Source: Anthoceros angustus (Eukaryota; Plantae; Anthocerotophyta). From it: 64,000 nt of DNA. The stretch's first letter is position 1. Every line of letters starts with the position of its first letter. The position numbers were made by a program, and so were the translations under genes. Below are positions 1 through 64,000 of this stretch, one piece after another. The notes beneath the pieces were generated by a model that saw nothing but the letters and a program-made list of their open reading frames with translations, was not told the origin of the DNA and did no database searches. The stretch covers positions 372,545 to 436,544 of the forward strand of contig VJWM01000187.1 of the NCBI GenBank assembly GCA_010909165.1. The letters run 5' to 3'.

Positions 1-379
1 AACATTGATTAATGGAGGAGTCTGTCACGGCATATATGTCGACTATGTGCGACGCGACATACTCCTCACATCATTCTTGGCACCGGGACAAACATTTGAC
101 CCCTTGCTTGCAAGCATAACAAATTGGCCGTCATAATGCACATCTATTGATACATTTAATTTTACGTAGTGAGAAAAAGTCATGACCATCTGCATGCTAG
201 TATGTGAGCTCAGCACACAGTGAGCTATTTGATTGAAGGCAAGTTCACAAGATAATCTAAGGCTCAATTCTGAGCTCTTCCAAACAAAAATTCCACTTTG
301 CAAAAACCATGCTTGCATTTTATAACGGATGCATGCGGACGCAAAAATCGGTAAGTGCTCTTGGCGTACTCACCGCCAC
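1..379 (-). repeat. TFIIB tandem unit, remnant a (spacer plus 3' end of TFIIB-like ORF)
   Basis: Matches 11690-11940, 23690-24070 and 62330-62610 (e.g. gacatactcctcacatcattcttggcaccgggacaaacatttgacccc; ataatctaaggctcaattc). Interrupted at ~380 by the Crypton-like element. Confidence 0.85.
257..379 (-). pseudogene. C-terminal fragment of TFIIB-like gene
   Basis: Minus strand reads VAVSTPRALT/..YRFLRPHASV..AWFLQSGIFCLEELRIEP* across frames, matching the C-terminus of the copies at 21713 and 23959. Confidence 0.7.
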
Positions 380-1036
380 GTAGTCGCTGCTGCAGGGGCC
401 TCTCGACGCGCCCAGCTTGAATTTTTTCTGGTAGTGCAGTGAATTTTAGAGAGAATTGACCTTTTGGTCATTGTTTTACCAGAGTAAAATTCATTACAAT
501 ATAGTAGAAAATCATCTACCATCAAGGTACAAAACAATGAACCATCCAAGTGGGTAAAATCATCTACCATCAAGGTAGAAAATAGAGCACTAGAGTAGAA
601 AACATGACGACCAAGTGAATACCAGGTCTAGAAGCTCATTCTAGAAATCCCACCAAAATCGCTAATCGACAAAACATTTTCATTAAATAATATTCATGCG
701 GATCCGGGATATACAAAAACCAACAAAGAAACCTTTTCTTTGCGAGTTTCTGTATATCCGTAATGGCATGAACAAATTCAACTAATGAAGAGTAAATACC
801 AATAGATTGAACTCTGCTAGATTGAACTCTACTTCAACAACAATGGAACCTACAAACAAAACGAAAACAGCACACAAACCGTGATTAGGCTGATACTAGA
901 AAACACTGGAAATAATCATAGCAAATACTTAAGAAATGATACTCACCTTATTTAGGGAAATTTACTGTACAATTATACAGATTGAAAACGTAATTTTCAC
1001 GACCACTTGGCTTGATTGGCACTTGTACAAAGATCA

Positions 1037-4000
1037 TCATTCGGCAACCAATTGATGAAGGCGAGGACTTGGACGAAATTGTCCCTCTTCCCGCAAGGTG
1101 ACAACCTAATAAAATACAACCATTGATTTTCAATGTATGATTAATAAAGAGCATAAGAAAACTTACCAATCACGGATTTTCGCGAGATAGCGGCAAATAT
1201 CTCGAGGCACATTTCCTCGCTCTGTTCTCTTTCCACGCAGCCTTGAACCTCTTGCTCTATCTGCTGCGCTTGATTTCTCTTGATGCTTAATGTGCTCTTG
1301 TCTCCTCTCCACATTTCTCCGCCTCAATCTCAAGGGCTTTCTCTCTTTTGCTTAGAGACTCGTAATTCAAGCGCTTTACGCCTCTCTATAAGAGCCTCCA
1401 AATCCTTTTGCCTGAAACTCCAATTGCTTCATCATCATACTCCAATTCCCGCGATCTCAAGAAGCTCAAAGCCACTTCCATTTCCATCACAGTCGCAATA
1501 CGATATCGAGGTGCTACCACGGCCACATTTACATCTGGTTAACTTCGATGACCGATCACACTCACTATGCACAATGCCCTCCAACGGAGGGACCATCGCA
1601 TCCACTTCCCTCGAGTGTATCAATGTTGAAATGAGGGATGAAGGTCGCTTACACTAGTCGCAGGATTCACAACCGCCAAGATAAACATAATCGAAACTCC
1701 AAAAGAAGTGAAAACAAACAATGAAAGAATCAACCTTGTCAACATATGGAATTTCACTAGAACACCCTGTTGGTCCGTTATCCATCCGGATGCCTTGGCC
1801 ACCGCTGGGAGGTATGTTTGCAACCAAAACACCAGCCTCCCACCATAACAAAAACCAGATGATTAAAACAGATCCAACATGGCGATCGCAACCAAGGAAC
1901 GACAATACCAACACGAACTTGACAATGGACCACATGGTGCAGAAAAACTCAGTTCGGTGCTGACATTGTTCAGAGGTCTGCTTTCATGATGAACAACAAG
2001 AGTGGCCACAGAGACCTAACACACAAAAAACAAGTCAGGACACAGGATTTTGATAAGTCCCTACAAACTTGCAACAAATCTCAAACACTTACATTGTTAA
2101 CCTGTTGCACTCGCAAGGGGCGCTGATCTTCAGGCTGACTAGAAAATACAATTTCAGGAGTCACATTGAGGACTGATTTGGAAGAACACCCTTAAATCAT
2201 CGCATCCGAAGTTCTTCGTTCAAAAGCTCGATAGGATCCGCTCACCGTGAACAAGGACTCTTCTGCTGTTTTGCTTGACTGCACGGTCATATCGCAAACC
2301 ATATCGAACGCCGAAGGAACATACAAAGGACTCAAATGTCACAAGCTTTCAAAACATATTACCTTGAGAATCCAGCATCCGTTTATGGCGGTCACACTTC
2401 TCCCAAAGATGAAGGCACCGAGCCATCGTCAACGTGTAATCATTGTTACACGGCAGCTCTTATTGGTGTAATAGCCCAGGTATGCTTCAGCCATGGTCTT
2501 CATGAACCTTGACAACATTCCTTTTGAAACACGAGTTTTGCATACCAAGCCTAGCCAAAAACAAGCAGTTAGTAAATACAAACCACAAAACTTAAGCCCA
2601 AATAACAACAAACTTACATTTGATCTTGGGTTATCAATCGTTGAATTGAACAAAACCCCGAATTGTGATTTTTGTCGCTTGCACCACTTGGGAGAGTGTT
2701 CAATAACAAAGTTTAAAAAGTTTCGATAACAATTTTTGAAATGCTCCGTAATTCTTCATGTCCACGCAATGAAATTTAGCTTAATACAAGACATCAAACG
2801 TCAAAGATACAATGAACAAACAAAACAACCAAAGGTACAAATGCCATCAGACTTGAGAGTTATGTAACTTTATGTAACTCCAAACTGGTCATGCAAAAAT
2901 ATGCACACCGCAAACAATAGAGGCATAAGGCCTGTGTTTAAGACCATAAATGAACAATCAAAGTGCACCCCTAAACCAACAATATTACCTTTTTGAGCCC
3001 CGCCCAAATGAGCATTGATGATCTCGTGTGAAAGAATCCGCCATCATCATCGAAATCAACTTCACCTCTTTTCGACATGACACAATCCCAAGGTCCTTGC
3101 TGATTTTCATGGACGCAACCAACCGCTCGGGACCCATGGAAAATTCCATGAAACATGTTGATCACCAGAACATCAGAACCAAGCCGGCTTTGGTTCAGAT
3201 GCACTTCCTTGTTAAAATTCGGTTAAAACCACGAAAGAAAGACATCAACTGCACAAGAGAGATCAAATCGTCATGTGAAAGGAAAGTCGAACTATCAAAA
3301 TCAACAAGTAAAAAACATCACTACTTTTTCGGAGAAAATCTCTGTCCTTGATTCGAACTTGATGGAAAAAGGATATCGAATAAGATTTAGATCCTTGTGA
3401 GGGATATCCTCAACAGCAGTATCCCATCCCCTGACCCCACTCACTTTCATAAAGGCCCTGAGACGACTTCGACACTAGTTATTCTTCCGTTTGGACCTAT
3501 CCTCCCCACCACTCAAAGCATCATTCACAGCTCCCTCTGGGACTATTGGGTCAAATCCGCCTCCAAAATTGCTTCATCATCAATTTCCTCCATACCCATG
3601 GCAAAGTCATCTTCGGGACCATCACACTTTAGCCTCTCAAACATATCGAGCACTTCTTGATCGGGGATGACTCGGTCGGGAACCACAACAGTATGGAATC
3701 CACCAAAGAAGCATCTGCTCAACGGCAGCACACAAATCTCTAGACTCTGTGACAGGCAAGACTCACAACCATGGGATCGTCGGTTATCAAGAAATCATTC
3801 TCCCCACAACCGGACCCCTCTCTCATTAATCGACATAGTTAGTAATCTCTGCAAGAGGACCTTCAACCAATGCCAGTCGAGTGTCCACCCTTCTCCTCTT
3901 CCACAAAACTCGGCACGCCGTCATCCTTCTTGGATGAGAAGTGCCCGGTTTAGGAATGTCTTTTGGGAACTAAATAAGTTCCTTCACTGCACCAAGACAC

Positions 4001-4141
4001 CATCAACTTTACCATCATCCTGCGGTGGATGGGTTGCGATGAAGAAGCGGACACACTGTCAGTGTATATGGCTTAGCCATGACTTGACCAAGGACCCTTG
4101 CTTTTTCCAGTCGAAGGCCCAGGGTTTCTTTTAGGAGCCAT
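1037..4141 (-). CDS. Multi-exon tyrosine recombinase (Crypton/DUF3504-like), copy 1
   Basis: Start MAPKKKP at 4141. Exons read ..VEDIPHKDLN.. and ..KTRVSKGMLSRFMKTMAEA..GYYTNKSCRVTMITR..VT(G)HK.., followed by a C-terminal coiled coil. GT-AG introns. The 3' end is approximate. Confidence 0.8.
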
Positions 4142-6349
4142 CGCAAAGCCAAAAAGAATTAGAGTGGACAAGGAACACAACCATCCTAAAGGAGAACTTC
4201 ACAAACAAAATCAAAACCAAAAACACTTACGTGGTGTTCGAACTTCCAAAACGAACTTCTCAAGGGTCTAACAGATGATTATAAAACAATCCAAGACAAA
4301 GAGAGGTGGGGACATGGCACGTAATACATTCATTGAATCTACACATTGTTAAATTTAGTGATCCTTTCCACTTTATGTTAGTGAGAGAAGAGCACTCCTT
4401 TCCCAAAATACCCACATACTTCATAATTAGACCTATTTGCCAAATAATAAGAAAAACAAAAAAAAGTAGCCCCAGCAGTAAAAAAGAGCATAACGCATCC
4501 GAACATTCAATCGTGACTAATCAAGCAAGAAGAGGTTATCACGATTCACGTATGCACTGTAATGAACACGCAAACAGTAAGCCTACACAAAAATTTGAAT
4601 TAAATAACTTATAAGTGGTACCAAAGCAAACTCTTACCACGGTGACCAAACAATGACGAAAATGACAAAGACCATCGGTCAATACATACATAATCATACC
4701 ATATCAAGGATAACACCATAAACAAAACTTCAACTTCATCAAAAGCTTGTCCAAGAAAGCTTGTCCGCACACAAAACCAATAAGAAAGAGAAGCACGTTT
4801 TGCACCGACAAACAAACAAACGATCTGAAATTATAACATTTGAAGCAGGAAAAAGTAAACCACAAGGACAAATGTAACTCAAGTCACGCACATCGTTAAC
4901 CAACACTCTCTTACATTAAAAATCTTGCGGAATTACTTCCTGCGTCTCGAAGAATACAAAACAATTAAAAATGCTGCTCAACATAAAGAACAATGCATCG
5001 AAAACAAGATAAGATAGCATTTTAACAACAACATATCGTAAAGCGAGTAACAAAAGACGCTTTCACGTACCAAACAAGGTCCCAAATGTGTCCGCTTACA
5101 TCCAAACCTTGATCGCATCAAAAGCGAGAGAGTAAGATCACACGAGGAAGGCGAACGCTCTCCGAGAAAGAACAAAAAGGCAAGCTTTGCAGACTGACAA
5201 AACAAACAAACGATACAGAACCATGACAGCAGGCTGCTATGATGCAGCAGGCTGATGTAGGCACAGGACAAACTGCTGTCACAGCTTGCAAAGGCTGTTA
5301 ACCAACCTCTCTTACGTCCAACAACCTCTTGCAGCCGATTACTCCCTGCGTTTCAAACAAGAATAGAAGACAATAAGAACAAAATATTGCTCAACATTAT
5401 GAACAATGCAAGCTACTGAAGAGAAGATAACATACATTTTCCAACAGCAACATATGCGTAAACGCAGAGTAACCAGTTGACACAAAAGACATTTGATGAC
5501 TTACCAAAGTGGTCCCGATCTGTGACCGCCACTTCAAACGAAAACTTGACTGCATCAAAACACAGCGGGAGAGGGTTACAACACACGAGCAAAGCGAAAA
5601 CCAATAAGAACAAAGACTTGAGAGCTAGCCGCTTTAAACGACACATTTTAAACCAAACAAAACTACACGAAGACACAAGAATGAAACCTAAATAACAAAC
5701 GATCGTGTGATAGAGACAAGAAGACGGGCAAGACAAAAGAAATGATACCAAGCCATGGAACCACGACAACAAGCGGCGGATAAAGGGACACTTCCAACAA
5801 CAACAAACAAGCAATACGAGATTTTGCGAGAAAGAACACAAGTATCACACATGCAACAGGACTGAACAAAAGTAAGCCTAGCTACAACCACAGAAGCTCG
5901 AAAGCTCCAAGTCGAAGAGCACGTTTACATGAGAGGAAGTAACACCATAAACAAAACCGCACAAAACAACAAGACACAAAACAACAACAAAACCGCACAA
6001 AAGAACGAGAAATCAGATAGAAACAAAGAGCACTAGGGACATACAAATCAGATAACATCTTAGCAGGTCTTTCCCTAAGAAATATAAACAATCACGCACA
6101 AGCAAAGAACAACATCAACAACAGGACGAAATACACAAAACATCCTACGATATATATAGAAACTTGAATACACTACCACCATAGCGGTAGACAAAACACC
6201 AAACCAATAGACTAGAAAACAAGAATGAAACAAAACCAAAGCGCCAAATACACAAAACAACAACAACAAAACCGCACAAAACAACAAGACACAAAACAAC
6301 AAGACACAAAACAACGTGAACGCAGATGGACGACTTCAAATGGGAGCAA

Positions 6350-6815
6350 AAGGCCTTAACCTTTAACAAACCTTGGCCTTGGTACCAAACAACCTTGGCC
6401 TTGGACTAAGCAAGCACATGGACCTTAGAGGCAAGACACCTTGGCCTTGAACATGGGAACCCCTTGGCCTTCGGAAAAGAACCTTCAAAACAGAGCAGCA
6501 AAACCTTGGCCTTCGAAACAAATTTTACAGAGACCTTGGCCTTCGAACGAAGGCTGAGAAAGGCCTTAACCATTGGAAAGGGCCTGAAAGAAACCTTGGC
6601 CCAAAAACTTAAAAGACCTTAGCCTAGCGAACCTAGAACACCTTGGCCTTCGAATGAGCTACAAACCAGACCTTAGCCTTCGGAGCAGAACCAGAAAGAC
6701 GTTGGCCTGCGAAACTAGAACTAGACAGCTCCTTCCCCGAAACAGAGGAAGGAAGACCTTGGCCTACGAAACTAAACACAGAGCAAAACACCTAAGCCTT
6801 GGCGCCAGAGACTAG
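6350..6815. repeat. Cluster of dispersed (A)CCTTGGCC(TT) motifs in the YR gene leader
   Basis: More than ten accttggcctt-like motifs spaced 20-50 bp apart; similar clusters at 17200-17920 and 36590-37320. Confidence 0.75.
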
Positions 6816-6872
6816 ACCACCTCGGACTTGAAAAGACAGAATGACAAAAGAACTCGCGCTCTGAGGGAAGCC

Positions 6873-6897
6873 ATTTATATAGGCCAGCAAACCCTAA
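6873..6897 (-). promoter_or_regulatory. TATA box (minus strand) next to telo-box AAACCCTAA; probable YR gene promoter, copy 1
   Basis: atttatatagg...aaaccctaa. The same TATA/telo-box pair is conserved at 18039-18060 and 37476-37498 despite divergent flanks. Confidence 0.6.
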
Positions 6898-7289
6898 ACA
6901 TTCTCACTCTGGCGGCGCCGCCGTTCTCTCTCTACCAAGCTGGTTTGAATTTACCGAACCTAACATTCCGAGCCCAATTCCAAACCAACGTAGGTTTGCC
7001 ATTCGCTGCCGCCGCCGCGCTGTTCAACCAAACCTAGATTCAATTTTCCAAACCTAGCCTAACGGCACCAAACCTAATCTCCGAACCCCGGCGTGAGCGA
7101 ACCCGCTACCGCCAACCACGATCGCCACGCACACCATCGAACCATCTAGAACCCTAACTTTCGATTAAACAAGATGCACATAGGGTTATCTTCGCCCAAC
7201 ACGCCAGTCGCAGGGCCGCGCGGTCGGCGGTCCGCATTTCGATCACTGCCGTCGCCAGAGTGACCTCTTGCTCACAGTTTGGCTGGTGT

Positions 7290-8750
7290 CCTCGGAGAAG
7301 GTCTGGCGCAATCGGCTCCTTCCTTTCATCTAGGTACTGCCCACTACATGCGTCTGATGCACTTCTTTCTTCAGTCGCCGTTTCTTAGTTCCAGGATCTA
7401 GGTGGGTATGCCAAATTGCGCTCTCTGATTCTGCTGCAAACCATCTGATCACGTCCCTTGCAGCCCACACCGGTGCTCCAGCTTGCGCTCATCTCCTGCC
7501 ACCGCCAACACGACATCAAGAAGTCTCGACTGGCGTCCTCTGTGGGTACGACGTCAAGCACACTTGTCTCTTCTTTTGTTTTCGTTGCAGACCAATTGCC
7601 AACGCCACCGCTGGCTTTTGCTTCCGCCGCCTCGGTAGCCTGTAATCGCTCGTGAGTTTGCTTTCAAGCGCCTTGCTTATCAAGTGATTTAATTTGCGAA
7701 GTCTCGAGACATAGGCTCAAAACCTCGACGGCGCCCTCCGTGTACGTCACACACTTACGTGTCGGTTCTCTTTTGTTTTCGTTGCAGCCCAATTGCCAAC
7801 GCCCACTGCCTCATGGCTTTTGCTTTTCGCCCTGGATATGTTATCGCATCGTGGAGTTTGCGCTTCAACCGCCTTGCTTATCAAGTGATTTATTCTGCGA
7901 AGTCTCGAGACATAGCGCACAAAACCACTTGAGTGGTCCAATGTAAGAAGTAATGTGAACGATTAAGCCTCTGTGTCGCCAAACCGACCTTACTTCCATT
8001 TGCTTGTTTCCTTTTTCAAAGTCCAGCCATCAAGAATAAGTGTGTCCTCGGAGAAGGTGCGCAATCGGCTCCTTCCTTTCATCTATCACGCCCACTACAT
8101 CGATGCACTTCTTGTTGCCATTTCTTAGTTCCGGGATCTAGGTGGGTATGCGCGCTCTCTCAAAACCATCGATCCGTCCTTGCAGCCCACACGGTGGTCC
8201 AGCTTCGCTCATCTCCACCCCCGCGACATCAAGAAGTCTCGTGGCGTCCTCCGTGATCTGACGTCAAGCACACTTACGTCTCTTCTCTTTTGTTTTCGTT
8301 GCAGCCCAATTGCGCCTTGTCTCGCTTTTGCTTCCGATCTTGCTCTGGATAGCACTGTATCGCTCGTGAGTTCTTTGCTTTCAAGCGCCTTGCTTATCAA
8401 GTGATTTATTCTGCGAAGTCTCGAGACATAGGCTCAAAACCCTCTGGCGTCCTCAGGTGAGTGCGTTGTCAAACACTTACGTCGTGTCTTCTCTTTTGTT
8501 TTCGTTGCAGCCCAGCGCCGGTATCTCATGAGCTTTTGCTTCGATCTTGCTCTGGATAACTTTGTATCGCTCGTGAGTTCTTTGCTTTCAATTGCTTATC
8601 AAGTGATTTATTCTGCGAAGTCTCGAGACATAGCACAAAACCACTTGAGGTCCAGTAATGTAATTAATCGACGATTACCAAGCCTACAGTCATGTGACCT
8701 TACTTCCATTTGGTTGTTTCCTTTTTCAAAGTCCATTCTGGCGATCGGTA
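7290..8750 (+). repeat. Higher-order duplication (~720 bp x2) containing four copies of a ~190-bp acceptor-exon-donor cassette
   Basis: 7290-8030 resembles 8045-8750. ttttgttttcgttgcag and ttatcaagtgattt(a)ttctgcgaagtctcgagacatag each occur four times; three of the four cassettes show a gtgagt donor. Confidence 0.8.
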
Positions 8751-9220
8751 ATGTGAGGTCCTCGATAGTGTTGTCTCGACCGCTTGACCATGCATCGGCT
8801 TAATCTTCGCTGCCTTGCACCTAGATCACACCGAAACACGTGGCCTTAGAGTGGTGTGCGAGGTCCAACCACACGAAAAACCTAGTAAGTCACCCTACTT
8901 TTGCTTTTTGAAGCTTGTATCACGCATGCAGTAGTTATAGAAGCATGCCTGTCAGCTTTTGTCGCGGGCATGGTAGTTGCAGGAGCATGCACTTGCGCTT
9001 GTTCGCTGACGCAGCGTTAGTGGCGGCATGCCGCAACACGCGCGGTGGACGCCACCGCATGCTTGGGACCGCAAGAACGCCTTGGCTCTCAGCGCCGCCG
9101 TCTCTCGACTTCCTTGGCTCTCGACTTCAATTGCAGAGCCTTTGCAGAGCCAAAGTGTCACGAACGACACACGCACATCACAACAATGTGTCGAGTCAGC
9201 GTCTAGTAGATGCATAAATA

Positions 9221-9484
9221 GGCATGCGCAACACGCGGCGTTGAGTGGTATGCCGCAACACGCGGCGCTGAGTGGCGGCATGCCGCAACACGCGGCGTTG
9301 AGTGGCGCGCCGCAACACGCGGCGTTAGTGGCGGCATGCCGCAACACGCGGCGTTGAGTGGCGGCATGCCGCAACACGCGGCGTTGAGTGGCGTACGCCG
9401 CAACACGCGGCGTTGAGTGGCGGCCGCAACACGCGGCGTTGAGTGGCGGCATGCCGCAACACGCGGCGTTGAGCGGCGGCATGC
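9221..9484. repeat. 30-bp GC-rich minisatellite, ~9 units (GCGGCATGCCGCAACACGCGGCGTTGAGTG)
   Basis: Directly visible, with caacacgcgg recurring nine times. One partial unit at ~9015-9045. Confidence 0.95.
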
Positions 9485-9516
9485 ATGGGCTTGCTGCTGC
9501 AGCTTTGGGATGCGGC

Positions 9517-10440
9517 AGATTAGAACGGACGCGGGACGAGAACGGCCGAGGCCGTGAGGCCGAGACCGTTAGCCGCGGCGCCCGACGCGCCGTCGCCTCG
9601 GCGTGGAGCGGCCGAGTCTCTGGGCCGAGACGCGCCCAACTCGATCGCATCATATGAGCCGAGGTCTCGGATCTTGTTTAGACCGGGTGCCTATACCACC
9701 CGGCTTATATGTCATTTCTCTCTCTTAAGAATTTCTACCATCAGATTATTTTTCGCTTTTTCAACTTTTACACAATAAAAGGATTATCTCAGTAATTAGG
9801 CTCTAATCAAAATAGTTTTGGTTAAATCACACATATTCTATTGGAGTAGATGGAGTGTAATATGGTTCCGTCGCCCGCCTCTTCGAATAGTACTTTTGAG
9901 TCTGATTGTATGGTCCGGATAAATGTATTATCATTTCAAATATTTCATCAGCGAGAATATTTCTAATTTAAACCATTGTCGAATTCATATATAAAACTTA
10001 TCTATTTTTTAACTTTAGTACTCACCTCAAAGAGTGAAAACAACTCGTTTTGATTCTCCGATAACTACAAACAAAAGTAAAAGTAATTAGTCATTTACCT
10101 CCATTTCAATTCGGAGAAGATCTTTCTTTGCATATACCTTTTCGACAAGCGTTAAACACGTCGTGAAGATTCCCCACATGCTGAAATGTGATCGTATGTT
10201 ACGAAGAAACATAAACATTAGAATTTTTTGGAATGCAAGCGGATATTACCTTACCTTCAAACGATGTACCTTTTGAATGTTTTAGTTGTCTCGGTTCTTC
10301 CATGAGAGACAACAAGTCTGCTTTCAACTCCTTATTTTCAATTGCTGCCCTATCTGCATTCAATGCATGAATTAGAATACATAGAATTATATGTAATGAA
10401 AATAATAGTGAAAAGAGAAGTTATCGCAGCTTACTTGCTT
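9517..10440 (-). mobile_element. Inverted right-terminal fragment of a related Crypton-like subfamily (3' exons of companion gene plus terminus)
   Basis: Reverse complement of 9517-9680 matches 21540-21700. 9900-10350 aligns in reverse with 20900-21350, with exons ENKELKADLLSLMEEP, EKVYAKKDLLRIEME and ENQNELFSLFE. Confidence 0.85.
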
Positions 10441-10447
10441 GGATTTG

Positions 10448-11940
10448 TTAACCCACGAGGGCTTTGGACAATGAGTGACTAAGCACAATGATTGTTTTTC
10501 AACGGTAAAGGATTCCACAGTGACCTTGAACCTTGACACCTTACGAGGGGCTTGTCCAATGTTATGAATATATGTAAGTCGCATCCCTCATTTATATACC
10601 CAAGTTTTCCTTGGCCCTTGGGAATCTTCGTGGAATTTTGCATCCCGAAACCCCTAATTACCATGGGCCAAGGAACAATCATCCTTGATTTCGTCATCCC
10701 CTTTTTTTAAATTCGCCCACTTCCTTGAGGTTGATTCCGTCCTTGGACTTTGGCCTCACAAATTTTTCCACAAAGTTCTTCTTTCGAGCACGGACGCCAA
10801 GAGTCCGCTAGCCTACTTGCGCCCTCGGGACGGAGTCTGCCTATTGGCGCACTCGGCACACCCGAGGCCAAGATGCAGTCCGTCGGCCTACCACGATCGA
10901 GCCTCCCACTCCCCAATGCGACGTTCTCTCGGCCCACGGTTTAGGGTTATCGGGCCTACCACTCCCGAGTCGCGTCCTTTCGGCCCTCCCGTGAGACTTC
11001 TCACGGTGAGTGCACGATGGCGTCGTGCAATCCGACCACATGTGGTGAAGCTTGAGAAACCGTTTTAATTTTTTGAAAAGTGTTTCGTAGAAAGGGCCTA
11101 TGTAAATTAGCCTACTTGTACCAAATATCAAAGGCTATCGCATCAAGCTATGTTGGAGCTTGAAATGACAACTTGCATGCAGAGAAGGCAAGTCAACCAA
11201 GAACAACCTTTAGACTAAACCACATCCTTGTAGGCGGTGAAAACCAAGCGTGGGATGAAAACAATCACTACTATTCAAGTTTTGAAAAGGGTGGAGACCC
11301 CATTAAAAGCGTTGAGCGTTTTTAGAGGACTTAACTTTCTCAAGGAGAAGCTCTTTGCCCACCAAAATTTTCAAACCTCCTAGGAGCAAAGATTTGCATA
11401 GTACTAAATTGCAATCAAGAATGTAGGTCGCTAGAATGAAGGTGGCGATAGTCTAAAATCTTATGTGAAACGAGTCATGTCCATGCACACGATGTTTGAT
11501 TTAACGTAAGCAAAAATCTTGTCACTAAAGGACGTGACGAAGGTCTTTTTCCAATCCATGAAGTCCATCGGCAAACCTTTAACTTTGCATGGTCGGGAGT
11601 GTGCATGAGTGTAAGTGTTGGAATGCGTGTTGGCGATGTGCCGTGGAATGCGATGCGGATGTATGGATGGGCGCGGGTCGGATGCATAGGATTCAAACAT
11701 TGACAGTTGGAGGAGTCTCACGGTCGCAGCTATATGACTATGCGACGACATACTCCTCACATCATTCTTGGCACCGGGACAAACATTTGACCCCTTTCAA
11801 AGCATAACAAATTGGCTCATAATGCACACGATCTATTGATACATTTAATTTTACGTAGTGAGAAAAAGTCGACCATGCATGCTAGTATGTGAGCTCAAGC
11901 ACACATGAGCTATTTGATTGAAGGCAAGTTCACGGTATCT
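10448..11940 (-). repeat. TFIIB tandem unit spacer b (promoter region with TATA at ~10590 and downstream-ORF region)
   Basis: Colinear with 22456-23950 over ~1.5 kb, from acccacgagggctttggacaatgag to gaaggcaagttcacgg. Confidence 0.9.
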
Positions 11941-12529
11941 AAAAAGTCACGGCCTTCAAACAGGACCTCATGCGCCCGGTAGTTTTCGGGGTAGTGCGGT
12001 GAATTTTAGAGAGAATCGACCTTTTGGCCATTATTTTACAGAATGTAAAATTCATTACAATATAGTAGAAAACATGCCAAGTGGGGTGAATATGATCTAC
12101 CATCAAGGTGGAAAACAGAGCACTAGAGTAGAAAACATGGCGACCAAGTGAATACCAGTGCGTCTAGTAGAAGCTCATTCTAGAAATCCCACCAAAATCG
12201 CTAATCGACAAAACATTTTCTTAAATAATATTCATGCGGATCCGGGATATACAAAACCAACAAAGAACCCTTTTCTTTGCGAGTTTCCAGATATCCGAAT
12301 TGCATGAAATCTAATTCAACTAATGAAGAGTAAATACCAGATAGAGTGAACTCGCTTCAACAAGAAACCTACAAACAAAACCAAAATTAGCACCCAAACC
12401 GTAATTACGCTGCTACTAGTAAACACTAAAAATAAAACATTGATACTCACCTTATTTTGGGAAATTTCTACAATTATCTGATTGAAAATGTAACACGACC
12501 ACTTGGCTTGATTGGTACTTTACATTATC

Positions 12530-15500
12530 ATAATTGGCAACCAATTGATGAAGAGGACTTGGCGAAATTGACCATCTTCCGCAAGGTCACAACCTAAAAC
12601 AACACAACCATTAATTTTCAATCTAGTAAACTGATTAATAAAAGCATAAAGCTTCGATCCGGATTTTCGCGAGATCGATTGCATATCTCGAGGCATACAC
12701 TCCGTTGTCTTTCCCACGTAATCTCCGAACCTCTTGCTCTTTCTGCTGCGCTTGATTTCTCTTGATGCTTAATATGCTCTTGTCTCCTCTCGCATTTCTC
12801 CCTCTGAATCTCAAGGGCTTTCTCTCTTTGCTTAGAGACTCGTAATTCAAGCTTTCGCCTCTGTCTCTCTATAAGTGCCTCCAAATCCTTTTTGCTGAAA
12901 CTCCATTTCCTGTTTCAATTTGTCATTCTCCAATTCCGTTCTCGGGAGATCGGCAAGCCATTGCTCAAAGCCACATTTCCATTTGATCCACAGTGCAATA
13001 TATCAGGTGCTACCACCACATACATCTGGTTAACTTCGGATGAATCACACTCACTGCACAATGCCCTCCAACGGAGGGCCACCGCATCCACTTCCCTCTG
13101 TGTCAATGTTGAAATGAGGGATGAAAGCCCACTAGTCGAAGGATTTACAATCTGCCAAGAAGAACACAATCAGGAAACTCCAAAATGAATGAAAACAACC
13201 AAAGAACAGCCAAAGAATCAACCTTGTCAACATATGGAATTTGAGTAGAACACCCTGTCGTTGGTGCTAGTGTCCATCTGGATGCCTTGGCAACAGCTTT
13301 CAGAAGGTGCCTGCCAATAAAAACAAGAACCAGTATGATTAAAAAAAACTAACATGGCCAGACTACAACAAAGCAACTTCACAATACTAACCTGAACTTC
13401 AAGACACAGTGGACCACATGGTGCAGAAAAACTCAGTTCAGTCCCAACATTGTTCAGGGGTCTGCTTTCATGATGAATAACAGGAGTGGCCACGAGGAGA
13501 CGACAAATCGAAACAAGTCGGGACACGAGATTTTGACACACAATCCCTACTTGATACAAATCTCAAACACTTACATTACTAACGTGTTGCACTTGCAAGG
13601 GGCCGATCTTGGTGACTAAAATACTATTTCGAGTTACATTCAACACATTGACGGAAGAACACCCTTAAATCATCCCGCATCCGATTGAGTTCTTCATTTA
13701 AAAGCTCGATAAGATCGTCGTTCACGAGAACAAGAACTCTTCGGTACTTTTTTGCTTGACCGAGCGGTCATATCTGCAAAACATATGAGAACGTTAGGAA
13801 CGAGCATACAAAGACTCAAATGTCACAAGCTTTCACAACATATTACCTTGAAAATCCAAATCCGTTTTATGGCGGTCACACTTCTCCCGGCCGAGGGCAC
13901 GAGCCATCGTCAAGCGTGTAATCATCGTTACAGCAGCTCTTATTGGTGTAGTAGCCAACAAGCCCAGCTGCTTCAGCCATGGTCTTCATAAATCTTGACA
14001 GCATTCCTTTTGAAACACGAAGTTTTGCATACCAAGCCTGAACAAAAAAACAAACAGTTAGTAAATAGAAACCACAAAACTCAAGCCCAATAAACCAAAA
14101 ACTTACATTGGATCTTGGGTTATCAATGGTTGAATTGAAGAGAAACCCCTGAATTGACAAATTCTTGTCATGTGCAGACCACTTGGGAGAGTGATCAATA
14201 TGACTTTAAAGGTTTCGATGGCGTCCTTTTCGTAGATCTTTGACCTTTTGAAATGCTCACTCTGGTAGTTCTTCATATCCACTTTGTAATTTTTGAATGC
14301 CGTTCTTCATACACGCAAATGAAGGCGAGCTCATCTGATACATCAAAACATCAAACAAACGGAAACAAAAGACTACCTCTTGAACAAAAGGTCCACTTTG
14401 AATCGATGCAAATGAGAAGTCCCTAATGAGCGGGTTATGTAACTCTTCACCACCTCGAACCCCAAACTGGTCATGCAAAAATATGCACACGCAAACAATA
14501 TAAGCATAAGGGCTCGTTTAAGACCATAAATGAACAATCAAAGTGCACCCCAAAACCAACAATATTACCTTTTAAGCCCCAAATGAGCATTGATGATCTC
14601 TGTGAAAGAATCATCGCTCATCATCATCAAACCTCTTTTCGACATGACACAATCCCAAGGTCCTTGCTGATTTTCATGGGCAATAGGCACCCATGGAAAA
14701 TTCCATGAAACAAGTTGATCGAACATCGAGAACCAAGCCGGCTTTGGTTCGGGATGCACTTGTTAAAATCCGGTTAAACCCACGAAAGAAAGACATCACC
14801 GCGTGAAGATCGGATCACCATGTGAGGAAAGTCGAACTATCAAAATCAACAAGTAAGAAAACATCACTACTTACGTTTACGGAGAAAATCTCCTGTCCTT
14901 GATTCGAACTTGATGGAAAAAGGGTATCGAATAAGATTTAGATCCTTGTAAGGAATATCCTCAAGATATCCCATCCCCTCACTTTCATAAAGGCCACGAG
15001 GCGACTTGACACGCTTATTACGCTTTGACCTATCCTCCCCACCACTCAAAGCATCATTCACAGCTCCCTCGGGGACAAATCACTGCTCTCGAAAATTTCT
15101 TCATCATCAATTTCCTCCATACCCATGGCAAAGTCATCTTGGGACCCGGACACTTTAGCCTCTCAAACATATCGAGCACTTCTTGATCGGGATGACTCGG
15201 TCGGGGAACCACAGCATGGAAAAGCGCCTGTAAAGCATCCTGTTCAAGCACACAAATCTCTAGACTCTAGGCAGGCTTTGGCGGTCACAACCATGGGATC
15301 CTCGTTATCAAGAAATCATTCTCCCCACAAATGGACCCCTCTCGAGACCGGGACATAGTTAGTAATCTCCGCAAGAGGACCTTCAACCAATGCCACAGTC
15401 GTGTCAACCCTTCTCTCTTTCTGCACAAACTCAAGCGTCGAGCATCCTTCTTGGATGAGAAGTGCCTTGGGTTTAGGAATGCCTTTTTGGAACTAAATAT

Positions 15501-15652
15501 GTTCCTTCACATGCACAACACCATCAACTTTACCATCATCCTGCAGTGGATGAGTTGCGAGGAGACGGTGACTTGACTGTGTCTAGTGTGCCATGACTTG
15601 AGGACCCTTGCTTCTTTCCCGGTCCAGGAGTGGGTTTCCTTTTGGGTGCCAT
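12530..15652 (-). CDS. Multi-exon tyrosine recombinase (Crypton/DUF3504-like), copy 2
   Basis: ttttgcag|ATG gives MAPKRKPTPGPGKKQG. Further segments: FLHDQFGVRGGEELHN(L)LIRDFSF (~14445-14490); CMKNG; acceptor then AWYAKLRVSKGMLSRFMKTMAEAAGLVGYYTNKS.R (~13930-14040); VT(G)HK (~13870); intron, then R|YDRS (Tyr at ~13770); C-terminal coiled coil LEALIERQRRKLELRVSKQREKALE. The 3' end is approximate. Confidence 0.88.
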
Positions 15653-18038
15653 CTGCAAAAGCACCGGTGATCAAAACACAAAAAAACATTTGAACCAGTT
15701 AATGAACTTGCAAAAACCAACATGAAAAGACTTACATGGAGATGAATGCTTTCAAATGAGAACTGCTGAAGGGTCTAAAGTTGATTATACCACAATCGAA
15801 AAGAAGGGAGTGTGGGAGATATTGCAGAGACACATCCTTTGATCTATACTGTTAGATTTTGCGATCCCTCCATTTTAAGTTAGAGAAACTTCCATTTTAA
15901 CAAACCCACATACTTCAAACACTCTTTTGCCAATAATATTGATAGACATTAGCCCAAGCGAGCCTTGATCACCGACCAGAAACACAATTTCACACTCGGG
16001 CAAATAGTTATCCCGAGACAGACAGACAATTAGAATGTTGGAAGAGCACCTTTGACAAATTTACCGAAAGCAAGTTTAGTGAGGTGGATATTATGAATGT
16101 CAAGAACATAAAGCAAAAAAAAGGAAAGTGTAAACATCTTACTAAAATCCGAATTCACCCTAAGAATTTTCGCGTGGGTGATGCACAACAAAAGGAGAAA
16201 AAGTTAACAACCCGGCATCGATGAAACAAACATAGCGCAAAAGAACCACGATTGACAACACCAACCATGACCAAGATACAAACCACGAGACATAATGCAA
16301 TAAACAAGAACAAAAGTCGACATAAAACACGAAACTAAACACATCATTAGACAAACACGAAAGTGACTAACAAGCGTGCACACGTTGGTGACGATGCAAA
16401 GACAATTCTGCGATGCGACGGTGGCGAAGTGATCTACCTTCCAATCGCGGACAAAGCGATGGCGCGCATCACAAAAGCAACGACAACGGCGCATGTGAAC
16501 AACTTCAAAAGACAAATACCTTTAAAATGTTTTGCCCAAAGGCGGCGATGCATGGAACAAGCTCTTCGCATGAAAAATAAGAGCATAAGTACAGAAGCGT
16601 AAGAACACCACACGAGTTAAGGGCGCAACACTTTAGAGAGAAAAGTACAAAAGCTGCGTGATTACAAATCGAGTCGAAGCAACGCTCACATGCCTTCGTA
16701 TCCGAGATACAGAACAATGTTTATACTTCACAAAGAAGAACATGCAGATATAAAATCGGACACGCGCGACACATCGGTGATAAACAAACGGACACGCTAA
16801 ACGAGATAAACACCAAGCGAAAACAAACTTATTAACAAGAGCATATATAGAAAATGAAAGCAGAGACGATGAAAACACAAGACCGACAAGACATTACACA
16901 CATCTCAAAGGCACTTCACGTGCGTCTTGAGCGTAAAATAACGCTGTGAACAAGCGGACAACACATTAACATGTAAGGCAATACCACAAAAGCAGTCAAG
17001 ATCTGCGAGCAACATAGTCACACAAAACAAGACTCCAAGTCGGTGGAAGTGATGATGACAAAGCAACAACCAGCGAGAAGAGCAAAATGAGAACACGAGC
17101 AAAGCAGACACAAAAGCACACCGTCCAGCAAGATAAAGCGAAGAGGCAAGTGAGAACAAAGCAGTCTAACAACTTATAGTCGAGCATGAGAGGTTAAAAG
17201 ACACCTTGGCCTTGACAGCGACAAGACGCAAAACCCTTGGCCTCGAACAAAACAACAATAAAAGAAACCTCGAATAACAAAGAAGACCTTGGCCCGGACG
17301 AGCATAAAGCGTAAACATAAAAACACTGAGCTAAGTCAGACAACAACAAGACAAGCTAACACAACAGAATCACGACATGATGCAAACCACAAGGCAGGCG
17401 CAAAGAAAGCTAAACATCTAAAACAAGCTAGGGCGAAATGGACCGACAAAGCGCGCGAGCACCACCTGGACCCAAGAAAAACCAACCGCCTTGGCCCTCG
17501 GACAAAAGCATGAAAGAACTTAAAACGAACAACAAATCGGACGTAAAAGCGTGCGTGGGGACATAGAAAAAGAAGGGAGAGGGCCTTAACCTAAAGGAAT
17601 CCTGGAAGGTCAAGCAAAACCCTTGGCCTCGACAAAACAACAATGAGAAACCTCGAACAACAAAGAAGACCAGGCCCGGACCAAAGCATAACGTCATAAA
17701 AGAACCAAGGAACAACACAACCCTTGGCCTGAAAGCACATCAAAATACAATGAGAACGGACTGAGACTATGAACTAACAAGCAAATCACCATGATGCAAG
17801 CACTACAAGGCCGAAAGCTAAGGCAACTAAAAAGCGCTAGGAGCTGGAGAAGCGCCTTGGCGCAGCGAGCACCTGGACCGCAACAAGTGAGAAACCAACC
17901 CTTGGCTCGGACAAAAGCTGAAACAAAGCTACAACCTTGGAAAGGACGTCAACCGAGGGACTAGAAAAGAGGAGTAGAAAACGCAGCAAGAATACCGGAA
18001 GGTCCCACCGAAAAACACTGAAAGACCTCCGTGAACCC

Positions 18039-18060
18039 TTATATAGACCCCAAACCCTAA
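18039..18060 (-). promoter_or_regulatory. TATA box plus telo-box, copy 2
   Basis: cccttatatagaccccaaaccctaa; position conserved in all three copies. Confidence 0.6.
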
Positions 18061-19825
18061 CCCTTCTCTCTCTGCGCCGCCACTCTCTCTCTAGAACCAA
18101 ATTTGAAAATACCAAACCTACTCGAGCCGGACACCCAACAACCTAGGTCGCCATTCGTTGCCGCGCCCTCCTCAAACCTAGTCTTGTTCCAAACCTAGCC
18201 ATAACCTAACCTAATTTCCGAACCTCTTCGTGCGTCGAACCTCCTGAACACCAGCCACGGCTCTTGAGCATCCGAACCCTAATTCATGTCTTGAGCACTC
18301 ACGCCTCGGACTCACTTCTATCGCCCACCAGTCGCTGCTCCCGCCCGCCCACGCCGCCCTGTGTCACTCGCCCTCAGCTCCGCTAGTTCCCTTGTTCCAT
18401 CCTCGAGTGTTCCTCCCACCTCCCTACCGCCCTGCCACAGCTGCCTCTTTCTCCACGTCCCTTGCTCACCTCGTGAGGCTGCGTCTTCACCTATGAACGC
18501 CTTTCGCCCGCAACGCGTTTCTCTTTTCGTAGTGAATAGCGAGTTTCTCTCATCCGAGCCCGAGCGCTCAACACACTCTGCTGGCTTCTCCCTTTGGTTC
18601 CAGGCGGTGCAAGCAATACCTCATCATCATTGGCGGCCTCAGGTGAAGAGCACGTGAAGACGTTTGCGATTGGCAAGGTGAAACTTACGCCGAGAGTTTG
18701 TTTTGCCTTTGAAATTGTTTGTTGTCTTTTGCTTTGTGCCTATGCTCATGCTTGACTCTACCGAGATACCACAAGAAGGTTCGAACGGCGAGAGTTGGCT
18801 CCGCAAGAAAATGCCGATTTTCCCGACGGGCCCTTTCCACTCACCCTGCTTGCCGCTCACCGCAGCGCCAAGGAGACAAAAGAGGTCTCCCTTGGCGTCC
18901 TCCGTGGGTACGACAACACTCTTGCGTGTGTGCGTCTTTTATTCTTTTCTTCGCCTCTAACACCCGGCGTCTCGCTCTTGCCTCAGTCTTTGCTTGTGAA
19001 TAGCTTATCGCTGCTATGTTTGCTTGCGCTTTCTTACCTTGAATGTTGCTGCGAGAAAACCTGACTCCTCTACACACGGCCTTGAGTCCAACATGCAGAA
19101 GACATCGAGCAGTAACAAGCCTACGGTGCGAACTTATCTTTCTACGCTTCGTTTGTTTTCAAAGTCGCTACTCGACCGAAAACGCTAGCAAGTCTTGATA
19201 GTTCTCGATGCTTGGCGTTTCTCACTCTCTTTATTCTCGCTTAATCTCGGTTAATCCTCCGGACGTAACCCGTTCAGTAGTGACTCCGCGCGCGGTGCGG
19301 GCCACACACATGCAAGAGCAGCGCGCTCTGTCTCAACCTATAGAGGCTGCAGTCGCATGCAGCCTTTCCTTAGGCATACAGTTGTCCTTAAAACTCAGGT
19401 TCAAACTGTAGCTAGAGTCAGCATTGGTCATTCAGCAATGTTTGAGTCAACATCGCGTCGTGACAACAACTTGTCAACTTTATGCCGGTATAGCATGGGA
19501 ACATGCGCTGTTGGTGGCATGCATCGGCGTTTGCAACTTGATATTGGATCACTCGACGAAGTTCAAAAGTCCGTAATCATATTTTATTTCTAACCGTGTT
19601 TTCCTAACTATTCGTTGGAAGTGAAATTGCATGTCCGAATATCTTAACGAGACATGAAAACCGGTTTGAGCGTAAGTCATATAGTCTTTGTGTTGCCGTA
19701 GTATATTTTATCAGCTGAAAGTCGCGGCATGCGACAACTTGCACCGAACGACAACTGCGGAGATGGCGCAAACACGTGCATTTTAAAAGTTCAAGTTATT
19801 CATTGGCACGGCTGCTTTTATTCTA

Positions 19826-21320
19826 ATGGCATCCGAGAATGAGAAACAGCGATGAAATGGTCGACATCCAAGAAGGTAATGATCATTTACGCCTATAAAT
19901 CCATTTTTGGTTGACTCATGGTGATTTTTCCGTAAGTGACAATAGTAAAGACCCAACAAACCTTAACTGGCGATCAACAACAATGTTCCCACCCATGGGG
20001 ATCCAGGATATGATGACTGAAGTTCAAATCCTCTCATTGAGATACGAAGATAGTTGAGAAAGGTAATACATTTCAATTAAACTAATTGAATCTCCATGAA
20101 CATTTCTAACTCGATATCTTTGATAGATTACTACGGAGCACACTATGTTCACATCAATGGACAAAAAGGACTTGCTCCTTTGCCGGTGCAATTGGAAAAA
20201 ATTAAAAAGGTAAAGACTTGGTTCGCAACTTTCTAGGGACAATATGTATCGCAACTCACTTTAGTTGTATATGGTTACAGGATATTAAGAAGAATCTCAA
20301 CAACTCAATTAGAGTTGGAAACAATGACTACGGGGAGGTTTAATGGACAAGATCTCAATTCATCGATTTTGGAGGTAAACAACTACACTATTATGTGTAT
20401 TTATTTGTAATAAATACTAATTTCCTTGTTCTGATCTTCTTGAACAAGTTGCAGCTAAGGAAATTAAGGAGAAAATTGAAGCAATGGATGACAAAATCAA
20501 CAACACGACCATCTTTCATCGTAATTGCTGTTGTATGTTTGTAATTAATAATTAGTATATTTGTAAGTAGTATATAATACAATCTTTTCAAAAGGACAAA
20601 AGAGGAAAAAGGAGTCAAGATAATGCACCAACGTATGGACCATCGAAGAATTTGCGATTTTGGAAAATGGATGGATAACTTTCGTATCCACAAGTCTTCC
20701 AAGATTTTAAATAGATATGTTCCCATTTGGGAACATAGCCTCAAAGATCCACAATCGCAATGAAGATGGGTCGTGAACCCTAGAAGACATGGAGATCCAA
20801 AAAGTAAGTGTTATCGGTTTATGTTATTCTTAGTATAGTTTATTTGAATCGGTTTATGTAGTACTAATGAAATTTTGAGTTTTGGTAGAAATATCGCCAT
20901 TGAAAATAAGGAGCTAAAACCATGCACTTGTTGACTCGATGGAAGATCCGAAACTACAAAAACATTCAAAAGGTTAGTTCAGTAACAATTTATTTATGTA
21001 AACAAGGAAAATTGATATTCGTATTTTTTAAATATGTAAATTCTAACGTTGATACCTCTTTGCGAGCATCACATTTCCGTAGTGTGGGAAATCTTCACAG
21101 CCATTGCCTCACATTAGTGAGAAAGGTATTCGAGCAAGATCTTCTTGACTTGAGATGGGTAAAATATTAACTGCATTTTTGTTTGTAGTTATCGAAGAAT
21201 CAAAAGGAGTTGTTTGCACTATTTGAGGTTAGTACATCATATTTACAGGTGAAATTGAATATGTACGATATCTAACATTTACCATTGCCGCTTATTCCGT
21301 TTGACGAAATTTTGAAATGA
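19826..21320 (+). CDS. Companion multi-exon protein of unknown function (~300 aa), copy 2
   Basis: ATG GCA TCC GAG AAT. About nine short exons with GT-AG introns, colinear with 39301-40847. Confidence 0.65.
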
Positions 21321-21712
21321 TTAACTTTCTTCTGGACCGTATAATGAACAAAGAAAGAAGTATTATTCAAGACGAGCGGATCCGAAATCGCGGTGTACAC
21401 CCCTTCAACGCCCGAGAAGAAAGTTAGAAAGGATAAATCGTAAAAGCGAAAGGCAAACGTAACAGCGTGAAAGTGAAAAACTCAAGTGCGAAAGTGGCTG
21501 AAGAGAGAGAAAAAGACTTTTAAAGTGGTTGCACAAACAGCGATTCTAAAGATCTTGAGACCTCCGCCTCGGTGGTCGAGTGGGAGGCGTCTCGGCCCCC
21601 GGCTCCGCCGCCGAGAGGCAGGCGCTCGTCGGGCGCCCGGCCTACGGTCTCGGCCTCGGCCTCGGCCGTTCTCGCGTAGCCCGGCGTCCGTTCTAATAAT
21701 ATAATCTAAGGC

Positions 21713-22455
21713 TCAATTCACGAGCTCTTCCAAACAAAAATTCCCACTTTGCAAAAACCATGCATCTATAACGGATGCATGCGGACGCAAAATCGGTAAG
21801 TGCTCTTGAGCGTACTCACCGCCACATTACATCGTCGGCAATGCTCTTGGCCGGCAGTTCCTCGAGATCTTGAGACCATGTATATAACTCCGGTGGCCGG
21901 AGCGGATGTAATTTTGTTTTCGAGGCACTCCACTTGAAAAAGCTCTCGCACTTTCCTTGCATTTCGAACTGGAACAAAAGTCTGCAAAATCCTTGGGCGG
22001 ATAGCTTTGGGCCAGCGCGGATTTCCTCGGGTCGTGACTCGTCATGACCCTCATTTCTAGGAGGTCCACCAACTTCCCAACAACCCCTGGTCAAGGCTAT
22101 AGCTGCAGTACCCAAAGCCTCGTAGATTTCTTGCATTGAGGTCCTTTCTTCTTTACAAGCCACGTACATAGCGGCGCCACATCGTCTTCACAACTCCCTT
22201 TTCTCAAGACCCTCGCCTTCTTGTACAAGGAACTTGCCAATACACGTGTTGTGCACAATTCTCATTCTTCTGCGAGCTCAAATCCTATCAAAGCGGATGT
22301 CATTGCCGTGAGTGGGAACCCGTGCATTCGTGTTCCGCGTGTGGATGCAACCCATTTTCCTTTGCGCTTTGTAGTGCGGATGCAAGTGGTTAGGCCAGCA
22401 TGGTCGAGCAAGTCATCCGTGTATCGTGGGGCGTCCCTGCTATCTGCTCCATCAA
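21713..22455 (-). CDS. TFIIB-like protein, copy b (intronless; zinc ribbon deleted)
   Basis: YTDDLLDHAGLTTCI; RVLASSLYKKARVLRKG; AAMYVACKEE..EIYEALG; GF(L)QTFCS; SAPATGVIYMV; KSIAD.CNVAVSTLKSTYRF.RPHAS..AWF. These correspond to the B-linker and both cyclin folds of TFIIB. Confidence 0.85.
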
Positions 22456-23950
22456 TAAATCCACGAGGGCTTTGGACAATGAGTGACTAACACAATGATT
22501 GTTTTCTCAAGCAGAGTAAAGAATTCCCGCGGCTTTGGACAACCTTGACACCTTACGAGGGCTTGTCCGTTTATGAATATATGTAAGTCGCATCCCTCAT
22601 TTATATACCCAAGTTTTCCTTGGCCCTTGGGAATCTTCGTGGAATTTTGCATCCGAAACCCCTAATTACCATGGGCCAAGGAACAATCATCCTTGGATTT
22701 CGTCATCCCTTTTTTTACTTCCTTGAGGTTGATTCCGTCCTTGGACTTTGGCCTCACAAATTTTTCCACAAAGTTCTTCTTTCTCGAGCAGGGCCTTGAG
22801 TCCGCTAGCCTATGCGCCTCGGGGACGCCGGAGTCTGCCGTCCTATTGGCGCACTCCGGCACACCCGCTGAGCCAAGATGCAGTCCGTCGGCCTACCCGC
22901 AGATCGAGCCTCCCACTCCCCAATCGACGTTCTCTACGGTTTAGGGTTATCGGGCCTACCACTCCAGTCGCCGTCCTTTCGGCCCTCCTGAGACTTCTCA
23001 CGGTGAGTGCACGATGGCGGTGTCGTGCAATCCCGACCACATGCGGTGAAGCTTGAGAAACCGTTTTAATTTTTGAAAGTGTTTCGTAGAAAGGGCCTAT
23101 GTAAATTAGCCTACTTGTACCAAATATCAAAGGCTATCGCGTCAAGCTATGTTGGAGCTTGAAATGACAACTTGCATGCGAGAAGGAAGCGAAGTCAACC
23201 AAGAACAACCTTTAGACTAAACCACATCCTTGTAGGCGGTGAAAACCAAGCGTGGGATGAAAACAATCACTACTATTGAAGTTTTGAAAAGGGTGGAGAC
23301 CCCATTAAAAGCGTTGAGCGTTTTTAGAGGACTTAACTTTCTGAAGAGAAGCTCTTTTGCCACCAAAATTTTCAAACCTCCTAGGAGCAAAGATTTGCAT
23401 AGTACTAAATTGCAATCAAGAATGTAGGTCGCTAGAATGAAGGTGGCGAGATAGTCTAAAATCTTATGTGAAGCAGTCATGTCCATGCACACGATGTTTG
23501 ATTTAACGTAAGCAAAAATCTTGTCACTAAGGGCGTGGGACGGCGAGTCTTTCAATCCATGAAGTCCATCGGCAAACCTTTAACTTGCATGGTCGAGTGT
23601 GCATGAGTGTAAGTGTTGTTGGGAATGCGTGTTGGATCTTGGTGGAATGCGATGCGGATGTATGGATGGGCGGGTCGGATGCATAGGATTCAAACATTGG
23701 ATTAATGGAGAGTCTCAGTCACGGCGGCTATATCGACTATGTGCGGCGACATACTCCTCACATCATTCTTGGCACCGGGGACAAACATTTGACCCCTTGG
23801 CAAGCATAACAAATTTGGCGTCATAATGCACCAGTCTATTGATACATTTAATTTTACGTAGTGAGAAAAAGTCACGACCATCTTGCATGCTAGTATGTGA
23901 GCGCACACACACTGAGCTATTTGATTGAAGGCAAGTTCACGGTAGCATAA
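22456..23950 (-). repeat. TFIIB tandem unit spacer c
   Basis: Uninterrupted 1.5-kb spacer between two TFIIB copies. ataatctaaggctcaattc at 21701 recurs at 23947, a period of ~2245 bp for this deleted unit. TATA gggtatataaat at ~22600. Confidence 0.9.
23217..23890 (-). CDS. Putative second intronless ORF downstream of TFIIB (unknown function)
   Basis: 112-aa open frame LSDKIFAYVKSNIVCMDMTASHKILDYLATFILATYILDCNLVLCKSLLLGGLKILV. It extends upstream via VKGLPMDFMDW and MVMTFSHYVKLNVSID in the other copies. Confidence 0.4.
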
Positions 23951-23958
23951 TCTAAGGC

Positions 23959-24340
23959 TCAATTCCACGAGCTCTTCCAAACAAAAATTCCCACTTTGCA
24001 AAACCATGCGGTACTATAACGGATGCATGCGGACGCAAAAATCGGTAAGTGCTCTTGGCGTACTCACGCCACATTACATGCGTCGGCAATGCTCTTGAGC
24101 GAGGCAGTTCCCTCGAGATCTTCTGGACCATGTATATAACTCAGCGGTGGCCGTGGGGAGCTTCGGATGTAATTTTTGTTTTCCGAGGCACTCACGGCTT
24201 GAAAGACTCTCGCACTTTCCTTGCGCATTTCGAGCACAGAACAAAGCAGTCTTTGCAAAAATCCTTGGGCGGATAGCTTTGGGCCAGCGGATTTCCTCGG
24301 TCTGTGACTCGTCATGCAGCCCTCATTTCTAGGAGGTCCA
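23959..24340 (-). pseudogene. TFIIB-like copy c, 3' half (split by Gypsy-1 insertion)
   Basis: GPKLSAQGFLQ..; LKSIADACNVA. Joins 43562 at ggaggtcca|ccaacttccc, compared with the intact sequence at 22060-22085. Confidence 0.8.
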
Positions 24341-24535
24341 GGTCCAGCGCAAGCAGCGTGACCTCGCAATTTGCCTACCAGCCCTGCTTACAAAGCTAAG
24401 TCACTAAACACACTGCGATCTCCTTGGCCTTGGCCGGGAGCAACAATCCTAGCCTTAATTGTCCTTGGCCTATGACCAAGGGCAAGGCTACAAAAGGTGG
24501 GTCACTTTAAGAGGCAGGCCCGAGGCACGGGCAGG

Positions 24536-25155
24536 TGAATCAAGCTGGAAAATTCTCCCAACGACAATGCAAGCGAACCACAAGAACCTCTAGGAGACAA
24601 AGACACGGCGGGGACAGTATGGTGTCTATTAGAACAAGACAAACATCAACAATCCAGAGAATCCATGGTGCCTACATATATAGGCAAAACCCAGAGTTCT
24701 CGATGAAGTGTCCACCGTGTCGATGGTGGGCACTTTATAATCCTACTTTCCTTGGCCTTGAAATAATAATATTTTATGTTTATGACCTATTCGTCCTTTT
24801 CCTTGATTTATGATTTTTATGTATTTTCTAATATAAATCTATCTATATATCGTCATTAACCGCGCCTTACATGCATACCATGCATAGATAGCATGCCATG
24901 ACACATCACACACATGTCCACATACATCACATGTCATCCTTCATCTCCATACGTATGCATACATGGCACACATGCATACATGGCATACATGTCATGTGCA
25001 GGCCATCCATGGGCCATGTACATGACATCATCAAGCACTTGACGCCGGGGCTTATGCGAGATGCTCGATCGATATCTAGTCATTTGATTGGGGCTTATGC
25101 CGGGATGCTCTAGTATATCCGGTCATAGAGTCTTAGGTGCTCTGTTTCCCATACG
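24536..25155 (-). repeat. LTR of Gypsy-1 (3' LTR)
   Basis: Close copy of 42925-43545. TG...CA-type ends; minus-strand TATA at ~24668-24675. Confidence 0.85.
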
Positions 25156-25399
25156 ACATGGTGTCAGCGCGCCCGTATGCATGCCTACCTGCTCTACAAA
25201 GCTAAGTCACTAAACACCGCACACTGCGATCTCCTTGGCCTTGGCCGGGGCAACAATCTAGCCATAAATTGTCCTTGGCCTATGACCAAGGGCAAGGCTA
25301 AAAAGTGCCTAAGAGAGGCCGGGGCCAGCAACCCACAGGAAACTTGGAGGCCTAGCCACCGGTTTCCCACAAATTGTCTAGACCATCTTGGCCTAGAAA

Positions 25400-28300
25400 A
25401 CAAACAACTACTTACCACGTCCCCACCAGCGAGCGTAGCTTGTCCAACAGCGGTGGTTACGCGAGGAGGAATGGCGTCATCTTGAGATCCTCATCATCGA
25501 TGGGTCTTCTTGTGCCTCACCTTAATCGTAATCTCGGCGGCTTGAATCCAGAGAGATCAACTGTTCTTCCACAAAGCGCTTACATGCATCGATGAAAGGG
25601 ATGCCATCACATCCGGCATCCATGTCTCATAAGCTTCGTGTTGGATAATTGTAACTTCGAAGTGTAGATGTCTGTGGCGAGCCTCACGAGCAGTTGAAAG
25701 CATTCTTCTCCTCTCGAGTCCAAGCCGGATCAACATGAGGGGTCCTCAATTTGTTGGTCGAATGTAGCTGAGGCCACCTACCACATGATGCCTGTCCGGA
25801 TGGTGGAAAACTCGAAACCACTCTTTGAGAAAAATCAAGCGGCGAGGGTATGTGTCCCCGTCAACGAATTCTGGCAACCTCATCCCATCAAACCATTGAT
25901 GCATTTGGAAGTGATGCTGCAACTTCCTCCATGCACCCTCGCTTGTCGGGCCAGTGGCGCTTGTGACCCGGTGGAGCTCAAACAAATCCGGTGTTCCTGG
26001 GATAATGCTCCACCCTACTTTCATGATGCTCCTCAACTGATGAAGATGTGAAGCTCATCATAACTTCCTGGAATACCGTTCGGTCATCTTGGCGGAGTAG
26101 AAGATGCTCCACTTACGCATCTTCATCATCCACGAGGTCCCATGCCTCACAAACCTTGCTTGAGTTGGCGGTCACACACACGGAGGCACGTTCCAGACCT
26201 CCTCGCTTGTTGAGACCTCCTCCATGGCTGAGAAAAGGTGCAACCACAGAATTTTTTCACGGCGTCTGGCGACAATCATGGTGTACAGGCGCTGCGCTCC
26301 TTGCTCAGTGGGCGGTTGCTCACTGCTCACGTGCGAGGCGTGGTGCTCTGCTGCATCGACCACCGCTCCTTGATTGGGACCTTTCTCCCAAACTCTTGCG
26401 GCTTTCCATGTTCGTAGGATGCTTGCGTGATCGTCCCCTCTTGCGCTTGATTGGTGGCACTTCCTCTTGGCCTTCACCTTGAATGTGGATAGGGCAAGAC
26501 TTTTCGCCTTCTCCTATGCACGTGTGACGGACCAGGCGCTCCCCATCCGCTCAAGCAAAACCACCTTTAGAAACACGGTGAGGAATTCTCAACAGCTTGG
26601 TTCTGTGCATGCATCGATATCCTTCGTAGCTCTACCCGCTCCTTGTTTCGGTCGAATTAGACCCTTGTCGAAATCGATCCTACATGCCTCATAATCCTCT
26701 CTTCACAATTCCTTGCACATGAAACGGCTTCTCAACAACTCTGTCGCCCCTTAGCATGTGCGATCCCATGAATTTGGCCCCAAGCATCTTGTGTCCTTCT
26801 TCAACTGCTGCACATCAGCTTCTTTGACTTCCAACGTGTGTGAATTTAAGACAACCATCGGTACCACCTTCAAAGAGCCACGTTCACACTTAGCACATTA
26901 CGGTGCTCACATAGCCATTCTCCTTCGGAACCCGTCTTGGTTTGAGGCAAAGCAGATGGTAACCACGTTACACATAGCAACATGAATTCTTAAATGGGTT
27001 GTGTGCCCACACTCCTCCGGCAACTGCTGGTGGCGTCAGTCGAGGCATTCGTGTATCCGGTCGGGCAAATGGCATGGAGCCAAATGCTTCATGTGTTCCT
27101 TGCACCTTCGCCATCTCTTCCTTCAAGTTCAACCACACCTTGCTCACCAACACAACTCTCGATAAGCCTCCTGTCAACATCTAACGTGCTTGCGGGCTGT
27201 CTTTGCAAGTACGTAATCTCGGATGCAAACTTGCGGGCTTTGGGCTTCCACGAGCCCCAGCGTATAGCATACCTGGTCCGATCTTTGGGCCAAATTGTCC
27301 ATAGCCATGGGAAGAATTCTTTGAAATACTTACGCTCGGCTTGAACTGTCCAAGCACACATTTGCATCTTTGCTCCATCAAGGATGGAGTAAGTGTCCTT
27401 CACCACATTCGGCAACACTGCGTTGCGTCCGAATAACAAAAGTATGGACTGAAACTTCCAAGAGGCTTGCACACCCACGTGACCCCAACACGATGTAAGG
27501 AGCAATTCATCCCAACACTTGGGCTCCACTGTCGGATTTCCTTAGTGCATCCTTGAAGGTTTGCACTAGCCTTTCGCGGGCCATCGGCTGTGGATGATCC
27601 TCGATGTCCTCCACAGTGATCAATGAGACTCTGCCAGCAAGGTCTGAATTCACCTCGAAACTCGTTACCACAGTGCATGAGCACCTCTGCGGCTCCCAAA
27701 TCGGTGAGCACACTGCAAAAGCTCTGCGGTGTATGCGAGGTTCTCAGTAACGCCACTTCAACCCACTTAGAGAAATGCTCAATCATGACCATGCAATGTC
27801 GGTTACCTTGCTTTGTGAGGAAGCTCGGCATAAGGTCGACCATCTAAAAATAGCCCCACGATTGGTAGGGGTGCAACACCACATCACAGGTGTTAAATCT
27901 GCTTTGAGCATCACATGCAGCACTTAGCCACCACCTTCTCGACATCGCATACATCCACGGCCGCGTACTCTTCAACATGTGGTGTGTCCTCTTCACACCA
28001 AAGTGGCCAAGGGTTTCGTGCACCTTGGTCACTATGCCCACTCTTTCCTCGGGACTTGGTACTTTCCTTACGAGTTCTCCTTGTGATGTGCTCACCATCT
28101 TCCCATGAGTATCGGCCGCGCCTTGAGTTTAGCCAAGCTGCTTGATCATTCCGGCCTGCCTTCCTTGACAAGCAGGCTTGAGGATGTCTCCAAACATCCA
28201 GCGGACTCTGTCGGCACATGTCCTTCTTCATGATCATCTATCACGGCCATGAGTGCCATGAAGCTGGGTGCACCATCTGTGCCCCTCATCTCGAGCTCTG

Positions 28301-31300
28301 TGACATCCTTGTCACTTTCCGGATTTATACGCATTGTGATGTACCTTGCACGCCCTGCACGATCTCCATATCGTACTCGAGATGGCGGCCGCCCCAGCTA
28401 GCTTACCACTCAACTTCATGTTGGTCATGATAATGAAGTGGCTGTGATCTGTGACCGATTAAAACGCCTTCCATACAGATAGACCACGAAATGCGAATCG
28501 CCCATACTGACAAGACACTCTCCCTCATATGAGGAGTAGTTCACTTGAGTTGTTAGATCGGCTTGCATAAGCTATCACTCGCTCAACACCATCGCACCAT
28601 GTTGTGACAACACGCTCCAATTCCGATGCTCCTGCATGAAAGGGTGATCAAAATTCGGCTGGCCAACATAGGCTTCTCGCCAGCGGTCCAAGATCTTGCC
28701 AAGCCAACTCTCGGTCTTGGTCCCATTTCCACATGTCTTTCTTCAGCTCATACAGAGGTTTACATGTGGGCGAGGTCCTTCATAAACCTAATAGTTCACC
28801 AAACCCGGAAGGCTCTAAGAGCAGCTACATCCTTTGGTCTAGGCATTTGCATCACTGCACCTTAGGTGAGGCATGATGCCTCCTGGTACTATCATGCCAG
28901 ATCGTCTGGGAAAGCAAACTTGCATTTCTTAGGATGAGCTTTCAAACCCGAGGACCTCGTAGCAATATCTCTAGATGCTCCATATGTTCTTGATTGTCTC
29001 ATGAAGACCGGATATCATCTATGTAGCAACGCACAAATGGCGACCTCGATCATTCTTTGGAAATATATAGAAGCATTTTCTTCAGCATTCTCCCACTCCC
29101 AAAGCTGGTCCTTCCCCAGGTGTCTTGCACTTGTCCGCTCTTCAATCACAATTTGGTTGAAGCAGCGAAGTCCAAGGCGTAAAGAACTTTGCCTTACCTA
29201 TGGCATCGAAAATCTCGTCAGTAGGCATGGGCGTCCATAGGAGTCACCTCGTTTAGAGGTCGGTAGTCGCCACACATCCTCCTGTCCTTCCATTCACCGT
29301 TCTCATCCTTCTTGAGGTAGGGGCCAGTCCGACATATTGAGAGCTTGATTTTCTTATCAACCCGCTCAACAACTCTTGACGTTTGTCAACAATCTCCCAT
29401 TCTGCGAGCGGCGTGCCTCCTTGAAGACGGCTCTTCATGAGTCGTCACTACTTGAACTTGATCTTCTCATACCTACCCTCCTTCCAACGAATGCAAAAGC
29501 ACCCTTGTGTTTTTCTCAAGCATGTTGATGATTTTCTTATCTTCCGGCTCACATCTTACGCAATGTGCCATACATGAACCTCTTCGTCACACTCTTGGTG
29601 GGCGATTCGGTATCCACGGCCATCTTGAATCTCTCCCTGACTCATCTTCCTCTGCCTTAGGAACCTCTTTATCCTGTAGTTGGAGGAAGGCTTTCGCTTC
29701 CCTTGCACGCAAGTTGGAATAAACTGTGCTTACCACACCTCGGGTAAGTCAAATGCATCCAAGCATCCCTTGCAGTTACATGCCCATGGTGCGAGTGTCC
29801 TTCTTGGCAAAGCCCATCGCTTGCTCGCGTTCCTCAACATTGAGCTCTCAAGCTCATTCCCTTCAAATCCGAATCACACCATCTCCTCCCGTGCGAAGGC
29901 ATAAGATTGCGGTGTGCTCACGAGTTGGCCATGCCCTTCGGCTTCCCCTACTCGATTCACGGGGTAAAATGGCAACTTGTCCATCCTCTTCACTGAGCAC
30001 CTTCCCAACTCTAGGATATCATCCACAACCTTCCGGAGTTGTCAAATTCTGTCTTTGTCGAGCACCTCCGGTCCAGCCACATTTGTCCGATGCTTCTGCT
30101 GTGTGCATATGAGCCACGCGTCCATGATCAACTCATTGCGAACCACGCCCGAATCTCTTCATACAGGCCCTAACGTTTGTCCATGGACACACATTCTCCG
30201 AATGTACCAACATCGTGGATTCGCAATCTGGACTTCTCGCGTGATTAAATGCGAGCTCGGCCAACACGCCTTCACCTTTGCCTCACTGCTGTCGAAAATG
30301 TCTTGCATTCCCATCCGCGATCGGATATCCACGGGCTTGACAAGGCTTCTAGCGCGCTTCCCCAGCGAGTTCACGCAGGCAGCTGCTCGGCGCCTCGGCG
30401 CTTCCGCTCGGTAGTGTTGGATCTTGCGAACACGAATTCGACCCTAGCGCGGAATCTTCTCATCCTTTTCCACGCAGTATATTGCCGTATCTTGACGCCA
30501 CGCAACACCGCTTCGCCACTGCGATTCTGGCGAGCTCCAACAAATGGATGCCTTGACCCACCTTCCATCGTACTGAGCCGTCGATCGTCGATCTCCGACT
30601 TGGCGGGCCTCATACAGGATCGACCTCTCGGGACATGTGTCATGAGATTCCATCGATCCTCCTTCCTTTGGTTCTCTCGAACCTCTCGCTTGATCCAAAT
30701 ATTACGGCGCACAACCTTAAGCACACCTTACGCTCTCTTGGCATCTCCGGAGAGGATAACTCCCGTTTCCTCCACATCTCATGTCGATGCTCACGAGACC
30801 GTGGCAATCATGGCGGCCCGTCATCCTCGTCTGCTCTTGCCACCACTCCTATTCATCCTTAGAGGAATTGTGCAACATCGTGAAATCTCCTCTCCACCGA
30901 ATGGTCAGCAGAAAGCGTGCAAGGGATCAACCCCATGGCGGGACGGTGAGTTCCGTCACCCCAAGACATCATATGTCTTTGCGTGACCAAACATCTCACT
31001 TCAACGATGCCGGCATCCTTCGTGTGCTTCAATTCAATCTTCACGGGCCTCCTCGTCATTCCCGGTACATTCCTTGGTACTGCGGAGGTGGTGATGTTCA
31101 CGCGTCGCTCGGAGCGAGCTTGTGTCCATCTGACTTTAGTGCCTCCTGCACCGTGCTCCCAGTGATTGGATCCGCTCCACGTGTCTACAAGTCGTTCTTT
31201 GCATAGCCATCAAAGGTCACGTCCGTGTTATCAATCATGGCAACACCTCCTTCACCGCTCCTCGCATCGATGCTCGCCACACAACCGCCATACTAGGGAG

Positions 31301-31371
31301 AGATCCCGCGATTCAAGCTCCTTTCGCCATTCTCGCATGATGTTTTGAAGGTTTTCACTCCAAGCCATCAG
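25400..31371 (-). pseudogene. pol: Gypsy-1 pol: protease, RT, RNase H, integrase, possible C-terminal chromodomain (frameshifted)
   Basis: RT: MPTDEIFDAIGKAKFF, KAHPKKCKF. RNase H: NYSSYEGECL. Integrase: HETLGHFGVKRTHHML and MVMIEHFSKWVEV. Weak chromodomain-like VVCFLGQDGLDNLWE at ~25350-25410. Confidence 0.88.
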
Positions 31372-31949
31372 AAGTCGCTCTGCCTGGGGCCTCTCGACGC
31401 CCATTGGTTTTTTTCGGTAGTGTGTGAATTTTAAGAAAGAGAATCAACTTTGGCCATTATTTTACAGATAGTAAATTCATTACAATATAGTAGAAAACAT
31501 GCCAAGTGGGTGAATATGATCTACCATCAAGGTGGAAAAGAGCACTAGAGTAGAAAACATGGCGACCAAGTGAATACCAAAAGGCCTAGTAAAATCGCTT
31601 CTAGTAATCCCACCAAAATCGCTAACTGACAAAAACATTTTCGTTAAATAATATTCATGCGGATCCGTGATATACAAAACCAACAAAGAACCCTTTTCTT
31701 TGCGAGTGATATCCGTAATTGCATGAAATAAATTCAACTAATGAAGAGTAAATACCAGATAGAGTGAACTCGCTCAACAAGAAACCTACAAACAAAACCA
31801 AAATTAGCACCCAAACCGTAATTACGCTGCTACTAGTAAACACTAAAATAAAAACATTGATACTCACCTTATTTTGGGAAATTTATCGTACAATTATATT
31901 GAAAATGTAATTTTCACACCACTTGGCTTGATTGGTACTTGTACATTAT

Positions 31950-34900
31950 CATAATTGGCAACCAATTGATGAAGCCGAGGACTTGGACGAAATTGACCAT
32001 CTTCCCAAGGTCACAACCTAAAACAACACAACCATTAATTTTCAATCTAGTAAACCGATTAATAAAAGCATAAAGCTTACCGATCCCGACGGATTTTCGC
32101 AGATAGCAGCTTGAAATATCTCGAGGCACATCCTTCTCGCCTGTGTCTTTCCCACCGTAATCTCCGAACCTCTTGCCGCTCTTTCCGCCGCTTGCTTGAT
32201 GCTTAATATGCTCTTGTCTCCTCCGCATTTCTCCGCCTCAATCTCAAGGGCTTTCTCTGCTTAGAGACTCGTAATTCAACCGCCGCCTGCTCTCTATAAG
32301 TGCCTCCAAATCCTTTTGAACTCCATTTCGTTTCAATTTGTCATTCTCCACCCCTGCTTGGAGATCCGTGCTCAAAGCCACTTACATTTCCATTTGCAGT
32401 CACAGGCTGCAATATATCCAGAGGTGCTACCACAGCCACACTTCTGTCCTGGTTAACTTCAGATGACTGATCACACTCACTCTGCACAATGCCCTCCAAC
32501 AGAGGGGCCACTGCATCAACTTCCCTCAGGGCTGTATCAATGTTGAAATGAGGGACAGTAAGCCTGCTTACACTAGTCGAAGGATTCACAATCTGCCAAG
32601 AAGAACACAATCAGGAAACTCCAAAATGAATGAAAACAACAAACAAACAGCCAAAGAATCAACCTTGTCAACATATGGAATTTGAGAACACCGTTGGTCC
32701 GCTAGTATCCATCCGGATGCCTTGGCACTTTAAGGTGCCCGCCAATAAAAACAAGAACCAAGATGATTAAAAAACTAACATGGCAGACTACAACAAAGCA
32801 ACTTCACAATACCAACGAACTTCAAGACACAAGTGGACCACATGGTGCAAAAACTAGTTCCCCAACATTGTTCGTGGTCCGCTTTCATGATGAATAAGAG
32901 GGGCCAGAGGAAAGACCGACAAATCAACAAGTCGACACGTGATTATACACAAGTCCCTACATACTTGACAAATCTCAAACACTTACATTACTAACGTGTT
33001 GCACTTGCAAGGGACGCGATCAGCCGACTAAAATACTATTTCGAGTTACATTCAACATCTGGAAGAACACCCTTAAATCATCCCGCATCCGATTGAGTTC
33101 TTCATTTAAAAGCTCGATAAGATCGCTGCTCACTGTGAACAAGAACTCTTTGTACTGTTTTGCTTGACCGAACGGCCATATCTCGCAAAACATATGAGAA
33201 CGTTAGGAACGCATACAAAGACTCAAATGTCACAAGCTTTCACAACATATTACCTTGAAAATCCAAAGATCCGCTTTATGGCCAACACACTTCTCCCAAA
33301 GATCGAGGGCACCGAGCCATCGTCAAACGTAATCAATCACGTTACGGCAGCTCTTATTGGTGTAGCCAGCCAAGCCAGCCCATGGTCTTCATAAATCTTG
33401 ACAGCATTCCTTTTGAAACACGAAGTTTTGCATACCAAGCGAACAAAAAACAAGCTTAGTAAATAGAAACCACAAAACTCAAGCCCAATAAACCAAAAAC
33501 TTACATTGATCTTGGGTTATCAATGGTTGAATTGAAGAGAAACCCCGAATTGACAAATTGTCATGTGCACCACTTGGGAGAGTGATCAATAAAAGGTTTC
33601 GATGACGCCCTTTCGTAGATCTTGACCTTTTGACTAAATGCTCACTGGTAGTTCTTCATGTCCACTTTGTAATTTTTGAATGCCGCTTCATACGCAAATG
33701 AAGACGAGCTCAATACATCAAAACATCAAACAAAAAGAAAACAAAAGACTACACCCATCGAACAAAAGGTCCACCGAATATGCAAATGAGAAGTCCCTAA
33801 TGAGCAGTTATGTAACTCTTCACCACCTCGAACCCCAAAACCCGGTCATGCAAAAATATGCACACCGAAAACAATATAAGCATAAGGGCTCGTTTAAGAG
33901 ACCATAAATGAACAATCAAAGTGCACCCCAAAACCAACAATATTACCTTTTGAGCCCCCGCCCAAATGAGCATTGATGATCTCGTGAAAGAATCACGCTC
34001 ATCATCGTAAATCAACTTCACCTCTTTTCGACATGACACAATCCCAAGGTCCTTGCCGATTTTCATGGACGCAACCACGCTCGGGACCCATGGAAAATTC
34101 CATGAAACATGTTGATCATCGAACATCGTAACCAAGCCGGCTTTGGTTCAGATGCACTTTGTTAAACCGTTAAACCACGAAAGAAAGACATCACCGCACA
34201 AGTGAAGATCAAGAATCACCATGTGAAGGAAAGTCGAACTATCAAAATCAACAAGTAAGAAAACATCACTACTTACGCTTCGGAGAAAATCTCCTGTTGT
34301 CCTTGATTCGAACTTGATGGAAAAAGGGTATCGAATAAGATTTAGATCCTTGTGAGGAATATCCTCAACAGTATCCATCCGACCCACTCACTTTCATAAA
34401 GGCCCCGAGACTTGACACCGCTTATTCCGCTTTGACCTATCCTCCCCACCACTCAAAGCATCATCATTCCCCTCTCGACGACGGTCAAATCCGCTCAAAA
34501 ATTTCTTCATCATCAATTTCCTCCATACCCATGGCAAAGTCATCTTCGGGACCGCACACTTTAGCCTCTCAAACATATCGAGCACTTCTTGATCGTGGAT
34601 GACTCTGTGGTCGAACCAACAGTATGGAAACGCCACAGAAAGCATCTGCTCAACCAGACACAAATTTCTAGACTCAGAGCTTTGGCGACTCACAACCATG
34701 GGATCGTTATCAAGAAATCATTCTCCCCACAACCGGACCTCTCTCTCGACATCGGGACATAGTTAGTAATCTCCAAGAGGACCTTCAACCAATGCCACAG
34801 TGTCGAGTGTCCACCCTTCTTCTCTTCTCGACAAACTCACCGCACGTCGAGCATCCTTCTTGGATGAGAAGTGCCTTGGGTTTAGGAATGCCTCTTTTGG

Positions 34901-35072
34901 AACTAAATATGTTCCTTCACTGCACCAAGACACCATCAACTTTACCATCATCCTGCGGTGGATGAGTTGCAGGAGGACGGCCGACTTGACACTGCCTACA
35001 ATGCTTAGCCATGACTTCGCCGTGGACCCTTGCTTCTTTCCCGTCCAGAGCCCAGTGGGTTTCCTTTGCCAT
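31950..35072 (-). CDS. Multi-exon tyrosine recombinase (Crypton/DUF3504-like), copy 3
   Basis: gttggccataaa gives V.GHK. Also TNKSCR, FDDGSVPSIFGRSV, QYKEFLFTVSSDLIELLNEELNRMRDDLRVFF and WNFPWVPSVVASMKIGKDLGIV. The 3' end is approximate. Confidence 0.85.
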
Positions 35073-37475
35073 CTCGCAAAGAAAAGCACCAGGTGATCAA
35101 AACACAAAAAACATTTGAACGTTAATGAACTTGCAAACCAATATGAAAAGACTTACATGGAGGTGAATGCTTTCAAATGAGAACTCAAGGGTCTAAAAGT
35201 TGATTATACCACAATCGAAAAGAAGGATGTGGAGATATTGCAGACACATCCTTTGATCTATACATCGTTAGATTTTGATCCCTCCATTTTAAGTTAGAGA
35301 AGAAACTTCCATTTTAACAAACCCACATACTTCAAACACTCTTTTAATAAATATTGATAGATAGCCCCGACACAACCGAGCCTTGATCATGACACACCAA
35401 GAAACACAGAATTTCACACTGTGCAAATAGTTATCCCGAGACAGTATGCACTGAATAGAAAAGAAATTTCACACGATGACAAATTTCACCTACAATGAAA
35501 TGAAGTTTAGTGAGGTGCAGACATTTAATGTCAAGAACAAAACTGAAAACAAGGAAAAGGTGTAAACATCTCTTACTAAAATCAATTCACCCTAAGAATT
35601 TTCATGGGTCTCAAACAAAAGGAGAAAAAGTTAACAACAAAAGATCGAACAAAACATAGCAGAAAAGAACCACGATTGGAAGCAACACCAACCATACCGA
35701 GATACAAACCACGTAAAACATAATGCAATAAACAAGAACAAAAGTCAAACATAAACACAAACTAACATACATCACAGAAAAGAAAGTGACTACAAGCGAC
35801 ACAAAGATCGATGAAAAGACAATACATGTAAGCAAAGACGACTAAAAGTGATCACCTTCCAAATACGATATAAACAAGAAGCACATCAAGACAAAAAAGC
35901 AACGACAACGATGACAAAACAAATAACTTAACCAAGACAAATACCTTTAAAATGTTTTGCAAAGGCAGATGCATAGAACAAGCTCTTTCCGCATGAAAAA
36001 TAAGAGCATAAGTACAATCGAAGAACACACAGTTGACGCAACACTTTAAGAGATGAAGCATCACAAAGACAGAGATTACAAATCGTCAGAAGAGCTGATG
36101 CCTTGTATCACATAACGAACAATGTTTATACACAAAGAAGAACAATCGAGACATAAGAAAAACAAATACACGCTCGAAAAGACACCCGATAAACAGAAGA
36201 CACGTGAGCAAACGAGATAAACACAAGTTAAAACAATGACTTATTGAACAAGATATATAGAAAATGAAACAGATGAAAACACAAGACACACAAAGCATAA
36301 GACATTACAACGCATCGACTTCATGAGCGTCTGAAAAGTAACGACGCAACAACAAGCATAACACATTAACATGAAGCAATACCACAAAGAAAAGCAACAA
36401 ATCAAGAGCAACATAGTCACACAAAACAAAGACTCAACAAGACAACAAGTGATGCAAAAGCAACACCAAGAGAGCAAAATGAGACAAAGAAATGCATACC
36501 AAAAAGACATAAAACGATAGCGAGAGAAACAGCAAGGCAAACAATAAACAAAAGTCAGAACACTTATAGTCAAACGCATGAGAGGTTACAAGACACCTGC
36601 CTTGACAACGACAACGACAGCAAAACCCTTGTCGAACAAAACAACAATAAAAGAAACTAATAACAGAAGACCTTGGCCAATAAAGCAAAGCAAATATAAA
36701 AGAAAAACACGGCAAAGCAAGATGAACAGATGTCAAGCTAACAAGACAAAACAGAATCAACCGAACATGAAACACAACAAGACGAGAAACGCTAAGACAT
36801 CTAAAACAAAGCGCTAGAGCTGACCTTAAAGCAAAACGCGAGCACCGGCCACGCAACAAGTGAAACCAACCGCGGACAAAGCAAGAGAAAAACAAAACAG
36901 AAACAACCTAAATAACGTAAAAAGGGACATAGAGAAAGAAGAAGAGAGACCTGACAAAAATGACCTAAGGTCACAAGCAAAACCCTTGGCCCTAAAAACA
37001 ACAATGAAAGAAACCTCAACAACAAAGAAGACCTTGGCCTCGGACCGAAAGCATAAAGCAACATAAAAGAAACCAAGGAACAACGAAACCAGAGCTCCTA
37101 CCGTCAAAGCACATCAAAATACTTTGAAACGGACTCAAGACTAAAGAATACCGCAAGCTAACAAGAAAAAGAATCACCGACATGATGCAAACACCACAAG
37201 ACGGGCGCAAAAGAACGCAAGGCAACTAAAAGGGCCTAGGAGCGGGATGGACCTTAGAAGCGCCTGACAAGCGAGCACCTTGGCCCGGACCGCAACAAGT
37301 GAGAAACCCTTGGCCCTCGGACAAAGCATGAATGAAACTTGAAACCTGGAAATTGGACGCCAACGTGCGAGGGACATAGAGAAGGGAGTAGAAGGGAGAC
37401 GCAGATGAGGAAATGAGAAGACGCATGGAAGGTCCCAAGACCACAGCAAAAGACCAAAAAGGTCCGTGAACCCGC

Positions 37476-37498
37476 TTATATAGGCCCCAAAACCCTAA
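37476..37498 (-). promoter_or_regulatory. TATA box plus telo-box, copy 3
   Basis: cttatataggccccaaaaccctaa. Confidence 0.6.
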
Positions 37499-39300
37499 CC
37501 CTTCTCACTGCGCCGCCACTCTCTACAACCAAATTTGAAAATACCAAACCTACCCACCGAGGACACCAACCAACCTAGGGTCGCCATTCGCACGCCACGC
37601 CTCAACCGAACCTAGTCACCTTGTTCCAAACCTAGCCATGCAACACCTAACCTAATTTCCGAACCTCTCGTAGTGGCGAAACGAACTCACCAATGAACAC
37701 CGCCACGCACGCTCTTCAAGCATCCGGAACCCTAATTCAAGTCTATTTAAGGAGCACTCACGCCTCGACTCACTTTATCGCCCACCACGCCGCTAGGCCG
37801 CTCCCCTTCTACGCCCGCCTAGCACGCCGCCAGTGTGTCACTCGCCTACAGCCCCGCTAGTTCTACGCAGTTCCATCCTCCGCCAGCGCTGGTTCCGCCC
37901 TACCCCTACCGCCCACCACGCCAGCCGCTTCTTTCCACGCCTTGCTCACCGCAAGGCACCTTTTCACCACTCACCACCAACAGCGCCTCTCTTTCTCAGT
38001 GAATAGCGAGCCGCCCAGAGCCCGAACGCCGCCCTCGATCAACACCGCCTCGATCGCTTGGCTTCCGCCTTTGGTTCCAGCGACGCATACAATAATCATC
38101 ATCGATCGGTGGCCTAGGTGAAGAGCACGCCAAGGCCTTTAGCGATCAAAGGTGAAACTTCGCTGAGTTTGTTTTGCCTTTGAAATTGTTTGTTGCCTTT
38201 GCTTTGTGCCTATGCTCATGCTTTGACCGCTCACCGCGGATACCACACAACGCTGGTTCAAACGAAGAGTTGCTCCTGCAAGAACAGTGCCGATTTTCCG
38301 CCGACGCCGGTTTCACTCACCGTCGCTTAAGCCGCTCCGCAAGCGCCAAGGAGACAAAAGAGGTCTCGCCCTCCGTGTACGAAAAACACTCTACCGTGGT
38401 CGCTCTTTATTCTTTTTCTTGCGCCGCTAACACACTGCCTCGCGCACTCTTGCCTCCGCCTTTGCTGTGAATAGCGCTTATCGCGCTAAGTTTGCTTGCG
38501 CCTTTTCTTACCTTGAATGTTGCCGCAGAAAACCTCGTAGACTCCTCTACACACGCCCTTGAGTCCAACCGCAAGAAGACATCGGGAGCAGTAACAAGCC
38601 TCGTAGCGAACTTATCTTTCTACGCTTTCGTTTCCGCTTTCAAAGTCGCGCACGACCGCCGAAACGCCAAGTGTCTTCGATCTCGACCGCTTGACGCTTT
38701 CTCGCTTAACTCTCTTTATTCTCGCTTAATCTCGGTTAATCATCCGGACGTAACCCGTGAGTGACTCAAGACGCCGCCGCAGGTGCGTGCCACTGCATGC
38801 AAGAGATCGCAGCATCACCGTCTCAACCTATAGAGGCCGCATCGATGCGCCTTTCCTTAGGCATACGCTTGTCTTAAACCTCGTGTTCAAAATGTAGCTA
38901 GAGTCGATCATTGGTCAGCGTTTCGAGTCAACATCGCGTCTGACAACAACTTGTCGAGTCAACTTTATGCCGAGGTATTTATAGCAAATACGCGTGCTGT
39001 GGCATGCATCGCACGTAACTTCTTGATATTGGATCACCCGACGAAGTTCAAAAGTCCGTAAACATATTTTATTTCTAACCGTGTTTTTCCTAACTATTCG
39101 CTGGAAGTCAAATTGCATGTCCGAATATCTTAACGAGACGCACAAAAACCATTGAGCGTAAGTCATATCTTTGCCGTAGTATATTTTATCAGCTGAAAGT
39201 ACGCGCATGCATAACATGCCGCACGAAGAAACGCAAGAAGAGCAGCACGCCGTGTTAAAAGTTCAAGTTATTCATTGGCCCGACTTGCTTTTATTACGTA

Positions 39301-40847
39301 ATGGCATCCGAGAATGAGAGCAACGATGAAATGGTCGACATCCAAGAAGGTAATGATCTCGCCACAGCCAAATCCATTTTCGGTTGAATCCATGGCTAAA
39401 TGACTGCTCCGTAAAGTGACAACAATAGTAAAGACCCAACAAACCTTAATAAATGCGATCAAACAACAATGTTCCCACCCATGGGGATCCAGGATATGAT
39501 GACAGTCAAGTTCAAATCCTCTCATTGAGATACGAAAGATAGTTGAGAAAGGTAATACATTTCAATTAAATTGAATCCCGTGAACATTTCTAACTCGATA
39601 TCTTTGATACAAGACTTACGAGCACACTATGTTCACATCAATGGACAAAAGGACTTGCAGCTCCTTTGCGTGTGTGCCCAACCGGAAAAAATTAAAAAGG
39701 TAAAGACTTGGTTCGCAACTTTCAGAACTATAACGATCAGATCGCAACTCACTTTAGTTGTATATGGTTACAGGATATTAAGAAGAATCTCAACAACAAT
39801 TTCAATTAGAGTTGGAAACAATGACTGGTCCGAGGTTTAATGGACATGGATCTCAATTCACCGATTTTGGAGGTAAACAACTAACACTATATATGTATTT
39901 ATTTACAGTAATAAATACTAATTTCCTTGAAAGTGTCACGAACAAGTTGTTGCAGCTAAGGAAATTAAGGAGAAAATTGAAGCAATGGATGATAAAATCA
40001 ACAACATACCATCTTTCATCGTAATTGTTGTTGTATGTTTGTAATTAATAATTAGTATATTTGTAAGTAGTATATATTAATCTGCTTTTTCAAAGGACAA
40101 AAGAGGAAAAAGACGAGTCAAGATAATGCACCAACGTATGGACCATCGAAAGAATTTGCCGATTTTGGAAAATGGATGGATAACTTTCAAGATCCACAAG
40201 TCTTCCAAGATTTTAAAATAGATATGTTCCCATTTGGGAACATAGCCTCAAAGATCCAAAATGACCGCAATGAAGATGGGTCGACAGCAACCCTAGAGCA
40301 GTACATGGAGATCCAGAAAAGTAAGTGTTATCGGTTTATATTGTTCTTAGTATAGTTTACTGAATCAGTTTTTGTAGTACTAATGAAATTTGTGTTTTGG
40401 TAATGTAGAAATATCAGCAGCCATTGAAAATAAGGAGCTAAAAACCACAGACTTGTTGACTCTGATGGAAGATCCAGAAACTACAAAAAACATTCAAAAG
40501 GTTAGTTCCAGAATAATTTATGTAAACAAGGAAAATTGATATTCATTTTCAAATATGTAAATTCTAACTTGATACTTTGCGTAACGCCAATCACATTTCC
40601 GTAGTGTGGGAAATCTTCACAGCCATTGCCTCACATTAGTGAGAAAGGTATTTACCGAGCAAGATCTTCTTCGACTTGAAATGGAGGTAAAATATTAACT
40701 GCTTTTTGTTTGTAGTTATCAAGAATCAAAAGGAGTTGTTTGCACTATTTGAGGTTAGTACATCATATAAGTGGTGAAATTTAATATGTATATCTAACAT
40801 TTACCATTGCCTCGCAAATATTCCTGCTTGACGAAATTTTAAAATGA
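39301..40847 (+). CDS. Companion multi-exon protein of unknown function, copy 3
   Basis: MASENESNDEMVDIQE|...GLMDMDLNSPILE|CHEQVVAAKEIKEKIEAMDDKINNIPSF|..APTYGPSKEFADFGKWMDNFQDPQVFQDFKIDMFPFGNIASKIQNDRNEDGSTATLEQYMEIQK|..ENKELKTTDLLTLMEDPETTKNIQK|..EKVFTEQDLLRLEME|..NQKELFALFE. Introns have gtaagt/gttagt donors. Confidence 0.72.
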
Positions 40848-41256
40848 TTAACTTTCTATCCGGACCGTATAATGAACAAAGAAAGAAGTATTATTCTCAA
40901 GACGAGCAGATCCGAAATCGCGGTACACCCCTTCAACGCCAGAAGAAAGTTAGAAAGATAAATCCAAACCGTGAAAAGACAAACGAATAAAGCGGAAAGT
41001 GAAAACTGGGCGAAGTGAAAACTGTGAAAGAGAGAGAAAAAGATTTTAAAGTGGTTGCACAAGGCAACAGTTCTAAGATAAAGACAGACCGGCCACCGCC
41101 TCGGCCTCAAGTCGAGTGGGAGGCGCGGCCCCGCCCAGACTTACCGCCGCCTTACGCTGGAACGAACGCCGCTGGCGACGCCAGAACGGTCTCGCCTAAC
41201 GGCCGACCGCTCGCCGCGGACGCCCCTCCGTGCCCGATCCGCCCCCAATACAAGAT

Positions 41257-42850
41257 AATCTTCCTCAGCACTTCCATTTTTGTCCAAACGCCAACGCCCT
41301 CGACCGGGACCTCGACACCTTCGCATGCCGAGTCTTCTCGACTGCCTGAAACTCTCCGCATCTTGGCCATTGCCCCGCACTCCTCTTCGCAGGACGCTTT
41401 CACCAAAGTCGGCCTTTTCTTTCTTTATGCAGGCCATCATGCCAAACGCCTCATCTCACTCCAGTCGAGAACAACTGCCTGCTCGGCCATGTTCTATCTC
41501 TTTGAGCTCCTCCACTTGCCCGAGGAGAGCCTTGACTTAGGCCCTTGCCCTTCTCCTTCTCGGTGATGCAAGCTTGGGCTTCATTTCTGGATGAGCTTCC
41601 CAACACGCCTCCATGTGACCCCATACACCCACAAGACTTACAGGCTTCTTGCCCTTGGGCCACGGCTTGTAGCATTGGCATGTGCGCTCCGCATCGCCAC
41701 ACTTCACACTGCATTGTTAGCTGGCCTCTCCTTGCACATGTGGTACTTGCCATGTCACGAGGGCCTGCTCCGTCTTGGTATCTTGGGAACACGGAATTCC
41801 GTGTCCTCCGGACCCGTCTTTGCGAAGGGCCCTTCACGACTCCAGTGATCCTCCAAGTAAGCACTTTGCATCTCCTTTGAGCACCTTCTCGGCAATTTGA
41901 TAGGCGTCTATCAAGCGATATCTCTCCCATCGCTCCATGCGTGAGTCCATCACCTTCTTTGTCACGGCAATGCGCCATGAAGATCTCGGACCTCCCTCGC
42001 CGTCTTGACATCCGTGTCTTCCACGGAACCTTCAATCGAGGTAAGATGCGCAATGTCGTTAGGCTGAAAGAAAACCTCAGTTCTGGATCTTTTCAGGGCA
42101 TAGGAAACATGGTGGTTAACTTGGCGAACATCAAGTCCACGGATGCTCGAGCTTGTCCTCGCTGAGGGGTGCAAACCAGCCCTCTTGGCTGCCTCTGCAC
42201 CGCTTCTCTCTCCCTGGATCCCTTCTCATCTCGTAATACATTAGAGCCTCACCCGCAAGGTAGGATGACATCTTCATGAACGCCATCCTCGAGTGAACTC
42301 GTCCTTGTATTTCATCTTGTTTTCCGCCATTGCCCAACGAAACTTCTCCTCGAATCGCAAGAGACATGCTTCCATGTTTTCTGTGAAGACATCGTTCTTT
42401 GGTGTGAACTCAAGCTCCATTCTTGCACTCTCCGCCCAATCGCCAACTGCTCTCAGACGCGTTGTCTCGTATTGTTCCTGGTGTCCTCTTGAATGGCGAG
42501 TAGACGACTTCTCCGATGAAGGCGCAGTGTCCTTTCGCCACCACCGATCTCGGAACACCATCAATGGTTACTTCTCCTATGCCCCGACCACCGCACGGAT
42601 GTTGTCAAAGGCAAATTGTTTTCCACCGTTAGCCCAACCAGCCGAAAAGTACATCCACGCCTCTATCCACAAACGGCTGACGTATGCGTGCTCTTCTCCG
42701 CATCGCTAACTCAAGAATCGTGAGACTACCACACCTAAGCGTATAATCAATGGCGAATTCTGTCCCATCGAAAAACATCGCCTATCTCTTAGTTGCCTCG
42801 CAACACTCAACCTTCTCGGATCGCACTGCCTCGGGTTGGATGGTGGACGA
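41257..42850 (-). pseudogene. gag: Gypsy-1 gag (frameshifted)
   Basis: AFMKMSSYLAGEALMYYE; zinc-knuckle-like CKSCGCMGSH; lies directly downstream of the LTR. Confidence 0.7.
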
Positions 42851-42908
42851 CTTCCGCCTCTTCCTCCAATCCCACTCCTCCAAGATCAGATCTTAGTCCC
42901 CAACAAGG

Positions 42909-42922
42909 TGGATTGTTGATGT
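42909..42922 (-). promoter_or_regulatory. Self-priming-type primer binding site
   Basis: Minus strand ACATCAACAATCCA, 2 nt after the LTR end, is the exact complement of TGGATTGTTGATGT at 43033-43046, about 28 nt downstream of the LTR TATA. Confidence 0.75.
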
Positions 42923-42924
42923 GG

Positions 42925-43545
42925 TGAAATCAAGATGGAAAATTCTCCCAACCCGACAATGCAACGAACCACAAGAACCTCTAGGAGACAAAGACACTAG
43001 GACGGGTATGGCTGTCTATTAGAACAAGACAAACATCAACAATCCAAGAATCCATGGTGGTGCCTACATATATAGGCAAAACCCCGAGTTCTCGATGTCC
43101 ACCCATATCGATGGTGGGCACTTTATAATCCTACTTTCCTTGGCCTTCAAATAATAATATTTTATGTGTTTAACAGCCTATTCGTCCTTTTCCTTGATTT
43201 TATGATTTTATGTATTTTCTAATATAAATCTTATATATGCCATAGCAGCGCCTTACATGCACAACCATGCATATAGATTGCATGCCATGACACATCACCG
43301 CCACATGTCCACATACATCACATGTCATCCTTCATCTCCATACGATGCATACATGGCACACATGCATACATGAGACATGTATGCATGCAGCCATCCATGG
43401 GCCATGTACATGACATCATCACACTTCAAAGATCGTGGCTTATGCCCAGACTTCAAAGATCTAGTCATTTCAAGATTCGTGGCTTATGCCTGTGATGCTC
43501 TAGCCAAGATCCAAATATAGAGTCTTAGGTGCTCGCTTCCATACA
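42925..43545 (-). repeat. LTR of Gypsy-1 (5' LTR, 621 bp)
   Basis: Minus strand TGTATGG...TTGATTTCA; TATA at 43067-43074; CATG/CATGCA-rich U3. Confidence 0.88.
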
Positions 43546-43561
43546 AAGAATTCCGGTGACA

Positions 43562-44075
43562 TCCACCAACTTCCCAACAACCCCTGGTCAAGGCTATATG
43601 CAGTACCCAAAGCCTCGTAGATTTCATTGACCGAGAGTCCTTTCTTCTTTACAAGCCACATAGCGCAGCCACACCGTCTCTTCACAACTCCCTTTTCTCA
43701 AGACCCTCGCCTTCTTGTACAAGGAACTTGCCAATACCGCGTTGTACAATTCTCATTCTTTCTGCGAGCTCGAAATCCTATCAAAGCGCGTATATCAGTC
43801 ATGAGTGGGAACCCGTGCATTCGTGTTCCGCAGCGTGGATGCAACCCATTTTTCCTTTGCGTCAGATGCAAGTGGTTAGCCAGCATGGTCGAGCAAGTCA
43901 TCCGTAATGAGGACGCCCCACACGCCTCCTTCTCCTCGTGCTCGGTCATTATCGAACTTCCTATATTCCAAGGTTTCGCCGACACGACGTTCTAACACTA
44001 GACCGCACCACAATGCCGCCTGCACTGTCCTCATAAATCTGCCTTTATCTTGCACTCTAGACATTTCGACTCCAT
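43562..44075 (-). pseudogene. TFIIB-like copy c, 5' half including zinc ribbon
   Basis: MESKCLECKIKAD..EDSAGGIV..CGLVLERRVGETLEYRKFDND..DDLLDHAG.., resembling TFIIB CxxC..DHSAGD..CGLVLE..ETSEWRTF..LTT. Confidence 0.85.
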
Positions 44076-44127
44076 ATTCTCTACTGTCCCGAGATAATTA
44101 AAAAGTGGAATGTGTAGCCTTGAAATC

Positions 44128-45009
44128 GTTAACCCACGAGGGCTTTGGACAATGAGTGACTAAGCACAATGATTGTTTTTCAAGCGAAAGGATTCCACTG
44201 ACCTTGAACCTTGACACCTTACGAGGGCTTGTCCAATGTTTATGAATATATGTAAGTCGCATCCCTCATTTATATACCCAAGTTTTCCTTGGCCCTTGGG
44301 AATCTTACGTGGAATTTTGCATCCGAAACCCCTAATTACCATGGGCCAAGGAACAATCATCCTTGGATTTCGTCATCCCCTTTTTTTCCCCTTAAATTCG
44401 CCCCACTTCCTTCGAGGTTGATTCCGTCCTTGGACTTTGGCCTCACAAATTTTTCCACAAAGTTCTTCTTTCGCACGGACGCCAAGAGTCCGCTAGCCTA
44501 CTTCACTCGCCGGAGTCGCCGTCCTATTGACTCCCGACACCAAGGCCAAGATGCACGGAGTCCGGCCTACCCGCACGATCGAGCCTCCCACTCCCCAATG
44601 CGACGCTCTCGCCCCACGGTTTAGGGTTATCGGGCCTACCACTCCCGAAAGGCGCCGTCCTTTCGGCCCTCCGTGAGACTTCTCACCGGTGAGTGCACGA
44701 TGCCGTGCAATCCCGACCTGAATCGGTGAAGCTTGAGAAACCGCTTTAATTTTTGAAAGTGTTTCGTAGAAAGGGCCTATGTAAATTAGCCTACTTGTAC
44801 CAAATATCAAAGGTTATCGCTCAAGCTATGTTGGAGCTTGAAATGACAACTTGCATGCAGAGAAGGAAAGTCAACCAAGAACAACCTTTAGACTAAACCA
44901 CATCCTTGTAGAGTGAAAACCAAGCGTGGGATGAAAACAATCACTACTATTCAAGTTTTGAAAGGGTGAGACCCCATTAAAAGCGCTTGGAGCCGCTTTT
45001 TAGAGGACT
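44128..45009 (-). repeat. TFIIB tandem unit spacer d (interrupted by Gypsy-2 LTR)
   Basis: Matches 10448-11330 up to tagaggact. Confidence 0.88.
44268..44279 (-). promoter_or_regulatory. TATA box upstream of TFIIB-like gene
   Basis: GGGTATATAAAT on the minus strand, ~195 bp upstream of the ATG. Also present at ~10590 and ~22600. Confidence 0.6.
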
Positions 45010-45012
45010 CTA

Positions 45013-47610
45013 TGAACGCCAAATTTTGGGTCCACGGTTGGAAGAGGGGCGATGCTCTTAGTTTTGTTCATATTAGTTAGGTTTTATTTTTCTTTTTTTC
45101 TTTTTCTCACCAATGTAATCGACGGAAGACAAAGAACAAGGAGTGGCAAGTGGAGAAGCGGAGATTTGAGCCCCCGAATCGGATACGTAAAGGAGGAAAA
45201 CAGATTCAAAACGGGTCCAACGGATGAAGGACGAGGTCCTGGACAGTGAGGTCCGGAAAGTTTACGCTAGAGGAAGGTTCAAGGCCGAACCTCGCCAAGA
45301 AGGAGGGCCGGGTGCAGAGTGGCGGCGGCGCCAGTCACGCCCGCATCCGACATGCAATGAGTAAAGTCCTTACTCCAAAAGACCGAGAAGGGTCTTCGCG
45401 AAGGACAGCGCGCAATTTCAGACCGAGCGAGCTTGAGGTGGTGCGCGAGCAGACAAAGTGCCGCGAAAGGAGGAAGAGGCGCAAAGACCAAGGAGGAGCG
45501 ATGCATGCATATATAGAGAAATCGCCCTGGCGCCGGAGGAAGAAATCAGCCGCCCTTGGCCTTCTGTGGTTGAGGAATTCCAAACGTCCTGAAGGAAAAG
45601 GTCCTGGCCTTCTGGACAGGGAAATTTCGTCCTGGCCTTTGGGGTGTGGAAAATCCTTCCTCACCCTATATATGTAAGTAGAGGGGAGGCCGAGGTCGCC
45701 AAGCCAAGAATGAAGAACTGAGGCCAAACTCAAGGAGCTGGAGGGAGGACAGCCACATGGAGTAAGGAGCGTGAGGGAAGCAAGCAACGGAGGTCGACCA
45801 ACGGTGGAAGGAAGAGGTAGCCCACCGGAGGAAAATGATGCATCGATGTCGGTCGCCAGAAGCAACGCCAGCTGATTATGCATGGCGAAGGGATACCGGA
45901 GGCATGGAAGAGAGATGCCGAGAATGTCACTTTACGCCTGCTTGAGTGAGGTGACGCTGAGAGGGATGCGCTATGGTAAGATAGCCTCGTGAGAGTGGCC
46001 CGAGGAATTTGATGAGATTTGTTTGAAGGGCCGGAGATGCAGTCCACTTACATGCTAGGGTCAACAAGTTCGCCAAGGAGATGCGCCTTGTTGACAAGGA
46101 AGTTGTTGGGTCCCCACGATGACGACAGGAGATTTTGGAAGAATTGCACCCTCAACTTCGAGATCTGGACTTGGAGAGTGAAATGGATGCGTAAGGCTCA
46201 ATGTGGAGGAGCCAATGGAAGAGGAAGAGATTTCCAGCAGCCGGTAGAGTTGGTGGGGTGTCTGGCGGCAGAGACCAACACCCAACCGCCTGGAGGTAAT
46301 AATGGGCAGACAGATGTGGCTGAGAGGCCAAGGCTCTACAAGAGCGCCTGCAAGAGGGGTGGCCACCGCCTCATGACGCCGAGACAGTGGAGGTTCCCGT
46401 CATGACGACGAGTGAAGAGATCCTGACAGGGAGCCCAAGCCAAGAGGAGGAAGACGGTGGCGCCCGCCATGCCAACACCCAAGAAGAAGTAAAAATAGTT
46501 GGTAGGGAGTGAATGGGTCATTAAGACCCTAGGGGTTAGTGGGATTGTTAGGAGGTAGGTTAAGAACCTTTAAGAGGCCACCTACTTAAAACCGTAAGCA
46601 ACCCCACCTACCCCACCGACTTAATTAATGCTAGGGTTTGGGGAGCTCCTATAAGAGGGGAGGAGCTCCCATAATAAAATGTCATGCCTTGCTCTCCGAC
46701 CTGTGTGTCTTGCTACACAAGCGCATGCGGACTGAGAGGTGCATGGTGTCCGTAGGGTCTTGAGGTGACTGGTGAGGGCGGGCCCAAACCTTTCTTTCCG
46801 GAGGTAGCAGGGTAGCGCTCGAGTGAGGGAGCATTGTGGTTGCGTGCGCAGACTGCAAAGGGAAGACCCCTAGCAAAATCCAAAGACGGACGCCACTTGC
46901 CCAAATGTCCCTAGGTCCGTGAGGGCAATGCCCTATGATCTCGAGGCGCTGGCCGGGAGGCTGTGAGGGGCGCCTGTACGATAGTTAGCTAGGAAGAGGT
47001 AGATTAGAGAAGAGAGGAGAAGAGAGGAGAAAAGAGAGAAAAGAGAAAAGAAAAGAGAGAGCGAGAGAGTGAGAGCGAGAGAGTGAGAGCGAGAGAGGAA
47101 GAGAGGAGCTAGAGAGGATAGGGAGCAAGAGAGGAGAAGGAAGGAGCAAGAGAGAAAAGAAAAGACAAAAGAGAAGAGAGGAGGAAGAAACCTAGAAAAG
47201 AGAGGGAAGGTGAATTTCAAGTGGATAAGAGCTTGAGGGGCGGCCCCAAATTTGTCATGAGAAGGGTCTTAGGGAGTGTAGGAACTACCTGGTGGGAGGA
47301 TTGCCCATCAGACGGTGATTTGGGGTCCTGCCGCTGCATTGGGCGGCTGACGAGGTCCGCGCCGACGAGTCATCGCGCGAGGGTAGTGTGACTTACGAGG
47401 GTGGGTCACCCGTGGCGCCGGTAGGAGGGGCGCTAGTCACCGGGCGCCAGACGGAGCCGAGAGAGTCGAGAGGTCACCGTGGAGGGCGCACCTCCATCCG
47501 CGGGAAGGGCTCCCCACCCTTCGTGGGAACGAAACCCACCGACGAACCGAAGTGGGATAAGTGTGGCCGCCATGGCTGAGGGTTCCGGGGTCCCGGAACC
47601 TCCCACCACA
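45013..47610 (+). repeat. Long (~2.6 kb) 5' LTR of Gypsy-2
   Basis: TGAACGCC...CCACCACA followed by TTTTTGGCTCGGGAG (PBS-like). A full second copy lies at 59379-61995. Confidence 0.75.
46990..47215. repeat. GA-rich low-complexity tract inside Gypsy-2 LTR (also 61385-61610)
   Basis: (GA)n/AGAGG/AAAAG runs visible directly. Confidence 0.9.
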
Positions 47611-47627
47611 TTTTTGGCTCGGGAGTG
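47611..47627 (+). promoter_or_regulatory. Putative tRNA primer binding site of Gypsy-2
   Basis: TGG start directly after the LTR-terminal CA and a short T run. The tRNA was not identified. Confidence 0.45.
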
Positions 47628-47699
47628 GGTGTGTGTTTTTCTTTGTTCGAATGGAGAGTGTGAAGATGTACGCCGATGACCGGAGGACGTGGTGAACGA

Positions 47700-50600
47700 A
47701 GAGCATCCGGAGGAAGGTCATCTCCATATATTTCACCAAGAGAGTTGCGACACGGAGGAATCAATCATGAAGAAGTCCGAGAGAACGACGCTGAGGGAGG
47801 AAGAGGATTTTGTGCCTTCACCGACGCACTTGAAGAAGAAGATTTTGCACTTCACGTGAAGGTGAAGAGTTGGAAGAACCAAGAAGGGACAAACATGATC
47901 CGTGAAGTACGGAGTGCGACACATTGAGAGAGACAACGGAAGTCCTCAAGACAAGAATCGCATCTCCGTGAGGCATATACAGTAGGTGTACCAACGGAAG
48001 GTCGGCGCACTGCTCGCCAGAGATGACACCTGTGGGTGGTGTCCAGGTCACCATGTTGGGAGCAGCGCAAGCAACACACAACAGGCCCAACATGAGTGGA
48101 GTTGGCAGGAGGCACCACGAGGAGGAGGTGGCTCATTGCACCACATAGTCGCAGATGTGAAGTTTGGAGACAAGAAGAAGGGAGACGATGCGAGGCTTTT
48201 ATTCGCACGCTTGAGCATGTCTCTCATGCTAATTTAGAGGATTCGGGACCGCTTGCGAATTTTTCCGGTTTGTTAAGAGGACACGCACAACGGGTACAAG
48301 AGGGACGTATGGGACCACCACCGATGATTGGGAAGACTTCAAATCGTAGTTCCTAACAAGGTTTAGAGGGTTGAGTCACGGACATCATACATTGGCGAGA
48401 TTGAGGACTCTCCGCAGGAGAAAGAAGGAAACGCCAGATGATTACGTGGAGAGGTTCTACATCTTGGATCTGCCCAAGGTGTAGACCAGCTTGTGAGGTC
48501 CTACCACGAGGCTCTATGAGCAGCGTTAGATTGGTTTGTAAGTGGGTTGCCCACTAAGATGGATGTTTACGTCGGAGAGGAACGACTACGCCGCAAGGAG
48601 CATTGAAGTTGGCTGAAGATTACGAGGCATGGAGCTTGGTCGTCAAGGAAGAAGTGAGGGAGCATGGGAAGCAGGCAGATCCTCCGCCTCCCTCGCCCTC
48701 TCATTCTTCGCCTCTTCACACGACACTAACAAGGAAGTGCGCATCGAGTCACCCACGGATGAGGAGTCGACAGAGCCTACGAAAGGAGAATGAAGAAGGA
48801 TTTGGAGAAGATTAAGCGAAGACAAGAAGAGGCCGAGCGCCAAGAGAAAGACAAGAAGGGTAAAGGAGCTAAGAGAGGAGCAACGCCATGTGGTGGAGGT
48901 CTAAACAACCAAATTGAGGCTTTGACAAGGAGATTGATGAATTGGAGGTCAAAGCGTAATCAGCGCCTAGGAGATCTCCTTCACATAGTGTATTGTTCGA
49001 TCCGTCACCAATCGTGCCATACGAATCGAGAGTGTCAAAGCGCCAAGACATGCAACAACTGTAGAAGCCTACACGTGACTACCGGTATGTTGATGAAGCT
49101 TACCAAGTACAAGCGTGTGGAGGACGACCACCGCCAATGAGGCCAACTTACCAACCGACGCCTTCAGTGGATGCGCTATAGTTCACGACCGCCACCAGAC
49201 CGTGGAGGCCGGATCCTTCACAACGCCCAATGTCTGCCTCGTGGATGTTGTTTTAACTGGAATGCCAGTCACTATGCTGCATCGCCCGAACCTCGACGGT
49301 AGGCTATGTGCCCTTCTCGCTGTGTATGCAAAGAATTGGGGCACAAAGTGGGAGATCCAAGGTGCCGAGTGTTACGCATCGTGCCTATACGGCCGTGAGT
49401 CGAATCACCAACCAAGAACGGAGACAATCCCCATCAACACGAGACCATCGCAGCTAACACGCCTGTTGACGGTGGAGGCTAAGAAGAAGAAGAACCACAA
49501 GAGGCTTTGCAGGTCTACTCAGGGATTGTGGAAGAAGGATATGCAGGAGAAGTAAGTGATGGAGAAGATCCCTTGGTGGCTAGGGTCACCACACGATCCG
49601 AAAGGCGAGAGAAGGAACGAAGGGTAGACCGACCAAGGAGAAGATGCATAAGAAGAAGAGGAAGGTGCGCGAGGATTCACCTTGGCCACCGAGACGAGAC
49701 AAGGGACACCTATCCGGTGTTGGAGGAGGATGACGAGAAGGAGAGTCCAGAGGTTACGAGGCGAGAGGAGATCAACCACTCATGAGGGAGGTGGAGACCC
49801 ACGCTTCCACACATCGCAAGGAAGTCGTGATGTTGGAAGATGAATCGAGGAGGCCGACTCACGATCGAAAAGGGTCTCTTTTGCTGAATCTGCAGTGAGT
49901 GACCCGTGGAAGACAAGAAGCGCAAGGAGAGGCGCCAAGTGAGGAACAACCAAGAGAGGGGTTGCGCCACTAGTAGAGACCGCAAGAGGGGTTCTAGCAT
50001 CAAAGATTTCTAGCTTTGCGATGCGCTACTTGATCAAGAGTTTGTAGTGAGCTTGAGACCTCTTGGCGGAGTCCAAGATCGAGGAAGATCGTGAAGGAGG
50101 CGGGGATACCAGAGCCACTAGAGGTAAGGAGCATGCAAGTGGAAGTTAACGCTGGAGCTGGTTGATTGTGGAGCCCCGATTGAGATTGAGATAGCAGGTG
50201 GTGTTTAGTGCCGATGTCCCTTTGGACACGGATCCGGAGTGAATTTGATGACCAAGAGACAAGACATCGACTTGGGTTTACAATTCCATTCGTGTCTTCA
50301 CGAATGGCGGACTGCACCAAGAGAAAGCCTTTGCAGAACATCCCCACGGTGATTGGAGGTATCACCTTCAACTGACCTACATTGTGATGAGACCCACGGA
50401 CTTGGGGTACAAGGTACTTCTTGGGAGGCCGTGGTGTATGGGACTTGCATCTTTGATTTTGGGAGGCGTGGAGTTACTTGTGTCGAAAGGTGACAGTCCC
50501 AAAGACACAGATCGTGGAGCGATCACTCACGAAGGGGAGACCGAGTCTCACGGCTGTGATACACTGTGGAAGTTCGTCCGGAGTAATTTGGCTTACCAAG

Positions 50601-52440
50601 GACCAGCCAAAGCAATGATATGGTGTATGGGGGACAGGGATCCCATGTTTTCACCCGAATCGGAGGAAGAAGATTTGGAGGATGAGGAGCACCGAGAGGG
50701 TGCCTTTGAAGGGTCACGCCCACGATCACGACTTTCCAGGAAGGATCAGCACGAGTGTGGGCGTGAGCCAAGGGAGTTTATGTAGACCGACGCGGAGGAC
50801 ATGGAGTTGAAGCCGCAAAAGTGTGAAAGTTTCCAAGTATCTCACCGACGAGCAAGAGGAGTTGAAGGCCTTACTAAGGAAGTACATAGATGTATTTGCC
50901 TTTAATCGATATGACTGGGATTCCTCAAGAGCTAGGAATCCATCGCATTGACCTCAAGGAGGGAAGCACTCGAGTGAAGCAAGACTGCCTCAATCCCAAG
51001 TACTCCATGGTTGTGAAGGACCAATTGGACCAAGATTTAGAGGCGGGTGATTTATCCGGTTCTCACCAAATAGGCGCCCATCGTGGTGGTTCCCAAGAAG
51101 CAACAAGGCAAGGTTCGTGTTGTCAAGATTTCGTGGAGGCTCAACGGGAACGAAGAAGGACCACCATCCACTACCCTTCATGGATAGCGCTTTTGGACAC
51201 GGTGGCGGGTCATGAAATGTACAGCTTCCTAGATGGCTATTCGTTACAATCAAATCACGCCACGCAAGGAGGATCAAGACAAGACCACTTTCACCACGGA
51301 TTGGGGACGCTTGCTCACGCCAAGCTTCCATTCGACTGCAATGCCCCCAACTTTCCAACGAGTGGTAAAGATCTTTAGAGATTTTCTTCGCAAGTTCATG
51401 GAAGTGTTTCTTGACGATTTTGTGTCTTTGGGAGGCAACACTCACATTGGGAACATCCCGGTGTTTTCAACGCTTGAGACCAACCTAAAACTTCACCCAA
51501 GTGTTTTTTCGGATGACGGAGGGATTCTCCTCACCATCGAGTTTCAAAGACGAGGACTCCAAGTGGACATGGAGAAAGTCAAGGTGATCGCAGAGATGGA
51601 TGCACCCTACAGCAGTCGAGCTTAGGGTTAGTCGGCTATTACAGGAGATTCACAAAGATTTTGCAAAGAAGGCAGCCCCTAACCCACTCACAAAGAAGGA
51701 CGAGCATTTGAGTGGACAATGGAAAGAGAAGAAGCCAACAACTAAAGAGGAGTTTGGTGGAGGCACCCACCTTGAGACCACCAAATTGGGAACCATTTCA
51801 CGGTACGTGGATGTTCTGATGCGCTTGGGGCTATTCTCGAGCCGGGACTAAGAGAAGAGGGATCATCCTATCTTCTACGCGGATTGATGACGCGAGAGAA
51901 ATTACTCACGATCGAGAGGAGGCGTTGGGAATCATCTACGCATGCAAGAAGTTTCGCCACTACCTCTTGGCCTCGCAAGGTAACCTTCCACGTTGATCAT
52001 TTTGTCAAGTACCTAGTGAACAAGCCGGATTTGTCGGGAAGAATTGCTCGATGGATTCTTTTGCCGCAAGAGTTTGATTTTGATGTTGAGACGCGAGCGG
52101 TAAGAGACACATCAACGGGATTTCATCTCGAGGTTGAGAACAATCGAAAGGTCCGGAGACGACGATAGGTTTCGACGAGGAGTTGGTCATGACCACCTGT
52201 AGGATGAAGAGGAAGTTACAACAAGGGCGATAGTATGTAAGAGCAGCGGGCCGAGGGTAGGGCAGTGTGGTCCAACACCGGATCCTAATCGCAGAGGAGT
52301 TCGATCGACTTCGGACAATGAGAGACGCCTAACGACAGATAGCAGCAGATGCGAGAATCGTGAGGACGTGCCATGAGTCCTCAACCAAGATCGCAAGGAG
52401 CCGTTTCACAAGGCGCAACGCCGCGCCTTTCGGCGGACAG
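47700..52440 (+). pseudogene. Gypsy-2 gag-protease-RT-RNase H (non-chromovirus, Athila/Tat-like); integrase not present
   Basis: DWEDFKS.FLTRF; CNNCRSLH; YKVLLGRPW; GHEMYSFLDGYS; YNQITPRKEDQDKTTFTTDWG; FMEVFLDDF; ACKKFRHYLL; YLVNKPDLSGRIARWILL.QEFD. Confidence 0.88.
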
Positions 52441-52449
52441 ATACACAAA

Positions 52450-52668
52450 TGATGAGAATCACATGCTTTAGCAATATGTGTTGCATTACATTCATATAGA
52501 AAGTACATGCCTTTATGTAGGCAAGGTAGTTGTAACCAATAAGTGGTTGTAATAACTAACCAATTAAATAACTACTAAAAGAAACTACCTAGAGCCCTAA
52601 GGACTAAATTAATTATTAAGTCCTAGGTGCCCTAGTGAAGAGTGCCCTAATAGTAAGCTATTTTATCA
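52450..52668 (-). repeat. Copia 3' LTR (219 bp)
   Basis: Preceded by the PPT on the minus strand; copy of 58139-58359. Confidence 0.92.
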
Positions 52669-54253
52669 CTCCCACTCACTATGAACTAGGGGTGATTTTC
52701 CCAAAAAGAGGTCTAGGAAAAACTAGTCTAGTAAAAACTAGTCCCTAACTAAACTTTACTTAAAGGCATAAAACTTAAAAAAACTGAAAGTAATAATCAC
52801 TATTAAATAACTCCCACTTAAGGAGAACGAGATGAGAAACTAATAACCCAACTTCAGAAAATAGGTGGAATTAAAACTAATTAAAAGTATTTAAGGGATT
52901 TATATATAGGAAAATCCAGAAAATACCTAATTTCCGAAAAGGAAAATCAAAAGGATAATGGGTAATACCCTTCTTCCTCAAACTTCACGAAACGCGATCC
53001 GACAACTTGGTTGGTACATGTGCGGATGGCGGAGGAGTGGCTACCGCAGCGCCCAATCCCCACGGAGGAGGCGCCACGGCGCCATCGCCTGTGTCCGAGC
53101 CCCGCGGCCCTCTCGCCGCGCCGCCAGTAGGCGGGCGCCTTCCAATGTCCGGCGTCCTTGCGCAAGGACGCCACGGGGCGCTCAGGCGCCAAACAAGAAG
53201 GAGAGGCCCCTACCGCTGATGCATCGTGTCCTGGTGATGAAGAGTCTCCGCCCATGACCTCGCCTTTCGAAAGAAATCTCGCATTTGTCATTGATCGACC
53301 TCATCCTCGGAGGATGGCTGAACCAGGAGATGCCTAAGGATCCCACAGGGACGCTCCAGAAGAGGAAAGCAAGTCCGTATGTAAGATTGCGTCTTCATTT
53401 TACCATGTCTTCATTTCCGCCATGTCTTCATTTGTGAAGCAATTCGGATGTGCTCACCAAAGGGAAGCGACCTAGGTGATGAGGACGTGCCTTCTCAATG
53501 AATGATGCTCGCCGAAAATGCCCACCGCCAAAAGTGTTTGTAGGAAAGATTGCTTGCCCATCTTATGCTTCTAAGAAGAAGCTATGACACAAGTGGATTA
53601 CAAGGATGCTAACTTGATGGATAAAGATGACACGATACATGGGTGGAGCGGCATGGGGAGGATATGACAAGGAAGGGCTGAAAAGAAAGGTGCAATATAT
53701 TAAATAAGGGTTATCCGATTTAAGCATCCTAATTTCTATATGAGTTTTAGGATCTAATAACCTAGCATAAATTTTCTGCTTGATGCGTAAACACATTTTG
53801 TTTCCTAAGTGTATTAAAGACAAAAACATGGGCTATTATAAGCAATTCTACCAAAAGGTGACCAGGAAAATAAAGTATACATACTCACCTTAGGTTTAAG
53901 TGAAAAGGAGATGTCGGACTCCTATATATGTGAGGAAACTACCATCCACATGATAAAATAGCAAGTCTCCCATGTGAGGAATTCAGGACATATCAAACAT
54001 ATTTTCAGAGGTTTTTGGTGCTAAGGGAATTTATTGTTTTAATCACATAAATACTGCTTAAATATTATTTTTATTTTTAATATAAATATTCCAGGTTCTA
54101 TGTTGGCTGCCTATGAAGAGGAAGGGGGGATGACCTAAGCTATTTTGAGATAGAAGAAGAAAAATGTTCAGAAAAATAGTAAGACAATAATTTTTGGGCT
54201 AAGATTTTAAGGTTATCTTAAATCGGCCCTAAGCTAGGGGTGAGTATTAGGTT

Positions 54254-57200
54254 AAAGGTTTGGACAGTGTCCATTATACCCAAACATTTCATGTGTTTCC
54301 TATGTAACTCAATTCCCAATGACTTTGTTAATAAATCAAGACATTGTCTAAAGTTTGAACATAACTAATATTTATGGTTTGATCTTCTAACTTTTCCCTA
54401 GTGTAGTATACTCAACATATATTAGTTCTAGAATGAAAACAGGATTTCGTGCAAGTGCAATGGCACCGGCTATCACTAAACAAAGATGTAGGCTTAAGTT
54501 GAGGATGGTGAAGTTCACTCAAAACTAACGGACCACACTATGTCTTTAGAACCGAGGTTAGTACCACTATTCGATTGACAAAGCTATAGTAGGTTGTTTC
54601 TTACTTGAGGATATTGGTGCTCCCAAGAGTAATACACCGACATGATTGTGTCGGGGTCACAGATAGTCGGCATCAAGAGATATGCCGTTAGAGTTAATGT
54701 GTTGATAGCGTATGCTTGAACATCGTGTACATAGTGCCTTTAAGGTATCTGAATATACGCTTACATCCAAAGGCTCACGGGTTCTCCAAGAATTGTGAGC
54801 GAACCGACTTCAAAAGATATATCGGTCTCGTAAAATTGCATAAATATATTAGAGTGCCAACAGATGTCGATGGAACGACATTTCTAGCTTTTCACTGTTT
54901 GGGACTCATATCTCGAGGTGTCAACACCACTTGCAAAAGGTGTGGGTGCGCTGCATCCTCAAGTCCAAATTTAGCTAAACTCTCCTTAATATACTTGGTT
55001 TGAACTATACTTAGAGTCTTATTACCTCTATTTCAGAGAACACCAAGTGCATATGTCATTTCTCCTAGATCGGACATCTCAAATAGAGTCCTAAGCCATG
55101 CTTTAGTTTCGCTAGGAGTGAGGGAGTTTGTTGCCATAAAACATCATCAACATAAAGTAGAAGATAAAATATATCATTGCGATATTAGGATGTACATACA
55201 TCAGGCTTTAAATCCTCTCCCAATAAGTTGTAAGGGGGTTGAATTTGTAGACCTTGATACCTTGATGAGCCAATAAATCTTGTACTTGAATGCTTTGATA
55301 TTTCTAACATACAATGCTGAATAACATATCATGTGGATCAAAATCAGAAGGTGGTCATAGAAGGCTTCTTGCCAATGAATTTTCATATGGAGTCATACCT
55401 TGAACTGATGTAGGCAATCGATTCATGAGATAGGTTGTCTTAGGAGGGCCTCAATAAGCCTTAGATAACTTAGCTTGTACCAATAAGCAACCTGTGATCT
55501 CTTGAGGCGTAGATTCTTGTTCTCGCCACGCCATTTTGTTGAGGAGTGTAGACAATCAGAAGTTGTTGAGCTATACCGACAAAATCCTCAAATTCGAGAT
55601 GTAAACTCTCCACCATTGTCGGAACGTAAGGTCTTGAGTTTGTGATCAGAAGTCTCACCCATTTCATGTAGTCCTTGAAGAAGTGAAAGGCATCACTCTT
55701 GTTTTTGATGTAGGAAAAGACAAACGAGAGAAATCATCCGTGAAGGTCAAAAATATCTACTACCACTAAAGGAGGGTGTAGACAAGGGTCCACAAATGTC
55801 TGTGCACTATCTCTAAAGGTGACTTGGCCCTTTGTGGAGATTTATTTTGAAAGGCTCTTGATGTCGCTTTAGTGAGGACACAAGATTCGCACCAAGGTAG
55901 GTGTTCAACCTTTGCAAGGCAAGGGGTTCTATATAAAGCTCCCTTAGACATTTGGATTAATTTTTGACTATTAGGATGACCAAGGCGACAATGCCAAAGC
56001 ATGGTTTGGGTAGGTGTGGGTTTGGAATGGCAACATTAGCGTAATGGGTGGCTCCCACTTGTACCGACAATCTATAGAGACCATCATCTAAAGTGTCGTG
56101 CAGATTGTATAGTTTCTATCACTTATGAAAGAGAGAAGACAACTATCAGATAAAGGATCACCGCAGAGTGTGTTCTTGACAAAGACTTGCATGATCTAGA
56201 TTCTTGCACATTGAAGGAACATGGAGGACTTGATGAAGATGAAGAACGACCGAATCACACTTGAATACAATCAACCGACACCCGCTATGGGTAGGTTGTG
56301 ATCATCTCCGTGAGGATGATCGATGTCCTGGTCGTGAGTAAGACTCAAAAGAGTTTCGTAACAAATATGTGAAGTAGCTCCAAGTCTAAGTACCATGAGG
56401 TATTGGAGGGCTTGGAAGAAGCCAAGCACAGTGAGTAATCGCTGGAGTTGAGGAAGATTGTTTCTTCACGCAATGTTAGCTCGTGGGGCCTCCTTCGAGG
56501 TTCCCATTCTTCTTCTTACGACAATCCTTTTCCATGTGATTTGGGATGCACCAATTACATATAATCCCGCCTTCTTGTTACCTCTGGTGTTGAAGAAGAT
56601 GCCTCCATCATGGTATGTGCAGGATATGGGGTCGGAAAGTAGAACCTCGGCCTCGCCCCTCCTCTTCCCTTTGTGAATACATCACCGCTTGTTGGCTGGA
56701 GTGATGATGACGTCGCTTGCCTCCTCCCGTAGCAATGCTCCAATAAGTTCGGAAACACGATGTCTCGCTCTTCATTTGGATCTTCATCTGCAGCTTTTCC
56801 GACACTAATCACCGCATTTTGAGTTGTAATGAAAGCCCTATAAGAAGGTGGCAATGAAGATAAGAGAATGACGTAAGCCTCCATCTCGAGATAGGTACGC
56901 CATTGAAGATTCCAAATGGGATCGTGCAATCGAAATGCATTAACATGATGTTCGATGGTACTCCTTCATTGAGAGGTTATGGTTACGAAGTCAACAATAC
57001 TCATTACATCTCGAGATGAATATAATTGAGCAAGGTGAGTCCACATATCCTTGAGGTCTTTGCAGCGACATGTCTCACCATATGTTGAGAAAGTCCACGA
57101 CCAATAAATCTTGTGCCTTCTCGCCTCGGCCCCTGTGAAGGTTGAAGTTCACGTTCAAATCCGTGGCCTTGGAATTGATCCATCGACGATGCCCCAAAGG

Positions 57201-57287
57201 TCTCTTTGCCGCAAAGCTCCTCGCATTCTCAATGACCGATGTCATAATCCCTTCCATTGAATCTATCTTTCTTGAAATCGCCACCAT
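54254..57287 (-). pseudogene. Copia gag-pol (frameshifted)
   Basis: ILLSSLPPSYRAFIT (gag); LWHCRLGH; CESCVLTK; YTPQQNGVA (integrase); LLYVDDV (RT, ~55140); AIALARNPVFHSRT and DLLTKSL (RNase H). Confidence 0.92.
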
Positions 57288-58127
57288 AATGATAATGCAA
57301 TGAAGTGTTAGCATTATCATTACCCAATGGGGAATTAGGAAGTTTGTTCTTCATTATTGATCACTCCATTGTAGGTGATTTAGAGGACTAGGCCTCGCGA
57401 TGACCTCTCATCTTCTATTGCACGCACGAAACTCTTCTCTGCATCATAATCCGATTCGATGATGATAGCATGCTCTCAAATCGCGCATTATCAACCTTAG
57501 AGAGAATAGACAATTTTTGTCCTTAATTCAGATAATTCTCCTTAAGATCAAAGGATTGGATTCTAAGAGTTGCTAATTGACTATCAATTTCTTGAAATCT
57601 AAGAGTTTCTATGCTATTTTGTCTGACTAGAAGATAAAGGAGTACTAATACCAAAGATTCAAATTTGGGATATGTTGGAGAGCTAATTCTAATGCCTTGA
57701 CGTGAATTGGACTAAAACTTCTAGCAAATCACGCCTAGCTAGCTTGATAAACTTCCCTTGATCGGTTTAGAAATTAAAATAGATGCAATGAAGTTTGCTA
57801 TACAAGAGGAGGTTTCTACTATCTCTCCTCTATAGCTTGTTGTCTTCTATTGCTTCTATGTGTTGGGCTCCTAATTTGTTCTTGTTGTCAGGGACTACTT
57901 CTCTTAACTCTATGCCTTCTCCTTCTAAGGGAACACAAATCCATGGAGGAAGAACAAAGAATTAGTGCATAAAAGCATTGTTAGAAGAGAAAAGCATAAA
58001 AGAATGCATGCAAAGATAGCAATTCTAGGATAAACACAATCCATCTAGGCAAATGCTAGATTAGAAAGTGTCTCCTAGATAAGCTACTTAGATGCATGAG
58101 GATGCACAGCAAACAAAGAGCAAGTGT

Positions 58128-58138
58128 GCTCGATACCA
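58128..58138 (-). promoter_or_regulatory. tRNA-iMet primer binding site
   Basis: TGGTATCGAGC directly after the 5' LTR; one base short of the canonical TGGTATCAGAGC. Confidence 0.85.
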
Positions 58139-58359
58139 TGATGAGAATCATACACAAGCTCTAGCAATATGTGTTGCATTACATTCATAATAGAAAGTAC
58201 ATGCCTTTATGTAGGCAAGGTAGTTGTAACCAATAAGTGGTTGTAACAACTAACCAATTAAATAACTAAAAGAAACTACCTAGAGCCCTAAGGACTAAAT
58301 TAATTATTAAGTCCTAGGTGCCCTAGTGAAGAGTGCCCTAATAGTAAGCTATTTTATCA
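58139..58359 (-). repeat. Copia 5' LTR (221 bp)
   Basis: Followed by the PBS on the minus strand. Confidence 0.92.
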
Positions 58360-58724
58360 TGAGTGCCTCGAAAACAAAAATTGACATCCAAGCCACACCA
58401 CCGCCGAGTTATATACATGGTCCAGAAGATCTCGAGGGAATCGCAGCTCACCAAGAGCATTGCCGATTTACGTAATGTGGCGTGAGTACAAGAGCACTTA
58501 CCGACGGCGATGCATCCAAGTGTACCGGATGGTTTTGCAAAGTGAATTTTTGTTGAATAGCTCGTGAATTGAGCCTTGAGATTATGCCGTGAACTTGCTT
58601 CAATCAAATAGCTCTTTGTCATATGAAGCAAGATGGTCAAGTGACTTCTCACCACGTAAAATTAAATGTATCATAGATCGGCATTATGACTGCTTGTTAT
58701 GCTCAAGCAATCAAATGTTTGTCG
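58360..58724 (+). pseudogene. Inverted TFIIB-unit fragment e (second cyclin fold plus downstream spacer)
   Basis: Plus strand ECLENK..VIYMVQKISRE..KSIAD..NVA..KSTYR; reverse complement of 23790-24190. Confidence 0.8.
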
Positions 58725-59374
58725 GGTGATCCCTCATTTATACTCAAGTTTTGCCCTTGGGAATCTTACGGGAATTTTGCATCCCGAAAACCCCCATACT
58801 ATGGGCCAAGGAACACCATCCTTGATTATCTAAGCCTTCACTCCTTCGAGTTGATTGATGACTGGGATTCTTCTTCTTCTAAGCCGGACGCCGAGTCCGG
58901 AGCTTCGGCGCCTTGGGACGCCGGGAGTCTCCATTACGCACTAAGACCCAAGGCCAAGATGCACGGAGTGCCGGTCACCACGATCGAGCCTACAAGCGAG
59001 CTTCTGCCCACTGCTTAGGGTTATTGGGCCTACCACTCCCAAAGGTGCCTCCTAGACTTCTCACGGTGAGGCATGATGGCATGGCAATCCCTAACTCAGA
59101 ATCGTGAAGCTTGAGAAACCGCTTAATTTTTGAAAGTGCTGAGAAAGGGCCTATGTAAATTAGCCTAATGGTACTAAATATCGGCATTATCGAACAAGCT
59201 ATGTTGGAGCTTGAAATGACAACTTGCATGCAGAGAAGGAAAAGTCAACCAAGAACAACCTTTAGACTAAACCACATCCTTGTAGAGGTGAAAACCAAGC
59301 GGGGATGAAAACAATCACTACTATTCAAGTTTTGAAAAGGGTGGAGACCCATTAAAAGCGCGGAGTAGAGGACT
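58725..59374 (-). repeat. TFIIB tandem unit spacer f, left part
   Basis: Matches 44260-45009, ending at tagaggact. Confidence 0.85.
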
Positions 59375-59378
59375 GGCG

Positions 59379-61995
59379 TGGAACGCCAAATTTTGGGTCC
59401 ATTGGAAGAGGGGCGATGCCTCTAGTTTTGTTCATATTAGTTAGGTTTTATTTTCTTTCTTTTTTCTCACCAATGTAACATCGACGGGAAGACAAAGAAC
59501 AAGGAATGGGCAAGTGGAGAAGTGACAAGATTTATAAATCTCGAATCGGACGGATGTAAAGGAGGAAAACAGATTCAAAACGGGTCCAACTGATGTAAAG
59601 GATTGAGGTCCCGGACAGAGGTCCGGAAAGTTTACGCTACGAGGAAGGTTCTGCTGAAGGCCGAACCGCCAAGAAGGAGGGGCGTGCCGCCTAGCATGGC
59701 GGGCGCCAGTCACGCCCGCCTGCACCCCGACATGCAATGAGAAAGTCCTTACTCCACCAGAAGACGCGGCCGAGAAGGGTTCATGAGCTGCGACAGCGCC
59801 GCAATTTCTCATTGGCCGAGGTCGAGCTGAGGTGAGGTGAGCCGATGACAGCGCAAAGGAGGAAGAGGCGCAAGACCAAGGAGGAGCGCATGCATGCATA
59901 TATAGAGAATCCCTGGCGCCGGAGGAAGAAATCAGGCCTGGCCCTTCGTGGTTGAGGAATTCCAAACGTCAACAAGGGGAAAGGTCCTTGGCCTTGGACA
60001 GGGAAATTTCTGTCCCTGGCCTTTGGGGTGTGGAAAATCCTTCCTCACCCATATATATGTAAGCAGAGGGGGAGGCTGGCCAAGCCAAGAATGAAGAACT
60101 GGAGGCCAAACTCAAGGAGCTGGAGGGAGGACGGCCACATGGAGTAAGGAGCGTGAGGAGCTCATGAAGCAAGCAACGGAGGTCACCAATGGTGGAAGGA
60201 AGAGGTAGCCCACCGGAGGAAAATGATGCATCGCATGCCGGTCCGTGAAGCAACGCCAGTTGATTATGCATGGCGCAAGGGACACCGGAGGCATGGAAGA
60301 GAGATGCCGAGAATGTCACTTACGCCTTCGCTTGAGTGAGGTGACGCTGAGAGGATGCGCTATGGTAAGATAGCCTCGGAGAGTGGCCCGAGGAATTTGA
60401 TGAGATTTGTTTGAAGGGCCGTGAGATGCGTGTCCACTTATATGCTAGGTCAACAAGTTCGCCAAGGAGATGCGCTCCTGTTGACAAGGAAGTTGTTGGG
60501 TCCCCACGATGACGACATGGAGATTTTGGAAGAACACCTCAACTTCGAGATCTGTGGACTTGAGAGTGAAATGGATGCGTAAGGCCCAATGTGGAGGAGC
60601 CAATGGAAGAGGAAGAGATTGCCAGCAGCCAGAGTTGGTGGGGTGTCACAGGACAGATGTGAGCTGCACCAACACCCAACCGCCTGGAGGTAATTGCATG
60701 CTGGCCGCATGATGGTTACAGAGAGGCTCACAAGAGCGCCAAGAGGGGGTGGCGCCCACCGCCATCACTGGGAAGACAGTGGTGGAGGTTCCCGCGACGA
60801 TTTAGTGAAGAGATCCCATAGGGACAAATTCCCAAGCCAAGAGGATTGTTAAGACGGTTAAGGCCCGCCACGCCAACCCAAATAAGAAAATAGTCATAGG
60901 GGAGTGAATGGGTCATTAAGACTTTAGGGGTTAGTGGATTGTTAGGAGGTAGGTTAAGAACCTTTAAGAGGCCACCTACTTAAAACCATAAGCAACCCCA
61001 CCCACCCCACCGCATTTAATTAATGCTAGGGTTTGGGGAGCTCCTATAAGAGGGGAGGAGCTCCCATAAAATGTCATGCCTTGCCTCCGACTGTGTGCTT
61101 GTCTTGCTACACAAGCGCGGCCGACTGTGAGGGTGCATGGTGTCCGTAGGGTCTTGAGGTGCGTGACTGTGGTGAGGGCGGGCCCAAACCTTCTTTCCGG
61201 AGGTAGCAGCCGGCAGCTCGAGCGCATTGTGGCGAACGGTGCGGCTGCATCGGTAAAGGGAAGACCCTAGCAAAATCCAAAGACGCTGGACGCCACCAGC
61301 CAAATGTCCGCCTAGGTCCGTGAGGGCAATGCCCTATGATCTCGAGGCGCTGCCGGGAGGCTGTGAGGGCGCCTGTAGATAGTTAGCTAGGAAGAGTGGA
61401 AGAGGTAGATTAGAGAAGAGAGGAGAAGAGAGGAGAAAAGAGAGAAAAGAGAAAAGAAAAGAGAGAGCGAGAGAGAGCGAGAGTGAGAGAGAGACGAGAG
61501 GAGCTAGAGAGGATAGGGAGCAAGAGAGGAGAAGGAAGGAGCAAGAGAGAAAAGACAAAAAAGACAAAAAGAGAAGAGAGGAGGACGAAACCTAGAAAAG
61601 AGAGGAAGGTGAAATTTCAAGGTGGATAAGAGCTGAGGGGCGGCCCCAAATTTGTCATGAGAAGGGTCTTAGGAGTGTAGGAATGCTACCGGTGGGAGGA
61701 TTGCCCACCCATTTATGGGATTTGGGGTCCCTAAGGTCGCTACCAGCATCTCTCGTAGGTCCGCGCCGCCGACGAGTCATCGCGGCGTAGGGTAGTGTGA
61801 CTTACCGAGGTGTGGCGCAGGAGGGGCGCTTAGCCGGGCGCCTGCACGGGAGTCAGAGAGTCGGAGGCCGGCCGTGAGGGCGCACTCCATTCCGGGAAGG
61901 GCTCCCCCACCTTCGTGGGAACGAAACCACCGTAGTAAGAAAAGGGACAAGTGTCCACAGGTGAGGGTTCCGGGGTCCCGGAACCTCCCACCACA
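59379..61995 (+). repeat. Second copy of the 2.6-kb Gypsy-2 LTR (solo-like)
   Basis: Colinear with 45013-47610 and flanked on both sides by the interrupted spacer (gaggact | taactttct). Confidence 0.85.
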
Positions 61996-62610
61996 ATTAA
62001 CTTTCTCCTAAGGGATAGTTTTTGCCCACCTTTTCAAACCCAGGAGCAAAGATTTGCATAGTACTAAATTGCCCAAGAATGTGGTCGCTAGAATGAAGGT
62101 AAGGATAGTCTAAAATCTTATGAAAGGAGTCATGTCCATGCACAGATGTTTGATTTAACGTGAAGTAAAAATCTTGTCACTAAAGGACGGACTCGTACCA
62201 ATCCATGAAGTCCATGGCCAAACCTTTAACTTTGCATGGTGAGTGTGCATGAGTGTGTTGGGAATGCATGAATGGATGTGGAATGCGGCGCATGTATGGA
62301 TGGCGCTCGGATGCATAGGATTCACCGGCGCTTAAGAGAGTCTCGTCACGGCATATGTCGCATTATGGGACGGACATACCCTCACATCATTCTCCACGAC
62401 AAACATTTGACCCCTTGCTCAGCAAGCATAACAAAGGTAGCATCCTCGCCTATTGATACATTTAATTTAGGAGAAAAAGTCACCGACCATGTCAATGCAA
62501 GTATGTGAGTCAAGCTCAAGCTATTTGATTGAAGGCAAGTTCACGGCGATAATCTAAGGCTCAATTCCCGAGCTCTTCCAAACAAAAATTCCCACTTTGC
62601 AAAAACCATT
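61996..62610 (-). repeat. TFIIB tandem unit spacer f, right part, plus TFIIB C-terminal codons
   Basis: Matches 11330-11940 and 23950-24005 (WFLQSGNFCLEELGN*). Confidence 0.85.
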
Positions 62611-64000
62611 TGTGAACGTAAAAGTTTGGGCAACCAACCCAAAAGGCCAAAAGACGAACAAGTTTGATTTTTTTTGGCTAGAACGATTGAAGAGGAGCAT
62701 GCCGAAAATTTCGAGAATCTTGAAGCCGGAGTTGTAGGATATTGTTAGGAAGGCAAGAGGATATCCCAGAAGAAGAACGGGTAACGACCCCAGCGAGGAG
62801 GGCACCAAAAGGTTGGTCGACTACCGTAGGTCGCACACCACGTAGGCCGAGTAAGGGAGCGATCATCATGTAAGCCGCGTATCATCATGTAGGTCACAAT
62901 CGCCAAAAAGGAAATTTAGAATAGAGGGGGATATCCACTATATATGCTCACCAATAGGGAATAAATATATAAGTAATTAGAGTTAATTAGGATAGCAGTG
63001 ATAGGAAAATAGGTAGTTTAGATAGAATTAGGATTTTGGAATGATGAACCAATCTAGGGTTGTGCGCCAGTGGCGCATATCCAAAGAGGGCAAAGTGCGC
63101 TGGGGCCTCCACTTCAAGAGCTAGAACGGAGCGGAGTTGAGCGTAAGACGCAGAAGGAAGACCATCGCCAAGAGAAGCGCCATCGCGCGAGCAGGCGGAA
63201 GGAGGCTCACCGCAACCGCACCGCAGCTTCCTGGCGTCGCCCGAGCCCCGATCCCACTTCACAAGGCGGCTAGCAACCGGCCCCATACTAAAGCTAGATT
63301 CAAAATCAAGGGTGCACCAAACCGTGGCCAAAAATGAACCCCACTCACTCACCGGTCAATGACCACTTTCTTGCCGTTTTCACCTCTGAAGGTTAGTTCT
63401 CACCTCGCGATTAATTTTCCTACTAGGATTTTTACAGAGTAGACATTTTTCATATTCATTCCCATATATTTAAAACTCCATCAATTTCATATTTTATTAA
63501 ATATCATCAAATATTCTTTTTCCATAATTATTTTATCCTAAGCTCAAAATTTACTCAAGAAGTAAATCAGCTTTAATTTTTACTGGAGAATCATTGTCCA
63601 TATTTTCTTTTGCTAGTTCTATAGCCCTTAACACTATCTACAACTTTGCTTCACATTGTATAGTGAAAACACGACTTGAAGGTCCTCATTTTCAAATCCT
63701 TGTCGAAACTATTTTACGAAGTTTGTCATTTTATATCTCCTTCATGAAAATCCAATGACAATGAAACTTGGTCCATGTACTTCATACTACTTTTGAGACT
63801 ACTCAAAAAAAAGTCTATTACTATTGTCATGTGTGAGATATTTCAAATTCCTCTAAGGTGACAAAAAGTGACACGTTGCCCTTGTTTAAATGCATACTGC
63901 TTGTTAGTGAATACTCAAACCATGCATGCACCCGGAGGACAGCAATCCTTGGATAGTGTTTGGCAGCCTTCCCGACCCATGGCGGCGACACAAGACTAAG
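62611..64000. other. Unassigned insertion, probably part of another transposable element
   Basis: Starts TGTGAACG at a break in TFIIB. AT-rich with TATA-like boxes at ~62940-62970 and a GC-rich island at 63040-63340. No recognisable domain. Confidence 0.3.

Follow-up and report, generated by a model that had tools for sequence, protein, structure and literature searches.

Remnants of a Probable Macrosatellite Carrying a Diverged TFIIB-Like Gene in the Genome of Anthoceros angustus

Introduction

General transcription factors are usually low-copy and strongly conserved. A 64,000-nucleotide stretch of the Anthoceros angustus genome (referred to here as the window) holds several copies of a gene that resembles the basal transcription factor TFIIB, and raises the question of whether such copies form a working transcription system or are the remains of a repeat. 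Our answer, to which we give a probability of about three in four, is that an old and fragmented segment of a gene-bearing macrosatellite lies here, with its best-preserved part in the flagged stretch at 21713-24340, and that this locus has no function as a transcription factor.

The TFIIB-like factors of plants have expanded into the TFIIB, BRF, Rrn7/MEE12, BRP1/pBRP, and BRP5 clades, and paralogues of this kind that are specific to one lineage are known from plants; tandem arrays are not mentioned in the review of these factors (PMC7865254). No description of a TFIIB-like array was found in the literature that we searched.

The Repeated Unit and Its Remnants

The window contains what is left of one unit of ~2.45 kb, in five remnants of the gene and six of the spacer (Table 1). 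We assembled a 2,452-bp reference unit from 23947-24340, 43562-44130, and 22458-23946, and it maps to 12 segments at 73-92% identity: 1-248, 252-379, 10438-11937, 21701-22420, 22458-23946, 23947-24340, 43560-45009, 58360-58585 and 58587-58723 (both inverted), 58729-59374, 61997-62546, and 62549-62609. All the remnants have the same orientation (minus strand) with the exception of one inverted scrap, and the divergence among the units in the window is 9-27%. The unit junctions are preserved at 248/252, 23946/23947, and 62546/62549, and in inverted form at 58585/58587. The only undisturbed head-to-tail join between two substantial units is the one at 23946/23947, where the unit spacing is 2,246 bp because the 5' end of one gene copy (copy A) is short by ~190 bp. 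The remnants form one colinear series in the window, with no isolated insertion that has flanks of its own, and the direct repeats in 21650-24400 are those of the tandem unit itself only. The reconstructed 2,452-bp unit is a multi-kilobase, head-to-tail unit with a whole gene, as expected of a gene-bearing macrosatellite.

Table 1. Remnants of the TFIIB-like unit and inserted mobile elements in the window
Feature	Position	Strand	Remarks
Spacer tail, leftmost unit (unit 2199-2446)	1-248	-	90.6% identity to reference unit; array runs on past the left end of the window
TFIIB-like gene copy, 3' end (unit 1-126)	252-379	-	Cut short at 382, where a copy of element X (9.8 kb) lies
Spacer and upstream region (unit 952-2450)	10438-11937	-	Conserved TATA 23-mer at 10579-10601
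Mobile element X, 9.76 kb	11941-21700		Inserted exactly at a unit boundary; further copies at 31373-41132 and (partial) 382-4423
Copy A of the gene (unit 1-738)	21701-22420	-	Linker, two cyclin folds, C-terminus; many frame breaks
Spacer between copies A and C	22458-23946	-	TATA 23-mer at 22588-22610; ATTAAA ~100 nt 3' of the copy C stop; no Pfam domain
Copy C, 3' half (unit 1-394)	23947-24340	-	Second cyclin fold and C-terminus
19-kb insertion inside copy C	24341-43559		Direct terminal repeats 24534-25154 / 42923-43544, 85% identical; nested X copy
Copy C, 5' half (unit 393-~908)	43560-44075	-	ATG at 44075, CxxC, B-reader-like LEYRKF, linker, first cyclin fold
Copy C, upstream region and spacer	44076-45009	-	TATATAAA at 44269-44276
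2.6-kb insertion at unit position 1839	45010-47613		Second copy at 59375-61996; common to two units
Inverted scrap across a unit junction (unit 1-248 and 2286-2448)	58360-58723	+	Unit mapping; C-terminal peptide pieces
Rightmost unit	58729-62609	-	Spacer 58729-59374, 2.6-kb insertion 59375-61996, spacer 61997-62546, then 62549-62609
Next gene copy, first 61 bp	62549-62609	-	Included in 58729-62609 above

The unit map and the one-direction order of the remnants bear out the tandem array of a ~2.5-kb unit with a TFIIB-like gene described in the original prediction, which was made from the sequence alone. Its count of six remnants becomes five for the gene, the number six arising when the two halves of the split copy are counted apart. 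In the DNA run of the sample, the word depth of the family is 300-1500, compared with 5-22 for the rarest contigs, which, judged against those contigs, may point to a copy number on the order of a hundred. Neither tRNA genes, Rfam families, nor telomere repeats were found.

The gene is intronless, as a single colinear alignment runs across ~920 bp, and gene and spacer were multiplied jointly as a tandem array, as had been predicted. Copy A lacks the Zn ribbon and the B-reader through a ~190-bp deletion, copy C is split in two, and the other three gene remnants are only 61-226 bp long. Copy A is uninterrupted across the site where copy C is split (...GGAGGTCCACCAACTT...), and TCCA stands on both flanks of the 19-kb insertion in copy C, like a target-site duplication; the proposed joining of 44075-43562 to 24340-23959 was thus right. 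The protein of ~300 amino acids that had been read across this join is a stitched reading with at least nine frame changes rather than an open reading frame, and the longest in-frame pieces of the gene have 51-57 amino acids. The peptide strings quoted for it do all lie on the minus strand, but they come from different frames and different copies. No copy in the window is capable of encoding the full length: each one has been cut short, carries a deletion, or is interrupted by a transposon. The N-terminus survives in copy C alone, a single decayed copy, where the first Cys pair reads C-L-E-C, the second pair keeps one Cys (A-L-W-C-G), and a frame break lies between them. The B-reader with EYRKF, previously put forward as an altered form, is likewise present in this single decayed copy, so it is not assignable to the family.

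A TATA box lies ~195 bp 5' of the ATG of copy C, just as predicted. Three units have exactly the same 23 nt around it, and the identity of the TATA region (92-98%) is above the spacer average; this better preservation could reflect past constraint or homogenisation. An ATTAAA is conserved ~100 nt past the stop, and in three units the 300 nt that follow the stop contain no run of eight or more A residues. The unit contains no long terminal repeat (LTR), no terminal inverted repeat (TIR), and no viral genes, and Pfam returns no domain for the spacer.

Mobile elements are dense in the window, and at least four insertions of such elements have occurred in the units. The 19-kb insertion has a primer-binding-like site starting with TGG after its left repeat, and the Pfam search on its longest open stretches returned nothing; as judged from its ends only, it would be LTR-retrotransposon-like. 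The 2.6-kb insertion has a subterminal hairpin and neither TIR nor LTR, and is accordingly Helitron-like.

Homology to TFIIB

For comparison with known proteins, the in-frame pieces were joined into a composite of 305 amino acids, with X at the breaks and the frames chosen by eye. Against a profile of 62 eukaryotic TFIIB open reading frames, the composite gives one alignment (profile 30-338 / composite 5-302) with 26 bits (E 2.8e-10), and against a broader eukaryotic TFIIB profile it scores 33.1 bits (E 1.6e-12), again in a single alignment (profile 62-331 / composite 26-299); the archaeal TFB comparison gives 6.4 bits (E 1.9e-4). It should be mentioned that the strongest E-values depend on the by-eye-framed composite.

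A frame-blind, frameshift-tolerant profile aligner, written for the purpose, was run on the raw DNA with 400 dinucleotide shuffles as the null. With the broader profile, copy C scores 28.0 versus 15.5 +/- 1.8 for the shuffles (Gumbel P 1e-4), and copy A reaches P 0.015. With the narrower 62-ORF profile, copy C scores 26.4 and copy A 20.9, the maximum among 228 other stretches of the window being 22.4. Three alignments of individual pieces were also compared by hhalign with an 18-sequence TFIIB alignment (P 4e-4, 0.02, and 0.0056), and they match template columns 40-63, 141-175, and 211-266, which is the order expected of TFIIB; the combined P by Fisher's method is ~7e-6. In the first of these matches (48% identity over 23 columns), the B-reader and B-linker columns (SEWRTF ... 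NPLL ... L.T.I) are aligned by LEYRKFDND ... DDLL ... GLTTCI, and the other two, like the single 33-bit alignment, place the two cyclin-like repeats colinear with the TFIIB profile. The predicted order of Zn-ribbon end, B-reader, linker, and two cyclin folds is therefore supported by both the composite and the hhalign comparisons.

The composite matches the TFIIB profile, whereas the single pieces stay below the Pfam threshold. All individual pieces are insignificant in Pfam, in the PDB, and in a library of 1.84 billion proteins. The best of them in Pfam, 32 amino acids at 22092-22187 (minus strand), returns PF00382 as its sole family (E 0.11), with 13.0 bits versus the curated cut-off of 23.6, and the open reading frames and the other clean pieces have no match there. 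PDB sequence searches with the pieces and with two- and three-piece tiled profiles returned no TFIIB, a 98-position N-terminal profile has no match among 1.84 billion protein representatives, and an exact 24-mer of the gene finds nothing in metagenome contigs. Language-model look-alikes of a 55-aa piece are uninformative, and the proteins recovered in searches that started from metagenomic TFIIBs were all from animals and fungi. The TFIIB homology is weak yet real.

The composite shares with the TFIIB family (PF08271 TF_Zn_Ribbon plus two PF00382 repeats) its domain order and its length of ~305 amino acids; it ends just past the second cyclin fold and has no BRF-type extension. The motifs CGLVLE, E.R.F.ND, LL..G.TT.I, Y.AC.E, and FCS, the IY of the second fold, and the TY in the last helix are all in place. 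The difference lies in the degree of divergence: among the members compared with the same profile, the composite has 33 bits, whereas archaeal TFBs have 159-251 and held-out TFIIBs at least 416. By these scores, the gene is more distant from canonical TFIIB than archaeal TFB is.

Decay of the Copies

Between copies A and C, 10.3% of sites are different, and of the 27 indel runs that separate them, 24 have a length that is not a multiple of three. Their dN/dS is 0.81 over 184 codons (binomial p 0.63), indistinguishable from neutral; this is one comparison, because only two copies cover most of the gene. No contig for the window was obtained from the RNA run of the sample, one small data set of unspecified tissue. 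Compared with the window, low-depth short-read contigs have, per ~80 nt, 1-8 gap letters against 1-5 substitutions, and some of the small indels may be assembly noise rather than true lesions. Frame breaks alone are therefore no proof of death, and the verdict of dead copies is given because of the large disruptions and the dN/dS. The copies in the window are evolving neutrally. Since none of them is able to encode a full-length protein, the locus is inactive as a transcription factor.

Origin of the Array and Alternative Explanations

The course of events that we favour would start from an ancestral unit of ~2.45 kb whose minus strand carried a single highly diverged, intronless TFIIB-like gene, preceded by a region with a TATA box and followed by an ATTAAA. 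Gene and spacer were copied jointly, head to tail, probably by tandem duplication and unequal exchange, and the founder gene was presumably already very divergent when it was amplified. Since then, the units in the window have diverged by 9-27%, received the mobile-element insertions, suffered one 5' deletion, and evolved neutrally.

In a window so rich in mobile elements, the unit itself might be such an element or ride in one, for example a non-autonomous LTR element with a captured TFIIB fragment, with the array formed by inter-element recombination (LTR-internal-LTR-internal); LTR-type elements can form tandem structures by recombination. We consider this unlikely: the unit has neither direct nor inverted terminal repeats, its spacer is devoid of Pfam domains, and the remnants stand in a single colinear series instead of lying isolated with their own flanks. 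A TFIIB fragment as the cargo of an LTR retrotransposon finds no support either, as a search for terminal repeats showed no LTRs around the unit and the LTR-like pair of the window sits around the insertion within a gene copy. The related suggestion of an amplified retrocopy is not supported at the 3' end, where a conserved ATTAAA is found and no poly(A) tract. The lack of an A-run is unlike a processed retrocopy; within an array, no target-site duplication can be delimited. The array shares the lack of introns and the neutral decay with processed pseudogenes, but differs from them in that the TATA-bearing upstream region was copied along and in its spread by tandem duplication of the gene plus a 1.5-kb spacer, not by repeated retroposition. 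Because the unit lacks transposon hallmarks and a poly(A) tail, we read the locus as the dead flank of a gene-bearing macrosatellite, and not as a working or selfish transcription system.

That the window holds at least one working gene, from a specialised family of TFIIB paralogues and with frame breaks that are assembly errors, is very improbable. The signs of indel noise in the assembly, the identical TATA 23-mers, and the conserved ATTAAA would fit such a gene, but against it stand the 19 kb within copy C, the missing Zn ribbon and B-reader of copy A, the small size of the other three remnants, the dN/dS, and the one RNA data set, in which no transcript was seen. Extreme divergence would be accounted for if the gene came from the TFIIB of a giant virus (NCLDV), integrated in the plant genome and then amplified, and the large gap in score to both archaeal TFBs and held-out TFIIBs agrees with this; NCLDV relics do occur in bryophyte genomes. 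Nevertheless, the insensitive scans of viral contigs confirmed no viral relative, no other viral gene accompanies the unit, and the C-terminal ...RPHASVI..AWF may resemble that of plant TFIIB, and we give a viral origin an equally small chance. The least probable reading is that the TFIIB resemblance is due to chance, in a satellite that codes for nothing. As such a satellite would predict, all pieces stay below the curated thresholds and neither the PDB nor the protein library yields a match, but the match is colinear from end to end, the frame-blind test and the three independent, correctly ordered profile-profile matches are hard to obtain by chance, and the best-conserved piece returns TFIIB as its only Pfam family.

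Significance for the Family

The human D4Z4 macrosatellite has a 3.3-kb unit with the intronless DUX4 gene. The Anthoceros array is similar in that a unit of a few kilobases, with one intronless gene of transcription-factor type and a promoter-like region, is repeated head to tail. It differs in the gene family and the kingdom, and its units in the window are old (73-92% identical) and filled with transposons, unlike a homogenised array. Compared with the known plant TFIIB-like expansion, which consists of dispersed paralogues, we see here an intronless macrosatellite amplification, all of whose copies in the window are broken. A TFIIB-like gene as a multi-kilobase satellite is an unreported form of that expansion. 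In the Anthoceros genome paper, the search for tandem repeats covered periods up to 2,000 bp only and found no centromeric ones; a 2.45-kb unit would therefore be missed.

The old copies in the window (9-27% diverged, neutral, with several transposon families inside) are not kept by selection, and on present evidence such broken, neutral copies speak against the selfish or specialised transcription system that was originally proposed. The same divergence, neutrality, and transposon invasion imply a long history of turnover in the family. We speculate, with considerable doubt, that the family as a whole might be a plant counterpart of D4Z4/DUX4, with a hundred or more units that each carry a fast-evolving TFIIB paralogue, silenced in vegetative tissue and used solely at a narrow stage, for example in gametangia, spores, or the sporophyte, or that it might have a structural role, e.g., as centromere-associated repeats. 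If either were true, the window would be the old, dead edge of the array.

Repeat unit and array layout

After self-comparison of the window, a reference unit of 2,452 bp was assembled from the best-preserved parts. Mapping to this unit shows that all the remnants listed in the original prediction belong to one repeat, with identities of 73-92% to the reference. Positions 1-963 of the unit contain the gene, on the minus strand, and its upstream region, and positions 964-2452 are spacer. Gene and spacer were amplified as a single block, head to tail.

Repeat remnants and insertions in the window (copies A and C are the two best-preserved gene remnants)
Feature	Position	Remark
Spacer tail	1-248	joined to the gene copy below
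Gene copy, first 126 bp	252-379	ended by element X
Spacer	10438-11937	element X next
Gene copy A	21701-22420	
Spacer	22458-23946	
Gene copy C, 3' half	23947-24340	
Gene copy C, 5' half and its spacer	43560-45009	beyond 19-kb insertion
Inverted scrap	58360-58723	spans unit junction
One further unit	58729-62546	
Next gene, first 61 bp	62549-62609	
Mobile element X (~9.8 kb, 3 copies)	11941-21700 (second copy), 31373-41132, 382-4423	78-81% identical; second copy inserted exactly at unit boundary
LTR-retrotransposon-like insertion (19 kb)	24341-43559	TCCA on both flanks; splits copy C
2.6-kb insertion	45010-47613, 59375-61996	in two units, same unit position

As originally noted, a TATA sequence, TATATAAA, sits ~195 bp upstream of the start codon (ATG at 44075). 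Three units share the 23-nt stretch containing it without a mismatch (22588-22610, 10579-10601, and 44257-44279). An ATTAAA motif ~100 nt past the stop is likewise conserved in three units. Among units that average 86-90% identity, two spacer blocks reach 92-100%: the TATA region, and one of ~250 bp lying ~600-850 bp upstream of it (spacer alignment columns 650-900). Constraint, gene conversion, or differences in mutation rate could account for this.

Homology to TFIIB

When individual pieces of the gene were searched against Pfam, the sole match was PF00382 (TFIIB repeat; E 0.11), from a 32-aa piece at 22092-22187(-). Searches of the PDB with pieces and small tiled profiles returned no TFIIB, and a 98-position N-terminal profile had no match among 1.84 billion protein representatives. 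Reference sequences were retrieved with degenerate DNA patterns representing two motifs, and the results were then checked. They form two sets: 73 archaeal TFB ORFs, and 62 eukaryotic ORFs without introns. All but two of the eukaryotic ORFs (60) match the TFB profile, and when two of them were used as queries in protein searches, these led to proteins named TFIIB by their sources. A composite protein of 305 aa was stitched together from copies A and C, using ten in-frame pieces, an X at each break, and frames picked by eye. It gives a single end-to-end alignment with the profile of the 62 eukaryotic ORFs (profile 30-338, composite 5-302; 26 bits, E 2.8e-10), and scores 33.1 bits (E 1.6e-12) against a broader profile and 6.4 bits (E 1.9e-4) against the archaeal TFB profile.

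Because these frames had been picked by eye, the raw DNA was also aligned blind, using a purpose-written profile-to-DNA aligner that tolerates frameshifts. Against the broader profile, the score of copy C was 28.0, whereas 400 dinucleotide shuffles gave 15.5 +/- 1.8 (Gumbel P 1e-4); copy A, which is without the N-terminus, gave P 0.015. With the narrower 62-ORF profile, copy C scored 26.4, copy A 20.9, and 228 other stretches of the window at most 22.4. When three piece-alignments were compared by hhalign with an 18-sequence TFIIB alignment (P 4e-4, 0.02, and 0.0056), the matches followed the expected order, at columns 40-63, 141-175, and 211-266; by our own arithmetic, Fisher's method combines these values to P ~7e-6. 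The end-to-end profile match, the blind test, and the order of the hhalign matches uphold the assignment of the gene as TFIIB-like, and the homology is real.

Against the same profile, held-out TFIIBs score at least 416 bits, archaeal TFBs 159-251, and the composite ~33, a level to which a true TFIIB drops only when 60-70% of its residues are randomised. Because the ~10% difference between copies is too small to explain this gap, the founder of the array appears to have been an already very derived gene.

Insertions

The two halves of copy C had been joined in the original prediction, correctly, since copy A is continuous at this site, TCCA is common to both junctions, and the insert carries direct terminal repeats (~620 bp; 24534-25154 and 42923-43544; 85% identical). 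Directly after the left repeat stands TGGTGTCAGCGC, which resembles a tRNA-Met primer-binding site, and the left repeat is preceded by 193 extra bp (24341-24533), a partial duplicate of 25188-25304. The LTR-like repeats in the window are part of an element interrupting a gene copy; its longest open stretches contain no Pfam domain. One copy of element X is nested inside this insertion, and the copy at the unit boundary has a matching empty site at 23940-23950. Pfam scans of the long ORFs of element X gave no match.

The 2.6-kb insertion occupies the same position in two units, and therefore a block already carrying it was duplicated later. Neither a TIR nor an LTR is present, and there is no clear target duplication. 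A hairpin with perfect pairing (GGTTCCGGG/CCCGGAACC) stands ~11 nt from the 3' end, and the insertion includes purine-rich tracts resembling microsatellites. Its appearance is Helitron-like.

Elsewhere in the window, two 220-bp direct repeats (52449-52668 and 58138-58359) with 95% identity are separated by 5.7 kb. The right repeat stops exactly where the inverted TFIIB scrap starts (58360); the scrap may have been truncated by this pair if it represents a small LTR element of younger age. Local tandem repeats with ~200-bp units occupy 7286-8735. At 9221-9484, ~nine copies (89% matches) of a GC-rich 30-nt unit lie in tandem within a 233-aa ORF that has no Pfam match.

Decay, copy number, and expression

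Between copies A and C, 698 sites could be aligned, of which 10.3% differ; there are also 27 indel runs, and the length of 24 of these is not divisible by three. Over 184 gap-free codons, dN/dS between the two copies is 0.81, indistinguishable from neutral (binomial p 0.63). Copy A has lost ~190 bp encoding the ribbon and B-reader, 19 kb of inserted DNA separates the halves of copy C, and the three remaining gene remnants measure 61-226 bp each. The terminal repeats of the insertion are 85% identical, a divergence similar to that between copies A and C (87% identity). Copy C was probably already dead during most of the time since it separated.

Low-depth contigs from one DNA run match the window with few substitutions and 1-8 gap letters per ~80 nt, so some of the small indels may be noise from the assembly. 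Frame breaks were therefore left out of the verdict on the locus, which draws on dN/dS and the large disruptions. Despite the many mobile elements, Pfam matched none of the window's twenty longest tested open stretches (116-245 aa); together with the gap-rich contig matches, this suggests window-wide small-indel noise or very old decay. In the same DNA run, word depth over the unit is 300-1500 versus 5-22 for the rarest contigs. Copies may thus number roughly a hundred, an estimate that has no proper single-copy baseline behind it. The one RNA run from the sample gave no match to the stretch.

Interpretation

It had been proposed that the gene was amplified as a retrocopy or carried by an element, possibly as a selfish or specialised transcription system. 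The unit bears no mark of either origin: no poly(A) tract was found after the stop in three units, nor terminal repeats belonging to the unit itself, nor a Pfam domain in its spacer. No RNA gene was found in the unit. A selfish or specialised transcription system is unsupported at this locus, where all copies are disrupted and dN/dS is 0.81.

TFIIB-like factors have expanded into five clades in plants (PMC7865254); that review does not mention tandem arrays. Our literature search found no paper on a TFIIB satellite. D4Z4/DUX4 is a gene-bearing macrosatellite, and this type is the nearest architectural analogue that we can name for the TFIIB-like array. The locus itself is a fossil: an old flank of a TFIIB-like macrosatellite, decaying neutrally and invaded by transposons.
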